Source of the DNA: a virus | Lineage: Duplodnaviria; Caudoviricetes | IMG/VR virus record: IMGVR_UViG_3300045609_000068 | Coordinates: 1-64,000 of that record | Length of the DNA stretch: 64,000 nucleotides | Strand: one strand, 5' to 3' | Part shown: in pieces, positions 1-64,000 of the stretch | How positions within the stretch are numbered: position 1 is the first letter of the stretch | Layout: every line of letters starts with the position of its first letter | Notes under the pieces: model-generated | Databases searched by the model: none | Told to the model about the DNA's origin: nothing | Seen by the model: the letters and a program-made list of their open reading frames with translations, nothing else | Made by a program: the position numbers and the translations under genes

Positions 1-322
1 TTTGTTCATCTTCCTTGTTGGTTTTCTTTCAAACCTACCAACCATTAGAGCCTTCCACTCTACCAATGCTATGAACGTTCTGCGTCTGCCATTTCGCCAT
101 ATCCCCGTTTGCCCTATTCTCACGAACCGGGCCCCATAAAAACTAAGCAAAAATTAAAAATTAAACTTATATTAATAGCAATCTACTTTCTGTCTAAAAC
201 CTCGCTATCTTCACAGACCGCAAGGCTGAATATATATGAAATAACCAATAAATACCGCCAGTTTCCGCACCTGTGACCATAAAGGACGTACCCAGGCCGA
301 CACAACGGCTTAAATGAAAAAC

Positions 323-583
323 TCATCTCATATTCTTCATTGAATCCACCTTCTGCGTCAGAATGTAGTTGGTGTGATTCAGAAAGTCGCGTTCCGACCT
401 TGCCTCTCCAATTTTCCAATAACTGAATACGATCGTAAAAGCGATTATTATCATCATATAAACATAGGGGAAGTGATGTACGCTTTCGTTGATTTTGTGC
501 ATCAATATCCCAGTTCCCTTTGACATTAACGAGAAACCCTCGTTCCATGAAGGCTCTCCACTGATTCCGATTTTATCATCCAT
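323..583 (-). CDS. Small single-TM membrane protein
   Basis: Co-oriented ORF directly after the RusA gene; hydrophobic stretch YVYMMIIIAFTIVFSYW. Confidence 0.6.
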   Translation of the reverse strand: MDDKIGISGEPSWNEGFSLMSKGTGILMHKINESVHHFPYVYMMIIIAFTIVFSYWKIGEARSERDFLNHTNYILTQKVDSMKNMR

Positions 584-596
584 AGTTTTTTTATTT

Positions 597-962
597 TTAG
601 ATATCTATTTCCTCTATTACGAACTCGACTCTTGGATTCACCTTGTCGATGAGTTTCCTTGCGTGTATCTCAGCACACTGTCTGTCGTTCTTGATTGCAC
701 CGCATGACTGCAAGCAGTCGAAGAATATCTTGAAACTTCCGTCAAGGTCCTTTCTGTTGCTCCCGAAGAACACGTCTATGTCAATCTTGAACATCTTGCC
801 TATGTTCATTCCCCGCAACTTGCATTGAAGATAGAACTTGTTCTCGTATGCGACCAAATTTGCGTGCTTGGCCAGTTGTCCGTGTCCGTTAATGGTCACA
901 ATCTTATATCCGTTAGACTTGGAAGGTATGTCACCGTATATTATTTGTTTCTGATATATCAT
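597..962 (-). CDS. rusA: RusA-like Holliday junction resolvase
   Basis: PSKSN N-terminal motif, KDLDG..K..FDCL and IKNDRQ acidic motifs; start reset to MIYQK at 962. Confidence 0.85.
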   Translation of the reverse strand: MIYQKQIIYGDIPSKSNGYKIVTINGHGQLAKHANLVAYENKFYLQCKLRGMNIGKMFKIDIDVFFGSNRKDLDGSFKIFFDCLQSCGAIKNDRQCAEIHARKLIDKVNPRVEFVIEEIDI

Positions 963-972
963 GCCATCCGTT

Positions 973-1344
973 TTAATGTATAACCAGAACCGTATTTCCG
1001 TCTTTCCATAATTCGTCGATGACTTTTGCAAACGACAAGAAAAACGAACCTTTGTCTTTGCTTGGTCCGAACTTGGTAAATATGTTGTCAATCTCCTTAC
1101 GTGAGAATATGGCGTTGTAAGGGTTCCTTGAATGAAGGTAGTCCTCCAGTTCCTCTTTTCTGTCGAATATCGAGAACGGCCAATACCCTCCGCTTTCCTC
1201 TGCGACCGAAGACTCATACGATACACATCCCTGCGGGGTGAGCGTAACCTTTTTTGGGAGCGAGGAAATCAATTCGCGCGGAATCTCAATTCTCTCGTCG
1301 TCGAATAGCATCTTGTTGTCTATGTTGTGAAGTGTAAAATACAT
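973..1344 (-). CDS. Hypothetical protein
   Basis: 123-aa ORF abutting both neighbours in the operon. Confidence 0.7.
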   Translation of the reverse strand: MYFTLHNIDNKMLFDDERIEIPRELISSLPKKVTLTPQGCVSYESSVAEESGGYWPFSIFDRKEELEDYLHSRNPYNAIFSRKEIDNIFTKFGPSKDKGSFFLSFAKVIDELWKDGNTVLVIH

Positions 1345-2088
1345 TTATATTATCTGTTTATCCAAATTAATTTCAAGTCCTTTATTGGCCACGAATGTGG
1401 GCACTCCGAATGTCCGTACTATTCTGTCACGGAACATATTCGAGTTGCTGTTTGCAGCTGATAAATGGATTAATATGATGTTGCCGGCTTCTTCGGCATG
1501 GCAGCGTTTGAGAGTTAATATGCAATTCCCTATCGAGAGATGCGATGTCATAAGCCTGTTTCCCAAAGCTGGGTTCACGATACCGTTCTCCATATTCCTT
1601 TGCAGTATATCATCGTCATAGTTCGCCTCAATCATATAGTTCTTTATTCCCTTGAATGTCTTTGGGACTGTGTATGTGTCAGTGGCGAACATCAACGGCC
1701 CCATGTCGTCGTGGAATATTAAAAAACCGAAACAGGGAGCATCGTGTTCGACCAAGAACGGCATTACCTTGAACGGCCCTACCTTATATAGTCTGTCCTG
1801 CTTTGTCGCGGCTTTGTATCTTTTTGCATCAGGGCCTACGGACTCGATAACGTCATAGTTGCATACAAGCGTTCCATTGATGCGCCGCATGAAATCCTTG
1901 ATGTATTTGGCATGGTCCGAATGTCTGTGCGATACGCACAATCCGACTATTCCGCCAACGTTGTAGTCGATGGCTTTCTCAAGCTCTCTGAACGGGCATC
2001 CCGACTCAAGGAGAAGAATATTCGAATCATTGTCAATCAGCGCATAGCTGTTTCCAGATGAAGAAGAACCAATAATTTTCAGTGTCAT
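1345..2088 (-). CDS. MBL-fold metallo-hydrolase (YycJ/PhnP-like nuclease)
   Basis: GSSSSGN start, SHRHSDH, VEHDA, TDT, IEANYD, SHLS and IHLS motifs; lies next to recT. Confidence 0.9.
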   Translation of the reverse strand: MTLKIIGSSSSGNSYALIDNDSNILLLESGCPFRELEKAIDYNVGGIVGLCVSHRHSDHAKYIKDFMRRINGTLVCNYDVIESVGPDAKRYKAATKQDRLYKVGPFKVMPFLVEHDAPCFGFLIFHDDMGPLMFATDTYTVPKTFKGIKNYMIEANYDDDILQRNMENGIVNPALGNRLMTSHLSIGNCILTLKRCHAEEAGNIILIHLSAANSNSNMFRDRIVRTFGVPTFVANKGLEINLDKQII

Positions 2089-2153
2089 ATTAAAAGTGAC
2101 GAGCTTCCATCGTCCCCGTCGTGTGGCTACGACTTTTAATCGGAATATTTATA

Positions 2154-3059
2154 CTAAATCGGGCAATCGTCTTTTTTGTCTTCTGCTTTCTTGATCTCCC
2201 CAGTGGTTGTGTCAACGACCTCAACGGCATCTGCTTCCACTACTTTTGCAGTATCAACCTCTTCCTTTTCGGCCATGTTTGCGGCATTTCTCTCTTCCAT
2301 GGCATCGCTTTCGTTTTCATTTTTAAAAGCCATTGCCATATCAGTACTTACATATCCGTAAGTTCCGATAAGCTGTCTTAAAACAGTCTTCCTAGCCATT
2401 TCTGTATATGTCCCTAACCATCCAACGACACCTGCTACAGGGCCCTTTATGGCTTGTTCCTGACAAAGTTCAAGAAGTCTTTTCTCGGTTACATCCTCAT
2501 TGTATTTTAAGGATGGTGAATACGTTTTGGCGTAGTGAGCCATTTCTTCTGTGGTCATGTAGAAAGTCTTACAGAATCCATTAAGAAGTTCAATATACGC
2601 AAAGAATCCGACAACCTTATCGCTTGTCTTTACACCGTGTAGATCAATGGCTCCAGTTAGTTTATCTCTAGATTTAAGTTCTCCTTCGTAAACTACATCT
2701 GCATTTATATAACGATACTGACCGGTACGTAATGCAAGCTGTATTAAACCTTTGTAACCAATTATAAACTGAGGGACCGGAACTCCCTTTTTCTTAAATG
2801 TAATGATGTAAGCCAATCCTAGCTGCTTATTAAGTGGAAGATTTAGCGTGGCCGCTTTCATCGCCTCCTGAATCAAAGCGTTCGGGTCGCATCCTTGCAG
2901 AGACTTTTCCTGTGTAACAAGTTCTATAAGGCTTGTAGCGAAAGTGCCCGCATTTTTACCTAGGACGTTTTTGAGCTGGTCCTGTACATAGTTCCCCTTT
3001 ACTAACTGGGAAACCTTTAAGATAGACTGCTGTGCAACAGTCAGACTTGTATTTGCCAT
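2154..3059 (-). CDS. recT: RecT/Red-beta family single-strand annealing protein
   Basis: LPLNKQLGLAYII and PQFIIGYKGLIQLALRTGQY..INA.VVYEGE motifs, acidic tail. Confidence 0.92.
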   Translation of the reverse strand: MANTSLTVAQQSILKVSQLVKGNYVQDQLKNVLGKNAGTFATSLIELVTQEKSLQGCDPNALIQEAMKAATLNLPLNKQLGLAYIITFKKKGVPVPQFIIGYKGLIQLALRTGQYRYINADVVYEGELKSRDKLTGAIDLHGVKTSDKVVGFFAYIELLNGFCKTFYMTTEEMAHYAKTYSPSLKYNEDVTEKRLLELCQEQAIKGPVAGVVGWLGTYTEMARKTVLRQLIGTYGYVSTDMAMAFKNENESDAMEERNAANMAEKEEVDTAKVVEADAVEVVDTTTGEIKKAEDKKDDCPI

Positions 3060-3069
3060 ATAATTTTAT

Positions 3070-5061
3070 TTATTTAATGATGATATTTTCGTCTTCGCTC
3101 ACGAACAGTCTGATCTGCTGGCTTTTCGTGTCAATCAGCTTGTTGACGGACTCCGAATTATCCGTAACGATAGGGGCGTAAGCATCGTAATATCTACATA
3201 GCGTGTTGATGATGTCGAGTGATGCGTTTACCCTTGCGCCTTGGTTCAGTCCGTCATGCAGCGCAATTCCTCCCACATAGCACTCGCAATAGGGCGAAAC
3301 GTTCCCATTGTTGTCCTCTTTGCTCATCTTCCATGTTACATAAGAAAAATGCCTATTAACGCTTTGCTCGACCATATTGTTGAATCTGGTCTGATAGGAC
3401 AGTGCGACATCCTCTTCCTTTTCAAGCATAGAAAGCTGCTTTGATAGCTCGGACTGCTTGTCTTCAAGCTCTTTGATGTTCTTTTTTACCTTATCGTAAG
3501 CCTCGCTCTTAATTAGGTTGGCGTTCAGAATATCAAGTTCTGACTGCAACTGCCCCATCTTCGACATGAGGTCTTCAAGCTGCTTATTCCTTACTTCACC
3601 GTCTTCGGTACTTTCAACAGTTGTGTTTTCCAACCGTGCAAGTTCGTCTTCAACGGAAGAGTAATTGGGATAATGCTCAGTTTTGACTTCATCCAGCGTG
3701 GGGGCCTTCTTCGATTTGTAGTCCTCGTAGTCCTTGTTGGACTGGATGAGGGCTTTGTCGGCATCCTTGTATTGGTTTTGCAGATCGTTTTCCCTTTTCT
3801 TTAGCCCGTCAATCTCGGTTGATAGGGATTTCTGCTCCGCCTTCACCTTTTCAGCCTTTGCGCGAAGCTCGGAAAACTTCTTCTCTTTCCTTTCGTTGAA
3901 CTCGTTGCGCATACGCTCGATATTGTCGTGAGCGACATCTTCCGGGAGTTGCTGCCCGCATGTTGGGCATATCGTGGCATCGTCGGATATGGAGAAAGAC
4001 TCTAAATTGTTCTTCCACTCCTTGCGTATCTCCTGTACCTCGGCGTCTATATCTTTCAGACGCTTGTTTTTTGCCTCGATATTGATAAGGGACTGCTCGT
4101 CTTTGATGTCCTGGCATTTCTGCCTGTTCATAGAAACGACACTCTTCAAAGCATACAGTTTGTCTTCACGCTCCTTTATCTCCTTGTCGTAAAGGTTCTT
4201 AGCCCCGATATCCATCTGATTGATGCGGTTCTTCGCAATTTCAATCTTATGTTTCAGTTCCTTCATTGCGGGACTTTCCGTCACGGGCTTTGTCTGCAAT
4301 TCGGAAATGTCCGTTTTCAGCTTTGCAATCTTTTCCTGATGGTCAGTTATGTCGGCTTCCGTCTTCTCCTTGTTGAAGTATTCGCCGATGTTCTTGTTCT
4401 GTTCCTCTATACGGACGGGAATGAGTTCAAGCTCCTTTTTGATGTCACGGCACATATAAGACTTATGCTTGATATATTCCTCTAGACTTTCGCCTTCAAG
4501 CTCTTTTAGCAATGCCTCGTATTTCGGATCGGATTTCAACGAACCGTCTTCAATGCCTCCAGTTATATCCATAAGCATACGTCGCTGTTCGCTCCAATGG
4601 CGACCGACAAAATCGTTCGGGTTTGTTATGGCCCGAAACACATCGTCTGGAATCAGGCTGCTTATATATGCCGCAAAGTCGTTAACAGTCTTCTTTTCTC
4701 CGTCAACATACGTTACTGTGGTATTGCTTGTCAGATATTCCTCCTCAGCTCCTCTCGGTCTCATCCATTTCTCATGGAGTTCACGTTTAAGCGTGTGGCG
4801 CTTTCCGTCAATCTCCACATCCAAAGTGACGGTGGGGGAGATATGGTGTTTTTCCTCTCCGTTTACTACGGGCTTAATCTGATACTGCGTCTTACCGTCG
4901 CTGTTCTTTCCAAACAGGCACCAGCTTATAGCATCGGATATGGTAGTCTTTCCACTACCATTACGTCCTCTGATTTCAGTTACACCGTCGTGAAACGGAA
5001 CTTCCTTGTGCTCGAACTTCTTGAAATTGTCAAGCGTCAGCTTTATGTACTTTATTTCCAT
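3070..5061 (-). CDS. SMC/SbcC-like AAA ATPase with coiled coil
   Basis: Walker A GRNGSGKT, central CPTCGQ zinc hook, LNQG signature, Walker B IVTDNSE. Confidence 0.9.
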   Translation of the reverse strand: MEIKYIKLTLDNFKKFEHKEVPFHDGVTEIRGRNGSGKTTISDAISWCLFGKNSDGKTQYQIKPVVNGEEKHHISPTVTLDVEIDGKRHTLKRELHEKWMRPRGAEEEYLTSNTTVTYVDGEKKTVNDFAAYISSLIPDDVFRAITNPNDFVGRHWSEQRRMLMDITGGIEDGSLKSDPKYEALLKELEGESLEEYIKHKSYMCRDIKKELELIPVRIEEQNKNIGEYFNKEKTEADITDHQEKIAKLKTDISELQTKPVTESPAMKELKHKIEIAKNRINQMDIGAKNLYDKEIKEREDKLYALKSVVSMNRQKCQDIKDEQSLINIEAKNKRLKDIDAEVQEIRKEWKNNLESFSISDDATICPTCGQQLPEDVAHDNIERMRNEFNERKEKKFSELRAKAEKVKAEQKSLSTEIDGLKKRENDLQNQYKDADKALIQSNKDYEDYKSKKAPTLDEVKTEHYPNYSSVEDELARLENTTVESTEDGEVRNKQLEDLMSKMGQLQSELDILNANLIKSEAYDKVKKNIKELEDKQSELSKQLSMLEKEEDVALSYQTRFNNMVEQSVNRHFSYVTWKMSKEDNNGNVSPYCECYVGGIALHDGLNQGARVNASLDIINTLCRYYDAYAPIVTDNSESVNKLIDTKSQQIRLFVSEDENIIIK

Positions 5062-5068
5062 ATTATTT

Positions 5069-5275
5069 TTATTCGTCTACATCAATTACGTCAATCATCC
5101 ATGCTGCAACCGATAGGTTGACAGTAGCTATTATAATAGGTATAACCATATTGGAACATACAGTGACAATGAATATCGAGAAACTTGTTCCGAAATATAG
5201 TAACACGGCTTTCTGCTTTCTGTTCAGACCCTTGTAAAAGCTAAGAAGCAATATTTTCTTCAACTGCTCTATCAT
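5069..5275 (-). CDS. Small two-TM membrane protein
   Basis: Hydrophobic C-terminal half; start reset to MIEQL. Confidence 0.55.
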   Translation of the reverse strand: MIEQLKKILLLSFYKGLNRKQKAVLLYFGTSFSIFIVTVCSNMVIPIIIATVNLSVAAWMIDVIDVDE

Positions 5276-5753
5276 ATCTGTTATAGTTAAGTTTAGCCTC
5301 CAGCTCGTTAGCCTTTTCGACGAACTCAGCCAGAACACCTTCCAAATCATAAACCTGATGATGGTTCTGTATCATGTGGATGACATTCTTTCTGGAATAC
5401 ATCCCCGAATCCCCAGGCTTGTAAACGAGAGCTTGGTTCCCTATCTTCACGGAAACGAAATCTTCCTCTACCGTGATCTCAGCATCGTATCGAACGGTTG
5501 TGGCTTCGGATGCCACAAAACCAGTTCCCGACCGCATCGGCATAAGCGTGCATTTGTAAGGTGTAAACTCCTTGATGTTGGATAACAATTGCCTGCCGGC
5601 AATGACTATCTTCTTCTTGCCATCTTCGTCATAGCTTACGCCCTTCCATTTGCTTTCCACTTTTTTTACATAAGCTACGAATCTTCCGTCTGCCTGTTTG
5701 CGGAACTTTAAAATGACCTTTATAACCTTAATCGGCTTGTTTGATTTTTCCAT
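5241..5753 (-). CDS. Hypothetical protein
   Basis: ORF from MEKSNK, ACTATAT motif 22 nt upstream. Confidence 0.7.
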   Translation of the reverse strand: MEKSNKPIKVIKVILKFRKQADGRFVAYVKKVESKWKGVSYDEDGKKKIVIAGRQLLSNIKEFTPYKCTLMPMRSGTGFVASEATTVRYDAEITVEEDFVSVKIGNQALVYKPGDSGMYSRKNVIHMIQNHHQVYDLEGVLAEFVEKANELEAKLNYNRYDRAVEENIAS

Positions 5754-5823
5754 TTTGATTTTTCTTAGATATAGTATGGCCACATGCAAAAGGTTGCCTA
5801 ATTTAACTGACGTTAACCTTATG

Positions 5824-6231
5824 TTACAATTTTAGTGTTTTGGCATGGCAGCCGAAGCACAAACCGCCAGTGGAATTGTAAATTTTGCTTGATATCCGTT
5901 TACCGCAACGGCGGCAAAAATACACCCTCTCTGTACGCGACTTGTTGCCGATGATGGCGTTGAGGCATTGGGGGGTGATTTTATAATCTTCCTCAAGAGC
6001 GAGTTTCAATTCCTTGAACGTGTACGACTTGTTGTTCGCAACAAGGTACTTCAAACCTTTTGTCAGCTTGTCCCAGTCGTATTTCACGAGAACGTCACGG
6101 ATGTACTGCGTGTTGAGCAGCTGCAACTCGTTCATCCTCCGAACCTGCGATGTGTCCAGACCATATATGTCCGAAATTTTAATGATGTCCTTTTCCCGTA
6201 ACAGGAATTGGAGCTTTGGTGCTGTTAACAT
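5824..6231 (-). CDS. Hypothetical protein with C-terminal zinc finger
   Basis: CRRCG...CFGC motif. Confidence 0.7.
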   Translation of the reverse strand: MLTAPKLQFLLREKDIIKISDIYGLDTSQVRRMNELQLLNTQYIRDVLVKYDWDKLTKGLKYLVANNKSYTFKELKLALEEDYKITPQCLNAIIGNKSRTERVYFCRRCGKRISSKIYNSTGGLCFGCHAKTLKL

Positions 6232-6313
6232 AAACTTTTTCCATTTTCATATATATAGTTGAAAAAGCCATGCCACGGTATCACCAATCTCCGATTCCTT
6301 TTGCTACTTTTTG

Positions 6314-7288
6314 TTATATTACTTCAACTACGGGTTTTTCGATAGTAGGGATGATGTCCCTCTTTTTCAGTTCCTCGTAAAGGAAGAGCCTTCCCTTCTG
6401 TCTCCATTTGGTATTCATGACGGTCTCCATGCGCCCATCGCTATGGGTGATATTGGTAGTGTCGCTGAATACATATCCGTTTTTCAGATACTTGGAATAC
6501 AGAATCCACTGTCTGCCGACCTTATACTGTATGCCCATTTCGTGCAGGATGGAATTGAGCTTCTGCGCCGACATTCCGTAGTCCTGTGCAATCTGTGTGA
6601 CTGTTATAAGCTCGTGGGAGGAAAGGATGGTGTCTACATAGTCAGCCTTTTCCCTCAGTTCCGTTACCTGGTTCCCTAACTCCGATATGGTTTTCGTCTG
6701 CGTGTTGATGGTGTCCTGCTGGTCTTCAATCTTCTCCGCCTGCTTGTAAGCTAGCAGCAATGCCTGCTTGTAGGTCTGCGGGATATAGAACTGCTGATTG
6801 GCAACCTTGTGGAACACCTGACGGTAGACCTCGAACACCTGCTTGTTTTTGCGGGCGACAAGGAACTCCATACATGAGACGGTGAGGTAATAGTTCAACT
6901 TGTTACTACCGCCGCCCCATTTTTGTTTCCCATCTTGCTCCGCATTTTTGCGGAGCATTTGATTATCAACTACTTGCGAGCTTTCCGTAACGTTTTCTAC
7001 AACTTCATGCGCTTCCATTTCGTTTTGCTCCGCATTTTTGAGGAGCGATTGATTATCAGGCACTTGCGAATTTTCCTCATTTTTGAGGGAAATTCGATAA
7101 TCAACATCTTTAATGAAGTTATCTTTCAATTCACGGACTGCATTGTCTTTTCTTGCATAGACCAGCATCCATACCTCATCAAGATTGATTGGGAACTCAT
7201 TGTCCGATTTAGACAATTCTAACACTGCGTTGAAATAACGCCTGATTTCGCTCTCGCTACTTTCCTTTAATAAAATCTGATTCTCCAT
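6314..7288 (-). CDS. Phage antirepressor (AntA-like N-terminus, KilAC C-terminus)
   Basis: FPINLDEVW..VY.RK N-terminus; IPQTY.QAL.LA and VTQIAQDYGMSA.KLN.IL....IQYKV...TKW.QKGRLF C-terminus. Confidence 0.88.
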   Translation of the reverse strand: MENQILLKESSESEIRRYFNAVLELSKSDNEFPINLDEVWMLVYARKDNAVRELKDNFIKDVDYRISLKNEENSQVPDNQSLLKNAEQNEMEAHEVVENVTESSQVVDNQMLRKNAEQDGKQKWGGGSNKLNYYLTVSCMEFLVARKNKQVFEVYRQVFHKVANQQFYIPQTYKQALLLAYKQAEKIEDQQDTINTQTKTISELGNQVTELREKADYVDTILSSHELITVTQIAQDYGMSAQKLNSILHEMGIQYKVGRQWILYSKYLKNGYVFSDTTNITHSDGRMETVMNTKWRQKGRLFLYEELKKRDIIPTIEKPVVEVI

Positions 7289-7334
7289 CTACTGAAAGTC
7301 ATTTTTGATGGTTAGAAATTTGGCATTTCACTAT

Positions 7335-7490
7335 AAAGAGTGCGGTTGCCCTACCTTTTGACTTTCACCTGACAGGCAGTGGGCGCATTGACGCTCCACA
7401 AAGGGGACAACCGCATATAGCGTTATATGAGCAAAAAAATTGCTCACTAAAATTAGCGAGCTTACCTCGCCTGTCAGTATGAAAGTCGCT
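7335..7490 (-). ncRNA. Structured leader or antisense RNA (C4/CI-like) upstream of the antirepressor
   Basis: 7469-7487 pairs with 7360-7377; an internal GCGGUUGUCCC is complementary to downstream GGGCAACCGC (7342-7351). Confidence 0.6.
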
Positions 7491-7491
7491 G

Positions 7492-7523
7492 CAAATATAG
7501 CTACTCTTTCTGAAACCGCCAAA
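7492..7523 (-). promoter_or_regulatory. Bacteroidota primary-sigma promoter
   Basis: TTTG-N20-TATATTTG, matching the known -33/-7 consensus. Confidence 0.75.
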
Positions 7524-7651
7524 TTTTTAACCAATGTTTTGATTCCGTACCGTACACTCTCTGCAACGCCGCAGAATTTGTCCGTTACTGAAATTGGGAT
7601 AAAAAAAGAGGATGCACCTTGGCACCCTCTTGAAATGGTATTACTTATTGT

Positions 7652-7930
7652 TTACTCTGTTTCTTCCAAAAATTGATTAAGGACTTCAATGAAATGTTCC
7701 ATGTCCTCCGTTCCGATGTCCGTTTCGGACTCGAAATCTCCGATGGACTCATCAAGATTATTGAACTTGTCCGTCCCTTCGTCCGTGTCAAGCAACTTGT
7801 CGTACTTGCCAGTCGGATCTTCGTCAAACTCTTCCCTCATGTCGGCGGCAATCTTCTTCGCTGCGTCAGCCACCTTCTGAATTTTCGGAATGAGAGCTTT
7901 CACTCTCGTTTTGTACTTTTTTTCTATCAT
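7652..7930 (-). CDS. Small acidic hypothetical protein
   Basis: ORF from MIEKK, very acidic C-terminus. Confidence 0.65.
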   Translation of the reverse strand: MIEKKYKTRVKALIPKIQKVADAAKKIAADMREEFDEDPTGKYDKLLDTDEGTDKFNNLDESIGDFESETDIGTEDMEHFIEVLNQFLEETE

Positions 7931-8065
7931 AGCCAATTGATTTAAAAATACGGATCGGTACAACATCCGACCACTATTTCGATAAATATATACACTCCCA
8001 ACAATTCGACGGCAATCAATATTATGCCGCATAGTTTATCAAACCAGTCACCCATAACTTTTGAT

Positions 8066-8338
8066 TTAGATTATCAAATGCGAATTTAAATCATTTTTCG
8101 GCACGTTGCTCTGTTCGTTAACAAAGTTTATAGCCTTTTCCCTAGAATCGAACCAGTCGATGTAAATATCGCACCTGTTAGTGTGCCTATAGACACGTTC
8201 CGGCCTTTCCTTTGATTCCTTAACTCCCATCATACAAAGATTCGTCCTGTCATCATAGATGGAGGACATCACGCTGTACCATCTCTTCATTTCAATGTGT
8301 TTTGATTTTAATATTAATCCAATCTTCTCCAGTTTCAT
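8066..8338 (-). CDS. Hypothetical early protein
   Basis: Co-oriented ORF in dense small-gene array; IYIDWF motif. Confidence 0.65.
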   Translation of the reverse strand: MKLEKIGLILKSKHIEMKRWYSVMSSIYDDRTNLCMMGVKESKERPERVYRHTNRCDIYIDWFDSREKAINFVNEQSNVPKNDLNSHLII

Positions 8339-8492
8339 ATTCTCCGTTCCAGTCCAGGAACATCAGCTTGCCACCGCAGATAATGTGCGTGGCAGTATTA
8401 CAGCACTCTGCTTTGCTTCGAAGGCAGTTCAGTCTGATTGTTCTCTTACCTCCGATTATCATGGTATCAAGATAATAATATGTCACTTCCAT
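8292..8492 (-). CDS. Hypothetical early protein
   Basis: 66-aa co-oriented ORF with AT-rich leader. Confidence 0.5.
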   Translation of the reverse strand: MEVTYYYLDTMIIGGKRTIRLNCLRSKAECCNTATHIICGGKLMFLDWNGEYETGEDWINIKIKTH

Positions 8493-8509
8493 TTTAATTT
8501 ATTCAGTAA

Positions 8510-8710
8510 TCATAATACGAATGAAAACAACTGCATTAACCAGAACTTTCTGCTATTACAGTCGTACATCAGGCACCAATATATCGAGCACCAGAAGTCT
8601 ATCGTCAGCATTTTAATCCTGCTGTACTTGGCGCAGAATATCTTGTTCATAATGATACGGCACAATGCCAGTCTCGCTCTGTTTTCCGTTTTGCGAATTT
8701 CAACTTTCAT
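8510..8710 (-). CDS. Hypothetical early protein
   Basis: ORF from MKVEIRK. Confidence 0.4.
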   Translation of the reverse strand: MKVEIRKTENRARLALCRIIMNKIFCAKYSRIKMLTIDFWCSIYWCLMYDCNSRKFWLMQLFSFVL

Positions 8711-8752
8711 AAATTTTATTTTTGAGAGTTTCTTATTATTTCGCACAGATGT

Positions 8753-8959
8753 TCAAACGTTCCGTTGAACAGAATGTACGCATCCTTGGTCTCTATCCGC
8801 ACGTGATTGCCTCGGCATCAATATTGTAGTTATTGGGTTCGTTTCCACAATCCCTAGTCGTGACATCGAATATGCCCTGACGCTTAATGTTTTCAGGGCT
8901 ACAAGGTATTTCTCCGCTTTCTCTCCGCTAAGCAATACTAACTTTTTGTTTGTTTCCAT
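8753..8959 (-). CDS. Hypothetical early protein
   Basis: ORF from METNKK, just after the previous stop. Confidence 0.45.
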   Translation of the reverse strand: METNKKLVLLSGEKAEKYLVALKTLSVRAYSMSRLGIVETNPITTILMPRQSRADRDQGCVHSVQRNV

Positions 8960-8963
8960 ATCT

Positions 8964-9212
8964 CTATTTATTACCCAGTCCGTACAAAAGCAGTAACTCG
9001 TCATTCCTAATGAATGTGTAGGTAGGGGTGAACTTATTCAGAAAAGAAAATATATCATCTGTCTTTAAATAGACATATAGGTATTTGCCTTTTATATCAA
9101 CACTCTCGATCGTCCCGAACATTTGGGACGAATTACAATCCTCTACCAGTCCCCATTCAAAAGGGTTCTCGCTGTTCAATGCTTTAAACAATTCGTACTC
9201 GTAATTAGTCAT
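8964..9212 (-). CDS. Hypothetical early protein
   Basis: 82-aa ORF, tight spacing. Confidence 0.6.
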   Translation of the reverse strand: MTNYEYELFKALNSENPFEWGLVEDCNSSQMFGTIESVDIKGKYLYVYLKTDDIFSFLNKFTPTYTFIRNDELLLLYGLGNK

Positions 9213-9215
9213 AAT

Positions 9216-9530
9216 TTAATCCAGTTTAAATGAATATCTGCACCTTCCTATGATATCCACATCAATGTCCACAATGAATTTCCTGAAAAGTTCGCAGAAA
9301 TAGAAATTTTTCGGATTCTCTGTTGAACAGTATGATGAAATCTTCCTTGAAAACTCCTCGCCGCTCATCGTGCCTTCTCCAGATACGATAAAGGAATATG
9401 TTGCCAAACCGTCATTGATTTTGTTCTTCAACGTCGGTTTGATACCGTTTCCAATAAGATACTTTTCAAAACTTTTATCTATCTTGCCCCAGTCAAGTAT
9501 CGTAATGGAGCCTGATTCTTTGTTTTCCAT
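9216..9530 (-). CDS. Hypothetical early protein
   Basis: 104-aa ORF, tight spacing. Confidence 0.6.
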   Translation of the reverse strand: MENKESGSITILDWGKIDKSFEKYLIGNGIKPTLKNKINDGLATYSFIVSGEGTMSGEEFSRKISSYCSTENPKNFYFCELFRKFIVDIDVDIIGRCRYSFKLD

Positions 9531-9531
9531 A

Positions 9532-9759
9532 TTACTTTAAATGATAAATCTTTCTAGTTTCTTTTGCTATATCCATAATCACCTTGACAATGTCCTCGTC
9601 ACTGAACGATTCAGGTAAGTCGTCTCCGCTTACCACTCCGCTAAGCGGAAGGCTACCATGGCACAGCTCGAAACTCATTCGTGTTCCCTGATACTCCCAT
9701 GTATTGATTTCATAGGTGTATTTGTCACCACCGACTGTTATCGTTACATACTTTCGCAT
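9532..9759 (-). CDS. Hypothetical early protein
   Basis: 75-aa ORF, tight spacing. Confidence 0.6.
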   Translation of the reverse strand: MRKYVTITVGGDKYTYEINTWEYQGTRMSFELCHGSLPLSGVVSGDDLPESFSDEDIVKVIMDIAKETRKIYHLK

Positions 9760-9770
9760 AGAATTTGCAT

Positions 9771-10040
9771 TTATTTGTTCATCATTTCTATATGAATCAT
9801 ATCTGCTCCTTTGGTCTTCTTGTATGAGAATCCAATCCGTCTTGCTTCTTCTTCGAAGTCTTTTAGCAATTCGGAAAGATGACTCTTTATCTTATCGTAT
9901 TTAGGACAAAGCCACACTTCAAGCACCAGTAATTCCCCATTTTGATTAAGTATAGTTTTTTGTAAAAAGGGAGGTATGAAGTCTCTGTCACTCTTTATGA
10001 CCTGTCCGTATTCGCTCATAACTTCATCTTCTTCACTCAT
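9771..10040 (-). CDS. Hypothetical early protein
   Basis: 89-aa ORF. Confidence 0.6.
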   Translation of the reverse strand: MSEEDEVMSEYGQVIKSDRDFIPPFLQKTILNQNGELLVLEVWLCPKYDKIKSHLSELLKDFEEEARRIGFSYKKTKGADMIHIEMMNK

Positions 10041-10061
10041 AATGTTTCCATTGTCGAATAT

Positions 10062-10337
10062 TTAATCAATCACTTTTACTGATAGGTATTTTTCATTCAT
10101 ATATAATCTCAAATCGGATTTGGTGTATCTGCAAGCAGATCTCCCGTACCCTTCATTGAAAATATACACTCCCCTGTCTCTCCAATTCGAAGAATGCCCT
10201 TGATAAATCCTTGTGAAATTGTCTGACAAACGAAATTTAATGCCGTTTCCTAACATTTCAAACAGTTTGTCTACAAAATCCTTTTTGTTGTATCTGACCA
10301 ACTTTCCACCAGCGAATCTTATGCTATACCTTTTCAT
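10062..10337 (-). CDS. Hypothetical early protein
   Basis: 91-aa ORF. Confidence 0.6.
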   Translation of the reverse strand: MKRYSIRFAGGKLVRYNKKDFVDKLFEMLGNGIKFRLSDNFTRIYQGHSSNWRDRGVYIFNEGYGRSACRYTKSDLRLYMNEKYLSVKVID

Positions 10338-10364
10338 TTTATTATGTTATTTGCTTTTGTATAA

Positions 10365-10682
10365 TTATTTATTAGCCATTGACTGTATCTTATCCTGCAA
10401 TTCTTCAATCATGTCGGTGATTGCCTCGGCATCATCAACCAAAGTCCGCATCGGAGGAACGCCACGAACTTTATTTTTCTTTGCTTCCATCCACATCATC
10501 ACGTGTTCTTCTTCATCGAACTTACAATCCAGCAACTCCTTGATAAAATTCTTTGTCGGCAACGTCATGATAAAATCTTCTCCATAAGGAGAAAATTTTT
10601 CAAGTTCTACGTTTTTCCCATCGTTTCTGAATGTCCAATCAAGACTTTCGATGGCATCAATATACTTTTTAGCGATTCTCAT
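10365..10682 (-). CDS. Hypothetical early protein
   Basis: ORF from MRIAKK; SPYGEDF..FDEEEHV.MW pattern. Confidence 0.65.
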   Translation of the reverse strand: MRIAKKYIDAIESLDWTFRNDGKNVELEKFSPYGEDFIMTLPTKNFIKELLDCKFDEEEHVMMWMEAKKNKVRGVPPMRTLVDDAEAITDMIEELQDKIQSMANK

Positions 10683-10923
10683 AATCTCATTCTTTAGAAC
10701 ACCGGATCGGTCATGCAGCTGATCACGATGTCGATGAACATATAGATTCCTAATAACTCCACACAAATCAAAATCACTCCGCAGAGTGTATCAAACCAAT
10801 CTCCCATTAGGCAGCCTTTCTGTTATAAGTCACATAATGACGTTTATCCCAGTAGTTTATTATTCGCCCAGTGCATGAGCATACCTTTTTCGCTTTCATC
10901 TTTTTCTTACTATTTGTTTTAAT

Positions 10924-12474
10924 TTAGGCTGCAAGTCCAAGCGCAGCCAACACTTGTTTCTTGTCTCTGTTACTGAACACCCAACCTCTAAACGGTTCCT
11001 TGCGCAATTTAGGATTCCATGAGCCGCCAAGATTTTTCAGTCGTTTTCGTACATCCTCCATATCCTTTGTCACTCCTGACACGACAAAGCAGTATGGCGA
11101 ATAGTCTTCCGTTACACATACGGTTGATACCGCTGTAGTCGTTACGGAAGGAATTTCTACCGATTCGGGTTCTACTTCTTCAACCTCTGATTCATCCTCT
11201 TCACCGATAAGATACTCATCCTCTTCGCTCTCAACGGATTCAGCCTCTTGCTCGGACACTTTCTCAACCTCACCCTTTACAGATGGCAGAGAGACAATCT
11301 TTGCGGTCTCATAGACAGGTTCGGGCTGTGCCGGTTCTGTAACTTTCTGTACAGATTCAGTAACTTTATCAACATACACTTCCCAATCCTTATCAAACGG
11401 TGACAGACATACAACAAACTTCTGATTTTCGTCCTTCATCGAATAGGACAAATATATATCCGAAAGCTCAATGGATCCACTCCACGATTTCAGCTTGGCA
11501 GGATATGACGATATTATGCAACGCTTTATATCTTCAGGAAGCGGCTGCTCGGAACGTATCTCAAATCTTTGCAGGCTTTTTTCATCTTCTCCGTAATTGT
11601 ACATGAGAACGATTTTGTTCTCCAGTTTCTTCCCGATTACACCGACATGGTTAAGGGATGATGCTTTCTTCGCATCCTTTTCTGCCACTTTCATCCATTT
11701 TACAAGTCCGTCTTGCTCGCATTCGTCGAGATTGAGCTTGTATGCGGAGTGGAAATTCTTCATGATGCTCTTGTATCCGAAGAACTTGGTATAGTCCTCG
11801 TATGACGTTTCGCATTTTTCGTTATCATAAGAGACGATTACATGTTTATAACCCTGTTCCTTATATACTTCGACCGTTACCTGCTTGCCTTGTATCTTCT
11901 TCAAGCAAGCATGAGAAATAAGAACGTCTCCTCCGTTGTAGTCCTTTGGCTCACTTCCATAAACCTCGATTCCGAGAGGTGCGGTAAACAGGCATTTTCC
12001 GTCTGTCACGCATATTTCATCGTTCTCGATGTTCAAAGATGCCATACTGGTAAGCGGTCTTGCTGGATCGGGTTTCATCACACCGACAATCTCCTTTACA
12101 TTATACGGTATATAACATGAGAACTCTATCAACCGTTCACCGTCCTGCTTCTTTTCGAAATTTAGGACTGGTGACTTATCTCCAGCAAGTCTTGCGAATT
12201 TAACCGCCTTATTCAACAAATCGTAAGAACTTCTAATTTTGCATGTAAAATCACCTTCGCTATATATGAATTTCTCTTGCTCCTTGCAGTAGTAGCGAAT
12301 GGGTGTCTTGTCTAATTCAATGCAATCAAAGAGCGTCAGTCCCTTATTCTTTTCGAATTTGTTGAACTCAGGTACACTGTATGTTCCTGACATTGAATGG
12401 ACTTGACCGCACAAATCTGCTATACTCTCCATCATCTGTAGATAGACGGAGTGCGAAATCTCATCTTTTATCAT
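10924..12474 (-). CDS. Multidomain protein: possible beta-clamp-like region, acidic linker, C-terminal GG-W-GW domain
   Basis: PARPLTSMASLNIENDEICVTDGKCL resembles the DnaN R..L.G.......ATDG..L motif; C-terminal LKNLGGSWNPKL...GWVFS. Confidence 0.7.
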   Translation of the reverse strand: MIKDEISHSVYLQMMESIADLCGQVHSMSGTYSVPEFNKFEKNKGLTLFDCIELDKTPIRYYCKEQEKFIYSEGDFTCKIRSSYDLLNKAVKFARLAGDKSPVLNFEKKQDGERLIEFSCYIPYNVKEIVGVMKPDPARPLTSMASLNIENDEICVTDGKCLFTAPLGIEVYGSEPKDYNGGDVLISHACLKKIQGKQVTVEVYKEQGYKHVIVSYDNEKCETSYEDYTKFFGYKSIMKNFHSAYKLNLDECEQDGLVKWMKVAEKDAKKASSLNHVGVIGKKLENKIVLMYNYGEDEKSLQRFEIRSEQPLPEDIKRCIISSYPAKLKSWSGSIELSDIYLSYSMKDENQKFVVCLSPFDKDWEVYVDKVTESVQKVTEPAQPEPVYETAKIVSLPSVKGEVEKVSEQEAESVESEEDEYLIGEEDESEVEEVEPESVEIPSVTTTAVSTVCVTEDYSPYCFVVSGVTKDMEDVRKRLKNLGGSWNPKLRKEPFRGWVFSNRDKKQVLAALGLAA

Positions 12475-13313
12475 GATACTTTATTTAGCTGTGATACAAC
12501 ATTCTCCAGTTCTTCGGGTTTAAGCACCCATCCGTTGTGATTACGGTCCCATGTTCCGCCGTGCTGCTTTATCTCGCTCTTAATCGGAATGGTCTTTCCG
12601 CATACGATAACGCTAGGGTAGAGCATCACCTCGATGCCGGCAAGCACCGCTTCCATCGGTACTAATTCTGCCTTGCCCTCTTTTGGTGATTCCATTACAG
12701 GTTCTTTTTCTTCAATAGGAATAGGCTCCACATATTCGTCCATGACGGTAGCTCCGATAATCTTCTGATGGAAGTCGTCGAACGTTCCGTTAAAATACGA
12801 CACTCCATAGAACTTTATCAGCTCCTCGAACATTGCGATAAATCCGTCCTGACACTGCTCGAACTGCTTCATATAGTCCGTTGCAGTGTGGTAATGCTCG
12901 AACGCCTTGCTGTCTTTCAGATAAGGCTGCTTTCTGTAGTTTATGTCCTCCTCTCCGATGAGGAATCCGATATGGATGTCCCAATCATTTTCCTGCTCTC
13001 CCTGCTTGCAGTCAACAACAAGACCTCCGTTGTTATTATCGAAGTGGTTATAAGTGTCTGCAACTTCTTTCAGGTCTGAAAAATCCAATTTCTCTAGGAA
13101 CTCGCTGTGCTTACCGTCCCGATAAGTCTCGTCAGGATAATCAAGCGTCTCAATCAGCTTTCTTCTTCCCGAATAATCATACGCCGCATTTATTAACATG
13201 CTCAACTCCATAGCCATCACGGATCCGTCTCCGCATTGCGGAAATACGTAACCCGTGTACTGCTTACCGTCGTGGTATCTTTCACGGACAATAATCTGTG
13301 TTCTCTGACCCAT
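12471..13313 (-). CDS. Hypothetical protein with C-terminal GG-W-GW domain
   Basis: 280-aa ORF, start MGQRTQI; C-terminal IKQHGGTWDRNHNGWVL. Confidence 0.75.
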   Translation of the reverse strand: MGQRTQIIVRERYHDGKQYTGYVFPQCGDGSVMAMELSMLINAAYDYSGRRKLIETLDYPDETYRDGKHSEFLEKLDFSDLKEVADTYNHFDNNNGGLVVDCKQGEQENDWDIHIGFLIGEEDINYRKQPYLKDSKAFEHYHTATDYMKQFEQCQDGFIAMFEELIKFYGVSYFNGTFDDFHQKIIGATVMDEYVEPIPIEEKEPVMESPKEGKAELVPMEAVLAGIEVMLYPSVIVCGKTIPIKSEIKQHGGTWDRNHNGWVLKPEELENVVSQLNKVS

Positions 13314-13366
13314 TGTTTTAAAATTTTATGGGGATGCACTTGTTTGGCGCACCCCCGGTTGATTGA

Positions 13367-14458
13367 TTAATATGCAAACTCTTTCTGCAATGTCTCCCTC
13401 ATTATCTGATTCTGCGGGAATACATTGATGAAGTCCATCTGCGGTATTTCGACTCCAAGGTCGTATTGTTCCCTTTTCATTGGTTTGTAGAGATTGGTAG
13501 CACTATCATACAAATCGTAAACAGTGAACGGTCGGTCTTGCTGTCTGCATTCGATTGAATTTTCAAGAATCCTTTCGGTATATGCGTTGAGCTGCGCACC
13601 GTTCATTGCATAAGTGGCAGGAAGCTCGGCATATTCACGAGAACTTCTGATTATCTCGCTGGACGAATCTAGTGCGACACGAGTGGTAAGCAGGTTTCCA
13701 AGGAATAGCGTAAGACGCTCAGGCTTTACTTCGATGCTCTGCATCCTTTTCATCTCGTTCAAGTCTGATTTGACCATTTCAGATGTCTTATCAATCCATG
13801 ACTTTACAAGTTGAATCATCCTTTCGACACTTACCTTGTCCTTTCCGAATGTCGATGCGTACTGGCTGGCTCCGAGCATCTGCTGGTTATGGCAGACGTG
13901 GACCATCGTACCGTAACCAATCTGTATTCCTTTCTGTGTGAAGGAAACGCCCATATTGGTTGTTATCTTCGGGTTCCCGTTGTCATCGAACTCGTCAAAG
14001 TTGGTCACTCTGATATTACAGAACATACGTCTGATAGTGGCGGCCTCTACAGCGTTCTCTCCGTATTTTTCCTCCAATGCCGGATTAAAAGAAACGCCAG
14101 GGCCGTTCTTGTCACTGTTCTTCGCTGCAAACATATCCCACGGATCGTAAGTCAGACCAGCCTTTTCGAACATATCGAAAAGCTTATGGATAAGCTCGTA
14201 ATGATAGATGCCCATCAGAGGCTTCTTATCTGTTGCGTCACGCTCACCCCAACTGCGTTCCAATATATCCAAATCAATATTCTGAACCTTTTCCTTGCTG
14301 AAATCAAGCGTCTTCACCTGTTTCTTTACGACATTCTTTACCGTTGCAGTTAACTTTTTGGCAGGAGCCTTTCTTTTTTGTACTCTGCTTACTACTGTTA
14401 ACTGCTTTTCCTCTTTCACTGTTTCGGTGGCTACATCGCCAAGATTGAAAAATCTCAT
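13367..14458 (-). CDS. DUF932-family protein
   Basis: GIYHYELI..FAA.N, G.QIGYG..V..C.NQ..L and VY.LY..AT.LYKP pattern typical of Bacteroides DUF932. Confidence 0.75.
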   Translation of the reverse strand: MRFFNLGDVATETVKEEKQLTVVSRVQKRKAPAKKLTATVKNVVKKQVKTLDFSKEKVQNIDLDILERSWGERDATDKKPLMGIYHYELIHKLFDMFEKAGLTYDPWDMFAAKNSDKNGPGVSFNPALEEKYGENAVEAATIRRMFCNIRVTNFDEFDDNGNPKITTNMGVSFTQKGIQIGYGTMVHVCHNQQMLGASQYASTFGKDKVSVERMIQLVKSWIDKTSEMVKSDLNEMKRMQSIEVKPERLTLFLGNLLTTRVALDSSSEIIRSSREYAELPATYAMNGAQLNAYTERILENSIECRQQDRPFTVYDLYDSATNLYKPMKREQYDLGVEIPQMDFINVFPQNQIMRETLQKEFAY

Positions 14459-14479
14459 AATTATAAAATTTGATTGTTA

Positions 14480-15871
14480 TTATGCGGCAGCTTTCACGCT
14501 CTCCTTTTTGGGTTTGCGTTTCTTGCTGTTTTTGCATTCACGTATCTTGTCCATGTTATCGTTCATCATGCGGATAATCTGCTCATGATGTTCGCTATCA
14601 TGATTGTTATGACCTCTGGACTGGACGATTTTCATGGTCTCCAAATTTATTTCAACTGTTTCAACACGATTATCATTCGAATCCCTGACTGAGAATATCA
14701 ATGACTCGTCTTTGTTGAAATATCGACAGTCGAATACACAGTGGTGCATTTCAACACCTTCGTCAAAAAATTCATTCACATTCTGTAAGACATGCGCTGT
14801 GAGAGTCCCTTCTTTTATAATCAACTTGAGGAACTTTTTCTTTTTTCTCTTATACGCGCTGTCGTTCTTTTCAGACAAACTCAATAATTCAAGTCTACGT
14901 CTTTCCTTCTCCTCTTTGACAGCTTTCCTTTCGTGCCTTTTAATAAGCATTTGATGAAGTCCTTCGAGGTCTTCTGGGCACACATATTTCGGAGAGTGCA
15001 AATCAAGCTTGAACTCTATAAGGTATTTGAAATTGTCGAGCCATGTCTCGTTGACCTCGTAATTGTTCCTTATGGCTATCTTCATCGAAGGAAGAAATGT
15101 ATCGGAACCCTTTCTGTGTTCGTAATAAAAGTTCAGATAAGACTTGTTGGGCAACTTAGTCAATGTCTCTACGAACGGTATGCTCAGAAGGTCTATGGCG
15201 TACTGATGTAAGTAAGTGTTATTCGGGAAGCATCCGTCAAAACCGTTTCTGGTAAGCTCCGGAATGACCTCCTTTTCAGGATACAACAGACCATTAAAAC
15301 GAAACATGTTCGGGATAATATGATGCTTGTTGTCTGATTTTAAAAGCATCAAATCTCCGTTCCACGAAAAATCAGATGAAAAGACTTGGTTTCTCAATGA
15401 AAACGAATAGAACGTACCATCGCTATTAAGCCAAAGCTGTTGCGCCTCTTTCACATCATAGCTATTATAGCTAGCCATCCCTATGTATAAGTGTCTACGT
15501 ATTTCGAATGTTCTAAACACCTGCCAACCTTTATATGTCTGCATGACATTTATAAGGGATTCGGTACTTATCTGATTCGCGTCCTGCTTTAAATATTGCA
15601 ACGACCTGCCGCAGTGCGGACAAACTATCTTATGGGCTTTATCGTCTTCATACAGATAATATCTCGCATTATCGTAATTAACTTGTTTCGGGAGTTTCAC
15701 CTGATGATGGCAATGGGTGCAATAACCTTTCCCGTTTTTGAACACGGCGATGTAATCATCAAATGATTCGTTAATCGCCCATTTTTTGAAATCATCCCCC
15801 ATCTTTCTAGCGCGCCTCAGTTCTATGCTGAGGCGCACCATCTGCTTGTCTTGCTCTGTTTTTGGAATCAT
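14480..15871 (-). CDS. pcfJ: PcfJ-domain protein
   Basis: N-terminal CTHCHH/CPHCG; C-terminal EFFDEG.EMHHCVF...YF.K.ESLI.S...RVETVE....IVQSRG; downstream of PcfK. Confidence 0.88.
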   Translation of the reverse strand: MIPKTEQDKQMVRLSIELRRARKMGDDFKKWAINESFDDYIAVFKNGKGYCTHCHHQVKLPKQVNYDNARYYLYEDDKAHKIVCPHCGRSLQYLKQDANQISTESLINVMQTYKGWQVFRTFEIRRHLYIGMASYNSYDVKEAQQLWLNSDGTFYSFSLRNQVFSSDFSWNGDLMLLKSDNKHHIIPNMFRFNGLLYPEKEVIPELTRNGFDGCFPNNTYLHQYAIDLLSIPFVETLTKLPNKSYLNFYYEHRKGSDTFLPSMKIAIRNNYEVNETWLDNFKYLIEFKLDLHSPKYVCPEDLEGLHQMLIKRHERKAVKEEKERRRLELLSLSEKNDSAYKRKKKKFLKLIIKEGTLTAHVLQNVNEFFDEGVEMHHCVFDCRYFNKDESLIFSVRDSNDNRVETVEINLETMKIVQSRGHNNHDSEHHEQIIRMMNDNMDKIRECKNSKKRKPKKESVKAAA

Positions 15872-15883
15872 GATAATTAAGTT

Positions 15884-16243
15884 TTAATCGAATAGCCAGC
15901 CTTCACCGTCATCTTCCTCGTCCTCCTGTACGGGCTGAGGCTTTGGCTTACTGATTATTGTCGCTTTCTTTGGTTGTGCTGCGACCTTTGCCTTTTCCAT
16001 CTTCGTCTCTGACTTGTCTACTTCGAGATTGTCCTCGTCATAGTAGTGGACAGCCCAACCGAACACGGTCTCGTCGTCAATGACTACGCAGTTGTTACCA
16101 TTAGCCTGTTTTCTAGCCTCCTCAGTGATGTACTTGCAACACTTGTCGAGACTCTTTTCCTTCTTTTCAAGCTCCTTGGCAAAGAGGGCATCCTTTGATG
16201 CTCTCTTGTCAAGATACTCTTTAATTCTGTCCTTGAAGTCCAT
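15884..16243 (-). CDS. pcfK: PcfK-like protein (family that includes AcrIIA9)
   Basis: F...IK.YLD.RA..D.LFA....K..KS.D.CC.YI...A......DD.TVFGWAVHYYDED pattern. Confidence 0.85.
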   Translation of the reverse strand: MDFKDRIKEYLDKRASKDALFAKELEKKEKSLDKCCKYITEEARKQANGNNCVVIDDETVFGWAVHYYDEDNLEVDKSETKMEKAKVAAQPKKATIISKPKPQPVQEDEEDDGEGWLFD

Positions 16244-16248
16244 AATTG

Positions 16249-17022
16249 TTAGTTATTAGCGTCCATGAATGTTTCAACTCTTGTACAGAAACATTCCGTA
16301 TTATTTACTTCGATGGCTGCTTTTGCGTCAAGCAGAACGCCGGCATTGTTTACATCCATGTTAAGCAATAGCGGATTCAGCTCCTTCGCATCTGCTGATT
16401 CTTTCGTCTTGGTGGCGATTATCAGCTTGCCGCCTCCGTCGAACTCCTTAATGTAAGCGTAGAAGTTCTTAACCATGGCACGTTTCCATCCTACGATACC
16501 AGCTGCAAGAATATATGGGACATATTTTGCGTCAATGCAGGTGTTATCCTCGTCTCCCAACTGTATGTAAGGGTTATGATTGTTCACAAACCCCTTTTCC
16601 ATAGCTTCGAAATACCTTCTTTGAAGCTCAATTGCTTCTGGCATATCCGCTTCAATAAGCTCCTTCGGGATGCTCTTCGTGTAATCGGGATATCCGATCA
16701 TGTTCTGCGGAACCCAGTCCGTGTTCTCAAGAGTTGACTTCTTGATTTCGTCGTCATATTCGTCGGGATTGATTAACATTGCCACTCCGTTGGTGGCTAC
16801 TGCAACCTTGTTGCGGAAATCGTGATAAACAAAGTTTATCACTGGATGTTTGGCACTGTGTCCCACGAAATCCTTAACGCTTAATTCCGTTACTTCAGGC
16901 ATATCCACGTTAGCCTTGACAAATTTGCCAAGGTTGATGTTGATAACTGGTGTATCATACTCACTGAATCCGTCTGTCTGGGCGAACTCTTGCGACTTGC
17001 GCAATAAATTAATATCGTTCAT
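16249..17022 (-). CDS. Hypothetical protein with possible beta-clamp-like region
   Basis: HPVINFVYHD...AVATNGVAML. Confidence 0.65.
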   Translation of the reverse strand: MNDINLLRKSQEFAQTDGFSEYDTPVININLGKFVKANVDMPEVTELSVKDFVGHSAKHPVINFVYHDFRNKVAVATNGVAMLINPDEYDDEIKKSTLENTDWVPQNMIGYPDYTKSIPKELIEADMPEAIELQRRYFEAMEKGFVNNHNPYIQLGDEDNTCIDAKYVPYILAAGIVGWKRAMVKNFYAYIKEFDGGGKLIIATKTKESADAKELNPLLLNMDVNNAGVLLDAKAAIEVNNTECFCTRVETFMDANN

Positions 17023-17034
17023 GATTTTCTCTTT

Positions 17035-17274
17035 TTAAATGAATTTGTAAATGTTTTCGACCTCTTTTCTGTCCTCCTTACGAGGTGAGGTGAAATCTTT
17101 TTCAATATCCCTAAGAATCGCGACCAGCACGATTTTAGGTAGTCTGTAATTGTCTTCATATTCTTCCATTTTTATCGCGCCGCTTGCAATGGCTTTGTCA
17201 AGCCTTGTCTGAATTGACCACTCCATGTCGTCAGAGAGGTGTTTCACTCTCTTTCTCAACTGTTCCTCTGTCAT
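17035..17274 (-). CDS. Hypothetical early protein
   Basis: ORF from MTEEQLR. Confidence 0.6.
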   Translation of the reverse strand: MTEEQLRKRVKHLSDDMEWSIQTRLDKAIASGAIKMEEYEDNYRLPKIVLVAILRDIEKDFTSPRKEDRKEVENIYKFI

Positions 17275-17371
17275 AGCATTAAAAATAATTTTATTAAACT
17301 TATTGTTCCAAACGCCAGCATGATAACGCAAATTACCATGTAGGTGATTGAGTCAAAAAAATTACCGCGTT

Positions 17372-17680
17372 TCATAAATATGTCTCCACTTCATTAAGAG
17401 ATTTCTCCTCAATACGTAAGGTAAAATCTTCAATCAAAGAATTTTCGATAAACTTTCCGTTCTCCCTATTGTACTCCGAATAAATGTTTTGTAATTGGAG
17501 TCTATTTACGAAAATATCGGTTGCAAGAGCATAAGCTGCATCAGTTGAGCATCTGTTTACTCTCAAAAAAGCGAATACATTACCTGGCAGATTTCTTTCG
17601 TCGCTTATACAAACAATCTTGTCATATTCTTTGCTCATGTGGCTATCACTCGCGATGAGCAAATAAACTTTCTTTCCCAT
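17372..17680 (-). CDS. Hypothetical early protein
   Basis: ORF from MGKKVY. Confidence 0.55.
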   Translation of the reverse strand: MGKKVYLLIASDSHMSKEYDKIVCISDERNLPGNVFAFLRVNRCSTDAAYALATDIFVNRLQLQNIYSEYNRENGKFIENSLIEDFTLRIEEKSLNEVETYL

Positions 17681-17681
17681 A

Positions 17682-18119
17682 TTATTCCCATTTAGCCTCA
17701 TTGTATTGAGGCAAATCCAATATTATATTACTCATCAAGCATCTTTCGAGTCTCTCGAATCTGTCGAAAACGTCCTTAATCCAGTCTTCTTTAACGCCAA
17801 CCTCCTCATAACATTGGTACAGTATACATTGCAGTGATTTGAGAAGTTGGAACTTACCACATCCCAATGGATAAAGGTTATAATCATCGGGAAGAACATG
17901 TTCTATCTTCTTTCGTTTCGCATCAATGTCTAATTTCTCGTTGTTCCGACTTGCGTAAGCGATGTAATTCAATAGATAAAGCTTCCTGAAAAGTTCGATA
18001 TTCCCTTTTATGTCGATAAATGTGTTGTATGGCAGTGCATGACTATCCTGTATCGTCATCTGGCATACGGCGGCGCACATCCTCTGTACGCTCTCAGGCT
18101 TAACTATATAGCAACTCAT
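17682..18119 (-). CDS. Conserved-looking phage hypothetical protein
   Basis: MSCYIV...LN..AY..R...LLKSLQC.LYQC.E pattern. Confidence 0.7.
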   Translation of the reverse strand: MSCYIVKPESVQRMCAAVCQMTIQDSHALPYNTFIDIKGNIELFRKLYLLNYIAYASRNNEKLDIDAKRKKIEHVLPDDYNLYPLGCGKFQLLKSLQCILYQCYEEVGVKEDWIKDVFDRFERLERCLMSNIILDLPQYNEAKWE

Positions 18120-18120
18120 A

Positions 18121-18717
18121 TCAATCTGCTAATTCAAATTTATGAAACGTATAATATCCGTCTTCGTCCTTTTCACATAACTCATTTATGAGAGATTCGA
18201 CATCCTCTTCGGTTTCAACGGTTCTGCCAGTCTTGTCTTTTATATAATCCTGCAAATCATCGAAATCCTCGAAATACTCTTCATCGTTATTTAATTCTAT
18301 TGTGTACTGGTCAAAGAAGTATTTCCCATTTTCGTCGTTTGTCGTGTAATTGTCCATTCCGGGCTCCTGGCATTGATAGTAAATATTTATGCCTTTATAT
18401 TTACTCTCAATAAATGCCCTCCAATCATCGAGTTCTCCCCAAGCAGCTTCAACGCATAGATGCAAATTTCCTTCATCATCTATGTAAGGCGCCGTCTGTA
18501 GCCATCCTCGGCTGTATACCTTTCTCCAATCACCGCCAAGAGATACCACAACATTCCCTAGCCAAGTATTTTCTACATGATCCGATTCACCATTGGAATT
18601 ATCACGGGATATCGTTTTCTTTTTGCCGTCGATATATTCCTGAAATCTGTCGTATAAGTCACGGACTTGCTTTTCATCGCCAGTGACAACGTAATTCACA
18701 TCAGCCCAGTTCGGCAT
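18121..18717 (-). CDS. DUF1281/YubB-like protein
   Basis: Starts MPNWA.VNYVVTG; contains AW and Y...EPG motifs. Confidence 0.65.
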   Translation of the reverse strand: MPNWADVNYVVTGDEKQVRDLYDRFQEYIDGKKKTISRDNSNGESDHVENTWLGNVVVSLGGDWRKVYSRGWLQTAPYIDDEGNLHLCVEAAWGELDDWRAFIESKYKGINIYYQCQEPGMDNYTTNDENGKYFFDQYTIELNNDEEYFEDFDDLQDYIKDKTGRTVETEEDVESLINELCEKDEDGYYTFHKFELAD

Positions 18718-18857
18718 TACGCTGCCCTCCTTTCTGCATAGACGAAACCGCCTTGGTGGAATATCTTTCGACCTTTCCACTCGTTCAACAACTGCTCGTT
18801 GTGAGCCTTATAATAGAACTCTGCCACCACATCGTAGTGGCTGCTAATTTTCCCCAT
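18717..18857 (-). CDS. Small hypothetical protein (46 aa, not in ORF track)
   Basis: MGKISSHYDVV...RRAA; its TAA overlaps the next ATG (TAATG coupling). Confidence 0.55.
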   Translation of the reverse strand: MGKISSHYDVVAEFYYKAHNEQLLNEWKGRKIFHQGGFVYAERRAA

Positions 18858-18859
18858 GA

Positions 18860-19132
18860 TTATGCGTATATTGGTTTGAATATCAGGGCTTGCGCTCTCT
18901 TAACTCTCTCATCGGATGCTCTCTGCACGGCTTCGGCGTGCTGCTGGGCGATTGACTTTACTCCTTGCGGAACTAATGGCACAAGCTGTGCTGATACACG
19001 CTGCGCTATTAACTCAGGCGTATTCGCCATTCTGCGAAGACGGCATTTGAAATTATGCTCTATCTGAGATTTTGTACCTGATGTTGCAACTCTGACGACG
19101 TTCTTGCCGTTGATGATAATTCTTGCTCTCAT
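18860..19132 (-). CDS. Hypothetical early protein
   Basis: ORF from MRARII. Confidence 0.55.
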   Translation of the reverse strand: MRARIIINGKNVVRVATSGTKSQIEHNFKCRLRRMANTPELIAQRVSAQLVPLVPQGVKSIAQQHAEAVQRASDERVKRAQALIFKPIYA

Positions 19133-19157
19133 AGCTGTATTTTTTTTGATGATGTGT

Positions 19158-19688
19158 TTATGCTGCCTTTGACTCTTTTTTCTTGTATGTCTTGGTATTG
19201 ACTGCACTTAGATTAAGTCCCAACTCCTTGCATACTTCATCCAGACGTTTCTTGGAGAAGAACCATCCGATATGTTTGCGCTTTGCATCTTCTTCCACGT
19301 ATTTGCTCTCAGGAATCTTGTCGCTCTCTGCAAGGGCGCAATAAGAACCCTTCAAGCCCGTCCTTCCGAGCTGCTTGGCTATAGGTTTCGTGTTTCCCCA
19401 TAAGATAAAGCAATTGTCGGAATAGTCCGAGATGTGGAGGTCGTATTCCTCAGCAAGACTCTTCTTTGCGGATGTGGCTTTTGCGACTGCCTTTGGAGCA
19501 ACTGGCGCAACCGCTTTGGCTGGTGCAACTGCTTTCTTTGTCTTCAACGTAACGGTCTTCGTTGATTTTGCCGTTGCGAACGTGCTCACCTTGGAATGGT
19601 AAGCATCCATTAAGCTCGTCAGTGCCTCGTCGTATAAGGCAGCTGCTTCTGAAACGTTTGATACACTACTGAACAACTCTGAAAACAT
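19158..19688 (-). CDS. Hypothetical protein with Ala/Lys linker and C-terminal GG-W-GW-like domain
   Basis: DYSDNCFILWGNTKPIAKQL...GWFFSKK. Confidence 0.7.
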   Translation of the reverse strand: MFSELFSSVSNVSEAAALYDEALTSLMDAYHSKVSTFATAKSTKTVTLKTKKAVAPAKAVAPVAPKAVAKATSAKKSLAEEYDLHISDYSDNCFILWGNTKPIAKQLGRTGLKGSYCALAESDKIPESKYVEEDAKRKHIGWFFSKKRLDEVCKELGLNLSAVNTKTYKKKESKAA

Positions 19689-19799
19689 AATATTGGCTAT
19701 GCGGAGAGACGCCGCACAAGCTGCCGGAAAATGTTTTAATTAAGTTTTGGCTCTGTAATAATCGCGCCACATCCGAGCCGTGACGGTGTGCGATATGGT

Positions 19800-20186
19800 T
19801 CATTTGAATTTCTTGTATTGCTCCCTTACGAACCGCCCGATTGTGAAGGCGCATCTGCTTTCAATCGGGTAAAGGTGATACCACGGCTGTCTGTAAGCAC
19901 GTGACACTCTGCTTTGCTCATCATCCGAAAGCAAGTTCCATGACACGGCATCCATGTAGTGGAGCTGCTCAATGTTTGCAACTCCGTTCTCTGAAACGTG
20001 CCGCAACAATCGGGACAATAACCTAAGTTTTGTGGCGTTTCCCAGTCTGTCGGGCTTTCCGTTCATGATGTCCGTGACGGTCTTGTCCGCCAATTCCTTG
20101 TAAAACTCCGCCATTTCCCTGAACGGAATTTCATTGTTCGCATCAATGTGCTCCTGCACATTGTGGCTTGTTGAATATATCAGCAT
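19800..20186 (-). CDS. Hypothetical early protein
   Basis: ORF from MLIYST. Confidence 0.6.
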   Translation of the reverse strand: MLIYSTSHNVQEHIDANNEIPFREMAEFYKELADKTVTDIMNGKPDRLGNATKLRLLSRLLRHVSENGVANIEQLHYMDAVSWNLLSDDEQSRVSRAYRQPWYHLYPIESRCAFTIGRFVREQYKKFK

Positions 20187-20227
20187 TTTTATTCGTACCT
20201 TGACCAACCAGGCATAGGCTTTAACGA

Positions 20228-20404
20228 TTAATATATCGTGAGCACGTTATGCGCTCCGTTTTCAAAAGTTGATTTGTCCGCCTCGCTGTAACCGAAGACG
20301 GATGCAATCTCATTGAATTTCTCACGGGCGATTTTCACCAGCCCGTCTGCTATCTCCGCGTTAAGAAACAGCGCGAGAGAAAGCATTCTAAAATCCTTCT
20401 CCAT
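20228..20404 (-). CDS. Small hypothetical protein (58 aa, not in ORF track)
   Basis: MEKDFRMLSLALFLNAEIADG...; co-oriented and fills the gap. Confidence 0.5.
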   Translation of the reverse strand: MEKDFRMLSLALFLNAEIADGLVKIAREKFNEIASVFGYSEADKSTFENGAHNVLTIY

Positions 20405-20525
20405 AGCTCATCCTCCGTATCACCCAGTCGGGTCTCTGGGCGATAAATCTATACCCTTGCGCCTCGCTGTAGGTCTTGAACGACCGTACAACATGTCCAA
20501 AGGCGTCTAGGACTATGTATTTCAT
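20388..20525 (-). CDS. Small hypothetical protein (45 aa, not in ORF track)
   Basis: MKYIVLDAFGHVVRSFKTYSEA...PDWVI; ATG overlaps upstream stop. Confidence 0.55.
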   Translation of the reverse strand: MKYIVLDAFGHVVRSFKTYSEAQGYRFIAQRPDWVIRRMSYGEGF

Positions 20526-20917
20526 TTTGCAGGCTTTGCGATGTACATTTTGTATTGGTCAAATGCTGCAAGGTAGTCCTGATACTCGTCTGTCTCTCCG
20601 ATTGTATCATCGAAATTATCGGTGTCTTCGAGAGTTGAAATTGCAGCAATTTTGGTTGACAGATCAGCGTGACCGCTCTGAATTTCACGGGCAATTCTAT
20701 CTGGAAGCACTTCGTACATGCCACCCATATCTTGGCACTCCCATAACACTCTGTCAGCGGCATTATCAAGCGATACCGACGCTTCGTGGAACTGCATTTG
20801 GCTCCACTCTGTAGCACGTTCTTCGCGCTGGGCGTCACTGTCAATGGCATAGATTGCCGTTACACTTGCAACTGAAATTGCTAACACTGTGAATAACTCT
20901 GTCATAATATTCTTCAT
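20522..20917 (-). CDS. Hypothetical protein with N-terminal hydrophobic segment
   Basis: LFTVLAISVASVTAIYAI followed by an acidic domain. Confidence 0.65.
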   Translation of the reverse strand: MKNIMTELFTVLAISVASVTAIYAIDSDAQREERATEWSQMQFHEASVSLDNAADRVLWECQDMGGMYEVLPDRIAREIQSGHADLSTKIAAISTLEDTDNFDDTIGETDEYQDYLAAFDQYKMYIAKPAK

Positions 20918-21286
20918 TTTGTCCAGCGGCTCCCACACGTGAGCGAGCCACAACCTGCGCTATATTGGTTAAATTGTTGTCTGTTACGCCCACTTTGCGC
21001 AATTTGTTCCCTCGAAGTGGTCAAACCTTACATGGCTGGAAACACGTTTCCGTGTCCGTTTTCCCATGCAAGTATTAAAGATAAAACGCTCTGTTTCACG
21101 CCTTTCTCTGGGCGTGAACAATTCAGATGTGCTGCACTCGCAATGATACGAGTGAGATGTCTTTGCCGAGTTGAAACGGCTACCTAATAATCCCTTCATA
21201 ATTTCGTGTTTTTACAACCGCCCCACCGAAGTGGAGCACGCACCGAGCCTGATGTCTGTTTATACTCGCCCGGTCGAGTGTATGTC

Positions 21287-21937
21287 TTATGCAATCTTTG
21301 CAGCAGCCTTTGCAGATGCTTTCTTTGCTAAAGGTGATTTAGCAATAGAGTTTTCACCAACAGTGGCAAATCTCCAAGCACCGTTTTCACGTATCACCTT
21401 TGCCCATGTTGCGGTCTCTGATTTTGGAGTTGTGTTTACCCATGCAACTGCAAGCTCTGAAACAGCCTTTGCGCTTTCGTCAACTTGCTTGAGCGTTGAT
21501 GTCACGTACACGCTTTGTGCCAAGCCCGTGAATAACGTTTTAGCACTCCAGGCGACGTCTGTCTTCGCTTTCTTGTCAACTGCATTGACAATCGGACATA
21601 ATACAAACTGAGCCACAGCTTTGTGAAGACCGTCTTTGTCAGTCGTAAACAAACGGTAATCTTTGTCGTGCAACTTTGCAGTTACGGGAACGTTCTTCGC
21701 AATCTGAAGAACGCCTTCCTTTGTGAGACGTGCCGACCACGCCGTAATAACATCTTTCGCAACTATCTGATTGCGTCTGATATGCACGCCCAGAGTGACA
21801 AAAGCGTCTAATATCGACATATCGCACACCTTGCCTCTCATGCCTGATATCTGCTTACATACCTGAGTCAAAGACTCGGACTTAACGGTTAATTCACGTG
21901 CAATACTAAAAATCTGTTTTTCAGTTAAATTTGTCAT
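21287..21937 (-). CDS. Hypothetical protein, first gene of the leftward arm
   Basis: ORF from MTNLTEK with Ala/Lys-rich C-terminus. Confidence 0.7.
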   Translation of the reverse strand: MTNLTEKQIFSIARELTVKSESLTQVCKQISGMRGKVCDMSILDAFVTLGVHIRRNQIVAKDVITAWSARLTKEGVLQIAKNVPVTAKLHDKDYRLFTTDKDGLHKAVAQFVLCPIVNAVDKKAKTDVAWSAKTLFTGLAQSVYVTSTLKQVDESAKAVSELAVAWVNTTPKSETATWAKVIRENGAWRFATVGENSIAKSPLAKKASAKAAAKIA

Positions 21938-21999
21938 AATTCGTGCCCGTAATGCCGATAGCGCAGCTTTAGTTATTAATTTAAAATTCGTGACTGCAA

Positions 22000-23500
22000 A
22001 CGAAATCAATCATTTGCAGCCTATATGGACAGACGCTTGCCGACGCCACCCGGCAACCCACGTGCATTCGCGTATTTCACACGTCTGTTTAATTCAATTC
22101 AAATTCATTGCTTTTTGTATCGTGCATAGTTCGACTTCCCACATCACGGTCGCCCGCTATATGTTATAATTCAGCCTACTGCACGAGTCCCTCTTTTTGC
22201 CCCTGTACCCACATTTATCCGCATATAGTTGCCCATAGGCGAAATACCACTTATCGCTTTAAGTGGCACGTGTATCATGTTATATCCCCAACCCTGTTAA
22301 ACTCTACCAACACGTGATAACTTATATTAGTTATGATAAGTTGGATAACATCTGCAAACGGTTTTGTGCCCAAATCCCCACCTTTGCACGCAAAATTTCG
22401 TACAGACCGCAAAAGGGCGTGACTGTGATACGAATATCAAAAGCGATAATTTGCAGTGCAATATCAGCATGGAGTTCAAACACGTATGTAAATAAATCAA
22501 AGATTACCAAACGAACGGCGAAACACTCTTGTTTCTTTAAATTTTCTGCTACAAGTATATCCTAGAAAAACAAACTATGTTCGGCTATTTTGAGATTTTT
22601 TTTATTTTTATTTTTGCGTATAATTTAGTATATAATGTACGCGTATATGTATAAAGATAAATGATTGATAATCAATTAGTTACAAAATATGATTTTTCTT
22701 GAAAAAAGTTTGATTTTTATCGAAAATTTCTTGAAAATCGTATAAAAATACTTGAAAGTTATATTTTAGGAATATTTAACGCATAAAATGGAGACAAAGT
22801 GCATAAATGTAAAGAAATTCTTTACACTTTTTGACCTTCAGTTTAAAAGAATATTGATGAATAATAGGTTATGCGCGCACGCACGAATAAGGGGAAAATT
22901 GCTAAATGTATAATTATGGTAAATAAATGTTAACAAATTGACTTATTCTACTTTTGTACAAAGTAAAACAAAGAAAGCGGTAAAAATAGGCTAAAACATT
23001 GATAATCAGGCAAAAAATAAAAAAAGATGGGAGGGTACACGTCGATGGCTGGATTCCCTACACAAAATTTTTCCCGATTTTGGATTTCATTTTTTGGAAT
23101 ATTTCCTATAATTCCTCTTTTTTATCGGCTGTGACACACCGTTTTCAGGACTGTTTACCTCTATATCAGGACTGTTTTTTCGAAAACATCCATGTATTGT
23201 ATTCCTCAGTTGATGGTTTTGTATGTCGTTTCCACAGAAAAAACGTGCCATTTGCTTTGCCTCTGATGCGTTTTATTTCAAAAAACGTGTTTCTGTACGT
23301 CCGCAACATTTAAACGCCTTACAAGCGAACTTTCGGAGCATTCGTTTTGCATAAAAATTCGGATATTCGGATTCTTCCGTATATGGAATGCTGGATATGT
23401 CCCCATATATGTCCATGTAAAATGCGTAAAAAATGCACATATAAATAACCATACGAAAGGAAAACACCTAACTCACTGATAATCAGTGGGGGTCGTTATC
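22000..23500. promoter_or_regulatory. About 1.5-kb mostly non-coding divergence/control region
   Basis: Gene orientation flips here; very AT-rich 22560-23000; three TGATAATCA palindromes (22666, 23000, 23477); no convincing CDS. Confidence 0.6.
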
Positions 23501-23618
23501 TTATATGATAACGGCGTTATCATATAGGATAATAGGATTATCTTATATGATAATTTGTCGGTGCTTTCCGCCTCTTTTTCGGACTATATATATGAGAGGA
23601 AAATATGGAAGAGGTTTT

Positions 23619-24164
23619 ATGGGTGGAAGATTAATCAAGGTCAAGTCCAAGGTGACGGAGAGGAAGACGATGGACCGTGAAAGCGGGTCTCTGCGCGTCG
23701 ATCGCGAGCAGACCATAGAGACGCCAGTCATGGAGGGCTACGTTGACATGAAGCTGCCCGAGAAGTCGTTCTTCAACAACGGGCGTTTCATCACCGTGTT
23801 CGGGGAGGCATTGCAGCGCATTGCGGTGTACGGCGGCCTGAAGGGGGAGGAGTGCCGCCTTCTGCTGTACCTTATCGGGGCTTGCCAGCACGACAATGCG
23901 GTGGGACTTGACCTGAATGTGCTTTCGGAGCTTTTCGGGGTCAGGAAGCCTAACATATCAAGGGCCTTGGGCGGACTCATCCGAAGGAACATCGTCGTGA
24001 AGAGGAACTATTCCAGGCACAAGGGGGAGAGCCTGCCGTTCAACGTGTCGATAAACTACGACCAGATGAACTACAACCTTGCCTACAACGGCAGGATAAA
24101 GGAATACGGGTATAAGAAGTTGCAGCACCCTAAGATAATGCTGGAGGGTACAGAAAAGAAATAA
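23619..24164 (+). CDS. RepL/MarR-like winged-HTH protein
   Basis: LNVLSELFGVRKPNISRALGGLIRRNIV HTH; alternative in-frame start at 23592. Confidence 0.7.
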   Translation: MGGRLIKVKSKVTERKTMDRESGSLRVDREQTIETPVMEGYVDMKLPEKSFFNNGRFITVFGEALQRIAVYGGLKGEECRLLLYLIGACQHDNAVGLDLNVLSELFGVRKPNISRALGGLIRRNIVVKRNYSRHKGESLPFNVSINYDQMNYNLAYNGRIKEYGYKKLQHPKIMLEGTEKK

Positions 24165-24464
24165 GGCGTCTGCATCGCTGCGGTCGCCTTATGTCCGAAA
24201 AATGTTTTAAAATTTCAAAAATAAAAAATCTGTGTGCTTAATTTAAAAATCCATCAGTGAAAAATCAAATATCAGTGTATGAAGTTATTCGTTGTCCAGT
24301 TTCTAAATCGGCAGCGGACGTCGTTTCTAGCGCCGCCACCGATCTGCCAGTGTCACCTGCCTTTGCCCGGTTGAGTAAGTGCCGTGAACCGCAATATCCT
24401 TGCACGTTACGCGCGCTTTTATTATATATAGTCCCTTTACGCATGAAAGGTGACTGAAAAAATG

Positions 24465-25115
24465 TTAATGAGTGTATTTCATCATGTAAGACGGCTTCAT
24501 GTGGTTCTTCTCCGTGATGTCCAGATAGGCCTTGTAAGCAAGCCCGTCCACGAACTCGTTCCACTTGCTGCCGTTGTGCCCCTTGACCCACGAGAACCTG
24601 ACATATCCGAGCTTCGATGCGACTTCGTGGTATTCCCTTATGAGGTCCATGTTCTTCGCGTCGGGCTTTATCTTCGAAGACGGCTTCGTGAACATGAGGA
24701 TGCAATACTGGCTGTCCGTGTTGACCACGACGTTCTCGCCTTCGGGTATGACGGACAGCGCCCTGATGATCGCCAGCATCTCCATCTTGTTGTTCGTCGT
24801 TTTGAGGAACCCCTTCGACTCCTTGTACACCATCTCGCCGTCCATGAGCACCACGAAACCGTAGCCTCCCTGCTTTCCGCCAACGTTGTCGCAGCTTCCG
24901 TCGGTCCATACCTCGTATCTGGAGGACGGGGCCTCGAATGGTTTTTCGGGGAACAGGTTTTCCTGCCTGTTTTCGGACTCTATCTCCCTTTTTCTGATTG
25001 AAACAAGCTCGTTGCAGAGCGAAACGGCCCTCTCTCCGTTCTTTGAAGGCTTGGAAACAAGAAAATGGCGGCGAATTTTTTCGATATTCTGAATCGTTAA
25101 ATCGGTTTTCCCCAT
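24465..25115 (-). CDS. rnhA: Ribonuclease HI with N-terminal extension
   Basis: WTDGSC, TNNKMEMLA, TDSQY, WVKGHNG and NEFVD.LA catalytic motifs. Confidence 0.93.
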   Translation of the reverse strand: MGKTDLTIQNIEKIRRHFLVSKPSKNGERAVSLCNELVSIRKREIESENRQENLFPEKPFEAPSSRYEVWTDGSCDNVGGKQGGYGFVVLMDGEMVYKESKGFLKTTNNKMEMLAIIRALSVIPEGENVVVNTDSQYCILMFTKPSSKIKPDAKNMDLIREYHEVASKLGYVRFSWVKGHNGSKWNEFVDGLAYKAYLDITEKNHMKPSYMMKYTH

Positions 25116-25754
25116 AGATTTTGCATTTTTTACGTTGAAATTTTAAAAAAAATCGAGTTTTTTCTATATAATATATATAGTAATATACTATAGGAGAGTT
25201 ATAAACAGCTAATCAGAGAAGGGTTCTGAGTTGAGCAAACCATCCCCTTACCCGTGAAACGCTTGTTATGTGTTCACGTAATATGGGGATGTTTCGAGCC
25301 GCACGTCGAATGGGACATTCATCTCGCCTTACACCTGCAAAATAGGCTTTGGGATATGGATTTTGGAAAATTTGCTTCCGCACACGCATTCCACTCGCAA
25401 CCTGCGTCTCCCTTTCGTGCATCCCTCCATGGGTTTTCACCACGGAACCTTTGAGGAGTTATTATAGACACCATGAGCCAAACGTATATTCACCGATAAC
25501 TCTCATCATGTCTGTCGCCTTCCTCGCGTTTCGGTGCTGTCACAAGTCTCCTCTGCGCAAATCGGGTTAGGAATCTGACTTCCTATAGGTATATAGTGTC
25601 GGAGTCCGCCGAAAGTGACGGCGTTAACCTTTTTTGTGTTTTGAGGGGGGAACGGAAACTGAAATGCAAAAAGCATAAATAACGTTAACAATCAGAACGT
25701 TACGTGCAAATAACAACTATATTTACACGGATAAAGAAAATAAAAAAAATCAGT

Positions 25755-26165
25755 ATGAGATTGAGAATTTTGATTTTGGCTATGATGTTTTCCGTACCTT
25801 TTGCCATTTTCGCGCAAAGGGTTTCGCTTCCCGACGGTACGGCCGTTTGCAGGGTGAGCGCTTCGGGAACCGTTTCGGACGGAAATGGTGCAACGTGCTG
25901 CAAATTCGCCCGAAACGGTGTGATTTTCGACTCCTGCGGCGATGTAGCTGGCAGGGTGTCAGGTAACGAGGTGAGGGACGGGAACGGCTGCGTAGCCATT
26001 TATTTCAAGGGCGGATGCGTGTTCGACCGTTTCCATGTAAAGATAGGCACGGTTTCGGGCGGAAGGGTGTACGATTCCACAGGACGCCTTATCGGAAGGT
26101 ATTCCAACGTCCGTCCCGTCTATGTCGCCGTAATATTCTTCGCAAGGATATTGGATGTCATTTGA
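25755..26165 (+). CDS. Secreted small beta-repeat protein (beta-flower-like)
   Basis: Signal peptide MRLRILILAMMFSVPFAIFA, then repeated V.D..G..(V/I)G units. Confidence 0.6.
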   Translation: MRLRILILAMMFSVPFAIFAQRVSLPDGTAVCRVSASGTVSDGNGATCCKFARNGVIFDSCGDVAGRVSGNEVRDGNGCVAIYFKGGCVFDRFHVKIGTVSGGRVYDSTGRLIGRYSNVRPVYVAVIFFARILDVI

Positions 26166-26448
26166 CGGCCTTGATTCCGTCCACTGGCTTCCATCCTTTT
26201 TCCTTGAGCAGCTTCTGGAACTTCTCTATGAGATCCACCATGACCGAGTCCGAGACCCGTCCGAGGTGGTAGTATATGCAACCGTCTATGTAGCGGCAGT
26301 CCTTCACGGTCTTTTCCGCTATCCTCATTTCAAGTTTCCCGTTTTCGCCCCTGACCGGCTGCGCCTTGAAGTCGGACAGGCTTGCATCCAGCGCGACTAT
26401 CTTCAGGCCGTCGAATGTCTGGTATTCGAAGTTGATTTTTCTTCCCAT
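26158..26448 (-). CDS. Hypothetical protein
   Basis: 96-aa ORF in operon. Confidence 0.65.
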   Translation of the reverse strand: MGRKINFEYQTFDGLKIVALDASLSDFKAQPVRGENGKLEMRIAEKTVKDCRYIDGCIYYHLGRVSDSVMVDLIEKFQKLLKEKGWKPVDGIKAVK

Positions 26449-26455
26449 ATCGTAT

Positions 26456-27001
26456 CTATTTGTAAGTTTCGTCTTCTATAGGATCGCCTGTCACCCTGAA
26501 ATTTGCGTTAACGGCGGCCACTGTTTCCTTCGGTATGTCGGGGATGAAGGTGTCGTAGGACATCTTTCTGAGGGCGATCAGCGCGCCAGCCTTCCATTTT
26601 GCCGACATATCGCTGAGAATCTGCATGATTTTGTAGTTGATGTTACGTACCAATACGCCCCTTTTCTTCCGCTCGGTTATCACGCCCATCCTCCCAAGCC
26701 TGTTGCACACATTGTATACTGTGCCTCTTGAAGAGTCTAGTATTACGGCTATCTCTCCGGTGTCAAGGTAACATGCCGTATGCTCCTTTTCCATCCTCAT
26801 TATCAGATAGAACAGCTTCAGCTCTATCGAGTTCAGATATTCCATCGCGGCGACCGGCATGGGCAGTACTGCCCCCTTCATCTTCACCTCGTTCTCGACG
26901 ACCGGCACGTATTTGTATTTCAGTTTGGGGACGACTATCTCGTCCGACTGGTCGCTGACGGGGAGGTTCGTTTTCAGATTGTCTTCGGTGTTTTTTTTCA
27001 T
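26456..27001 (-). CDS. Winged-HTH DNA-binding protein
   Basis: DTGEIAVILDSSRGTVYNVCNRLGRMGVI. Confidence 0.7.
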   Translation of the reverse strand: MKKNTEDNLKTNLPVSDQSDEIVVPKLKYKYVPVVENEVKMKGAVLPMPVAAMEYLNSIELKLFYLIMRMEKEHTACYLDTGEIAVILDSSRGTVYNVCNRLGRMGVITERKKRGVLVRNINYKIMQILSDMSAKWKAGALIALRKMSYDTFIPDIPKETVAAVNANFRVTGDPIEDETYK

Positions 27002-27381
27002 AATCCGTATATCTCAATTTGAATTATCTTCGATATGTCGCTGCAAACCTGCAATAGCCTTTTCCGCGCCCTGTATATTATCTGCCTTTCGTTGTCGGGG
27101 ACGTGCCCGTCCTGCGTGAAGGCTTTCAGGTACGCCTCGAACTGCCTTGAATCGTGCGATATGAGTTCCAGCTTCTCAGGGACGCTTTCGTTCGGCATCG
27201 CTATCTTGGTGAACTTTTCGAACGGGAACCATGACAGGCTCCCCTCGTCGTCCTTGACCAGGAATCCGTCCTCGCCCTTAGTGAACAGGTCCAGCTTTTT
27301 CCCTATTTCCTTTTCCGCGTCCCCTGACGGCATCCTCTCCGCCATGACCATTCTTGTGACTCTGTATTTCTTCTTTTTCAT
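26998..27381 (-). CDS. Hypothetical protein
   Basis: G..GFLV...G..SW.P..KF pattern; stop overlaps next start. Confidence 0.65.
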   Translation of the reverse strand: MKKKKYRVTRMVMAERMPSGDAEKEIGKKLDLFTKGEDGFLVKDDEGSLSWFPFEKFTKIAMPNESVPEKLELISHDSRQFEAYLKAFTQDGHVPDNERQIIYRARKRLLQVCSDISKIIQIEIYGL

Positions 27382-27988
27382 AATCTGTATAGTTTAATAT
27401 TCTGTTCATGTCCCAATATCCCTTTATCTCGGTCACTATATTCAGGAAGGAAGGGCAGCCGCTAGTGCCCGCTACCCAGTCCGACGGGACCCTGTTGAAG
27501 GGTTCGTTCCCTATTTCCTGACGTATGTCGTACATGTAGCACCTATATCTGTCGTAGCATACACGGTTGCGGCATATTATCTTCCCGACCTTCAGCAGCT
27601 GATACGCCCTCGGTGTGATGAGCCATGCGTCCTGCGGGAAATCGAGCACGAATTTTTCAGGTATCTTTCCGACTAGCCATACGTCGTAGCTTATCTCGAC
27701 CCTTTCGTCCGAATAAAGGAGACGCCATTTTTTCCCGTCCCCTCCCAGATATGTTCCGGGCTGCTTCTTTTCGGCAATCCTGCTCGGGTATATGTCGTAA
27801 TAGCTGCCGCCTATCACATGCCCGTACTTGTGAGGGTTGTCTTTCAGCCACATGAAAAACGCGCATCCGTGGCACAGGCCGAATTTTTCCATATATTCGT
27901 CAACCGTGGAAAGGTCGGAATACGACGGGAAATTCCAGAACTCCCTGCCGCATACCGAACATTTTACCTTTTCCACGACTTGTTCCAT
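27278..27988 (-). CDS. Cys-rich (zinc-binding) hypothetical protein
   Basis: CSVC, CHGC, C.NR.C...Y.C motifs; 3' end overlaps next gene by about 100 nt. Confidence 0.65.
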   Translation of the reverse strand: MEQVVEKVKCSVCGREFWNFPSYSDLSTVDEYMEKFGLCHGCAFFMWLKDNPHKYGHVIGGSYYDIYPSRIAEKKQPGTYLGGDGKKWRLLYSDERVEISYDVWLVGKIPEKFVLDFPQDAWLITPRAYQLLKVGKIICRNRVCYDRYRCYMYDIRQEIGNEPFNRVPSDWVAGTSGCPSFLNIVTEIKGYWDMNRILNYTDYEKEEIQSHKNGHGGEDAVRGRGKGNREKAGPVH

Positions 27989-28579
27989 CTATATAACTAT
28001 CGAATTAAACAGGTTTCCGATTTCATTGTCACGAATCCCTATGTACCGTATCGTAGTCCTTATCGACGTGTGCTTGAACACCTGGTTCAGAAGTATCAGG
28101 GCCTCCTCCTTGCGCCCCATAGACTCGTATACGTATCTTCCGAACGTCTTACGGAACGTATGGCTGGAGAAGTTCCCGATGCTGAGGCTGTATTTTTCCT
28201 TGAACGTCTTCAGGACACGGTTCACGTATTCGCGCGACACCGGGAACCCGTTGGATTTCTTCGTCGAGAATATGTAAGTCCGTCTGTTCGGCCTCCCAAG
28301 CTTCTCGTATGCCGCCTTGACATGCTTTTTCACGCTGTCCCCGATCTCTATGCGCCTTACCTTCTTGGTCTTCTTCTCCTCGACCGTGGCCGAGTCCACT
28401 TCAAGGACGTCGTCCCATACGAGATTCAGCACATCGCTTATCCGAAGGGCCAGCCCGAAAGAAAGCACGCAGTAGAGCGACCATTTGTACTCGCCGTCTA
28501 CCCAGAGGCAGTTGACGAGCCTTCTGTACTCCTCGAAAGAGAGATAATCACTTGTCGTTATCGAACCTTTTGCACTCAT
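27989..28579 (-). CDS. Short tyrosine recombinase (catalytic domain only, 196 aa)
   Basis: LALRISD (R), EKKT (K), SHTFRKTF (HxxR), FKHTS (H), IRYIG (Y); TATATTTG -7 element at 28607-28614. Confidence 0.9.
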   Translation of the reverse strand: MSAKGSITTSDYLSFEEYRRLVNCLWVDGEYKWSLYCVLSFGLALRISDVLNLVWDDVLEVDSATVEEKKTKKVRRIEIGDSVKKHVKAAYEKLGRPNRRTYIFSTKKSNGFPVSREYVNRVLKTFKEKYSLSIGNFSSHTFRKTFGRYVYESMGRKEEALILLNQVFKHTSIRTTIRYIGIRDNEIGNLFNSIVI

Positions 28580-28738
28580 AATGATTTTTGTTATTGATTT
28601 CTTGTGCAAATATAGCCTTTATTGTCTTATGTTGTCATTTTTATCATCATTTATTTAGTTAAATATTGTTATTGCAATGTTTATACCTTATTATAAAAAG
28701 ACTTTTTGACATTATGTTTTGATAAAAGTAAAACAAAA

Positions 28739-29206
28739 TCACTGTTTTTGGCTCTGTTCCTTCCTTGACTCGATAATCTTTTCCAGCACTTCGTTCGGGA
28801 GCCTCGACGATGCCATCATCGCCGCGAATCCGTCGGAGAACGCGGCTCCGTTCGTCGTGAGGTCCGTCATCATCTGGTTGAAGTAAAGGAACACGTCCTT
28901 GCTGACGGACACTAGGAATATGTTCACCAGCGCCGCATTGATCAGCATGTGCCCGTCCTTGTTGACAAAGAACAGGTTGTCAACCTTGGCTTCCCCGGCC
29001 CCGACAAGCGCCTCTATGTTCCTCTTTTCGCAATTAGCAATCAGGTTCATGTCAACCTCGTCCGTCTCGGTCGCGATGAAATAGTTCGTAGCGTCGAACA
29101 CTTCCGTTCCGTTATCCATCTGTCCGAAAAGGACTTCAGGGAAATCGGGTATTTTGCACTTCCCGCATTCCACCTGCGTGTTCAGTTTTGTAGTCTTGTA
29201 GTTCAT
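28739..29206 (-). CDS. Hypothetical protein, weakly KilA-N-like
   Basis: G..VFDAT.YF pattern. Confidence 0.6.
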   Translation of the reverse strand: MNYKTTKLNTQVECGKCKIPDFPEVLFGQMDNGTEVFDATNYFIATETDEVDMNLIANCEKRNIEALVGAGEAKVDNLFFVNKDGHMLINAALVNIFLVSVSKDVFLYFNQMMTDLTTNGAAFSDGFAAMMASSRLPNEVLEKIIESRKEQSQKQ

Positions 29207-29207
29207 G

Positions 29208-29627
29208 TCAGTCTTTTTTGATTTTATCCTTCCACCGTTTCGAATATTTGGTCTGTAGGATATTGAAACGTTGTTTGTATTTCGATTCGGGTATTATTTC
29301 CGAGCGGTTCATGCTCTGCGTCGCGTATATGTTCCAGTCGCGCCCCATTTCCGTGTCGAACTCTATCAGCGTGAGCCTGTTCAGGTCGTCCACATCGACG
29401 ATGAACTCGCCAGGAAGCTCCCTGTAATAGAATTCGTCCGACGCGATAATCTTACCGCTACAGCATTTCTGTAGCAGCTGGTGGCTCCTGTGCATCATAC
29501 GTGAGGCGGCGCTGTACGAATTGTATATGGCCGCCAGTTTCAGATGTTTGTCGAACGCCAGTATCTTTGTCGGATTAGAGAACCTTGCCGCCCTTTCCGC
29601 CCCTTCGTCGAGTTCCTTGTCTTGCAT
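29208..29627 (-). CDS. NUMOD1-like DNA-binding protein
   Basis: ILAFD.....AIYNSYSAASR......LQKCCSGK......YY. Confidence 0.6.
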   Translation of the reverse strand: MQDKELDEGAERAARFSNPTKILAFDKHLKLAAIYNSYSAASRMMHRSHQLLQKCCSGKIIASDEFYYRELPGEFIVDVDDLNRLTLIEFDTEMGRDWNIYATQSMNRSEIIPESKYKQRFNILQTKYSKRWKDKIKKD

Positions 29628-29804
29628 CTTTTGTTGCTGTTTCTAATATATAGTCAGTTCTGCAACAAAAGGTGACGGTAAATGTCGTTTTTATTCGGAT
29701 TGACCGCGATTTTACCGATATTCCAAATTTTCCGAAATGTTGCAGGGAGAATATTTTCGGCACCCTCCATGTCCCCATTATCGACTATATAAAGGAAAAA
29801 GGAT

Positions 29805-31148
29805 ATGAGGAAAAGAACTGAGAATAATTCCCGCGGAGACTTTTTCACCAGTGACGCGCTGGTGGCAGAATACCGCATCGCCAAAAAGACCATTCAGGAA
29901 TACGTGAACGAAATAGTCCGCGATTCGCATTACAGATCAATCGTCAACCAGATAGACGACGGGGCGGTACTGGACGACAGGTCGCGCCTGATAGACCTTT
30001 ACGAGTCGGGGATGATTCAGGACGCACATGTAAGCGCGGTACTGGAGACGCTGTTCTCGTACATGACAGGCGAAAGGTATATGCTGTGTACAATGAACGG
30101 GGAAGGAAAACTCGAAAAGGACAAAGAGCAGTCGGAGAAGATACAGGGGCAGCAGTTCGAGAAAATCATCAAGGAGATTCTTTACTCGCAGTTCTTCGGA
30201 TATTCCGTGATAGAGATTAACCCGAAGGTGGACGAACTGACCGGGCACCTTGCCGAAATCAATTCCATCGAGCGGAGGAATATACTCCCCGGTCAGAGAA
30301 GGGTGGTACAGCGTTCGCACCAATGGGACCCGGGGTGGGATCTGGACGACGAGCAGTACGTACACCGTTACGCCCTGATCGATTCGGGAGGGCTTGGAAT
30401 GTTCGCCCCGATGACACCGCTTGTACTCTCGAAAAAATACACCATAGCCAACTGGGTCAACTTCTCCCACACATACGGCCAGCCGATTATCCATGGCAAG
30501 ACTTCGAGCGAGAGCAAATCAGACAGGCAGTATCTTGCGACGCAGATAGCCAACGCAGCGCAGAAGAAGGTGCTTGTGACAGGAAAGGACGACGAGATAG
30601 ACGTAAAGACGTTCACGATGTCCAACTCGGAGAAGATTTACCAGTCGCTTATCGACTTCTCAAACGCGGAGATAAGCAACCTTGTGCTGGGTTCGGAAAG
30701 TATGGCCGGCGCGACGCAGAGCTATGTCGGTTCCACCAAGGCGCATGAGGATATATTCCGTGCAAGGATAAAGACTTACAGACGCATCGTCGAGAACGAG
30801 ATGAACGAGAAAATCATCCCGCGCCTTGTCTATTGGGGCTTTCTAAAGCAGGGAGTTGTGTTCAAATATTCCAACCAGATAGAGATGTCGATGGACAACA
30901 AGATAAAGCTGTACGACATGCTGACAAACAAATACAAGATAGATTCCGATGTCATCGAACGGGAGTTCGGAATCACGGTCGGGGATCAGCTCAATGCCAG
31001 TTATTACGGCACAGGTGGCATTTCGGAAGACGGAGGTACGGAACCCGAATACGGTAATAGGATGTCCGACGAGGAATACCTGAAAAGATACGGTCATCCG
31101 CGTCAGGAGGCAAAAGTAAATTTTCTCCTAGGGGATGCACGTCCCTGA
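29805..31148 (+). CDS. Portal protein (DUF935 / Mu gp29-like)
   Basis: K......W..F...YGQP..HGKT and N.EISNLVLG.......G pattern; first gene of head module. Confidence 0.88.
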   Translation: MRKRTENNSRGDFFTSDALVAEYRIAKKTIQEYVNEIVRDSHYRSIVNQIDDGAVLDDRSRLIDLYESGMIQDAHVSAVLETLFSYMTGERYMLCTMNGEGKLEKDKEQSEKIQGQQFEKIIKEILYSQFFGYSVIEINPKVDELTGHLAEINSIERRNILPGQRRVVQRSHQWDPGWDLDDEQYVHRYALIDSGGLGMFAPMTPLVLSKKYTIANWVNFSHTYGQPIIHGKTSSESKSDRQYLATQIANAAQKKVLVTGKDDEIDVKTFTMSNSEKIYQSLIDFSNAEISNLVLGSESMAGATQSYVGSTKAHEDIFRARIKTYRRIVENEMNEKIIPRLVYWGFLKQGVVFKYSNQIEMSMDNKIKLYDMLTNKYKIDSDVIEREFGITVGDQLNASYYGTGGISEDGGTEPEYGNRMSDEEYLKRYGHPRQEAKVNFLLGDARP

Positions 31149-31159
31149 AGTGTGTCCCC
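31118..31159 (+). other. Candidate -1 programmed ribosomal frameshift signal
   Basis: In-frame heptamer A AAT TTT (31118-31124), 6-nt spacer, 10-bp stem 31131-31140/31150-31159. Confidence 0.7.
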
Positions 31160-31294
31160 GACGTAAAAGCGGAACTTACCGACGAGGAAAAGGAAAAGGA
31201 GAAAAAGGAATATTCCGACCTTTATGCCCTTTTCGTTGAACTTCTGAAAAATCTGAGGAACGCGGACAGCAGGGAAGACGCGCTGGAGGCGATT

Positions 31295-32029
31295 ATGAGT
31301 CTTCGGGCAGACCTTGCCGTATCTCATGCCTTCAAAGGTTTCCACATGGACGAGGACGAGGCACTCGATCTGCTTAAAAGGGCGGACGACGAAATGCTCA
31401 CCAAGGACGAAAAGGACAAACGGGACAGACTTGTCGCGGCAGTGAGGAACCTCATCGACTTCGCCGTATGCGAGGAATACCAGCTGTACAAAAAGGTCAA
31501 GAAAAGATACGACGAGTTCGACGATGCGATTGACTATGACGAATACCCTGACGATTTTACGGACGACTGCGACGAATGGTGCAAGACGTATAACGACGCC
31601 TACGCCACGGTGGAAAACCACGACATAGAATACGCCATGGGCATCGCGCTCGCATGGATAGGGTATGGCGATAATGTATATCTCACCTACATGACGCAGA
31701 ACGACAACCGTGTAAGGCCGTGGCATTTCGCCTTGCAGGGGGAAACGTACACCAAGGACGATTTTCCCGCATGGATGATTCCGCCTATCGAGTGGGCCTG
31801 CCGATGCTTCCTAGTCCCGTCGTATGACGGTAACGCCAGCAAGGACATGAAACACGTGATGGCCAAGAAAGCGGCAAAGCCTAAGCAGCTTGACGGAATT
31901 TTCAGCGAGAGCGTGGCGAAATGCGGAAGAATTTTCTCCGCGTCGCATCCGTACTTCAAAGTTGACAAGGAAGACAAATCCAGACTGGGCGAAATTGCAG
32001 ACAAACTGAAAGGGAAATATTATGTATAA
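31295..32029 (+). CDS. Mu gpF / SPP1 gp7-like minor head protein (frame open back to 31061 without an ATG)
   Basis: Y.TQND.RVRPWH..L.G......PP..W.CRC motif. Confidence 0.88.
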   Translation: MSLRADLAVSHAFKGFHMDEDEALDLLKRADDEMLTKDEKDKRDRLVAAVRNLIDFAVCEEYQLYKKVKKRYDEFDDAIDYDEYPDDFTDDCDEWCKTYNDAYATVENHDIEYAMGIALAWIGYGDNVYLTYMTQNDNRVRPWHFALQGETYTKDDFPAWMIPPIEWACRCFLVPSYDGNASKDMKHVMAKKAAKPKQLDGIFSESVAKCGRIFSASHPYFKVDKEDKSRLGEIADKLKGKYYV

Positions 32030-32750
32030 TGACGCACCGAAATGGTTCAGAGGGTACGAGAGGTACTTTTCGAGAGGGCTGTACCCAAGTTTAAAGGCGA
32101 AAGGAACGGAAGATGGAGTTACCAAGTATTACAGAACCGCTCACGAAAGAAGAATATTCACTCCGATGAAGTATGATTCACGTCAGATGCGAGGAAGGTT
32201 CAGAAGTAATTCGACCGTTCTGACCCACACGCAATGGATGAATCAGATAAAGTTGCTCCCTGAAAAGATTACATCAAGAGCCATGAGTTTCGTTTCCGTC
32301 ATGAGTTACCGCGCACAGAAGATATTCCAGACTTCTTTCAGCCAGCAACGGTTTTACAGTTCCGACGGAGGTATATGGCAGCGTTTAAGTCCCGTAACAA
32401 TCAAGAAAAGGATGAAGAACGGGACATGGCCGGGCAGCATACTTCACGAAACTGGCGATCTGCTCAGGTCCATAACCGCTAGGGAGGCGGATCGGGAGGG
32501 CTATTATATCCATGCAAGAGTGTTTACGGACCCTAAAGCGTTCAGGTCACACAAGGACAACCGAGGGTTTTTCTGCTATGCAGGACTCCATAACAACCCT
32601 TCCGAAACCGATACGTACGGAAACAGCCGAACACACATCGTGCAAAGGCAGTTCATGGGCCATTCCACCTATTACACGGAGTTCGAGAACAAGATAATCG
32701 ACAAATATCTCTTTTACGACATCTTCCCGAAGATGATGTACAAAAACTAA
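32022..32750 (+). CDS. Phage virion morphogenesis (Mu gpG-like) protein
   Basis: W..LSP.T.K.......IL..TG.L..SI...YA..HN....RQFMG.S. Confidence 0.8.
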   Translation: MYNDAPKWFRGYERYFSRGLYPSLKAKGTEDGVTKYYRTAHERRIFTPMKYDSRQMRGRFRSNSTVLTHTQWMNQIKLLPEKITSRAMSFVSVMSYRAQKIFQTSFSQQRFYSSDGGIWQRLSPVTIKKRMKNGTWPGSILHETGDLLRSITAREADREGYYIHARVFTDPKAFRSHKDNRGFFCYAGLHNNPSETDTYGNSRTHIVQRQFMGHSTYYTEFENKIIDKYLFYDIFPKMMYKN

Positions 32751-32762
32751 CATTATTCGGAT

Positions 32763-33536
32763 ATGATTATAGATAAGAAAACAGGTTCCGTGATAAGCGG
32801 AAATACAAAAAGTACCTCTGCGAAAAGTACAGATACATCAACGACGGGCACGACAGTTCCCGTACAGGAATCCGAACCAAGCAGCGGAATCATAGAAGTC
32901 ACGAAAGCTATTCAGGCGATATTGAGGGGTGTAAGATGGGAGTACGGAAATTCGGAAAGCCCCCTCATCTTCAAAACCGTGCAATGGAACGACGGCCAGT
33001 TCGAACGTCTCATCCGAAAGGGAGGGAACACCGAGTTCGCCCTCGGACTTCCCGCAGCGTTCGTGCATTTCGTCGATACGTCATACCTTGTGTCGCAGCA
33101 GAGGATAGGGGAGGGCAGGGCGAAGCTCCGCATCCAGTTTGTCCTTAACCGCCTTAACAGCCATGATGCCGACCACGAGTTGGACCCGCTATATGTCACG
33201 CAGCGCATCGATCAGGAGATAGTCCTTCACAAAAGCGAATACGACTGCCTTTCGGAACGCTGCCAGATAGTATATTGGGATTTCCCCGAAAGCTGGGACA
33301 ACGGTATGCAGATGGGATGGCTCACATACGAGATATGGTTCAAGGAGACGAGTATATGGATAACGAGATTGAAGAAATACACCCATATAGTGATGCCTCC
33401 GTTCACCAACCACTCCGACCAGACTGCGGAAGCCAACGAGCATAACCACACCGATGCGGACCATCCACGGACTTACGACGAAGCCACGTCGTTCAATATT
33501 CCGGGAGAAACGGACGATACGGAAAGCGGAAATTGA
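32763..33536 (+). CDS. Putative neck/tail-terminator protein (Mu gp37-like)
   Basis: V..WN.Q and PAAFV.F pattern; position in module. Confidence 0.55.
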   Translation: MIIDKKTGSVISGNTKSTSAKSTDTSTTGTTVPVQESEPSSGIIEVTKAIQAILRGVRWEYGNSESPLIFKTVQWNDGQFERLIRKGGNTEFALGLPAAFVHFVDTSYLVSQQRIGEGRAKLRIQFVLNRLNSHDADHELDPLYVTQRIDQEIVLHKSEYDCLSERCQIVYWDFPESWDNGMQMGWLTYEIWFKETSIWITRLKKYTHIVMPPFTNHSDQTAEANEHNHTDADHPRTYDEATSFNIPGETDDTESGN

Positions 33537-33606
33537 CACAACAGGTAAATCGTACGAATGTAACCTTTTGAATGTCAGACAACTATATATAAGAAAAACA
33601 CAGTTT

Positions 33607-34851
33607 ATGGCAGAACAAAAGGAATTGAAATATGTGAAAGGCGAATACCGCAAGGGTTCGCCCGCAGACATGTACTTTTATGACGATGTGGACGACTGGA
33701 GCGTCAAGGATTTCTTATCGGAGTTCCAGTATCTGACCAATTATGTCGCCCCTTCCGTAATCAGGGTCCATATCATTTCATGCGGCGGCGTATGCGTGGA
33801 GGGCATAAAGGTATTCTCCATGATTCTCGGTTCGCAGATACCCGTAGAGACCATCAACGACGGCTTCGCGGCTTCCATGGCATCCGCTATCTGGGCGGCT
33901 GGAAGTGTACGCTATATGCGCGATTATGCAATCCTGATGATACACAACCCTTGGACGGACGAAGAGAACCCTTCCGCAGACACAGCCAAGATGACTGATT
34001 CGTTCAGGAACCAGCTATCTTTGATTTACAAGGAGCGGTTCGGGCTTGACGACAAGTCGGTCAAGGAAATCATGGACGGCAAGGACGGCGTGGACGGGAC
34101 ATGGTATACCGCCGAAGAATCCGTTACGGCTGGTTTCCTCGATGCAGCCAATGTCATCAAAACTTCGGGAGACGTATCGGAAAAGGTCGCTGCGTCGTTG
34201 AAGGGAATCAAGACGATGTACGCCAAAACCGACAAGAAGAACACAGAGATTGTGACAAATCTAATCAATAATATTAATCAAAAGAAAAGCGAAATGACAG
34301 AAAACGAGTTCAAAATGGTCGCCGCCCAACTGGGGTTCGACGATCAGAAATCGACAGGTGCCAATGTCACTGCAAGAATCAACGAGCTTCTCGACAAGGA
34401 GAAGAAGTTTGAGCAGATCAGCAATGACTTGAAGGGCGCTCAGGAACAGCTGAGCAAGGTAAGCACCGAATTGGAAGGTAGCAAGGCGTCAGTCACCAAT
34501 CTGACGAAAAGCCTTGATGAAGCGAAGGCTAGCCTGAAAACATATCAGGAGACCGAAAAGGAAAACATGCGCAAGCGCAATGAGGAGCTTGTGGATGCAG
34601 CCATTTCGACAAGCCGTATCGGGAAAGAATCACGCGAAACATGGTTGAAGATGGCAGAGGACAACTTCGACTTGGTTAAGCAGACTCTCGCAAGCATCCC
34701 AGCCGCAAAACAGTTGTCGGCAGAGATCGCCAAAGACCCCGAAAATCTGAAGGATGCCGAAAAGGGCAGACAAAGCGAGGAGGAAAAGGTTAAAGCAAAG
34801 GTAAAGGCAATTGTCGGTGACGACTTCAAACCGCTCACCCCTGAGTTCTAA
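33607..34851 (+). CDS. ClpP-like (S14) prohead protease with C-terminal scaffold region
   Basis: S.GG.C.EG, AASMAS (Ser), MIHNPW (His), GTW.TAEE, then coiled coil; start reset to MAEQK. Confidence 0.9.
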   Translation: MAEQKELKYVKGEYRKGSPADMYFYDDVDDWSVKDFLSEFQYLTNYVAPSVIRVHIISCGGVCVEGIKVFSMILGSQIPVETINDGFAASMASAIWAAGSVRYMRDYAILMIHNPWTDEENPSADTAKMTDSFRNQLSLIYKERFGLDDKSVKEIMDGKDGVDGTWYTAEESVTAGFLDAANVIKTSGDVSEKVAASLKGIKTMYAKTDKKNTEIVTNLINNINQKKSEMTENEFKMVAAQLGFDDQKSTGANVTARINELLDKEKKFEQISNDLKGAQEQLSKVSTELEGSKASVTNLTKSLDEAKASLKTYQETEKENMRKRNEELVDAAISTSRIGKESRETWLKMAEDNFDLVKQTLASIPAAKQLSAEIAKDPENLKDAEKGRQSEEEKVKAKVKAIVGDDFKPLTPEF

Positions 34852-34877
34852 ACACAACAACACAAACACAAAATACA

Positions 34878-35924
34878 ATGGCAACATTCAATTTCAATCA
34901 AGGAGCACAGGACTATACGGGTGAAGTCCTGAATGATGTCCTCACTTACGACATCAGGGAAAACGAGACCTACAAACAGGGCCTTATCCATATACACCCC
35001 GGTATTCAGAAGCGTTTCACCATCCCTACCATGCAGGTAAGCGGTATCATTCAGGATCACAAGGAAACTCCTGATACGAGCAAGGGAGATGTCAAGTTCA
35101 CACACCGTTATCTGGAGCCTTCCGACTTCATGATTTTCGTTCAGTTCAACCCACGAAACTTCGAGCTGTATTACAAGGAGTTCCAGCCTGTCAACGAGTT
35201 GATTATGCGCGAGCTTAACCCGAGCATTCAGATGAAGATGATACGCGCCATCCTCCAGCTGAAGGGTTCATATATCGACGATTCAATCTGGCAGGGCGCA
35301 AAGACTGCCACCGCAGCAAAAATCATGGACGCGGCAGGTGCGGCACAGACCACCATCGGCGGTTCCGACGACGCAGGTGACATGAAGTATTTCGACGGTG
35401 CAATCGCACGTATGCTTGCCAACGCAGCAGCAGCCGACACAACCGAAGACGCTCTCGGAGGTAAGATTACCACCGCAGGAACTGGCACGTTCGCTAACGG
35501 TGAAGCAGTACAGACCGAAATGTACAACATGTGGCAAAAATGCCCGTCCACAACCCGCCGCAAACCGGGTCTGAAATGGCTTGTAGATGATGAGACTTGG
35601 GACAAGTACGACCAGTATCTGTCAAGCCAGGTATTCAAATACGTGGACAACCGCAGCGAGAACGAACTGAGATTCAAAGGCAAACCAATCATCGCCCTTT
35701 CTTCTCTCCCGAAGGACACTATCATCCTCGGTAACTTCACCAGCGGGCTGGATTCCAACCTTTGGATGGGTGTTGACTACGCCAACGACGAGAACGTCCT
35801 CCAAATCGAAAAGTGGCGTCCAGAGTCCGAGCTTTGGTTCCTCAAGATGTTGCTCAAGATGGATGTCAACATCGTGAAACCAAAGGAGATTATCGCCCAC
35901 ATTCCATTCTCTTGGAAGGCTTAA
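34878..35924 (+). CDS. Major capsid protein
   Basis: 348 aa directly after the protease, followed by a hairpin; size and context fit. Confidence 0.8.
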   Translation: MATFNFNQGAQDYTGEVLNDVLTYDIRENETYKQGLIHIHPGIQKRFTIPTMQVSGIIQDHKETPDTSKGDVKFTHRYLEPSDFMIFVQFNPRNFELYYKEFQPVNELIMRELNPSIQMKMIRAILQLKGSYIDDSIWQGAKTATAAKIMDAAGAAQTTIGGSDDAGDMKYFDGAIARMLANAAAADTTEDALGGKITTAGTGTFANGEAVQTEMYNMWQKCPSTTRRKPGLKWLVDDETWDKYDQYLSSQVFKYVDNRSENELRFKGKPIIALSSLPKDTIILGNFTSGLDSNLWMGVDYANDENVLQIEKWRPESELWFLKMLLKMDVNIVKPKEIIAHIPFSWKA

Positions 35925-35936
35925 TTAACCAGTACG

Positions 35937-35959
35937 GAGGGAATTGAACATTCCCTCCT
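35937..35959 (+). terminator. Hairpin after capsid gene
   Basis: GGAGGGAAT-TGAAC-ATTCCCTCC, no long T tract. Confidence 0.5.
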
Positions 35960-35976
35960 ACATAAAACACACAAAT

Positions 35977-36243
35977 ATGCCAAGAAGTAAAACTGACAAT
36001 TCAGAGCAAGTGACTGACATCGACAAAGCCAATGAAACTATCGCCAACGCGGGCAATAATGCCGACGCAGCAGAAACGGCAGTTGACGCCAAAGCCGACT
36101 CTAAAGTTGACAAGGTTCTTAAATGCTTTCCGCATTACGAACAAGCATACGTGAGCGAAGAAGGGTTCCTTTACCCTAAAGACGCTCCCGAATATCAGCG
36201 AGGCAATGCCAAGCTGTACAAAAACAAGTATTTCAAAAAGTAA
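35977..36243 (+). CDS. Small structural-module protein
   Basis: ORF from MPRSKT between capsid and sheath genes. Confidence 0.65.
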   Translation: MPRSKTDNSEQVTDIDKANETIANAGNNADAAETAVDAKADSKVDKVLKCFPHYEQAYVSEEGFLYPKDAPEYQRGNAKLYKNKYFKK

Positions 36244-36249
36244 AATATT

Positions 36250-37599
36250 ATGCCGACAAACACAAAATTAGGTGGTGTATTCACCACCGATCTTGACAAT
36301 AACATTGGTGGAACTGTGAACGTCTCTACTGAAAACGTATGCGGAATCATCTTCGACACCAAGATTGTGGGCGGTTTGGCAACAGCACTGGGCACTGGTA
36401 CCACTGCTGCTACGAAATTCGCCAATGGAGCCGTAGTCGAGCTTAATACCTCCAAGGACGTTGAATCCGCAGGTATAGACGCCACGGTCATGAGCGGTCT
36501 CCCGTTGCACCATCTGAGTAATTTCTTTACTCTTGCAGGGGAAAACCAACGTATATTCGTCTCTTTCATGGACTCGACTACCGACACGAACTTCGAGGCC
36601 GTCGAGAAGATGGTATTGGCTGCAAACGGTATCATATACCAGATTGGTGTATGGACGGGTGAAGCTTTATGCAAGAAGACCGATTCCACTGTCACTATCG
36701 TTGACGGAGGCATCCTTTCCAAACTTCAGGCACAGGCCGAAGTAGTGGGAGGAAAAATCGGGCACGTCAACTACGACGGGAACGCGCCTATAAACATTCT
36801 GGTGAATGCCCCTATCGTTACGGATGCAACGTTCGATGTGGCTTCACTCCCTGACATGTCATCGCTGAACCTGCCAAAGGTTTCCGTGATTCTCGGACAG
36901 CCGGCAACAGATGCGGTACATACGATACAGGCCGCTCTTGGCGGTATGTGTCCAGTGGGCAATGTCGGTGCAGCCCTTGCCTGCCTTGCAGTGGCACCTG
37001 CCGACATAAGCATCGGATGGGTCAAAGAGTTCAATCTGTCCAGCGTTATGACCAATGCGGAACTTGGATTCGGTAACTTGGACATAGATACCACATCGAA
37101 GGCATTCAAGGCTGATGCGGCATTTACGAACATCAAGACTCTCGGATATAGCGCACGCAACACCATCCATAGCAAGGGATATATTTTCCTTACGAATTTG
37201 GACGGAATCGAAAACGGTGTGTTCTTCTCCAGCGACCAGACGCTTAGCACTGGTGACTACAGGACTCTGATGCGTTGCCGTGTTATGCACAAGAGCCGCA
37301 GGTCTGTCAGAAAAGCCCTTCTTCCTTTCGTGAACCAGAGCGTGGAAGTTGATTCGACAACGGGCCAGCTTTCTTCATCCATGATTACGACATACCAGAA
37401 TGCAGTCTTGGCGGCACTTGACGACAATATGGTTGAACCTGGGACATCAGTTCCGCAGATTAGCGGACGTACATGCACTATCTCGTCCACACAGGATATC
37501 CTGACGAATGACGAATTGCAGATATCTTATAGCCTTGTACCAGTAGGATGCACTTCGGTCATCATGGTGACGGAGGGGTTTGTTACTTCTGTATCTTAA
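36250..37599 (+). CDS. Tail sheath protein 1 (DUF2586-like)
   Basis: QIGVWT, PKVSVILGQ, GDY..L...RVMHK.RR.VR.ALLP.VN; directly upstream of tube gene. Confidence 0.85.
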   Translation: MPTNTKLGGVFTTDLDNNIGGTVNVSTENVCGIIFDTKIVGGLATALGTGTTAATKFANGAVVELNTSKDVESAGIDATVMSGLPLHHLSNFFTLAGENQRIFVSFMDSTTDTNFEAVEKMVLAANGIIYQIGVWTGEALCKKTDSTVTIVDGGILSKLQAQAEVVGGKIGHVNYDGNAPINILVNAPIVTDATFDVASLPDMSSLNLPKVSVILGQPATDAVHTIQAALGGMCPVGNVGAALACLAVAPADISIGWVKEFNLSSVMTNAELGFGNLDIDTTSKAFKADAAFTNIKTLGYSARNTIHSKGYIFLTNLDGIENGVFFSSDQTLSTGDYRTLMRCRVMHKSRRSVRKALLPFVNQSVEVDSTTGQLSSSMITTYQNAVLAALDDNMVEPGTSVPQISGRTCTISSTQDILTNDELQISYSLVPVGCTSVIMVTEGFVTSVS

Positions 37600-37624
37600 C
37601 ATTTAAAAAGAAAGGACAATAAAA

Positions 37625-38122
37625 ATGGCAACATTAATAAATCACGTGGCCTATTCATGGTCAATGATACAGCTACAGACAAATCTTTCAGGCGAAAGCG
37701 AAAGTTCACCAATATTTGTTGACGCTACATCAATCACATGGAACTCCGACCGTAAGGTCGAGAACATCTACGGACTGGGCGGACAGCCAAGAGGACGCGG
37801 CTTCGGAAACGTCACTTACGAGGCATCAATCACTCTTCCTTACGCGACACAGGTTTCATTGAGGGACAAGTCTTCCGACGGGACACTGATGGGCCTTGGG
37901 GAGTTCAACCTCATCGTTTCGTTCCTCAACGACTTGGCGCAGAACGTGACAAAGGAAACGGTGACTCTTTCGGAGTGCTTCCTTAGCCAGAGCGGTATGC
38001 AGTCCAGTCAGGACGATACCTCCATCACCAAGGAGTTCGACCTCCATCCGTACCGAATCTTCAACCCGACGGTAGCCAACAACAAGAAGATGGGCTGGGG
38101 ACATGAGCTTTATGCTGGTTAG
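37625..38122 (+). CDS. Tail tube protein
   Basis: AYSWS.I, YGLG..P..RGFGN..YEASITL. Confidence 0.85.
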   Translation: MATLINHVAYSWSMIQLQTNLSGESESSPIFVDATSITWNSDRKVENIYGLGGQPRGRGFGNVTYEASITLPYATQVSLRDKSSDGTLMGLGEFNLIVSFLNDLAQNVTKETVTLSECFLSQSGMQSSQDDTSITKEFDLHPYRIFNPTVANNKKMGWGHELYAG

Positions 38123-38148
38123 TTTATACGACTGACTTCTTCCATATT

Positions 38149-38179
38149 TCCGGGGCGTTTCATACGTCCCGGTTTTTTT
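38149..38179 (+). terminator. Intrinsic terminator after tube gene
   Basis: CCGGGGCGT-TTCAT-ACGTCCCGG followed by T tract. Confidence 0.7.
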
Positions 38180-38249
38180 ATGATACCAATCGGCATACGT
38201 TTTTACTATATATATTAAGAACTTATGTTTCACATTAAATAGATTTAAA

Positions 38250-38693
38250 ATGGAAGAAAAAGTTAATGCTTCTAAAAGCACAAAGCAAGATGGAAACGGG
38301 CTTGCTTCACGGGTAATCCTGACAAATTCCAACGTGTCACTGTCTAATGAAATTAAAGAGCAGATCGCAGAGAAAATCGAGGACCTGAAGAAGTCCAAGA
38401 AACTGAAGCGTGTCTTCGCCATTGTAGTCAAGGGCGAGGAAGACGATGAAAAGCCTTTGTATATAGGCTACTTCAAACGCCCCAGCCTTTCATCGTTCTC
38501 GGCATGGCTCAACTTCGTACAGAAGGACACCGTTCAGGCTAACAAGATGCTTGCGCAGGATACTTTCATCGAGGGCGACAGAGACCTCATCGACGATGAC
38601 GACCTGTTCCTGTTCGGTTGTATGGCGCAGCTCACGAGCATTGCAGAATCCCGTAATGCGGATCTGGTAAAAGTTGCGAGCGTTGCAAAGTAG
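38250..38693 (+). CDS. Tail assembly chaperone (G-like)
   Basis: Follows tube gene; GYFKRP and ...DLVK C-terminal pattern. Confidence 0.75.
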   Translation: MEEKVNASKSTKQDGNGLASRVILTNSNVSLSNEIKEQIAEKIEDLKKSKKLKRVFAIVVKGEEDDEKPLYIGYFKRPSLSSFSAWLNFVQKDTVQANKMLAQDTFIEGDRDLIDDDDLFLFGCMAQLTSIAESRNADLVKVASVAK

Positions 38694-38719
38694 CAGACAC
38701 CGACACTTTCAGACAGCGC

Positions 38720-38884
38720 ATGATTTACATCCGCCATTATTTCCCCGGTGTCAAAATTGAGGAAATGTCCTTCGATGATTTTGCCATGCTGAGCGAGGAC
38801 GCTCTATGGATGCACAGTCAGACGCTGATGGTGCAGCAGGCAAATTCCTTGGGGATGCTAGGTGGAGTGAAACCGAAAAAATAG
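38720..38884 (+). CDS. Tail assembly chaperone T-like segment (not in ORF track)
   Basis: MIYIRHYFPGVKIEEMSFDDFA..; lies in the -1 frame of the chaperone, open from 38657. Confidence 0.65.
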   Translation: MIYIRHYFPGVKIEEMSFDDFAMLSEDALWMHSQTLMVQQANSLGMLGGVKPKK

Positions 38885-38914
38885 AGCGTGGCGGATTAAT
38901 TTCCGCCACGCTCT
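38883..38914. terminator. Bidirectional hairpin between convergent genes
   Basis: AGAGCGTGGCGGA-TTAATT-TCCGCCACGCTCT. Confidence 0.7.
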
Positions 38915-38922
38915 ATGTAATA

Positions 38923-39624
38923 TTACTGGTTTACCTCATCGCAAACTGGCTCCTCATTCTGTACATACCCCTTTTCCGTAAGCAATTTGCGGATAAAGTC
39001 GAGACCTTTCTGGAACACTACCGTCTGGTGGGCCACATTCCAAACCCCGTTCAGTACATACCCTTTTTCAATCACGTTGAAATACTTGCTTTCGATGTAT
39101 ATCTGACGAGGCAGATTTTCTATCGTGAGAACTTTTTCCAATCTAAGGAATTTGAACAGATTGTTTCTCCCTATATCTTTGAAGTTTAAGATTTTTGCGG
39201 CCTTTTCCATGCTGATTGCACGTTTGCTATGGACTACCGCATCGTAGAAGTCAACCTTTTCGGCATCGGACTTTATCTTCTCTTTCTGCTTCTTTATCGT
39301 TTCGGACTGCTTTTCAATCACATGCTGCTTATGGTCGATCACAATTTTCTGCTCCTTGTTCTCGATGGCAAGTCTCTGACGCTCCTTTTCCTCTCCAATC
39401 CAGCACTCGGCACGTTTGATACGGTCGTCTATCTGATAGGAAGGTGTGTCCTTTTCTTTCAGCTTCTTTTCACATTCAATAAAATAGAGCCTTGCTTGTT
39501 TCCCTCGTTCCGATTGAGACATCATAGAAATTTCCTTTGCAGCGTCAATAGTCAACACGTATTCTATTTTATTATTTCCGCCCCTTCCTGTCTCTTTGTT
39601 TTGCTCGCCCAAAAGGGCGAGCAA
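38923..39624 (-). CDS. AntA/AntB antirepressor with KilAC domain, apparently 5'-truncated
   Basis: GRGGNNKIEY.LTIDAAKEISM...G.QAR.YF..CE; TTG start with in-frame TAA two codons upstream. Confidence 0.75.
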   Translation of the reverse strand: MLALLGEQNKETGRGGNNKIEYVLTIDAAKEISMMSQSERGKQARLYFIECEKKLKEKDTPSYQIDDRIKRAECWIGEEKERQRLAIENKEQKIVIDHKQHVIEKQSETIKKQKEKIKSDAEKVDFYDAVVHSKRAISMEKAAKILNFKDIGRNNLFKFLRLEKVLTIENLPRQIYIESKYFNVIEKGYVLNGVWNVAHQTVVFQKGLDFIRKLLTEKGYVQNEEPVCDEVNQ

Positions 39625-39690
39625 AATTTAAAGCGACTATTTTCCCATCAACATAATGTTGGTTAGTAAAAACAATAAAAATATTAATAT

Positions 39691-40446
39691 ATGGACAATC
39701 AATTGGAAGTGAGCGACACTATAACCGTAAAAGAGACTATGACTTCATTGGAAATAGCAGAAGTTACTGGTAGACAACACTCAAACGTATTGCGTGATAT
39801 TCGTAATATATTGGAGCAGATAGAAGATAAAGCCCAATTCACTTTTGAATTGGGGTCGTATTTAGACGCAAACGGTCAGTCAAGACCTATGTATAGTCTT
39901 ACAAAGAAAGACAGCATCCTGCTTGCAAGCGGGTATGATGCTAATCTTCGTGCTAAGATAATCAATCGTTGGGAACAACTGGAAATAGAAAAACGCAATG
40001 GTGGGTTTGAAATACCGAAGACTTATTCGGCGGCCCTTATGTTGGCAGCAAAGCAAGCAGAAGAGATAGAAAATCAGCAGAAGCAATTAGAAATTAAAGA
40101 AACACAGATTGCAGAACTCAAACCGAAAGCGACATATTACGACAGCATCCTTGCAAGTAAAAGTGCTGAATGTGTTACCAAATTCGCGAAAGCGGATTAT
40201 GGAATCAGCGCGCAAGCAATGAATAAACTTCTGCATGAATTTGGAATACAATATAAAGTAGGTGAAACGTGGCTTCCTTACATACAGTTTGCAAAGTGCG
40301 GATATACACAGACAGAAACAATTCCGATTAAGACAAATCATGGAGAAGAAAGCAAATTGCAGACTAAATGGACGCAAAAAGGCCGTCTGTTTATTTATGA
40401 ACAGATGAAGAAGCACGGATATTTGCCTATAATAGAACAAAACTAA
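39691..40446 (+). CDS. Rha-family regulator with KilAC domain
   Basis: MTSLEIAE.TG.QHS.V.RDIR..Y.D.NG..RP.Y.LTK...LLA.GY....R.KII.RW..LE. Confidence 0.88.
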   Translation: MDNQLEVSDTITVKETMTSLEIAEVTGRQHSNVLRDIRNILEQIEDKAQFTFELGSYLDANGQSRPMYSLTKKDSILLASGYDANLRAKIINRWEQLEIEKRNGGFEIPKTYSAALMLAAKQAEEIENQQKQLEIKETQIAELKPKATYYDSILASKSAECVTKFAKADYGISAQAMNKLLHEFGIQYKVGETWLPYIQFAKCGYTQTETIPIKTNHGEESKLQTKWTQKGRLFIYEQMKKHGYLPIIEQN

Positions 40447-40471
40447 TTCAATAATTTAAAACATTAAAGAC

Positions 40472-40723
40472 ATGGAAATTATTATTCAATCTATCAACAC
40501 CCCATCGGGAATGATTAAGATAACGAAAGTCAACGAACGATACAAAATGTATTTTGATGGAAGATATATAAGTCCATTGGAATTGCTATCATACGCATTG
40601 AATATGGATGGAGTTATGGCATGGAAAACGATTCACTATGCCGATATTCTTGCATCATCCAAAGACAATTTGTATTGGAAAATGAGAGATGCTGTATGTA
40701 TGTGTATTACTACTCAATTTTGA
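40472..40723 (+). CDS. Hypothetical protein
   Basis: 83-aa ORF followed by a terminator-like hairpin. Confidence 0.55.
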   Translation: MEIIIQSINTPSGMIKITKVNERYKMYFDGRYISPLELLSYALNMDGVMAWKTIHYADILASSKDNLYWKMRDAVCMCITTQF

Positions 40724-40758
40724 GTTGATGGTGATTTTCAATTGATTACATTATTATG

Positions 40759-40795
40759 GGCTGCCTAAGTTGAAATTAGGCAGCCTATTTTTATC
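40759..40795 (+). terminator. Intrinsic terminator
   Basis: GGCTGCCTAA-GTTGAAA-TTAGGCAGCC followed by TATTTTT. Confidence 0.65.
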
Positions 40796-41098
40796 AATAG
40801 CCATAGTCCAAAAATGGACTATGGTGATTTTCAACGAGTTAGACCCGCCAATTTTGGCGACAATCCTTTTATAGATAGTTAGTTATGAATTATTGACAGT
40901 ATCAACTTTAAGTTATTGTAATGGTATATCGCTAAATAGCGATATGCTTGATTTACAGCTACTTATGGTTAAAGTACAATCAAAATCATTAACCAGCAAA
41001 TCAACCAATAAACTAACCAACAAAATTATGTTGTACATACATTAACGATATTATCGAGCAGCAGAACGAGCAGCAGATTAACCAGCACCGATAGGTTA

Positions 41099-41145
41099 CA
41101 AAGATAACCCCAAAGATAACCCCAAAGATAACCCCAAAGATAACC
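41099..41145. repeat. 12-bp tandem repeat (CAAAGATAACCC x3.9)
   Basis: Read directly; three perfect units plus 11 of 12 bases. Confidence 0.95.
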
Positions 41146-41293
41146 ACGTCTTATTTCCTGATAAAGATTTTGAAGCCACTAATAGTTTTTCCGTTAATGT
41201 TAATATCATTTAAAATACAGTTGGTTTAACATTATAAGCGATTATTTTATTATAAATATTGCAGCAAAGAATACAACAAAGGAAATAATTGCG

Positions 41294-41301
41294 TATATTT
41301 G
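41294..41301 (+). promoter_or_regulatory. Host-type -7 element upstream of accessory genes
   Basis: TATATTTG 88 nt before ATG 41389. Confidence 0.55.
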
Positions 41302-41388
41302 TATCAGAATAATTAAATGTTATGTGCATTTTTCTACTGGGAAATACACAAATTCTAAGTACGTAAACATACAAATTCTTACATACAC

Positions 41389-41745
41389 ATGTGTGAACAA
41401 AATCTTGAAATTATTAAAACTAGAGATATCTTTCTAAAAAATGGGGAGAAATCTGATGTAGTTCTGTTAAAGGATCCAGAAGGAGTTGTGGATATGCACT
41501 TTACCTTTTGTTTGAAATACGTTGGCGATAACGTCCAGACTCAGACGCATTATAAAGTGGCAGACAAGTCTAGTGCTGATTTTATTATTGAAACGAGGCC
41601 CAATTCCTATACTGAGCTAAAGCAGCCATTTCGCATTGGGACATTCGGAAAAGAAGAAAAAGGATTGTTTATAAATTTTAAAGTATATCCATGCGATGAA
41701 AGCAATACGCACCACATGTACTTGTCTTTTTTAACATCAAAATAA
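41389..41745 (+). CDS. AT-rich accessory protein (beta-rich, DUF6864-like)
   Basis: 118 aa; P.RIGT...KGLFINF.V pattern. Confidence 0.6.
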   Translation: MCEQNLEIIKTRDIFLKNGEKSDVVLLKDPEGVVDMHFTFCLKYVGDNVQTQTHYKVADKSSADFIIETRPNSYTELKQPFRIGTFGKEEKGLFINFKVYPCDESNTHHMYLSFLTSK

Positions 41746-41754
41746 ACTAATGTT

Positions 41755-42180
41755 ATGGCTCTAATTACAGAAGGTGAAATCGAAGTAAGCGAAACTATTT
41801 GCAATCTGACGGTAGTACCTATACAGATAACAGAAGATAAACTTAAAAATATACTTACGCAGCATATTGAAAAAATAAAGAAATCGCACGGGTGGATTCC
41901 AGCGTTGGTCACTGTTGTGTCTTTCGTATTGACTATAGATACATCTGATTTCCATGATTCATTCGGCTTTAATGCGGACACCTTAAAAGGATTTTTTGGA
42001 TGCCTTATTTTGCTCTTCTTTTGTTATTTCCTTTACGTTTCATGGAATTGCATCAAAAATAGAGACAGCGTGGATAATATCATAAAAGATATAGAAAACA
42101 AACAAGTAGCTAAAAAAGATAATTCTATAAAGAGCTTTTTTAAAAACTCCGGAAAGCGTAAGATTGATATAAAGGCTTAA
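41755..42180 (+). CDS. AT-rich two-TM membrane protein
   Basis: ITEDKL..IL, then two hydrophobic helices. Confidence 0.7.
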   Translation: MALITEGEIEVSETICNLTVVPIQITEDKLKNILTQHIEKIKKSHGWIPALVTVVSFVLTIDTSDFHDSFGFNADTLKGFFGCLILLFFCYFLYVSWNCIKNRDSVDNIIKDIENKQVAKKDNSIKSFFKNSGKRKIDIKA

Positions 42181-42302
42181 TTGGAAATACGGAATTACCA
42201 TTAACGTGATTGCATTATTCGCCTTTGTCGCGAAATATCTTTTCCATCCAAAGGACTAGCATACAACAAATGGGATCAGTAATGCTGACCCCATAAATTT
42301 TA

Positions 42303-42310
42303 TATATTTG
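42303..42310 (+). promoter_or_regulatory. Host-type -7 element upstream of the 569-aa/84-aa operon
   Basis: TATATTTG 58 nt before ATG 42368. Confidence 0.55.
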
Positions 42311-42367
42311 TCTCAACACCGATTGGTTAACTTTATTTTGTATTAACGGATATTTCTGTTAATATGT

Positions 42368-44077
42368 ATGAATACTTTTGCCGAAAGAATACAACATGGT
42401 CGATTTTTCGATATATTTGCGCTACTAAATCTTGTTATGGATATTAATGGTGAATACATAGAGGAAAACTTTCTTCATCCCGAAAAATACGAACTGGTTT
42501 ATTCCAACGAAGTGGAGGCCAGCATCCTTCGAATCATGAGGAGACGGAAACATGAGTTATTCGGTGATAGTCACGACCCGTCGGAAGAGCAGTGGAGAGA
42601 GTGGGCCGATTATCTTGAAGAGAACTATATAAGGATGATACATACGGATATAGATCCGTTTTGCATACTTATCAGACACGACTTGCTACTGATACGAAAT
42701 TCATACGGAAGCATTATTGATACGATTGAATGGTTTAAATCCATTGGTATGCCTTATAATTTTGATGAAAGAAAATTTAATAGCAATTTTATGAACATAA
42801 TGCGATCTTATAATTCAGATTGGAAGTTATCAATTTCTGATTTGGATTTATTTAAGGTCGATAAAGAAAAAATTGAGGAAGAAAACAAAAAAAGACAGGA
42901 ATTAGAAGAAAAAAATAAGAAGAGACTAGAAGTATTATGTGCTGGACGCGACAAGTATCTTGCAAAAAAGGCAGAAGAAAAACGAATAAAAGAAGAGGAA
43001 GAAAAAAGGTTGTTAAGACTTCGCAAAAAGGAAGAACGAAAAGCCAAGATTATTGAGGAACGGCAGAGAATAGTTACAGAAAACTATTTAATGAGTTTCC
43101 CTTTCCCTTATATAAACGATGAAATAGGCATAAAATTTATTAATGATTACAGAATTGAAAATGGGCATCTCCCGATGTTTTATATTTTGTGCAATTATCT
43201 AAAGATATATGGGCATTTGCAATGTATCGACAATTTGTCAAAAGCATATTGTGTATATATGGAGTATGAGCATGTCAAGTACGGTCCAACTGAAGAAATA
43301 TGGGAAAGTTATGGGATTACAAGAGTTCAGGCCAAGGCAGCAATGAGAAAACATAAGCCGAACAGGATGCTGAAATTAATCCTCGACCACGAAGACTGGA
43401 ACTATTATGAGGTTAGAAATATGAAATTCATATCTAAAGATAATTTCGACATAGAACTTTTCTGCAAGACAGAAAAAGTGAAATTGAATTTTGTTCAGTT
43501 TTTCTTTATGCTGAAACTTGTATATAACAGATATGGGCTGTGTCGTATATACACTGAAGATTTAGAGCCGTTTAGAGAATCGAAAGATAGTGTTTATTGC
43601 TATGATTACATAATATATGAAGACTTTAATATATATAACTTTTCTGATGCAATAAAAGATTTATCAAAGATTGCAAATCTGCATAAACTTATTGAAGGAG
43701 CAAAGACTATCCAAGATGATTATATTATGAATGAAAAATATTGGGATATAGATCTGAAAGAAAAAATGCCGGCGTTCGACATACATAATATATACAGAAT
43801 CCTTTTTACCATATTCAATGATGTAATGGGAGAATGGATAAAAAATAATAAAGACATTTTCATTGAAGATAATTTTCATAGGACACCTAATGTTAAGTCA
43901 ATTTTAAAAGAAGCCTCCGTTCCTCTTACGTGCCTGGAAGTATTTCAAACATACACAAAGGATTACCCGGAAGATAAGACTATAACGTTGGAGAAGGTGA
44001 GAAGTATATTGAAAAGTAATTCCAAGATAATCAGACGTGGTGACATATATAATACGAAACTTTTTTACAAAATATAG
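42368..44077 (+). CDS. AT-rich 569-aa hypothetical protein
   Basis: Long ORF with charged coiled coil; C-terminus possibly wHTH-like. Confidence 0.75.
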   Translation: MNTFAERIQHGRFFDIFALLNLVMDINGEYIEENFLHPEKYELVYSNEVEASILRIMRRRKHELFGDSHDPSEEQWREWADYLEENYIRMIHTDIDPFCILIRHDLLLIRNSYGSIIDTIEWFKSIGMPYNFDERKFNSNFMNIMRSYNSDWKLSISDLDLFKVDKEKIEEENKKRQELEEKNKKRLEVLCAGRDKYLAKKAEEKRIKEEEEKRLLRLRKKEERKAKIIEERQRIVTENYLMSFPFPYINDEIGIKFINDYRIENGHLPMFYILCNYLKIYGHLQCIDNLSKAYCVYMEYEHVKYGPTEEIWESYGITRVQAKAAMRKHKPNRMLKLILDHEDWNYYEVRNMKFISKDNFDIELFCKTEKVKLNFVQFFFMLKLVYNRYGLCRIYTEDLEPFRESKDSVYCYDYIIYEDFNIYNFSDAIKDLSKIANLHKLIEGAKTIQDDYIMNEKYWDIDLKEKMPAFDIHNIYRILFTIFNDVMGEWIKNNKDIFIEDNFHRTPNVKSILKEASVPLTCLEVFQTYTKDYPEDKTITLEKVRSILKSNSKIIRRGDIYNTKLFYKI

Positions 44078-44080
44078 CTT

Positions 44081-44335
44081 ATGAAAAAGAAATATTTAAA
44101 AATAGTGTTGATAGTAATTTGTTTTATCTTATTTGGGTGGTATGTATATTCTTCAAGCCAAAGAGTTGAACAAGGGTACAAAGGAGCAGATGAAACGACA
44201 AAGAGAGTTGAAAAGTATTCCAACCAAGCTTTGAAAAACGGGTATAATGAAACGTCTGGCGGCATAGGTGCTAAACCTGTTGTTGTCAAAAAGTCAGATT
44301 TGGAAAAAGATAATATAGGACAGGATGATGAATAG
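44081..44335 (+). CDS. 84-aa membrane-anchored protein homologous to an internal TMP segment
   Basis: KKK + TM helix, then 21 of 34 residues identical to TMP aa 1269-1302. Confidence 0.85.
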   Translation: MKKKYLKIVLIVICFILFGWYVYSSSQRVEQGYKGADETTKRVEKYSNQALKNGYNETSGGIGAKPVVVKKSDLEKDNIGQDDE

Positions 44336-44354
44336 TTTCACCCCGCCCCATATT

Positions 44355-47300
44355 CTACACTTTGCCCATAAGAGAAAGCTGTGAGTTCACTTGTGATGTA
44401 AGCATAGCAATAGCTTGTGCAAGACGATCCTCGACAGACTGAATCATTGCTCTTTCGTCAGCGTTACCAGCAATCGTAGTTTTGTCGAAATTGGCAAGAT
44501 TTTGTATTGTTATATTGATTTGCGTCGGAGTTGCGGCTTGCCTTCCGTAAGTGTTTTCGTAACCCTTGTTAGGATTGCTGCTCCCTCCGGTTCTGCCGCC
44601 TTTTCCTCCTGTTGCTGCTGGAAGTGAATTAGTAGCGTTACTAGAACCCGAATTATTCCATCCAGTTCCAAACCCATTGTCAACAGTCCCTTTTTTGTTT
44701 TTGTTGTTCTTTTTAGCACCGGGTATGGATTTTACTATATTATTTTCTTTAGTTCCAGGTCTGGTAATATATGCCAGTTTACCTTTATTCTGTTTCTTAT
44801 CGTCAATTGCTTTTTGCAGTGGATTATATGGCTGATATCCCATATTCCAAGCATATCCGAACTTTTGTTTTCCTGCCTTGTATGGTATCTTTACTTTATT
44901 ACTTTTTGGTTGGAGAACATTATTTGTACTAGGATTCTCTCCTGAATTCCAATTTACATTAGTCCATCTCGAAGCCTCAATCTCTTGTTGTTTAAGATAT
45001 TCTATCAAAGCCTTTATTCTACCAGCAACGCCTTGTAACCCAGGTATGTTATCTAATGAATTGGCAATATTTTCGAGAAGTGATACATGCGCGTTAACCG
45101 TATTAGGAACTTGTATTCCAAGCGCATTTAACATGTCGTAGAAACCTTCCCATTGTGGTTGCCCGTTCTTGAATTGCAAGAATACATTTTGCATCCTTCC
45201 ATACATATCAGGCAATTTGATTGGTATTGTCCCTAGATAACTACTAGCCGCATTCATAAATTTATCAGAATACAGTCCAGTAAGATTAACTAAATTCTGA
45301 TAAGTTTTCCAAACTTGTGTAAGTTTATTATATGCGCCAGAATACCATTGAGTAAATTCAGATAAATCAGGTGAATTAAATATCTGTTTATACCCATAAT
45401 TGTTTACATCTTTCCCAATATTAAGAGCAGGATTAAATTGCTCAATCATATTGTTAATAGCCTCTTTATTCTTTGCAGATAATTTTCCTTTTGAATTTTC
45501 TACAATAGAAGTTATCTTTGATTCTGCATTTTTTGTTTCATTTGATTCTGCTCCATATCTATATACTGATGCACGAGCTATTAAATTACGAACCCCGTTA
45601 TAGTATTTATTATCGACCCCTAATGTCTTATATGTTTTAATTTTGGTTCCATCTTCTGCTGTGTATTCTTGCAATAAATTTCCACCAGCATCAGTTTCTA
45701 ATTGATTCTTGATAGCTGAAAATGAATAGTTTTTGCTATCTTTACCATAAGCATATTTGTATGGAACAATATATTTATCGTACCAGTTTTGTAAAATAGG
45801 CAGGAAATGCGTATCTTTTCCTAACTTACTTGTAAGTTGTCTGAAATCAGATATTTGTGACAACTTTCTTTTAGATGCTTTTGGTTTATTTGATACGGAT
45901 GGTATATCACCGACATAAGTATTATTATTTAGTTGCGGATTTGATTTCAACCAATTTGTAAGATCAATTGGTTTTGTCCCAATTCCGCCAGCCATTTGAT
46001 TATATCCATTTTTTAAAGCGGTTTTAGAATATGCTTTAACCCTATCGCTTGTCTTGTCAGCATCTTCGTATCTCTTGCTAATATGTTTAACATAAGCAAC
46101 AAGTAAAGCTATACCTGCAAGTGCTGCAAGATACGGTAATGCTGCTGTAAACATTCCAGCAATTTTTGCTAAGAAAATAGGTATTCTTAAAATGGAATTT
46201 TTTATCATATTAATTAATGGCATCAGCGTAAACCCTGTGAGCATGGCGTTTCCTGCCTTGTATGCAAGTCCCATCCTTGCACCAGTGCCTAATTTGTTCA
46301 TTGCGGCGAAGCGTTCGATAAGTGCGGAATTACGGAATTGTTCTGTACGTCTCATATCCCTCAATACGTTCATGTAGGCATTGCGTTCTGCAACCAATCT
46401 GCGTTCGTTAGCATAGTTCTGTTCAGCCCTTGCGCCATAGTGTGCGGAAAGTTCCGACTCACCAGCTCTTTCCCAATATTCAGAACCTTTGGTGTACATA
46501 AATCCGTTTGTATGGGCGTTACGTATATAATTATAATACGAGCCTCCGTTTCTATACATCGCATTTTGGCGTTCCAACAGTGTATTGGCACTTGCTCGTT
46601 CAGCGGCAATTGCCTCTGGAGCAGCGACCGCCCCTGCAACGGCGGCACTCGAACCTCTTGGATGGCGAAGCGTTGCCCACAGCAAAGAACCGTTAAGAAG
46701 AAGGCTTGTCAGCCCTCCTCCCAATCTTGACATTCCAGAAGTTGCAGCCCCTCTGCGGACTACAGATTTAACGGCATTTGCCTCCATTACTCTCGGAACA
46801 GCCCCTCCAGCCATCATCGCACCTGCAATACGGGCAGAACTGTAACGTGAAGCGATTCCGCCTCCAGCAGCCAAGCCACCAACGGCATACGCGCCACCAG
46901 CTACACCTGCCGCACCGGGCAGCAATCCTCTGAACGAAGACAGCATTCCGAGCATCTGCACGAACGGGGTAATGAGATAACCAATCTGTGTCATTGCCAT
47001 CTGCATGACAACAATCGCTTTGATGAATCCGGGGAATGCGTTATATATCTTTAGCCAAATGCTAACAGATGCTTTGAAAATACCCAATATGGCTTTGAGC
47101 AAGTCGAATACGTTCTTCAAGTTCTGCACAGCTTCTGGCTTGGCGAGATATTTAAGCGCATCTCCCATAGCTCCCTTAATGGTTTTCTGCAATCCACTGA
47201 ATACGGTTAATGTATCATCGGTCAACGAGCTCTCGACCTGTTTCCACAGACCCTCAACGGTGTTCTGTTTCTTTAGGGATATTTCATTTGCTATTCCGTT

Positions 47301-49874
47301 TGCCGCAAGGTTAGCATTTGCCACGCTGCGGGTCTTCTCGACATCAATGGTAGCGGCGGCAGCACCTTGTGTTGCGGTTACACGGAACAGTCCGGACATC
47401 CATTTCGCTATATTCTTATCGTTGACTTTAGGATTATGCTTGATTTTCTCTATAAGGTCAAGCATATCGACAGGACTTCCGTCCTTGTTCGTCAGGCTGA
47501 TGCCAAGCGCGTCCCAGTATTTCTGCGATTTCTTTGTTGGTTGAAGGACATTCTGATACATCATACGCAAGGTAGTACCAGCACGGCTTCCTTGAATACC
47601 AGAGTTACCCATGACACCTATCATCGCCAACGCTTCGGCAAGGGAATTTACATTTCCTTTCTGATGGTTGGCCAGATAAGCGTAACCGCCTCCATAGGAC
47701 AATGCCTCCGCCAGCTGAATCATGTTGGTGTTGGTAGAGGTATATGTGTTGGTAAGCATATCCGCCAGCTTCGGCATATCCTTCGGCTTGATTTTGAACT
47801 CCGTCATGATGTTCGTCATCTTATCGGCCATAGTTGCCAAATCCTGATCGTCAATGACTGCCACATCTGCGATAGGCTTGATTGCCGCTGCGGAAGTGGG
47901 GACATCCAAACCTGCCATCGCCATGAAACGTGCCGCACCCGCTGCATCGGGGGCGGTGAACTTAGTCTTCCTTGCCACGTTTCTTACGTTCTTAGCCAGA
48001 TTTCCGAAATCTCCGTTGAAGTTGTTTCCTCTATAGTTATTCCTGTAAATAGCTTTAGCCGTTTCCATCAAATTCTGATATTGTACGGATTGGCCGAAAG
48101 TATCGGAAATGACGCTCATGGCACCGCCTACGGCAAACATGGTTCCCATGCCTTTAGCCATTGAAAGAGCGGCTGGGGTGGATGCTCCGAACGAGGTGTT
48201 GCCAGTAAGTGGGTACGCCCAACGGCGAGCCCTTGCGTAAAGCCCTTCATTATTGCCTCCAGCCAAAGCCATTCCCTCTTTCCCTGCTGGGATTCTCATC
48301 CTTGCATATCCCGTCCTTGCGTAAGGCAACATGCCATACGTGCTTCCAAGGCGTGCTGCGGTTTCAGCCGAACGTGAACCATAAGGAAGAGGCTGTTCGC
48401 TTGTATATCCGGGCCCAGAAGTCGTGCGCTGTCTGGAACCTCCTCCTGTAGCTAATGTGACGGGTATAGGTCTTTCCAAAGTCATCAGCGCTTCCCTGAG
48501 CTTGGCAATCTGCTCCATGGCACCAGTGATATTGAGATTTACTTTGACATCGTTAAGTCCCTCACCGAGCTTTTTGGAGATCGCGTTTCTGTTAGCCGCA
48601 CCCTCTTTGGCGTTTGTACCCCATACAGGTTCTATCCTCGCCTTGATGGTAAGGGCTTTCATCTTTTCGGCAGCCTTTGCTAAGGAGGCCTCGATGCCTG
48701 CCGCATCCACAATGGCCTTTACAGGGACTTCCACCGCAGCCTTTGGAGCTTTTATCCTTTCGGCGGCAAGTGTACCTTGCAGCTTGACGGTTCCGATAGC
48801 CTTTACACTGTCCGCGTTGATTTCGGCAGTCGCCTTGATGTTAAGTTCGGACTTAACTGGAAGAACACGGGTAACTTCGGCAACGGTCTCCACAACGTTA
48901 GGGCCAGTGGGTTTTGGCAGTACACGTGTAACTTCGGCAACAACAGGTATCGTTATTTCAGCAGCACCCTTCGCGGCCTTTGCGCCTTTTCCTCCCTTGC
49001 CAGCTACACCTTTTGACACTGCTTGCATCTGCTTGGTGATGTCCTCCCAGTTGGACATTACATCTATCTTGTAAGAGAAAGTCTTTTTCTTTACAAGGGA
49101 TAGTTTTTCGAGCGCGGATGCCAGTGAACGGATGGCGGTGGCGTTAGCCTGCGTCGTGGAAGGCGCTGGCGTTATGCCGACATTGACCATCCCTTCCGTC
49201 TTGGATGACGAAGCGCCTCCTGAAATGAGACCGGGGTATTTCTTGACTAAGTCATTTTGAAGTTTTCCGAGTCTTTCCAGTTCTTTGTTATAATTGGTAA
49301 TCTGTCTGTTGGCCTCGGCAGTCAGGTTGGCGTAATGCTTTTTCTGGTTTTCCCTCCACTTGTTGAGCTTGTCCCCGGAATACCCCATAGGTGTAGCGGT
49401 AGACACTCTGCTGGACTGCGCATTTAACTTATCAAGCTCTTTTTGCGTATCCGTAATTTTTTTACGGTAATCCTTTATGCCTTCTTTGTAAGCGTTCAGC
49501 TGCGATTTCCTCAAACCCCTTCCGTCGAGTTTCCCGACGCTTTCCATGAACTTCGCAGCACCAGCCTGACCTCCGAAAACGGATTCAAGGGTGTCGCGCA
49601 TCCGTATCGCGGACGCCGTTACCATCCTTTCCATGGTACCAAGGTCCGTTCGTATTCCTTCGGTATTAATCTTAGGGTTGATCTTTGTCGCTGCATTGGA
49701 AAGCGACTGTATGGTCTTTGTTATGGACTTTACATCGCTGTTAAGCAAAGAGAACCCCTTGCCCTTTCCGGACAGTTGATGTATTCTACCAAGCAAAGCG
49801 TCCAACGCCTGCGATACTGGCAGTGTGTTGGCGGTTATATTATAGTTAACGATATAATTTCTTTCAGGAGCCAT
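44355..49874 (-). CDS. Tape measure protein (TP901-type core), 1839 aa
   Basis: TKFTA.DAA.A..FMAMAG, LAMIG.MG.SGI.GS.AGT.LR core; TM segments; INITI.NL C-terminus. Confidence 0.92.
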   Translation of the reverse strand: MAPERNYIVNYNITANTLPVSQALDALLGRIHQLSGKGKGFSLLNSDVKSITKTIQSLSNAATKINPKINTEGIRTDLGTMERMVTASAIRMRDTLESVFGGQAGAAKFMESVGKLDGRGLRKSQLNAYKEGIKDYRKKITDTQKELDKLNAQSSRVSTATPMGYSGDKLNKWRENQKKHYANLTAEANRQITNYNKELERLGKLQNDLVKKYPGLISGGASSSKTEGMVNVGITPAPSTTQANATAIRSLASALEKLSLVKKKTFSYKIDVMSNWEDITKQMQAVSKGVAGKGGKGAKAAKGAAEITIPVVAEVTRVLPKPTGPNVVETVAEVTRVLPVKSELNIKATAEINADSVKAIGTVKLQGTLAAERIKAPKAAVEVPVKAIVDAAGIEASLAKAAEKMKALTIKARIEPVWGTNAKEGAANRNAISKKLGEGLNDVKVNLNITGAMEQIAKLREALMTLERPIPVTLATGGGSRQRTTSGPGYTSEQPLPYGSRSAETAARLGSTYGMLPYARTGYARMRIPAGKEGMALAGGNNEGLYARARRWAYPLTGNTSFGASTPAALSMAKGMGTMFAVGGAMSVISDTFGQSVQYQNLMETAKAIYRNNYRGNNFNGDFGNLAKNVRNVARKTKFTAPDAAGAARFMAMAGLDVPTSAAAIKPIADVAVIDDQDLATMADKMTNIMTEFKIKPKDMPKLADMLTNTYTSTNTNMIQLAEALSYGGGYAYLANHQKGNVNSLAEALAMIGVMGNSGIQGSRAGTTLRMMYQNVLQPTKKSQKYWDALGISLTNKDGSPVDMLDLIEKIKHNPKVNDKNIAKWMSGLFRVTATQGAAAATIDVEKTRSVANANLAANGIANEISLKKQNTVEGLWKQVESSLTDDTLTVFSGLQKTIKGAMGDALKYLAKPEAVQNLKNVFDLLKAILGIFKASVSIWLKIYNAFPGFIKAIVVMQMAMTQIGYLITPFVQMLGMLSSFRGLLPGAAGVAGGAYAVGGLAAGGGIASRYSSARIAGAMMAGGAVPRVMEANAVKSVVRRGAATSGMSRLGGGLTSLLLNGSLLWATLRHPRGSSAAVAGAVAAPEAIAAERASANTLLERQNAMYRNGGSYYNYIRNAHTNGFMYTKGSEYWERAGESELSAHYGARAEQNYANERRLVAERNAYMNVLRDMRRTEQFRNSALIERFAAMNKLGTGARMGLAYKAGNAMLTGFTLMPLINMIKNSILRIPIFLAKIAGMFTAALPYLAALAGIALLVAYVKHISKRYEDADKTSDRVKAYSKTALKNGYNQMAGGIGTKPIDLTNWLKSNPQLNNNTYVGDIPSVSNKPKASKRKLSQISDFRQLTSKLGKDTHFLPILQNWYDKYIVPYKYAYGKDSKNYSFSAIKNQLETDAGGNLLQEYTAEDGTKIKTYKTLGVDNKYYNGVRNLIARASVYRYGAESNETKNAESKITSIVENSKGKLSAKNKEAINNMIEQFNPALNIGKDVNNYGYKQIFNSPDLSEFTQWYSGAYNKLTQVWKTYQNLVNLTGLYSDKFMNAASSYLGTIPIKLPDMYGRMQNVFLQFKNGQPQWEGFYDMLNALGIQVPNTVNAHVSLLENIANSLDNIPGLQGVAGRIKALIEYLKQQEIEASRWTNVNWNSGENPSTNNVLQPKSNKVKIPYKAGKQKFGYAWNMGYQPYNPLQKAIDDKKQNKGKLAYITRPGTKENNIVKSIPGAKKNNKNKKGTVDNGFGTGWNNSGSSNATNSLPAATGGKGGRTGGSSNPNKGYENTYGRQAATPTQINITIQNLANFDKTTIAGNADERAMIQSVEDRLAQAIAMLTSQVNSQLSLMGKV

Positions 49875-49894
49875 GATTTATATTTTTAGTGAAA

Positions 49895-51211
49895 TTAAAC
49901 TTCGAATGTTTCAAGTGCCGTGATTGCCGTTGAGGAATCGGCGGGTACGACATCGGTTTTTATGTTGATGCTGTCCGTCTCGATGATATTCCCGTTTGCT
50001 GATACGGAAACGTTTCTTCCGTCGATCTGTTTATATCCCAACGGATTGACCATGGCGGTGTCTATCAGCGACAAAACGTCGTTGACTATCTGCGCCTTGC
50101 CTGTTTCGGTAATGTCCCCGGTTGTCGTTTCAAGATAGAACGTGGCATTGATATAAGGTATAAGCGCCCTTCTTACAACCCTGCGTATCTTGTGCATGAC
50201 TCTGTTGCGGGACAACGAGCAATAGTCCCCGTCGGAAAGCGTCGTGTCGTTGCTGAAATAAACGGCACCTGGCTTGGGCACATAGGTGACTGGGACGACA
50301 TATCCTTTGTTGGCTATCTGATTCAGTCGGTATTGGCTCATTCCGCTTATCGGGGAGTAATCGTCGCTTGACGATTTCAATGTGCCGAAACCGAGTTCCG
50401 CGCTTTTGAAGTCGTCGTTCTTGTTGAGGTCGTATTTTGAAACGTATGCGATGCTTTCCTCCGCTGGTGCAAGGCACAAGCAGGCCAAAACCTTTCCGAG
50501 CATCCCAACTGGAGAATAGTTTATGTCGCTATTTTGCATGGTATGTACAGCATCTGTTCCGTTCTGCCCAAGGATGACGCTCAACTTCGGAAAATCAAGG
50601 TTTATGGCGTTCGGAATGTTTCTGTAGTCCATGATATACGAATCAGCCCCGTCCGCTTTTGTATGCGCGGTATTTGCATTCAGCACGATATTCATGGGAA
50701 GCAGCGCCGATGCCGTCTTCCCGATGATTCCAGAAAGTATTTCCGCACGTGCCTCTATCTCGCCTAGCAGCGCAGTGAATCCGATTGTTCCGCCCGTTGA
50801 CTTCCATAAGTCCTGTTCCGTCCATATACCTAGCTGGAATAACTTCCCTGATGCTTTCTGCTGGAAGTCCTCTATACAGGTAAATGACGGGGAGCCGTTG
50901 TCAACGCAGTTTGCGAACATCACGTATATGGCCGCATCCTTTCCGATATAGCTATAAAATTCCTTGATATGATAATAGGGTATGCCGCCCATTATTCCTC
51001 CCTCTTTGATTCCGAGATACACGGCCTCGTCGATGTTGTTTATCTGCTGTACCTGTCCGTCTCCGAAATTCAGAGCCGCAGTGTCATATCCATAAAAGGC
51101 ATTCGACCTTAACCCGTAGTCGAAAACCATTCCGCATACGCTTTCGTCGTATGAAACATCCAATACGTTGCTTTGCAGTTTGCCTACGTTCGCCTTTCCT
51201 ATATTGCCCAT
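49895..51211 (-). CDS. Tail sheath protein 2 (DUF2586-like paralogue)
   Basis: QLGIWT, PKLSVILGQ, GDY..L.RNRVMHKIRR.VRRALIPYIN align to sheath 1; start reset to MGNIG. Confidence 0.85.
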   Translation of the reverse strand: MGNIGKANVGKLQSNVLDVSYDESVCGMVFDYGLRSNAFYGYDTAALNFGDGQVQQINNIDEAVYLGIKEGGIMGGIPYYHIKEFYSYIGKDAAIYVMFANCVDNGSPSFTCIEDFQQKASGKLFQLGIWTEQDLWKSTGGTIGFTALLGEIEARAEILSGIIGKTASALLPMNIVLNANTAHTKADGADSYIMDYRNIPNAINLDFPKLSVILGQNGTDAVHTMQNSDINYSPVGMLGKVLACLCLAPAEESIAYVSKYDLNKNDDFKSAELGFGTLKSSSDDYSPISGMSQYRLNQIANKGYVVPVTYVPKPGAVYFSNDTTLSDGDYCSLSRNRVMHKIRRVVRRALIPYINATFYLETTTGDITETGKAQIVNDVLSLIDTAMVNPLGYKQIDGRNVSVSANGNIIETDSINIKTDVVPADSSTAITALETFEV

Positions 51212-51336
51212 ATTAATAGTATTTCTTATATATAGTGTTTTTCGGAGATTTGAAGTCATTACGTTTTTGATGCGGTTTGTAAGTTAATGTAAGTTAATTA
51301 ATACACCTTTGGTTCATAAGGTAACTATATCAAGGT

Positions 51337-51435
51337 AGAGCATAGGTTGGAGTAGCTACCAATCGACAAGGGGTAATCCGAAGGCCCCTTGCTCTTTCTT
51401 TATTCTTCGGGGTAACTTAAACATTCGGATTATGG
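51337..51435 (+). ncRNA. Structured leader upstream of KilA-N gene
   Basis: Outer AGAGC/GCTCT stem, two hairpins; loop TAATCCGAA is complementary to TTCGGATTA at 51424-51432. Confidence 0.5.
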
Positions 51436-51581
51436 ACACTTCTTGATTTCACCTTATTTATAGTCGGCATCAGCTTAATGATACCCAAAAGCCCTTAATG
51501 GCTGGGTTAGACCCGTCGAGATGATTTGAGGTCAGTTTCGATGTTTCCGAAAATCGGGCATTGTCAATAAACGTAATTATT

Positions 51582-52250
51582 ATGAAAATGAAAACGAATG
51601 TAACCATGACACGAAATATGGGAAATTTTTCTGTGTATCAGAGAACATCTGATGGTATGTTTAACGCGACATCTTTGCTTAAACAGTGGAACGCTTTCAA
51701 CAACTCAAAAAAGGAGTTGAAAGAATATTTCAAACTTAATAGTACAAGCGAGTTCGCAAATACCATTGCAGAAAAGGAAAATCTTGATGGGTGGAAATCC
51801 ACCTATCATACTTCTCACGCAAATAAAGGCGAAAATGCAGGTACGTGGATGCACCCTATGTTATTTATAGATTTCTGTATGTGGATAAATCCATCTTTTA
51901 AATATGATGTATTGAAATTTGTTTACGACCAGATGATTAAATACAGGAACGATGCCGGAGACGCATATTGTGAACTGGGAGCTTCCATTCAAAAAATCGT
52001 TTCAAGGGATTTTATGAAAACGGCAATGAAGAAAACTGGAGAAGCCATTAACTGGGTCATATTCAATTGCCATGAGCAAGGAATGCGTAACAAGGTTGGT
52101 GAGGAAGGCAAACAGAGAGATTTGTATGAGTTCGAACATAAGATTGCGGAACTCATCAATGACGGATTCATCAAGAGTTATGATGAGCTCATCAACTATC
52201 TTAGGAAACAATACACAAAACGGAATTATCCGAAAGTGTTCCTTAAATAG
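51582..52250 (+). CDS. KilA-N domain protein
   Basis: V.QRT.DG.FNAT.LLKQW, GTWMHP.LFIDF.MW.NP.FKY.V. Confidence 0.9.
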   Translation: MKMKTNVTMTRNMGNFSVYQRTSDGMFNATSLLKQWNAFNNSKKELKEYFKLNSTSEFANTIAEKENLDGWKSTYHTSHANKGENAGTWMHPMLFIDFCMWINPSFKYDVLKFVYDQMIKYRNDAGDAYCELGASIQKIVSRDFMKTAMKKTGEAINWVIFNCHEQGMRNKVGEEGKQRDLYEFEHKIAELINDGFIKSYDELINYLRKQYTKRNYPKVFLK

Positions 52251-52275
52251 ATTTCACAGAATTAATCAAAAAAAA

Positions 52276-52309
52276 GAATGGGGTCGGCATCAGCGACCCC
52301 ATTCCTTTG
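52276..52309 (+). terminator. Terminator hairpin
   Basis: GAATGGGGTCG-GCATCAG-CGACCCCATTC followed by CTTT. Confidence 0.65.
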
Positions 52310-52419
52310 TAGAGAATAGACAAAGAAATTTATCGGAGAACCGAAAATGGATTTTATGGATTCACAAAATGCTTATATTCAAATAGATATAAAGATAATG
52401 AATGTTATTAAGGTAGAAT

Positions 52420-52947
52420 ATGAAAAAGATTGTCTATACTTCGATTGACGATTTTACATTGAATAAACAGATTGTAAAATCATACAAGGAACTAGGAAGT
52501 GATTTTGTAGCATGGATTGAGGAAAACACAATCAAGCTGATAGAAAACAGAACACGAGCCGAAACACTTGCTTATGAGAAAATATCATCAACGAACTTGC
52601 AAATTGATTCGCAACCATTCTTTATGATTAACGGACACAGCTATTTCCTTGACATTTATGTTCCGAAATTAAAATTGGCAATAGAAATTGATGGTGGTTA
52701 TCATTCATATCGTAGACAGATAGACATAGTAAGGGATAAGGATTTCGATTCTATTGGAATAAGAACTATCCGTGTATCGAATAAGAACGTTTTGGATGGG
52801 AATCTATTCGCTATTATTAGAGAAAAACTGACAAATAGCAAACATGTCAAAAAGAAAAAATCGAAATCCCCAGTTGGAAAAAGCCGTAAGCGAGAATTGG
52901 CTGAAAAGAAAAGATACCGAAATAGGTTCAAATTGAAGTATGCTTAA
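52420..52947 (+). CDS. DUF559 / Vsr-like endonuclease
   Basis: Q..F....YFLD.Y.PK.KLAIEIDGGYH....D..RD......GI..IR.SN. Confidence 0.85.
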   Translation: MKKIVYTSIDDFTLNKQIVKSYKELGSDFVAWIEENTIKLIENRTRAETLAYEKISSTNLQIDSQPFFMINGHSYFLDIYVPKLKLAIEIDGGYHSYRRQIDIVRDKDFDSIGIRTIRVSNKNVLDGNLFAIIREKLTNSKHVKKKKSKSPVGKSRKRELAEKKRYRNRFKLKYA

Positions 52948-52952
52948 TACAT

Positions 52953-52994
52953 AAGGCAAAATGAATATAGCACGTCTGTTCATTTTGCCTTTTT
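52953..52994 (+). terminator. Terminator hairpin
   Basis: AAGGCAAAATGAA...TTCATTTTGCCTT followed by T tract. Confidence 0.65.
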
Positions 52995-53060
52995 ACATTA
53001 TATGGCTAAAAACACAGTTTCCATGGTGGCGGGGAAAATACTATATTTAAGAAAAGGATT

Positions 53061-54122
53061 ATGTCACTGTTCGATAATTTAAGTATTACCGCCGCCAATG
53101 CTGCTTACGACGCCTCGTTCGAATACGGGATGGGGAAAGTCAGGGACTGGATAAGCAGAGGGTTCGGTGCGAGTCAAGACACCCTTCACTTCTATTACGA
53201 CTACAGCCGTGGAGGAAGCGTGTTGGAGGTGATCGCTAAAAAGGCGGCACTTGGTGTCGCACAGGTGCTTAAAAACGAGGCGCTTGAACAATATAAGAAG
53301 CTGATAGGGCTGAACAAGAAGAAAGTGACGCTCGCAAAAAGCGACACTTCGCGGTCCATCATCATCGAGAACACTTATAAGAACCAACAGAAAAGATACG
53401 GTTACATAAAGGTTAACGACGGGAAAGTCACTGTTCCGGCACTTGATCCATACGGGAATGTATGTACAGAAGCGTTGATGTTGAGCATTCCTGTTAAGCC
53501 GAACATAAATCTTACCATTCAACGTGTGTCCAAGAACGGAACAGAGTCGGACGGAAGCTCGCAACTGGTGAGCGACCACCTCGTGTGGTACGATTGTACC
53601 GCCATCGTAACGGTCGATTCCGACAAGAACTACGTTCTGACAAAAGTCGTCGGCAGGGATTATACAAGAAAAGAGCTTGTGTCGAACGGAGACTTCAACT
53701 TTTCCGTTTCAGGGCATCTTCTAAGCAATACTCCCGACGTAATGCCTAGCGAGGAAATCAAGAAGTTTACCCAGATAATGCGATACAAAGGTGTCGTGGA
53801 GGTAAACAGCGAGGTTCTTGACCAGTTCAATGTGAAGAAACTCCTCATCACCAACTTCAACATCAGCCCGCAGGAGGGTGATAAATCCAATATACCGTAC
53901 ACGTTCAATGCGGTAGGAATACAGCCCGCCGAGGAGATAAAGATGAGGGAGGACACCATCACCACTTTCGACAATGCACTTACGAGCGCAAGCAGTTCCA
54001 CGACCACCAAGACGAAGTGGCAGCAGATGATAGACGACAAGCTGGACGGACTGAAGACCAATTCGGTAAGCATCGTAGACCAGGGACTCACTTTGTCCAC
54101 AGGCCTTCTTAACCAACTGTAA
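53061..54122 (+). CDS. DUF6046-like tail tube initiator / baseplate protein
   Basis: KN.V.T.V.GRD.TRKE.VS.GD..F.V.G motif. Confidence 0.75.
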   Translation: MSLFDNLSITAANAAYDASFEYGMGKVRDWISRGFGASQDTLHFYYDYSRGGSVLEVIAKKAALGVAQVLKNEALEQYKKLIGLNKKKVTLAKSDTSRSIIIENTYKNQQKRYGYIKVNDGKVTVPALDPYGNVCTEALMLSIPVKPNINLTIQRVSKNGTESDGSSQLVSDHLVWYDCTAIVTVDSDKNYVLTKVVGRDYTRKELVSNGDFNFSVSGHLLSNTPDVMPSEEIKKFTQIMRYKGVVEVNSEVLDQFNVKKLLITNFNISPQEGDKSNIPYTFNAVGIQPAEEIKMREDTITTFDNALTSASSSTTTKTKWQQMIDDKLDGLKTNSVSIVDQGLTLSTGLLNQL

Positions 54123-54133
54123 ATCCGACGCAC

Positions 54134-55678
54134 ATGGCAACATATACACTGAACCCGACATATCAGGAACACGGAGCCGACGAGGACGTAGTAAACATTC
54201 TCGTATGCCAGATAAAGGTATGGGCCGCATCGCCGTCCAACTGGAACAGCGTGCCAACTTCATGTACGTTAATCACTGAAGTGGAAAGCGTAGAGATCAA
54301 GGACTCCTACAAGGAGGTCGTCGGTACCGCGGTGGTGAAGCTGCCGCAGGGCGCAATGGTCGAAAAGACCATCATCGTGGACGGAAAGGACGATACGGTA
54401 ACGACGGGTAATCAGACAAATCAGGATTCCGAGACCTCCATGAGGAAGGCGACCGTTGCAGGAGACATGCTCCCAAGGGAGGGAATGATTTCCGACAAAG
54501 GAGACCCTACATTGTCGCTGAACGTGAAACGTAACGACATGGGAATCATAGAAGTCAGTCAGGCGCTTGAGCATCTTGCTACCGCCAACGATTTTGCAGT
54601 GGGAAACCGCATACAGATAAAACTGGGATATGTGACGACGGAGGAGAAATGGGAAATGGTCAAGCAGAAACGCGATGTTCCGGAACTTAAACTATGCTTT
54701 ACGGGATTCATCACGGGATGTTCCGCAACCACTCCTGTGGAAGTGTCATGCGAAAACATGGCTAGCGTCCTGAGGAAGAAAAGCTGTCCAAGGATAGTGG
54801 CCAAAAAAGATTATACGGTCAACGATTTCCTCGCTCCCGACGGTCTTTTCAAAATGCTGAGCGGAACAGGCATATCATTGTCGGACGCGACAAAAGGCTG
54901 CACGATAAACATCGGCAAGGTTGGACTAACCACGAATGTCACCGTAGCCGATGTCCTTGAGACATGGAAGGACTGGGGAATATACTCGTTCATGGAACCC
55001 GACGGATTCACTTTGCGCGTTGCACGTGTTATGTTCACAAAAGCGGACGGGAGCATGGGGGACACGAAAGAATACATAGACTACAGATACGCCAACGACA
55101 TCGAAATGATAGAGTTCGACTGGGACGTCGCAAGCGACAATATGGAAGTGACGCTTCGGGACAAAAACTTCCTTGCTGTGGAGGCGCACGGTATTACGAA
55201 AGACAAGAAGATGTTCAAGGTGACTTGCCTCCATAGCGATTCCGATACGCAGGGTATTCCAATGCCGAGGTATTTAAACGAAAGAGAGCCAGTCAAGAAG
55301 AAGGCGAGAAAGCGCAAGGGAGGCGAATCGGTCAACAACAACGATAAGACAAAGATTGACATGAGCCCTTACGAGATAGTTCCTTATTTCGGGAGCCATG
55401 TGGGAATCACGATGGAAGAGCTGAAAAAGGAGGCATGGTCTTATCTGAAAAACTACAACGAGACAGGAATAAAGGGAAGTGTTTCCGTTTTCGGGGACAG
55501 AATGATTTATCCGACGCAATGTGTCGGCCTTATTGATGTCATGCACCCCGAAAAGGACGGATATTATCTTGTGGAATCGGTCAACACCACATTCGGGCTT
55601 GACGGTTTCAGACGCGAGCTGGAGCTGCCGTACAGAGTGGGGAACTTTACAAACACACCAAAAATAATAAGGGATTAG
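54134..55678 (+). CDS. Baseplate hub (P2 gpD / Mu gpP-like)
   Basis: V.SVEI..S...TA.V.LP, G..I.I.LGY...F.G.IT, Y.V..V.TTFG.DGFRR. Confidence 0.8.
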   Translation: MATYTLNPTYQEHGADEDVVNILVCQIKVWAASPSNWNSVPTSCTLITEVESVEIKDSYKEVVGTAVVKLPQGAMVEKTIIVDGKDDTVTTGNQTNQDSETSMRKATVAGDMLPREGMISDKGDPTLSLNVKRNDMGIIEVSQALEHLATANDFAVGNRIQIKLGYVTTEEKWEMVKQKRDVPELKLCFTGFITGCSATTPVEVSCENMASVLRKKSCPRIVAKKDYTVNDFLAPDGLFKMLSGTGISLSDATKGCTINIGKVGLTTNVTVADVLETWKDWGIYSFMEPDGFTLRVARVMFTKADGSMGDTKEYIDYRYANDIEMIEFDWDVASDNMEVTLRDKNFLAVEAHGITKDKKMFKVTCLHSDSDTQGIPMPRYLNEREPVKKKARKRKGGESVNNNDKTKIDMSPYEIVPYFGSHVGITMEELKKEAWSYLKNYNETGIKGSVSVFGDRMIYPTQCVGLIDVMHPEKDGYYLVESVNTTFGLDGFRRELELPYRVGNFTNTPKIIRD

Positions 55679-55681
55679 GAT

Positions 55682-56476
55682 ATGTCGCTAAGAGGAAAGA
55701 TACAGAATGTCACGGGTGACTTCATGGCCGCGGTCAAGAAGACGGCCAGAAAAGGAATCATCGACGAGAGGGGAGGAGTGTTCGGAACAGGGAAAATACT
55801 CGGTTACGTATGCGCCATACACGGTGACGACGACAAGGATGAGGAGCTTCGGGGTACTGTTGACGTGCAGGAATACAACTGCTACGAGGAGGACAACAAC
55901 CATCAGGCGATAGGTTTCCATGAAGGCGTTATGCTTTCCGCCGTGCAAGGGAATACGGACGGTTTCAGGATAGTCCCGCAGATGTATTCGGATGTGGTGA
56001 TATCCACAGACCCGACCACGATGAAGGAATACGTAGTCATGTATTCCCATATATCCAAGATGCAGGTTAAATCAACGGATTCGATAGAGCATACCGTAAC
56101 GGAATACGAGGATTTTTCCGAGACTTCCGAAGGGGGACTTGACAAGGACTATGACGAGCTTGACAGGACAGGGAACGGCTCGACTGTATCGCAGTCGTGT
56201 TCGGAGATAAACCATACGGTAGGTTCCAAGGATGGCAGCTCGAAAGTGAAGCAGACCCCAGTGTTACATTCCGAGGAAGCCAAGAAAATAACGCACAACG
56301 GGGACAAATACCACCATGTGAAATCGGAAACACTTGAAGATATACTGAAACAGCTGCTCGACCTGCTTGCTACAGCCACCGCAGCGGGTTCGCCTCTGTC
56401 AACGGCGGCGGCTATAAGGGCTTTGGAAAACCAGCTGAAGGAAATAGAATCCGATTCCGTTTACCTCGGACATTAA
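55682..56476 (+). CDS. Baseplate spike (gpV-like)
   Basis: OB-fold-like start (G.V.A...GTVDV, V.LS), HNGDKYHH tip, helical C-terminus. Confidence 0.7.
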   Translation: MSLRGKIQNVTGDFMAAVKKTARKGIIDERGGVFGTGKILGYVCAIHGDDDKDEELRGTVDVQEYNCYEEDNNHQAIGFHEGVMLSAVQGNTDGFRIVPQMYSDVVISTDPTTMKEYVVMYSHISKMQVKSTDSIEHTVTEYEDFSETSEGGLDKDYDELDRTGNGSTVSQSCSEINHTVGSKDGSSKVKQTPVLHSEEAKKITHNGDKYHHVKSETLEDILKQLLDLLATATAAGSPLSTAAAIRALENQLKEIESDSVYLGH

Positions 56477-56489
56477 AAATACGACATAT

Positions 56490-56966
56490 ATGGCAACAAT
56501 AAAGGAGACAAGGGACGCACTGAACGGGCTTTCTTCGGGGAAGCTCGGACTGAAACTAGATGCGGTAAAAAGGGAATCGGCACGGAACACGCTGATAGCC
56601 AACGGCAAGAAGGCTACTGACGACGAGATAAACGATGTCCTTGATACATGGAAGAAGAACGGAACCGAAATAGACGCATATTTCCAAAGCGGAATAAGCG
56701 AGATAGAGGCGTCGTTCGCCTCGTTGAGCAACAGCATCAAGAACGTTTCTTCGCAGTTCGCAGGCATCACGGCCACCGCTGCAAGTACGACGGCGAGTCC
56801 CGCGGCAGTCCCGATGCTGGTTCAGATAAAGACACAGGTGTCCGATATACAGGGTACGCTGGCAAAATGCCTTGCGGCCTGCCTGAAAATAAATATCGGA
56901 GCACCCGATCCACTTGTGAATCTGGTGAAGCTGCTGAATACCGCCAAGGGCGTGGTGGGCTTGTAA
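56490..56966 (+). CDS. Hypothetical baseplate-region protein (helical)
   Basis: 158-aa ORF in operon. Confidence 0.65.
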   Translation: MATIKETRDALNGLSSGKLGLKLDAVKRESARNTLIANGKKATDDEINDVLDTWKKNGTEIDAYFQSGISEIEASFASLSNSIKNVSSQFAGITATAASTTASPAAVPMLVQIKTQVSDIQGTLAKCLAACLKINIGAPDPLVNLVKLLNTAKGVVGL

Positions 56967-57011
56967 TTTTGTGCAAACTCACATCGCGCTAGAAACACTA
57001 TATATATACAG

Positions 57012-58391
57012 ATGGCAAAGGATATACTGACAAATGTACACAACGGCAACATCCTTATAGGTGACAGCCGCGGAGTCGCAACAACCGTATACACGGCTGT
57101 GTGGGGAGACTTGCTTGGGGAAAAGGACGGGAAGCTGTACCTTAACATCATCATTTCCCGAAGACAGGTCGGAATGACCGTTGGGAACGGAGACACCATC
57201 CCCATAAACGCCCCTTACTGCCCGAGCGACAGCGTTTTCTACGTGAGGATAATTGTCCGCGCGGAAGACGGGACCTATTCAAAGACGGATATCCTTCCCA
57301 TAAAGAGGCCTGTGTATGTACCTAGCGACGTTTCGAAATCGGGCACTACCATCAACGCATGCGAACTTTTAAGGATAGACCGTGACGGGCAATATCTGAT
57401 ATCCGTGACGATAGACAGCAATCCCGAACTTTCTTTTGCGACATTGTATTCGGGAAAGCAGTCGGACCTCCTTGTCGGTGACAGCGACGACCAGAGCGCG
57501 CAGCTTCTTTCATTGTGCGCACCTGGAAAATATTACAGATATCCTCTGACGGGAATAGGCGTCCACGATTATATCAGCAGCGTCGTAACCCATACCAACC
57601 TTGCGGACAAGGTCGTTGACCAGTTCAACAATGACGGAAGGGCGGTAAGCGATGCGGAATACGACACGAAAACGGGGGAGCTTGACATCTATGCCACTGC
57701 CGGCGAAGTGCAGGAAGACGAAGAGACGCTGACCGCCGTGGCGGATTTGGACGAAGAGCCGTTGAAGTTGCAGTCGGACTATTATATCGCAGAGATTATG
57801 TCGGCTTATACCGACGTCAGTATTGACAACAGCGATTTCGTCAACTCCCTGTATCTTTTCGACAGTTTCTTCGGGCTTTATCTGTTTACCGAAAATGCCG
57901 AATACAAGAGGATTTCCGATACCGTGCAGCAAGGATATGTCATCGGCGAGGACGGAACCGTCACCGCAGCAAGCAATACAGATTACGCTGTAGCGTCCGA
58001 AAAGCTGTATGCTGGGGACATCATCGCTTTCAGGCTTGACGCATACAACTATGCGACCAATCCCGTGTTCATCCTGAAGGACTCGGACAGCACCGTTTAC
58101 GTGTCTCCAATTTCAGACACCGACCTTTCCGACGAAGACTATATGAAATGCGCGGTCATCCTGAAGGAATGCACCATAAGCTACGGTATTTCATACAGCG
58201 CATTTACGGGCAATACGGACAGGGGAGTTTTCCTAGTTTCCCAAAACGACAACAACTACAACCGCATGGCAGCCGTCACGGTTGACGAGAAGACTGGCAG
58301 GGTGATATGCTCGATAACGCAGAACTCCGTCGTCACCGACGCCGTAATCCAAGGGGAAGACAATGTTTTACACATGAATATAAATCTATAA
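57012..58391 (+). CDS. Baseplate protein with central gp25/W-like wedge domain
   Basis: VGDSD.Q.AQLL....PG.Y..YPL.GIG...Y......L...V..QF..DG. Confidence 0.6.
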   Translation: MAKDILTNVHNGNILIGDSRGVATTVYTAVWGDLLGEKDGKLYLNIIISRRQVGMTVGNGDTIPINAPYCPSDSVFYVRIIVRAEDGTYSKTDILPIKRPVYVPSDVSKSGTTINACELLRIDRDGQYLISVTIDSNPELSFATLYSGKQSDLLVGDSDDQSAQLLSLCAPGKYYRYPLTGIGVHDYISSVVTHTNLADKVVDQFNNDGRAVSDAEYDTKTGELDIYATAGEVQEDEETLTAVADLDEEPLKLQSDYYIAEIMSAYTDVSIDNSDFVNSLYLFDSFFGLYLFTENAEYKRISDTVQQGYVIGEDGTVTAASNTDYAVASEKLYAGDIIAFRLDAYNYATNPVFILKDSDSTVYVSPISDTDLSDEDYMKCAVILKECTISYGISYSAFTGNTDRGVFLVSQNDNNYNRMAAVTVDEKTGRVICSITQNSVVTDAVIQGEDNVLHMNINL

Positions 58392-58395
58392 CACA

Positions 58396-58749
58396 ATGAG
58401 CAGCAAATACATATCAATAGCGTCGGTTCCAGTGGAACGTGGAAGTTATTCTTCAAGCGAAAGATACTATGCGTACAATAACGTCACGATGTGTTCGTGC
58501 CGGTTCCAATGCAAGGGGAACGGAATTGTCAACGTACCTCCTCTCGTCCCCATCAAGGATTCGGCTGGAAACGACACAGCGCAGTACGAGTTCGCGAATA
58601 CGGCACAGTGGACCTGCATACTGGATAACCTTAACATCTACAATGCTAAGGTCATAGCCCATATATTCACTACGGAAGACGACATGAAAAAACTGATTGA
58701 CGCCAAGACGTACAACGAGGACGCAATATACTTAACGCTGGAGGAATAG
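58396..58749 (+). CDS. Tail-associated hypothetical protein
   Basis: Ends L.DAKTYNED.IY..LEE. Confidence 0.65.
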   Translation: MSSKYISIASVPVERGSYSSSERYYAYNNVTMCSCRFQCKGNGIVNVPPLVPIKDSAGNDTAQYEFANTAQWTCILDNLNIYNAKVIAHIFTTEDDMKKLIDAKTYNEDAIYLTLEE

Positions 58750-58751
58750 CC

Positions 58752-58925
58752 ATGATATACAAAAGCGGGAAACAGATATCCCAGTTATTCTACAGGGGGA
58801 AAGCCATTACCGCCGTGTACCACGGAGCGGAACTGATATGGCAGGCGGTGCGCAGCTGCTTCGGTTCGGGTTTGTGGTTAAACCTGAAAGTATGGGAAGA
58901 CGCTGACCCGTGGAAAAATAATTAA
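58752..58925 (+). CDS. Small tail-associated protein (57 aa, not in ORF track)
   Basis: MIYKSGKQI...YRGKAITAVYHG..LIW..CFGSG.W. Confidence 0.7.
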   Translation: MIYKSGKQISQLFYRGKAITAVYHGAELIWQAVRSCFGSGLWLNLKVWEDADPWKNN

Positions 58926-58936
58926 ACAAATTAGAT

Positions 58937-61900
58937 ATGGAAAAGAAAATAGACGAAGAGATAAATTCCCTCGCGACCGAATGGGAGGGTTATCTGGGAA
59001 GCCGCGTACAGGCGTTCATCAAATCAGAGTTCAAGAAAAGTTTCGGATATTCCAAGAGAAGCGACAACAAGGAGGATGACGGATTCTTCCATCTGCGTTT
59101 TTTCAGGACCGAGGATGATTTCAACAACTGGAACACGGATAAGGAAACTTATGCTAGCAATGTCCTTTCCGATGTCACGCTGCCCGATTCCACGAGCAGC
59201 GCAGTGAGCTATATCGTCGCATTGGAGAACAAGAGCGACAAGATAATAACCACTACGGACAAGAGCGTAAAGGTGAACATCCGCTTCACTTCGCAGGTTT
59301 ACAACCCTATCACGCAGACGACAAAGAACACCGACGAGCAAGGCGAGCTGACCATACAGACGAAAATGGAAGGAGCAACCGCATGGACCACCAAGGTGAC
59401 GCATACGATTAACAGCGACGATGCCGACGACCCTACGTCTTATCAGACCGTAGACATATCGGATTATCTTGTTACGGGTACGCAGCTTGTGCGTATGATA
59501 GTCAAAGGAAGTACGTCAGGCGCGGCTTCCACATACATTTCGTTAAGTGTCACGATGACGAACCTTTCCATGCAATACAGCGTGGATTGGGAGAATGTGT
59601 TCACATACGCCAGATATCCAGTCATCAGCATTCCGATATTCGTTACGGGAACCGTAGCTAAAGTCCTGCATCTTAATGTCGCAGGCACTAACTACAGCAA
59701 GGACTATACATATACCTTGGGCACAAGCGTTTACAGCTCGACGCCTTACGTGGCTTCCATAGACCATCCTAATGCGCATGGTGTGTATACCATAACAGGT
59801 TATCTGGAAAGCGGTTCCGTTAAGACAGCCAGCGTGATACTGAGAATCATGTGTACGGTAGAAGGCGGTAATACGAACCTTATCGTGCTAAACGACGTGC
59901 AGCAGAGCATAGCGAACTGGAGTAACGTCATTCCGTTCAAATATGCGATTTACAATCCATCCTCCCAATCCACCGATGTCACGTTCAACCTGATGAACGA
60001 CGGGAAGACCGCAAGCTACTGGAGCGAAAAGGAAAGTGCGGTCGCCAACGGGGTGCAGAAGACATTGCAGTTCTCGCTCGAAGTGGAAACTGACACTACG
60101 GACAGTTTCAATGCAAGAATGGAGTTCTTGGCCGACGACGGTTCGAACATAAGGGATATTCTTCTGTTCAAGATAGACAATTCTGAAAACTTCGCCCCCA
60201 CATCAGGCGCGGATTTCATCCTCAACCCTAAAACGAGGAGCAACAACGAGACAACTCCTGAAACTATCATCAACACAGCCAATGGAAGTACCGTACCAAG
60301 CACATGGACGGGATTCGTGCATCATGCCGACGGATGGGTCGCCGATGAAAGTCTGAACAGATGTCTCCGTGTACTTTCAGGAGAAAGGCTTAATATATCA
60401 TACGAACCTTTTTCGGATGATACAGGCACATACGGGCTTACGATGGAGTTTGACATAGCAGTGAGAAATTCAACCGACGAAACTGCACAGATACTTGGTA
60501 TAAACACGACTCTTTCGGCTGACAACCAGCCTTTGGGCCTTATGATTTGCCCTCATCAGGTATTCTTCATGACGAAGAACAAGCGTGTGAAACTGGATCA
60601 GGACGCAGGCTTCGAGGAGGATGTGCGCACGCATATATCAATCAATATCGTGAACAACCTGTATGCAAGCAAGATAAACTACGTGAGGATTTTCGTCAAC
60701 GGAACAAATGCCCGCGAATTTGTGTATACCGATACGGACGCTTTCTGGCAGGCCGTCAACGGCGTGAAGTCGAGCGGAGGCATACAGATAGGTTGCGACA
60801 CCGCAGATGTTGATATATACGGCATAAGAATATATAAGGCTAACCTTTCGGAAAGCAGCATCAGAAAGGACTTTATGGCCACGATTCCAGATGTGACGGA
60901 CAAAAAGCGGTACAAGTACAACAATGAAATCGTGGGTGACAGCGGAGAGATTGACTATCAGAAAGTTCTTCTAAGATACAATACGATGGTGCTTACAGGA
61001 AGACGTCCAAGTCTTGCAAGCCCTTCTTCAGGGACTTGCGACCTTTCAATCAACATTATCGGTGATGCCGCCCACAGCGGAACCATCAATCACATGACGA
61101 CCAAAGGTCAGGGTTCTACCAGTAAGAAATATTGGAAATGGAACTGTCAGTACGGGTTCTCTTCCGATTCGGTATGGACAGACGGAAACGGAACGGCGCA
61201 TGGCGCATGTTATCAGATAGCCGAAGGGCAGCCATTGGCGAAGAAGCTGGTTGATAAAATAAATTGGGCATCTTCTATGCAGTCGCATAAGCCAGGAGCT
61301 ACGGCGGCATATAACGACTTGTATAAAGCCGTTGTCGGAAACACAGGTATAACAGCGACGGAAGGGTACGAGAATTGCCGTGTTTCTGTATATCAGCGTC
61401 CGTTCTTCCTTTTCGTGAAAGACACAGAAACGTCCGACCCTGTATTCTACAGTCTTGTGACATTCGGTGCGGCAAAAGCGGATGCGCCTACATTCGGTTA
61501 CGATAAGACCAAATTCCCCGACTATCTTCTCATAGAAGGAAGCGACAACAACCCGGCACTTACCTTGTGCCATGTTCCATGGATAACGGAAGACGTGGTG
61601 TATTCTGATGATGAAGGCGGTTGGGTGTACAACGGAATCACATCGTTCGACTATGATTTGGGAAACAAGGACCGTATTGACAAATTCATTGCGGCCCATA
61701 ATTTCGTTTGGCAATGCAGCAACAGGCTGAAACCTTATGCAGGTACGGCAGAAGCATTGCAGGCCGACGCAACACTCGACAAGACGTATCAGTATTGGGT
61801 CACTAAGTCAAGTACGGGAGCGGCGCAATACGACCTTTTCAGATATGATTACCTGACAAGTTCTTGGGTCGGAAGCGGCCTGACAAAATCGGGTAGCGGA

Positions 61901-64000
61901 ACATATTCCGTTCTGAATTTGAAGACGCAGCTATCAAGCTATCTATTAGGGTTCGATACTAATTCCGACGTAGTTAACGAGGAATGGGACAACGTCAACG
62001 GATTGTTCATCAGCGCGCGCCTTATGATGTTCAAGGATGGGGCAAGCAAATATTACAACATACAGAGTATGCTGTTTGCCATGAACTTCCTGAAGATGCA
62101 CGGAGCATCCGATAACAGGGCGAAGAACACATATTTGTTTGTAGATCCTGTATCAGGGCTGATTTGCTTCGCGCAAGACGACCTTGATACTATCATCATG
62201 ACAAACAACCAAGGTCAGAAAGACAAACCATACTATGTGGAAGAGCACGACAAGGACGCAAACGGAAAGTTCTATTGGAACGGTGAGAACAACACTCTTT
62301 ACAATGTGGTGGAACAGTCATTCGCGGACGAACAGAGAAGTAATATGCGCGCCATGCTCACGGAAGCCGCTAAACTTGGCGGAGGCACGCTGGATGGATA
62401 TTTGCAGAAATATTTCTATTCGGTGACGGACTATTTCCCTTCAGTGGCTTACAATCTTACCGCAAAACTTCTGTATGAGGAAGCGGAGAAACATTACGGA
62501 GTAGACTATACGAACGATACAGACCCTATCACGCAGTCGCTTGGAAGTCAGGCAGAGTGCGAGAAACAATGGTGGAAGCAAAGAATCCCTTACATATCAT
62601 CATACGCATGTTACGGGGAGTTCTCTTCCGAACCTACTGGCGGCTCCATAACATTCCGTACTACAGAAAGCACTACGGTGCATTTCGACTTGACACCGTC
62701 AATGTGGCTATATCCTACCGTAACCTTGGGACAGACACTTGTCCAGTTCGGAAAACGAGTTAAAGCAGGTGAGACCTTATCGCTGAATGTTCCGACGGAC
62801 AGCAATACGCAAATGTACATCACGGGTGCTAATTATATGGACAGCATCGGAAAGTGGGTTGACAAACCTGCAAACGGAGCCTTCACATTCATCGGAAGCA
62901 AGATTAAGGAACTTGTGGCAGGAACCACGACAGGCGAAACAGTCCACCTGAAAATAACTGGCGTAACCGTCAAGAGCATGAAGAACCTTCGGACACTCAA
63001 TCTCGCCAACCTTACTACCTTAACGGGTGAACTCGATGTGTCCGAACTTAGCAAGCTACAGACGTTGAATATGTCAGGCACAACCATAACATCAGTCGAT
63101 TTGCCAGCCAATTCGCAATATCTCAAGGAGGTGCATTACCCTTCAACTATCACCGACATCAGACTTGACAACATAGCAAGCCTAAAAACGGTTAAGTTCG
63201 ACGGCGTAACGAATCTGCAAAATGTCTATATCAACCAGAAAGACATTAGCAGCGTTGACACGTATTCCCTCATCAAGATGATAGCGGCACAGTCTGCAAA
63301 TATAGAGTCCATAGAACTTTATAACGTGAACTGGTCCAACTGTTCAGTCGATATACTGAACTATCTCCTAAAGATGGGCGCAAAGGTAACTGGAAAGATA
63401 AATGTAGCCGACGAAAGTACAGACAAGAAATATTTCTCCTATTCCCTGAAAAAGACGATGGTTGACACATTCGGGAATATCGACAGCGAGAGCAATGCCC
63501 TTTACGTCACGTATACGAAGAAATACACCACCACATTGGGAATGAGACATACCAACGATTTGTATGTGATCGGAAAACATACGCTGACGCTGGTTCCTTA
63601 TCCGCCTTCGGCAAACGATATATCTGTAACGACAAATTCTCTCGGAAAAGCCGTGATGAACACGAAGTGGTCCATAGAAACAGCGGCGCAGAATTATGTG
63701 ACCGTCACCGACGAGTATAACGGAATATTCGAGACGACGAACAATACGTCATCAAGCGCTTTCGAGGTCACTTGCACTGTTACATTACAGGACGGTACGA
63801 CGAAAGTTGTTACTCAGAAAATGGAATTTTACCGAAGAATACCTCACGTGGGCGATTTCGCCTATTGTGACGGTAGTTTCTCTGCGGTATACAATTCCAA
63901 TGTATCCATCGTAGGAATTGTATTCAAGGTTGACAAACTTTCTGACACACAATATAAGGCGACGAGTGTTTCCCTAAGCGACTTGACTTCATATCCATGG
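58937..64000 (+). CDS. Giant tail fibre/adhesin-like protein (more than 1688 aa, 3' incomplete) with CotH-kinase-like and LRR regions
   Basis: Same frame confirmed at 58937, 61106, 62111, 63842 and 63998; omitted from track because it has no stop in the window. Confidence 0.85.
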   Translation, partial: MEKKIDEEINSLATEWEGYLGSRVQAFIKSEFKKSFGYSKRSDNKEDDGFFHLRFFRTEDDFNNWNTDKETYASNVLSDVTLPDSTSSAVSYIVALENKSDKIITTTDKSVKVNIRFTSQVYNPITQTTKNTDEQGELTIQTKMEGATAWTTKVTHTINSDDADDPTSYQTVDISDYLVTGTQLVRMIVKGSTSGAASTYISLSVTMTNLSMQYSVDWENVFTYARYPVISIPIFVTGTVAKVLHLNVAGTNYSKDYTYTLGTSVYSSTPYVASIDHPNAHGVYTITGYLESGSVKTASVILRIMCTVEGGNTNLIVLNDVQQSIANWSNVIPFKYAIYNPSSQSTDVTFNLMNDGKTASYWSEKESAVANGVQKTLQFSLEVETDTTDSFNARMEFLADDGSNIRDILLFKIDNSENFAPTSGADFILNPKTRSNNETTPETIINTANGSTVPSTWTGFVHHADGWVADESLNRCLRVLSGERLNISYEPFSDDTGTYGLTMEFDIAVRNSTDETAQILGINTTLSADNQPLGLMICPHQVFFMTKNKRVKLDQDAGFEEDVRTHISINIVNNLYASKINYVRIFVNGTNAREFVYTDTDAFWQAVNGVKSSGGIQIGCDTADVDIYGIRIYKANLSESSIRKDFMATIPDVTDKKRYKYNNEIVGDSGEIDYQKVLLRYNTMVLTGRRPSLASPSSGTCDLSINIIGDAAHSGTINHMTTKGQGSTSKKYWKWNCQYGFSSDSVWTDGNGTAHGACYQIAEGQPLAKKLVDKINWASSMQSHKPGATAAYNDLYKAVVGNTGITATEGYENCRVSVYQRPFFLFVKDTETSDPVFYSLVTFGAAKADAPTFGYDKTKFPDYLLIEGSDNNPALTLCHVPWITEDVVYSDDEGGWVYNGITSFDYDLGNKDRIDKFIAAHNFVWQCSNRLKPYAGTAEALQADATLDKTYQYWVTKSSTGAAQYDLFRYDYLTSSWVGSGLTKSGSGTYSVLNLKTQLSSYLLGFDTNSDVVNEEWDNVNGLFISARLMMFKDGASKYYNIQSMLFAMNFLKMHGASDNRAKNTYLFVDPVSGLICFAQDDLDTIIMTNNQGQKDKPYYVEEHDKDANGKFYWNGENNTLYNVVEQSFADEQRSNMRAMLTEAAKLGGGTLDGYLQKYFYSVTDYFPSVAYNLTAKLLYEEAEKHYGVDYTNDTDPITQSLGSQAECEKQWWKQRIPYISSYACYGEFSSEPTGGSITFRTTESTTVHFDLTPSMWLYPTVTLGQTLVQFGKRVKAGETLSLNVPTDSNTQMYITGANYMDSIGKWVDKPANGAFTFIGSKIKELVAGTTTGETVHLKITGVTVKSMKNLRTLNLANLTTLTGELDVSELSKLQTLNMSGTTITSVDLPANSQYLKEVHYPSTITDIRLDNIASLKTVKFDGVTNLQNVYINQKDISSVDTYSLIKMIAAQSANIESIELYNVNWSNCSVDILNYLLKMGAKVTGKINVADESTDKKYFSYSLKKTMVDTFGNIDSESNALYVTYTKKYTTTLGMRHTNDLYVIGKHTLTLVPYPPSANDISVTTNSLGKAVMNTKWSIETAAQNYVTVTDEYNGIFETTNNTSSSAFEVTCTVTLQDGTTKVVTQKMEFYRRIPHVGDFAYCDGSFSAVYNSNVSIVGIVFKVDKLSDTQYKATSVSLSDLTSYPW

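Follow-up and report, generated by a model that had tools for sequence, protein, structure and literature searches.

The locus analyzed here raises the question of how a tailed gut phage (Caudoviricetes) translates its minor head protein MuF (gpF) when the first ATG, GTG or TTG of the MuF frame lies at position 31295, with none earlier, and when this frame is displaced by -1 relative to the preceding portal gene. The window, i.e. the whole stretch of DNA that was analyzed, comprises 64,000 nucleotides of the virus record IMGVR_UViG_3300045609_000068. This arrangement is best explained by a programmed -1 ribosomal frameshift close to the portal stop codon, by which MuF would be fused to the portal protein. 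We consider this reading very probable (roughly 0.88), on comparative sequence evidence only, the fusion protein itself being unobserved.

The portal gene (29805–31148, plus strand, zero frame) encodes 447 amino acids (51.2 kDa) and ends with the stop codon TGA at 31146–31148. Its product was assigned to the Pfam family Portal_Mu (PF06074, formerly DUF935; E-value 5.9e-51, 174.2 bits versus a cut-off of 23.9, profile positions 2–336 of 336) and also matched PHROG 113 (portal). The -1 frame is open from 31061 to 32029, with TAA and TAG immediately 5′ of 31061; after a slip, MuF would be read from 31124 to 32029 (plus strand; 301 codons and stop). MuF was assigned to Phage_Mu_F (PF04233) with 31.2 bits versus a cut-off of 29.6, the match covering only profile positions 63–111 of 112. 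The assignment is further backed by PHROGs 324, 220 and 4529 (head morphogenesis; minor head protein) and by the position adjoining the portal gene. Among 296 MuF homologues, nearly all carry PF04233.

The proposed frameshift site is composed of a slippery heptamer A_AAT_TTT (31118–31124, plus strand), which reads gtA AAT TTT in the portal frame and thus is an in-phase X_XXY_YYZ motif, a 6-nt spacer CTCCTA (31125–31130, plus strand), and a putative stimulatory hairpin (31131–31159, plus strand). The arms of the hairpin (31131–31140 and 31150–31159) form 10 bp including two G-U pairs, and the 9-nt loop (31141–31149) contains the portal stop codon. Folding of the window sequence gave a minimum free energy of −18.9 kcal/mol for the hairpin, with z = −2.8 versus dinucleotide shuffles. 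Slippage is predicted to yield a product of 440 + 301 = 741 amino acids (85.4 kDa) with the transframe junction ..EAK VNFSPR GC.. (slip point KVNF|SPRG). Thereby, the architecture described in the initial annotation was reproduced throughout: a perfect heptamer in the portal frame, a 6-nt spacer followed by a 10-bp stem with two G-U pairs and a 9-nt loop as recovered by folding, a gpF frame identical with the -1 frame, open from 31061 and without ATG until 31295, and a 741-residue product of about 85 kDa with the junction peptide VNFSPR. The motif AAATTTTCT occurs four times in the window versus 1.75 times expected, and the three other copies in the window lack a frameshift context. The heptamer motif alone is therefore unremarkable in the window, and its significance rests on its conservation in relatives. 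No known RNA family was assigned to the site by comparison with Rfam, which returned only a chance snoRNA match (E-value 0.73).

When used as a single-sequence query, the portal protein found no relatives among genome or viral contigs, so that an alignment of MuF homologues was required. The resulting 69 related loci comprise 58 IMG/VR contigs, seven Bacteroidales genomes or metagenome-assembled genomes, two metagenome contigs and two GenBank phages, one of which is the cultured Bacteroides phage BS-TP1. They span 35–84% MuF identity and include at least 12 lineages below 60% identity. The heptamer is present in phase in all of them (69/69), and nine bases, AAATTTTCT, i.e. the heptamer and the next two bases CT, are invariant across the related loci. 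Elsewhere in the portal ORFs, the background codon use is 52% for AAT, 51% for TTT and about 20% for GTA or ATA. No variation was seen at the synonymous sites of the Asn codon, the Phe codon and the codon before them, whereas nearby third positions differ in about 63–66% of sequence pairs. MuF lies in the -1 frame of every related locus with a callable portal ORF, including 55 of 55 from IMG/VR. This frame is open from the heptamer in each locus that was checked, in BS-TP1 opening exactly there, and the first canonical MuF start usually follows 20–350 nt past the portal stop. In two Flavobacterium phages that are more distant, MuF starts at an ATG of its own in the +1 frame and the signal is missing; the -1 arrangement is thus not a general property of the portal-MuF gene pair.

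A hairpin downstream of the heptamer was found in 42 of 42 unique junctions of differing sequence. It starts 5–6 nt past the heptamer in most relatives, and shorter spacers result from extra outer pairs added by the folding program. For the helix equivalent to that of the window, 93% of cells were paired in the relatives versus 37–55% in slid controls, and compensatory changes on both sides were detected in 9 of 11 pairs (86 cells with double changes), a covariation reached in none of 500 shuffles. The initial annotation had named relatives without the signal and with a gpF ATG near the portal stop as the outcome that would refute it; the opposite was found, as the in-phase heptamer and the covarying hairpin are both kept in all relatives examined. 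A pseudoknot between the loop and a sequence about 13 nt downstream had support in some lineages only, was absent in the window, and is not claimed.

The part of the MuF frame without a start codon (31160–31294, plus strand) covers helix 1 of the predicted protein and runs into helix 2. Homologues align across this tract, and its divergence at the three codon positions (0.46/0.30/0.63) was compared with that of the undisputed coding part (0.42/0.24/0.66). No stop codon was present in 45 sequences over 110 codons of the -1 frame. In the first 14 post-slip codons the codon positions diverge about equally (0.31/0.30/0.39), and constraint by the RNA hairpin could inflate the apparent protein conservation there. 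An AlphaFold2 model of MuF contains helices at residues 20–42 and 47–72 with pLDDT values of 92–98, while post-slip residues 1–11 are predicted to be disordered. A Foldseek comparison of the model with the PDB returned nothing with an E-value below 0.2, and the fold is therefore not informed by any solved homologue. Judged from the substitution pattern and from the model, the start-less tract evolves as coding sequence and belongs to a folded protein, in agreement with the earlier suggestion that the codons between the portal stop and ATG 31295 specify real helical protein.

That ATG (31295–31297, plus strand) encodes residue 58 of the post-slip part, inside the predicted helix 47–72, and Met is not conserved at this column of the homologue alignment. 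Gene callers start MuF at 31295 or 31346, giving truncated proteins of 244 amino acids (P0004) or 227 amino acids (P0003). At the Met column of the M(S/T)D(D/E)EK motif, about half of the lineages lack a start codon, among them the window with Leu (CTT), its closest relative L066 with Phe, and L057 with Ile.

Portal and MuF domains also occur in single reading frames. Three related phage proteins (P0123–P0125) carry Portal_Mu and Phage_Mu_F in one frame, and the gene map of P0123 has the neighboring head genes in the same order as in the window. These fusions have another linker and neither the VNF site nor the heptamer. Among the long distant relatives tested, 10 of 10 contained both domains. 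Single-ORF portal-MuF fusions have been described in Microbacterium phages of subclusters EA3, EA5 and EA8 and of cluster EB (PMC7302621), and portal/MuF/effector fusions were reported by Iyer et al. 2017 (PMC5512222). Such natural in-frame fusions show that a covalent portal-MuF product is viable. They share with the predicted slip product a Portal_Mu domain at the N-terminus and Phage_Mu_F at the C-terminus, but they place MuF on every portal chain, whereas in the window two products per mRNA would be expected, with most chains ending at the portal stop. Taken together, the frameshift between portal and gpF put forward in the initial annotation is supported by the conserved heptamer, the covarying hairpin, the constant -1 frame, the start-less coding tract and the in-frame fusions.

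Could MuF instead be started independently, without any meaningful fusion? Translation would then begin at a non-canonical codon near the portal stop such as CTG 31145, by re-initiation after portal termination, or at ATG 31295, and the roles of heptamer and hairpin would be found elsewhere, e.g. in translational coupling, attenuation or mRNA stability. Candidate starts do exist: CTG 31145, a MuF-frame codon, shares bases with the portal stop (CTGA) in the window and L066, an ATG occupies the M(S/T)DDEK column in many lineages, and some have a TTG nearby. However, no start-like codon is conserved at any single position across lineages, the codon equivalent to the CTG is GTA or similar in most of them, and ATG 31295 falls inside a confident helix where Met is unconserved. 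Moreover, a hairpin involved in coupling needs neither an invariant in-phase X_XXY_YYZ with fixed synonymous sites nor a constant -1 frame that is open back to the heptamer. We regard independent initiation without a meaningful level of fusion as quite unlikely.

Still less support remains for slippage of RNA polymerase on the A3T4 run, by which some mRNAs would be one base short and the fusion would be in frame. The site is indeed a short homopolymer pair, and in the distant relative Winogradskyella phage Peternella_1 the same junction contains A10 and A7 runs that could slip. Known cases of productive transcriptional slippage, however, need runs of about 7–9 or more identical bases, while the runs here have only three and four, and a covarying RNA hairpin 5–6 nt downstream is a hallmark of ribosomal -1 frameshifting. 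This mechanism is therefore very improbable here. The in-frame fusions in relatives would also fit a former single portal-MuF gene, either disrupted by a frameshift mutation or only seemingly so through an indel from sequencing or assembly. Yet these fusions have a different linker without the VNF site, and the same two-frame layout with heptamer was assembled independently at 69 loci, from numerous samples, from isolates and from a cultured phage; by this recurrence, artefact or decay is already refuted and retains only a negligible chance.

For the programmed ribosomal frameshift, the following course of events is proposed. Most ribosomes would pass the slippery site, unwind the 5′ arm of the hairpin and terminate at the TGA at 31146, releasing the 447-residue portal protein. 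In a fraction of the ribosomes, the hairpin 6 nt downstream would sit at the mRNA entrance and thereby cause a pause, during which the P site contains AAU and the A site UUU. The tRNAs for Asn and Phe could then re-pair one base back on AAA UUU, after which the MuF frame would be read and the 741-residue portal-MuF protein would result. As a counterpoint, re-pairing of the P-site tRNA-Asn on AAA involves a wobble mismatch. That slippage takes place at a useful rate is inferred, as no ribosome-profiling, reporter or protein data are available. In solved structures, e.g. of SPP1 gp6 and of P22, the C-terminus of the portal (crown) faces the capsid interior, so that the MuF part would hang inside the procapsid on a flexible tether. 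Co-assembly of fusion subunits with plain portal subunits is inferred, as is a possible later release of MuF by the Clp-type prohead protease (33454–34851). A ring in which only a few subunits bear gpF, their number being set by frameshift efficiency, is likewise an inference made without protein-level data.

Going one step further, full-length MuF might be made only as a C-terminal extension of the portal protein, the slip efficiency fixing the MuF-bearing share of the twelve subunits and the ring positioning MuF. We lean slightly towards this stronger version. The window phage and about half of the related lineages would then have no initiation codon for MuF, and release by the prohead protease is possible. 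Free MuF may additionally be produced in the many lineages that encode ATG at the M(S/T)DDEK column, and in the window a truncated 244-residue MuF from ATG 31295 cannot be excluded.

Among virion genes of tailed phages, conserved programmed frameshifts are mainly known from tail assembly chaperones; capsid and tail-tube genes provide only scattered examples. In a full-text literature search, which left most subscription journals outside its coverage, portal-MuF gene fusions were found and no portal-to-MuF frameshift was described. If true, a conserved portal-MuF frameshift adds a further class to the recoding of phage virion genes and explains how an internal head protein of low copy number is delivered to the portal vertex in a set number. 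In the stronger version, recoding, not protein-protein affinity, would count and position it. It also has consequences for annotation. The annotated genomes of these gut Bacteroidales phages, a widespread group, lack transframe portal-MuF products, MuF being truncated to 227 or 244 amino acids in the window phage and its nearest relative and called from a downstream ATG in BS-TP1. The signal is present in BS-TP1 (host Bacteroides salyersiae BG8), a cultured phage, and in prophages of the cultured strains Lepagella muris NM04_E33 and Prevotella sp. MGM2.

Among known systems, the tail assembly chaperones gpG/gpGT of lambda and most long-tailed phages are comparable (Levin et al. 1993; Xu, Hendrix and Duda 2004, both as presented in PMC7302621 and PMC8008677). 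In both systems, the first of two virion-assembly genes carries a conserved -1 slip close to its 3′ end, by which a major short protein is accompanied by a minor one with a C-terminal extension, in a ratio set by slip efficiency, and the downstream ORF often lacks its own start. There, however, tail chaperones are extended at the heptamer G_GGA_AAG, whereas the window site leads from portal to MuF at A_AAU_UUU and has a covarying hairpin holding the zero-frame stop; furthermore, the long chaperone is absent from the virion, while portal-MuF would be a structural part of the portal vertex. With E. coli dnaX and orfA-orfB of IS911/IS3 the site shares the X_XXY_YYZ motif, a spacer of 5–7 nt and a stable downstream stem-loop, and with IS3-type elements also a zero-frame stop within or near the structure and a fusion as the functional long form. 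In contrast to dnaX and IS911, it is found in phages of a Bacteroidales host group, uses a different heptamer and lies in virion-protein genes. In SPP1, a few copies of gp7 are located inside the head, bound at the portal. MuF and gp7 are head components of portal-terminase phages (PMC5512222). SPP1 gp6 (portal) and gp7 (MuF family) represent the same two protein families as in the window; they are separate, non-covalently associated polypeptides, whereas in the window phage the link would be a peptide bond created by recoding.

Within the window, a Mu-like head module is encoded on the + strand, comprising the portal gene (29805-31148; Portal_Mu, E 5.9e-51), the gene of a MuF/SPP1-gp7-type minor head protein ending at 32029 (Phage_Mu_F 31.2 bits vs a cut-off of 29.6; head-morphogenesis PHROGs), a weak gpG-like gene (32022-32750; weak Phage_tail_S/gpG-like match), and genes for a Clp-type prohead protease (33454-34851), a probable major head protein (34878-35924), and a tail sheath (36250-37599). 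The gpG-like gene starts 8 nt upstream of the MuF stop (32022-32029), the common sort of overlap seen with translational coupling. In the initial annotation, a programmed -1 frameshift had been proposed to join portal and MuF, and all sequence details given there were found to be correct. An in-phase X_XXY_YYZ heptamer, A_AAT_TTT, is located at 31118-31124 (portal frame GTA AAT TTT) and is followed after 6 bases by a 10-bp stem (31131-31140/31150-31159) with two G-U pairs and a 9-nt loop, in which the portal stop TGA (31146-31148) is placed; the hairpin folds with -18.9 kcal/mol (z = -2.8). MuF is read in the -1 frame relative to the portal; this frame is open from 31061 onward and contains no ATG, GTG or TTG before 31295. 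Slippage is predicted to yield a product of 440 + 301 = 741 aa with the junction ..EAK VNFSPR GC.. and a mass of 85.4 kDa, compared with 51.2 kDa for the unfused portal protein. The nine-base motif AAATTTTCT occurs four times in the window (1.75 expected), and the other three copies lack the frameshift context. Since the motif by itself is not rare here, the case rests on the comparison of relatives.

With the complete open -1 frame as query, 296 homologues were retrieved. Most of them are 285-310 aa long and cover 88-90% of the query, and thus reach well upstream of ATG 31295. Many aligned homologues begin with M(S/T)D(D/E)EK, with Leu (CTT) in the window opposite the Met, and some have still longer N-termini matching the -1 frame of the window back to the heptamer, such as the homologue P0038 starting with MFKSKFSGRG. 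The nearest relative's protein (P0004) shows 83% identity to the window. The gene calls for the window (P0003, 227 aa) and for this relative (244 aa) represent internal ATG starts (window 31295-32029, 31346-32029), omit 57 to 74 conserved codons, and are truncated compared to the homologues. Using the homologue alignment as query, 58 IMG/VR loci and 7 genome or MAG loci were found, the latter including the two cultured Bacteroidales strains Prevotella sp. MGM2 and Lepagella muris NM04_E33 as well as five MAGs, which carry the labels Bacteroides, Porphyromonadaceae, Sangeribacter, Eubacteriales, and Lachnospiraceae. Two contigs carrying P0004 and two GenBank phages, one of them the cultured temperate Bacteroides phage BS-TP1, complete the set of 69 related loci.

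All 69 loci carry A_AAT_TTT in phase, 10-28 nt upstream of the portal stop, and in 55 of the 55 IMG/VR loci with a callable portal ORF the MuF gene occupies the -1 frame. In the IMG/VR loci, the overlap between the MuF frame and the end of the portal gene measures 28-166 nt, and the first canonical MuF start is mostly found 20-350 nt past the portal stop. The nine bases AAATTTTCT are the sole invariant columns in an alignment of 42 unique junctions, and at identities under 60% across the first 110 residues of MuF, the loci separate into at least 12 lineages. In the remainder of these portal ORFs, AAT accounts for 52% of Asn codons and TTT for 51% of Phe codons, ~20% of Val/Ile codons end in A, and nearby third codon positions differ in 63-66% of sequence pairs. 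The invariance of the signal is conservation at synonymous sites.

BS-TP1 (L068:3693-3840, PQ571274) has the in-phase A_AAT_TTT and a 10-bp hairpin like its relatives, and a TAA directly preceding the heptamer makes this the very point at which its -1 frame opens. In the annotation, its MuF (gp44) begins at an ATG 113 nt past the portal stop, so that the N-terminal part of the protein is probably missing from the record; a frameshift is not mentioned in the BS-TP1 paper (PMC12694917). The signal is absent in the more distant Flavobacterium phages lotta8-2 and FPSV-S1, used as negative controls, in which MuF occupies the +1 frame and has an ATG of its own, 4 nt downstream of the portal stop. 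Because these phages combine a lack of the signal with a +1 MuF, the arrangement is a trait of a Bacteroidales phage clade and not of the portal-MuF gene pair as such. In Winogradskyella phage Peternella_1 (L072:3530-3670, MT732475), the portal gene ends in A10 and A7 runs, and MuF is in the -1 frame opening at the A run, with an annotated GTG start 98 nt downstream. A different slippage device, transcriptional or ribosomal, may be present there at the same gene junction.

Using RNA.fold, a helix of ~11 bp was predicted in each unique junction, 5-6 nt after the heptamer or closer where outer pairs were added in some junctions. The loop is usually 6-8 nt long and contains the portal stop in nearly all unique junctions, folding energies lie between -12 and -28 kcal/mol, and lineages differ in stem sequence. 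Standard pairs were found in 93% of 440 cells vs 37-55% with the 3′ arm slid by 1-3 columns, and changes on both sides in 9 of 11 pairs (86 cells); none of 500 shuffles reached the observed pairing or covariation score. The value of 93% is conservative because the alignment shifts the helix of the window by one column. Additional loop pairings were observed. The loop sequence AAGGC is complementary to GCCUU ~13 nt after the stem in loci L001, L002, L005-L007, L057, and L058, and is replaced by CAGGG with CCCUG in L041-L049, the two sides changing together between lineages. This loop-to-downstream pairing (summed score 464 vs 362 ± 11 for shuffles) is absent in the window (31141-31190) and in its closest relative, L066. 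It suggests that an H-type pseudoknot may form in some lineages, on which we do not build. Also, UGCC just before the M(S/T)... ATG is complementary to loop GGCG in L009, L020-L040, L053, and L054 (~20-23 nt after the stem); this pairing does not reach significance in any individual sequence, and might link hairpin folding to the use of MuF's own start.

No stop codon occurs in the -1 frame over 110 codons from the heptamer in any of 45 sequences. Between the hairpin and the column of ATG 31295, pairwise divergence at codon positions 1/2/3 is 0.46/0.30/0.63, practically equal to that of the undisputed coding region downstream (0.42/0.24/0.66), and this tract is, by its substitution pattern, coding. 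The hairpin itself shows a flat profile (0.31/0.30/0.39), as expected since RNA structure and two reading frames constrain its sequence. AlphaFold2 modelling of the 301 post-slip residues (mean pLDDT 84.9, pTM 0.84) gave disorder at residues 1-11 and helices at residues 20-42 and 47-72, with pLDDT 92-98. ATG 31295 corresponds to residue 58 within helix 2; according to the model, a product begun there would be without helix 1 and part of helix 2.

These data also bear on other explanations. Independent initiation of MuF, whether at CTG 31145 or ATG 31295 or through re-initiation, is improbable, because no start-like codon is conserved: the M(S/T)DDEK column has Met in only about half of the lineages (replaced by Leu in the window and in the L002, L016, L027, and L041 groups, by Phe in L066, and by Ile in L057), the Met equivalent to ATG 31295 is likewise not conserved, and the invariant in-phase heptamer would be left unexplained. 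Slippage during transcription appears less probable still, as the runs are just 3 and 4 bases long, and an artefact or gene decay can practically be dismissed for an arrangement common to 69 independent loci. Programmed -1 slippage at the heptamer, stimulated by the hairpin, is the best-supported reading, with neither the protein nor the slip rate directly observed. Here, tRNA-Asn and tRNA-Phe would slip in tandem by -1 from AAU UUU to AAA UUU, stimulated by the hairpin, and a minor portal-MuF chain would be formed alongside the major portal. In solved portal structures, the C-terminal crown faces the capsid interior; MuF, if fused, would therefore be tethered within the procapsid. Slip efficiency is inferred to set the MuF copy number, and MuF may subsequently be freed by the prohead protease.

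Among longer relatives, three in-frame Portal_Mu-MuF proteins were identified (729-763 aa; 44-46% identity to the MuF of the window), and the genes around one of them, P0123, are ordered as in the window. Their linkers contain no VNF site and differ from that of the window. Among the best 150 of 2,608 relatives from an exhaustive profile search, at least 17 proteins are 660-880 aa long and carry their MuF part at residues 470-720, and Portal_Mu plus Phage_Mu_F were present in all ten long relatives scanned. Some distant in-frame fusions end in a nuclease or toxin-type domain (PBECR2 in P0198, P0231, and P0233; CdiA_C in P0228), so that an effector linked to MuF can form part of a portal chain; the MuF of the window has no such C-terminal domain. 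The literature also contains portal-MuF gene fusions, in Microbacterium phages (PMC7302621) and among polyvalent proteins (PMC5512222). Judged by these natural fusions, a fused portal-MuF product is viable.

In the full-text literature searched, the coverage of which is incomplete, no description of a portal-to-MuF frameshift was found. Such a frameshift would come as a surprise to specialists in recoding and phage assembly, and cultured systems allow it to be tested immediately. Both a familiar mechanism and an already known product architecture underlie it: the logic is that of the lambda G/GT tail chaperone frameshift, the type of signal resembles dnaX and IS3-type sites, and the predicted slip product matches the single-ORF portal-MuF fusions, whereas the genes joined or the way of joining distinguish it from all of these.

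Follow-up and report, generated by a model that had tools for sequence, protein, structure and literature searches.

What is the use, to a phage, of a small membrane protein that resembles a piece of its own tape measure protein (TMP)? The question is raised by a short gene lying convergent with the TMP gene in the window, i.e. the whole 64,000-nucleotide stretch of phage DNA analysed here, which belongs to a record of 82.5 kb that is about 75% complete.

A small membrane protein resembling the tape measure protein

The features on which the comparison rests are the following.

44081..44335, + strand: mini-protein gene P0001, 84 aa (translated ORF, hydropathy, AF2)
44090..44161, + strand: predicted TM helix of P0001, about aa 4-27 (hydropathy scan, AF2 helix)
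44177..44278, + strand: TMP-like segment of P0001, aa 33-66
44336..44354: gap of 19 nt between the convergent stop codons
44355..49874, - strand: TMP gene, 1839 aa (PF10145, TMP PHROGs, GC3 profile)
45969..46070, - strand: TMP segment copied by the mini-protein, aa 1269-1302, adjoining the last TM helix (BLASTP alignment)
46077..46193, - strand: last hydrophobic (TM) stretch of the TMP, aa 1228-1266 (hydropathy)

An earlier note on this DNA, made from the letters alone, had described the 84-aa ORF as a Lys-rich start followed by a TM helix and a short tail, and had placed it convergent with the TMP gene across a 19-bp gap. Translation and hydropathy agree on both counts. The protein begins with MKKK and continues with one TM helix, an adjoining helix, a Gly-rich turn and an acidic tail of 18 aa, 57 residues in all following the hydrophobic helix, and its AF2 model shows a helix over residues 3-57 (pLDDT 62). 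An orientation with the N-terminus inside and the C-terminus outside is predicted from the four lysines on the N-terminal side (positive-inside rule). No family was found for P0001 in Pfam, PHROGs (none at E 0.01), PADLOC or NCBIfam, and a search of the ESM Atlas gave a score below 0.9.

The large ORF on the opposite strand matches PF10145 (PhageMin_Tail, E 1.7e-30) as well as phrog_1533, phrog_9696, phrog_28 and others, down to E 2.8e-36. BLASTP aligns the mini-protein with it without gaps (21 identities over 41 positions, E 2e-12), and all of these identities fall within aa 33-66 of the mini-protein and aa 1269-1302 of the TMP, where they make up 21 of 34 residues, as the earlier note had counted. 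When the whole record was searched in six frames, the mini-protein was the one second TMP-like match (E 1.2e-11). In both proteins the segment directly follows a hydrophobic stretch (residues 1228-1266 of the TMP, 1-27 of the mini-protein), again as first described.

The two segments have diverged far more in their DNA than in their peptide. Only 9 of the 21 identical residues use the same codon, the other 12 being encoded by different synonymous codons, and 68 of 102 nucleotides are identical, with no identical run longer than 7 nt. By the Nei-Gojobori method pS is 0.756, i.e. saturated, and pN is 0.218. The contention that the peptide rather than the DNA is conserved, and that the duplication is not a fresh one, is thus upheld. 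Judging by these comparisons and by the ortholog described below, the ORF is a real gene under selection, encoding a single-pass inner-membrane protein with a predicted N-in orientation, whose predicted periplasmic helix is a copy, old and diverged, of what comes after the last TM helix in the phage's own TMP. A complex prediction for P0001 with TMP residues 1215-1340, folded without alignments, scored 0.00 and so speaks neither for nor against binding.

One might ask whether the inverted copies matter as DNA, serving as recombination sites that flip a segment of about 1.7 kb and so place the C-terminal domain of the TMP onto the anchor of the mini-protein. The geometry is in frame, the copies stand inverted on the two sides of the TMP C-terminal domain in each of the two lineages that we describe below, and a tyrosine recombinase of 206 aa is encoded at 27989-28609. 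The DNA identity is, however, just 67%, the longest identical run is the 7 nt given above, and the pair is not reported by a repeat finder; ten independent assemblies are 100% identical and in one orientation; and no joint at these places was seen in the contigs from four wastewater runs. We consider such a switch extremely improbable.

A low-GC island and a chimeric tape measure gene

The mini-protein gene lies in a region of deviant composition, together with the following features.

39650..46300: low-GC island, GC 0.31-0.38, GC3 0.2-0.36 (composition scan)
40756..40788, + strand: strong terminator-like hairpin, 13 pairs and a T run, which parts the antirepressor genes from the mini-gene cluster
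41389..44077, + strand: three genes upstream of the mini-protein gene, encoding products of 118, 141 and 569 aa (family searches)

Besides the antirepressor genes and the mini-gene cluster, the island takes in the 3' third of the TMP gene. Within the cluster, the 118-aa product has a weak match to DUF6864 and the 141-aa product is a hydrophobic membrane protein. The 569-aa product, whose stop codon lies 3 nt before the mini-protein start, is an orphan, with no family in Pfam, PHROGs, PADLOC, NCBIfam or the ESM Atlas. The idea that it might be a degenerate TMP was rejected, as BLASTP against the TMP gave nothing better than E 2. No hairpin terminator was seen in the gap between the two convergent genes.

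That the gene ends an operon read from a host promoter is a conjecture. The sequence shows the strong terminator followed by four same-strand ORFs (41389-44335), the last of which is the mini-protein gene; a scan for sigma-70 promoters performed at chance level (28 found, 31.5 expected). TAnnTTTG motifs occur at two places in the window (41294 and 42303) and also before the mini-protein gene of the related locus L039, at a frequency not above chance in AT-rich DNA. In four wastewater runs of RNA or RNA-like type, three of which are probably DNA, contig cover was patchy over structural and accessory genes alike. Expression in a lysogen need not be the mode that matters for exclusion. As to lifestyle, neither the surroundings of the recombinase gene nor the left end of the record showed an integration junction or host flank, and tRNA genes are absent. 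One member of the family, G002, is classed as a provirus, which favours a role in exclusion.

The TMP gene itself is a chimera, with the low GC of the island extending over its 3' third: GC3 is about 0.5-0.58 over codons 1-1000 and 0.19-0.35 over codons 1201-1839, whereas the TMP gene of a relative (L018) has a flat GC3 profile (0.4-0.69). A variant strain carries a cluster of SNPs at 46281-46311, with a hint that the high-GC parts are common to both strains. The copied stretch is native to the TMP family. Across that family the last TM motif is conserved and the adjoining segment varies between clades, which is the pattern expected of a specificity determinant.

The order of the tail genes is also disturbed. 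Relatives carry sheath, tube, chaperone, sheath-like, TMP and hub genes in this order on one strand; in the window the block made of the second sheath gene and the TMP gene is inverted relative to them and lies apart from the hub gene, which is at 53061. Such heavy rearrangement, together with the chimeric TMP gene, invites the explanation that the mini-protein gene is a mere by-product: part of the TMP gene would have been duplicated in inverted orientation at a recombination-prone junction, and the product retained as a small membrane protein of a generic kind, with a present role, if it has one, unrelated to the TMP. This explanation is favoured by a mosaic breakpoint at about 44265, within the mini-protein gene, and by the inverted arrangement of the copies in both lineages, on the two sides of the TMP stop and each about 1.6 kb from it. 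The fate of the gene in other phages speaks against it, as follows.

A diverged ortholog

Another contig, L013, whose lineage comes from JGI sample 3300056808, encodes a diverged copy of the mini-protein (P0003) in which the reading frame is kept. Over codons 1-63 the two genes differ with pS 0.70 and pN 0.36, i.e. a pN/pS of about 0.5 and a JC-corrected dN/dS of about 0.25, and despite this saturated divergence the start, the TM helix, the core of the TMP-like motif and the stop are all retained, which is not what a mere by-product would lead one to expect. The TMP segment of the window is nearer to P0001 (21 of 34 residues) and to P0003 (20 of 34) than these two are to each other, a pattern equally well accounted for if both simply diverged after a single old duplication.

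P0003 was the sole relative of P0001 returned by an exhaustive phmmer search. Another candidate from the exhaustive search, P0005, was rejected, as it matches in the TM helix only and the motif is absent. The TMP of the L013 lineage was not recovered from IMG/VR, metagenome, GTDB, protein or phage-genome searches. Scans of IMG/VR with P0001 and with the C-terminal third of the TMP gave no further relatives, and one with the alignment A5 returned only the L018 record that was already known. Neither the mini-protein nor the TMP C-terminal third found relatives in two metagenome scans, two scans of GTDB genomes, word-indexed protein searches at near and shorter lengths, or tblastn against 50,697 phage genomes, and megablast against the phage collection returned nothing. 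The cluster members of the window phage are clonal, with a single substitution.

A second pair among related phages

The earlier note had asked whether small TM proteins encoded next to the TMP genes of related phages each match their own TMP best, and the answer is in favour. We surveyed 33 related phage loci, representing about a dozen phage types; the family consists of myophages of roughly 80-115 kb, and its closest isolate is Bacteroides phage BS-TP1. Three loci (L031, L039 and L040) encode a different mini-protein, of 75 aa, which has a Lys-rich N-terminus, a TM helix and a segment of 40 aa; its gene, on the opposite strand, occupies a low-GC insert that separates the TMP gene from the hub gene. 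It matches aa 1711-1770 of its own TMP, which comprise the last TM helix and the adjoining segment, with E 1.2e-11; half of the 40 segment residues are identical, a level reached by none of 300 shuffles. The two mini-proteins are not alike (E 0.35), and the matching is specific in both directions: that of the window matches the window TMP only, and that of L039 matches its own TMP clade only, its own subclade most strongly. Only two lineages, or three with L013, out of about a dozen phage types carry such genes, a narrow spread that counts against the exclusion reading considered below. The mini-proteins form a recurrent class, with at least two members unrelated in sequence, each of which fits the segment found in the TMP clade of its own phage. 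In both, one strong hydrophobic helix after a Lys-rich N-terminus predicts a location in the envelope, at the inner membrane.

The second pair also bears on selection. Its segment gives pS 0.83 and pN 0.30, compared with 0.76 and 0.22 in the window, so that the dN/dS check which the earlier note had proposed points to purifying selection on the peptide in both pairs. A decaying remnant would have lost its frame and its similarity, and the pN/pS of 0.29-0.37 against the TMP, at saturated synonymous sites and in two independent pairs, therefore counts against a remnant. It also argues against a recombination by-product that the same TMP segment should recur in two unrelated mini-proteins when searches of six whole relative genomes with TMP tiles recovered no TMP-derived fragment in any of them. 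We hold the by-product explanation to be rather unlikely.

Each mini-protein gene sits in a low-GC accessory cassette, on the opposite strand and abutting the 3' end of the TMP gene. The L039-type cassette measures 868 bp, with a GC of 0.33 against 0.445 for the TMP gene, and is absent from L032-L036, L038 and L053, which have the same TMP segment and a TMP-hub gap of 78-81 nt; like a moron, it is present or absent among collinear relatives and deviates in base composition. The same junction is occupied in L018/L019 and L056 by opposite-strand lipoprotein genes, and it is thus a hot spot for envelope-targeted accessory genes. The partner genes are unlike, a 569-aa orphan in the window and a 114-aa orphan in the L039 lineage, so that the context provides no functional hint.

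This distribution has to be set against the possibility that the mini-protein helps its own TMP, either as a membrane landing pad or chaperone in the producing cell or by conferring immunity to the pore-forming activity of that TMP. A membrane-adjoining segment is common to both proteins, and the exclusion protein Imm has been likened to colicin immunity proteins in work on T4 (bioRxiv 10.64898/2026.03.06.709160). The close relatives that have the same TMP segment do without the mini-protein, however, which means that it is not needed for assembly; the gene belongs to a low-GC accessory cassette transcribed opposite to the tail genes; and a periplasmic segment is ill-suited to a cytoplasmic chaperone. 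A helper function accordingly has only a slim chance.

The L039 mini-protein further has weak matches to several PHROGs of Rz-like spanins (best E 3.2e-4), which raises the question of a lysis protein, i-spanin-like or of the holin/antiholin type, whose likeness to the TMP would merely reflect a shared design of TM helix plus periplasmic helix. A type II topology, with an N-terminal TM anchor and a charged periplasmic helix, would suit an Rz-type i-spanin. Several points weigh against it: P0001 has no PHROG or Pfam match; at 75-84 aa the mini-proteins are about half the length of Rz; no embedded or adjacent lipoprotein partner (o-spanin) or lysis cassette accompanies them, their neighbours being the 569-aa and 114-aa orphans, which look cytoplasmic and have no lipobox; and searches with PF01510 and PF00959 revealed no endolysin in the record, itself about 75% complete. 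Moreover, the cassette is accessory rather than universal, being missing from close relatives which must still lyse, and the spanin matches are weaker, by seven orders of magnitude, than the one to the phage's own TMP. A lysis function is improbable on these grounds.

Possible role in superinfection exclusion

The best reading of these sequences, with a little under an even chance of being correct, is injection-stage superinfection exclusion by a self-derived, allele-matched mimic of the TMP. The mini-protein would sit in the inner membrane and display the membrane-adjoining helix of the TMP on the periplasmic face. Upon injection by a phage of the same TMP type, it might join the assembly of the incoming TMP and act there as a dominant-negative subunit; alternatively, it might occupy the partner that the TMP segment must bind, be it another TMP domain or a host membrane protein. 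With either option the DNA channel would not form, and the result would be allele-specific superinfection exclusion. The earlier note had proposed such a decoy, and the clade-matched mini-proteins, their accessory cassettes and the purifying selection on them all favour it; the topology, any binding and the exclusion of an incoming phage are what we infer. One might further speculate that the mini-proteins in general are dominant-negative subunits or competitors that exclude kin by TMP allele, and that the clade variation of the segment is the trace of an arms race, a broader proposal that is possible but somewhat short of an even bet.

A mimic of the TMP could also be aimed at the host. The TMP epitope of the mini-protein might saturate or misdirect a host immune protein that recognises TMPs, such as a SNIPE-type nuclease or a TMP-sensing receptor. 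Membrane-bound defences of this kind exist, since SNIPE binds TMPs (PMC13190303), and a TMP-specific sensor would call for allele-matched mimicry. A defence that works at the injection stage acts before the incoming phage expresses its genes, so that the decoy could help only later-arriving kin. To our knowledge, no TMP-sensing defence has been described for the hosts of these phages, and the gene context shows no signs of counter-defence (PADLOC returned nothing). We therefore think this anti-defence role very unlikely.

Comparison with known exclusion systems

A role in superinfection exclusion would place the mini-protein beside several small membrane or envelope proteins that act through the TMP, and which offer a precedent in favour of that role. 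The closest likeness is to T4 Imm, an inner-membrane protein of about 9 kDa from a contractile-tailed phage, which blocks genome translocation by binding the helical-bundle domain of the TMP and upsetting the way in which this domain acts together with the TM segment of the TMP (bioRxiv 10.64898/2026.03.06.709160). Imm has several helices, however, and no reported similarity to T4 gp29, whereas P0001 is predicted to be single-pass and is itself the apparent copy of a TMP segment; searches of Pfam, PHROGs and NCBIfam revealed no sequence relation between P0001 and the Imm families.

HK97 gp15 is likewise predicted to lie in the inner membrane and is the product of a moron among the tail genes; its exclusion is escaped by hybrids with the tail tube and TMP genes of HK022, as summarised in PMC10883804. 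It belongs to an E. coli siphovirus and has no reported TMP homology, while P0001 and its TMP are paralogous. Ltp of the Streptococcus thermophilus phage TP-J34 is an exclusion protein anchored in the envelope; it targets the TMP and is escaped via changes in the TMP (PMC3952083; Bebeacua 2013 as cited in PMC10883804). Lipoprotein genes are also what relatives of the window phage carry at the site of the L039 mini-protein gene, but Ltp has a helix-turn-helix-like repeat fold, is not a TMP fragment and acts in a Gram-positive host.

P0001 has no homology to any described superinfection exclusion family in Pfam, PHROGs, PADLOC, NCBIfam or the exhaustive phmmer search. Imm, gp15 and Ltp are not homologous to one another either, so that homology does not define this functional class. 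The statement that no described exclusion protein is itself a TMP fragment is consistent with our search of the literature, although such a search is no proof of absence.

Outside phages, a comparable logic is found in Fv1, Fv4 and enJS56A1, the virus-derived dominant-negative restriction factors of animals. These too are expressed copies of viral structural proteins that exert a type-specific block on the entry or assembly of related viruses. They are, however, retroviral genes domesticated by the host, whereas the mini-protein copy stays in the phage genome beside its template.

Implications

The way in which TMPs open the inner membrane to DNA is as yet little understood, and Imm, gp15 and Ltp offer little sequence-level handle on which TMP residues count. 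That one short TMP segment has been copied twice, in different versions, points to a functional, specificity-determining element, and if the exclusion reading is true the mimic would mark TMP residues important for channel formation. It would then also represent a new class of exclusion protein, a fragment of a viral structural protein turned on relatives, much as in Fv1 and Fv4. Confirmation would mean that phages turn pieces of their own structural proteins into weapons that act on relatives in a type-specific way, and would provide a search signature for other cases: a small TM ORF near a TMP gene and matching that TMP. As the phages concerned are uncultured and come from wastewater and sludge, such a mimic may help to explain strain-level phage resistance in these communities.

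A mini-protein that matches a segment of its own tape measure protein

44081-44335, + strand: mini-protein gene (P0001), 84 aa, with a Lys-rich N-terminus, a single hydrophobic helix (about aa 4-27) and a tail of 57 residues
44355-49874, - strand: tape measure protein (TMP) gene, 1839 aa, PF10145 (E 1.7e-30); 16 PHROG families match, 11 with a tape measure annotation

A BLASTP comparison of the two proteins gave a single gapless match, between residues 27-67 of the mini-protein and residues 1263-1303 of the TMP (E 2e-12), and the gapless stretch of 21 identities in 34 positions claimed in the earlier note was reproduced inside it. A six-frame search of the 82.5-kb virus record with the mini-protein returned its own gene and one further place, the TMP segment (E 1.2e-11), and no others; TMP tiles searched against the same genome found the mini-protein gene and nothing else. 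The two DNA segments are 67% identical, with a longest identical run of 7 nt. Synonymous sites are saturated (Nei-Gojobori pS 0.756, pN 0.218), so that conservation is at the level of the peptide and not of the DNA, and in the codon table 12 of the 21 identities are spelled with different codons. As had also been described, a hydrophobic stretch precedes the segment in both proteins (TMP 1228-1266), and the genes are convergent with 19 nt between them. The proposal that the mini-protein gene closes a host-promoter operon fared less well, a sigma-70 scan being no better than chance; four ORFs on one strand come after a strong terminator (40756-40788), with 3 nt between the third and the fourth. 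An AF2 model built from three sequences predicts one long helix (3-57), with disorder in the tail (pLDDT 62), and by the positive-inside rule the copied helix would lie on the periplasmic face.

An exhaustive phmmer search of 1.84 billion representatives found one true relative of P0001, P0003 (80 aa, 56% identity). A second match was rejected as spurious, its similarity being confined to the TM helix. P0003 lies on a 1.7-kb contig (L013) in the same convergent arrangement against a TMP 3' end, and the DNA alignment with the window changes abruptly at about 44265, as in a mosaic. From there the two phages are close (dS about 0.19-0.28) over the 21 terminal codons of the mini-protein gene and on through the 282 terminal codons of the TMP gene. 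Codons 1-63 of the mini-protein gene are saturated (pS 0.70, pN 0.36), yet frame, start codon, TM helix and motif core are all retained. This pattern marks the mini-protein gene as coding and under purifying selection. P0001 shares 21 of 34 and P0003 20 of 34 residues with the window TMP segment, each being nearer to the TMP than to the other mini-protein, a pattern that fits a sequence kept near that of the TMP as well as plain divergence after one duplication. The TMP 3' region of L013 (422-1745, - strand) is in two frames (136 aa and 357 aa), with a break at the equivalent of about window TMP aa 1520 that reflects a frameshift or else an error of assembly.

Upstream of the mini-protein gene, 42368-44077 encodes a 569-aa orphan whose coiled-coil linker is rich in Lys and Glu; no library searched gave a relative of it. 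In L013 (1-147) the upstream gene, 56% identical to orphan aa 107-149, stops at the equivalent of about residue 150, and the 569-aa form could have arisen by fusion or extension.

P0001 is carried by ten independent assemblies (L003-L012; JGI and Logan), which align to window positions 39000-52000 across as much as 13 kb; nine are 100% identical to it, and L009 is 99.97% identical with two gap openings. These contigs are essentially identical and therefore offer no within-lineage variation; the sole TMP variant is one substitution, far from the copied segment. The runs with this stretch are wastewater and bioreactor-sludge samples from 17 studies (2021-2025), and the phage is strikingly clonal and widespread across such assemblies. 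The two inverted copies of the segment could also form a DNA inversion switch, but their identity is too low for this and all ten assemblies have one orientation only.

A second mini-protein/TMP pair among relatives

The earlier note had proposed surveying relatives for small TM ORFs near the TMP and asking whether each matches its own TMP best. IMG/VR was scanned with an alignment of the TMP centre, yielding 33 loci at 39-49% identity to the window TMP, and at each locus all ORFs of at least 35 aa outside the TMP were compared with that locus's TMP. A second pair emerged in three loci from three metagenomes (L031, L039 and L040; TMPs of 2529 and 2288 aa), where an opposite-strand ORF encodes 75 aa, counted from the likely Met: the N-terminus is Lys-rich, and a TM helix and then a tail of 40 residues follow. 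This L039-type mini-protein matches aa 1711-1770 of its own TMP, the last TM helix and adjoining segment (E 1.2e-11); in the adjoining segment 20 of 40 residues are identical (pS 0.83, pN 0.30), an identity reached by 0 of 300 shuffles. Matching was specific in both directions.

Cross tests of the two mini-proteins
Window mini-protein: window TMP, E 3e-11; other TMPs, nothing below E 0.6
L039 mini-protein: own TMP subclade, E about 1e-10; neighbouring subclades, about 1e-7 and about 0.01; window TMP, none
Window against L039 mini-protein: E 0.35, unlike

Such mini-proteins occur in only two lineages, or three counting L013. In at least two TMP clades a TMP segment appears to have been copied, or the copy to have stayed in step with it. 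One might regard the mini-protein as a recombination by-product with an unrelated function. Selection on it, its recurrence in the second pair and an empty control argue otherwise: TMP tiles run against whole records of six other relatives (77-114 kb) found no TMP-derived piece.

The L039-type gene and a 114-aa orphan occupy an 868-bp low-GC insert that separates the TMP stop codon from the hub gene (GC 0.33, vs 0.445 for the TMP). In close relatives that share the TMP segment (L032-L036, L038 and L053) the insert is missing, and TMP and hub are only 78-81 nt apart; in most other surveyed relatives the hub directly follows the TMP. Dispensability in relatives speaks against a helper or immunity factor acting toward the phage's own TMP in the producing cell. 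A spanin- or holin-like lysis protein would accord with weak PHROG matches of the L039 mini-protein (E 3e-4), but P0001 has no PHROG match, there is neither a lipoprotein partner nor a lysis cassette, and the gene is absent from close relatives. At the TMP-hub junction, two further low-GC inserts carry genes for which no family was found, and which are candidate exclusion proteins in the same hot spot as the L039 mini-protein:

L018 13872-14480, - strand: lipoprotein gene, 202 aa (also in L019), signal peptide and lipobox Cys
L056 13681-14283, - strand: lipoprotein gene, 200 aa, signal peptide and lipobox Cys

In the TMP of the metagenomic relative L018, the last TM helix (1176-1210) is followed by 43 residues and a Gly-Gly-aromatic-Lys-Pro turn, the same layout as in the window TMP. 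Across 15 aligned TMPs (last TM helix plus 55 residues), the helix is well conserved and the following segment is clade-variable. The segment is thus native to the TMP family, and it is the mini-protein that copies the TMP, not the other way round; the copied segment is a candidate specificity element of TMPs.

Genomic context

The phage is a myophage whose IMG/VR record is about 75% complete. Its nearest isolate is Bacteroides phage BS-TP1 (36% identity across the TMP centre), in which, as in L018, one strand carries portal ... sheath, tube, chaperone, (putative sheath-like), TMP, hub, hub. The L018 gene directly upstream of the TMP (7108-8382, 424 aa) is only putatively sheath-like. Relative to this tail module, the window's block of second sheath and TMP is inverted, and it is flanked on both sides by AT-rich accessory DNA with antirepressor, KilA-N and DUF559-like genes.

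36250-37599, + strand: tail sheath paralogue (DUF2586)
49895-51259, - strand: tail sheath paralogue (DUF2586), 34% identical to the first

A degenerate inverted repeat (TTTCACCCCGCCCCAT at 44336-44351 vs the reverse complement TTTTCCCCGCCACCAT at about 53028-53043) marks both ends of the 8.7-kb inverted block (TMP, second sheath, KilA-N, DUF559-like). The AT-rich island beyond the block encodes a 175-aa DUF559/Vsr-like endonuclease-fold protein (52420-52947, + strand; PADLOC mREase_II, E 3e-7; weak homing-endonuclease PHROG matches), which might be tied to the rearrangements. A 206-aa tyrosine recombinase adjoining the portal gene (27989-28609, - strand; PF00589, E 1.3e-17) is below the size of a typical integrase, and other contigs showed no integration junction.

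The window TMP gene is a compositional chimera. Its GC3 is about 0.5-0.58 at codons 1-1000 and 0.19-0.35 at codons 1201-1839, falling to the level of the adjoining AT-rich island that houses the mini-protein gene (39.7-44.3 kb, GC3 0.31-0.36), so that the TMP 3' third and the mini-protein gene share one low-GC block; the L018 TMP has no comparable drop. The low-GC third begins just upstream of the last TM helix and copied segment, and the C-terminal third had no match among 50,697 phage genomes. In two wastewater runs a variant strain has a SNP cluster at 46281-46311, where composition shifts, and poor coverage of the island. A non-coding 12-nt tandem repeat (CAAAGATAACCC, about four copies, 41099-41145) upstream of a 118-aa gene could be an operator or iteron-like array.

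Possible role in superinfection exclusion

It is established that small proteins of the membrane or envelope can prevent DNA entry by acting on the TMP. In T4, Imm binds to the helical-bundle domain of the TMP and upsets the interaction of that domain with the TM segment of the TMP (bioRxiv 10.64898/2026.03.06.709160), and changes in the TMP let phages escape HK97 gp15 and TP-J34 Ltp (PMC10883804). By its proposed function the mini-protein would group with these three; searches of Pfam, PHROG, PADLOC, NCBIfam and phmmer placed its sequence in no described family.

Our two mini-proteins, unrelated in sequence, share one architecture: a basic patch at the N-terminus, then a TM helix, then a copy of the segment after the last TM helix of their own TMP. 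In both, the peptide was kept while synonymous sites became saturated, and both genes lie at the TMP 3' end in accessory cassettes that are AT-rich and on the opposite strand, a shared pattern that is hard to explain as debris. Because of this pattern and the known small proteins acting on the TMP, allele-specific exclusion by mimicry is the best-supported mechanism, to which we give a little less than an even chance. The membrane-anchored mini-protein would present the copied TMP helix on the periplasmic face; an incoming TMP, inserting its hydrophobic hairpin from outside, would bring its own copy of the segment to the same place, and the mini-protein could then act as a poison subunit within the TMP assembly. 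Alternatively, it might compete for a partner of the copied segment. A decoy protecting the phage from a TMP-sensing membrane defence such as SNIPE (PMC13190303) would also display a TMP segment, but its timing would be awkward.

One relative is classed as a provirus, so temperate life occurs in this phage family. Lysogeny is unnecessary for exclusion by mimicry, since lytic phages, T4 and T5 among them, have working exclusion genes as well.

A full-text literature search found no description of an exclusion protein copied from a TMP segment, which does not prove that none exists. The new element would be a candidate exclusion protein that is itself a copy of the TMP segment on which it would act. 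It is open to a direct and cheap experimental test, and it marks a candidate specificity element of the TMP.
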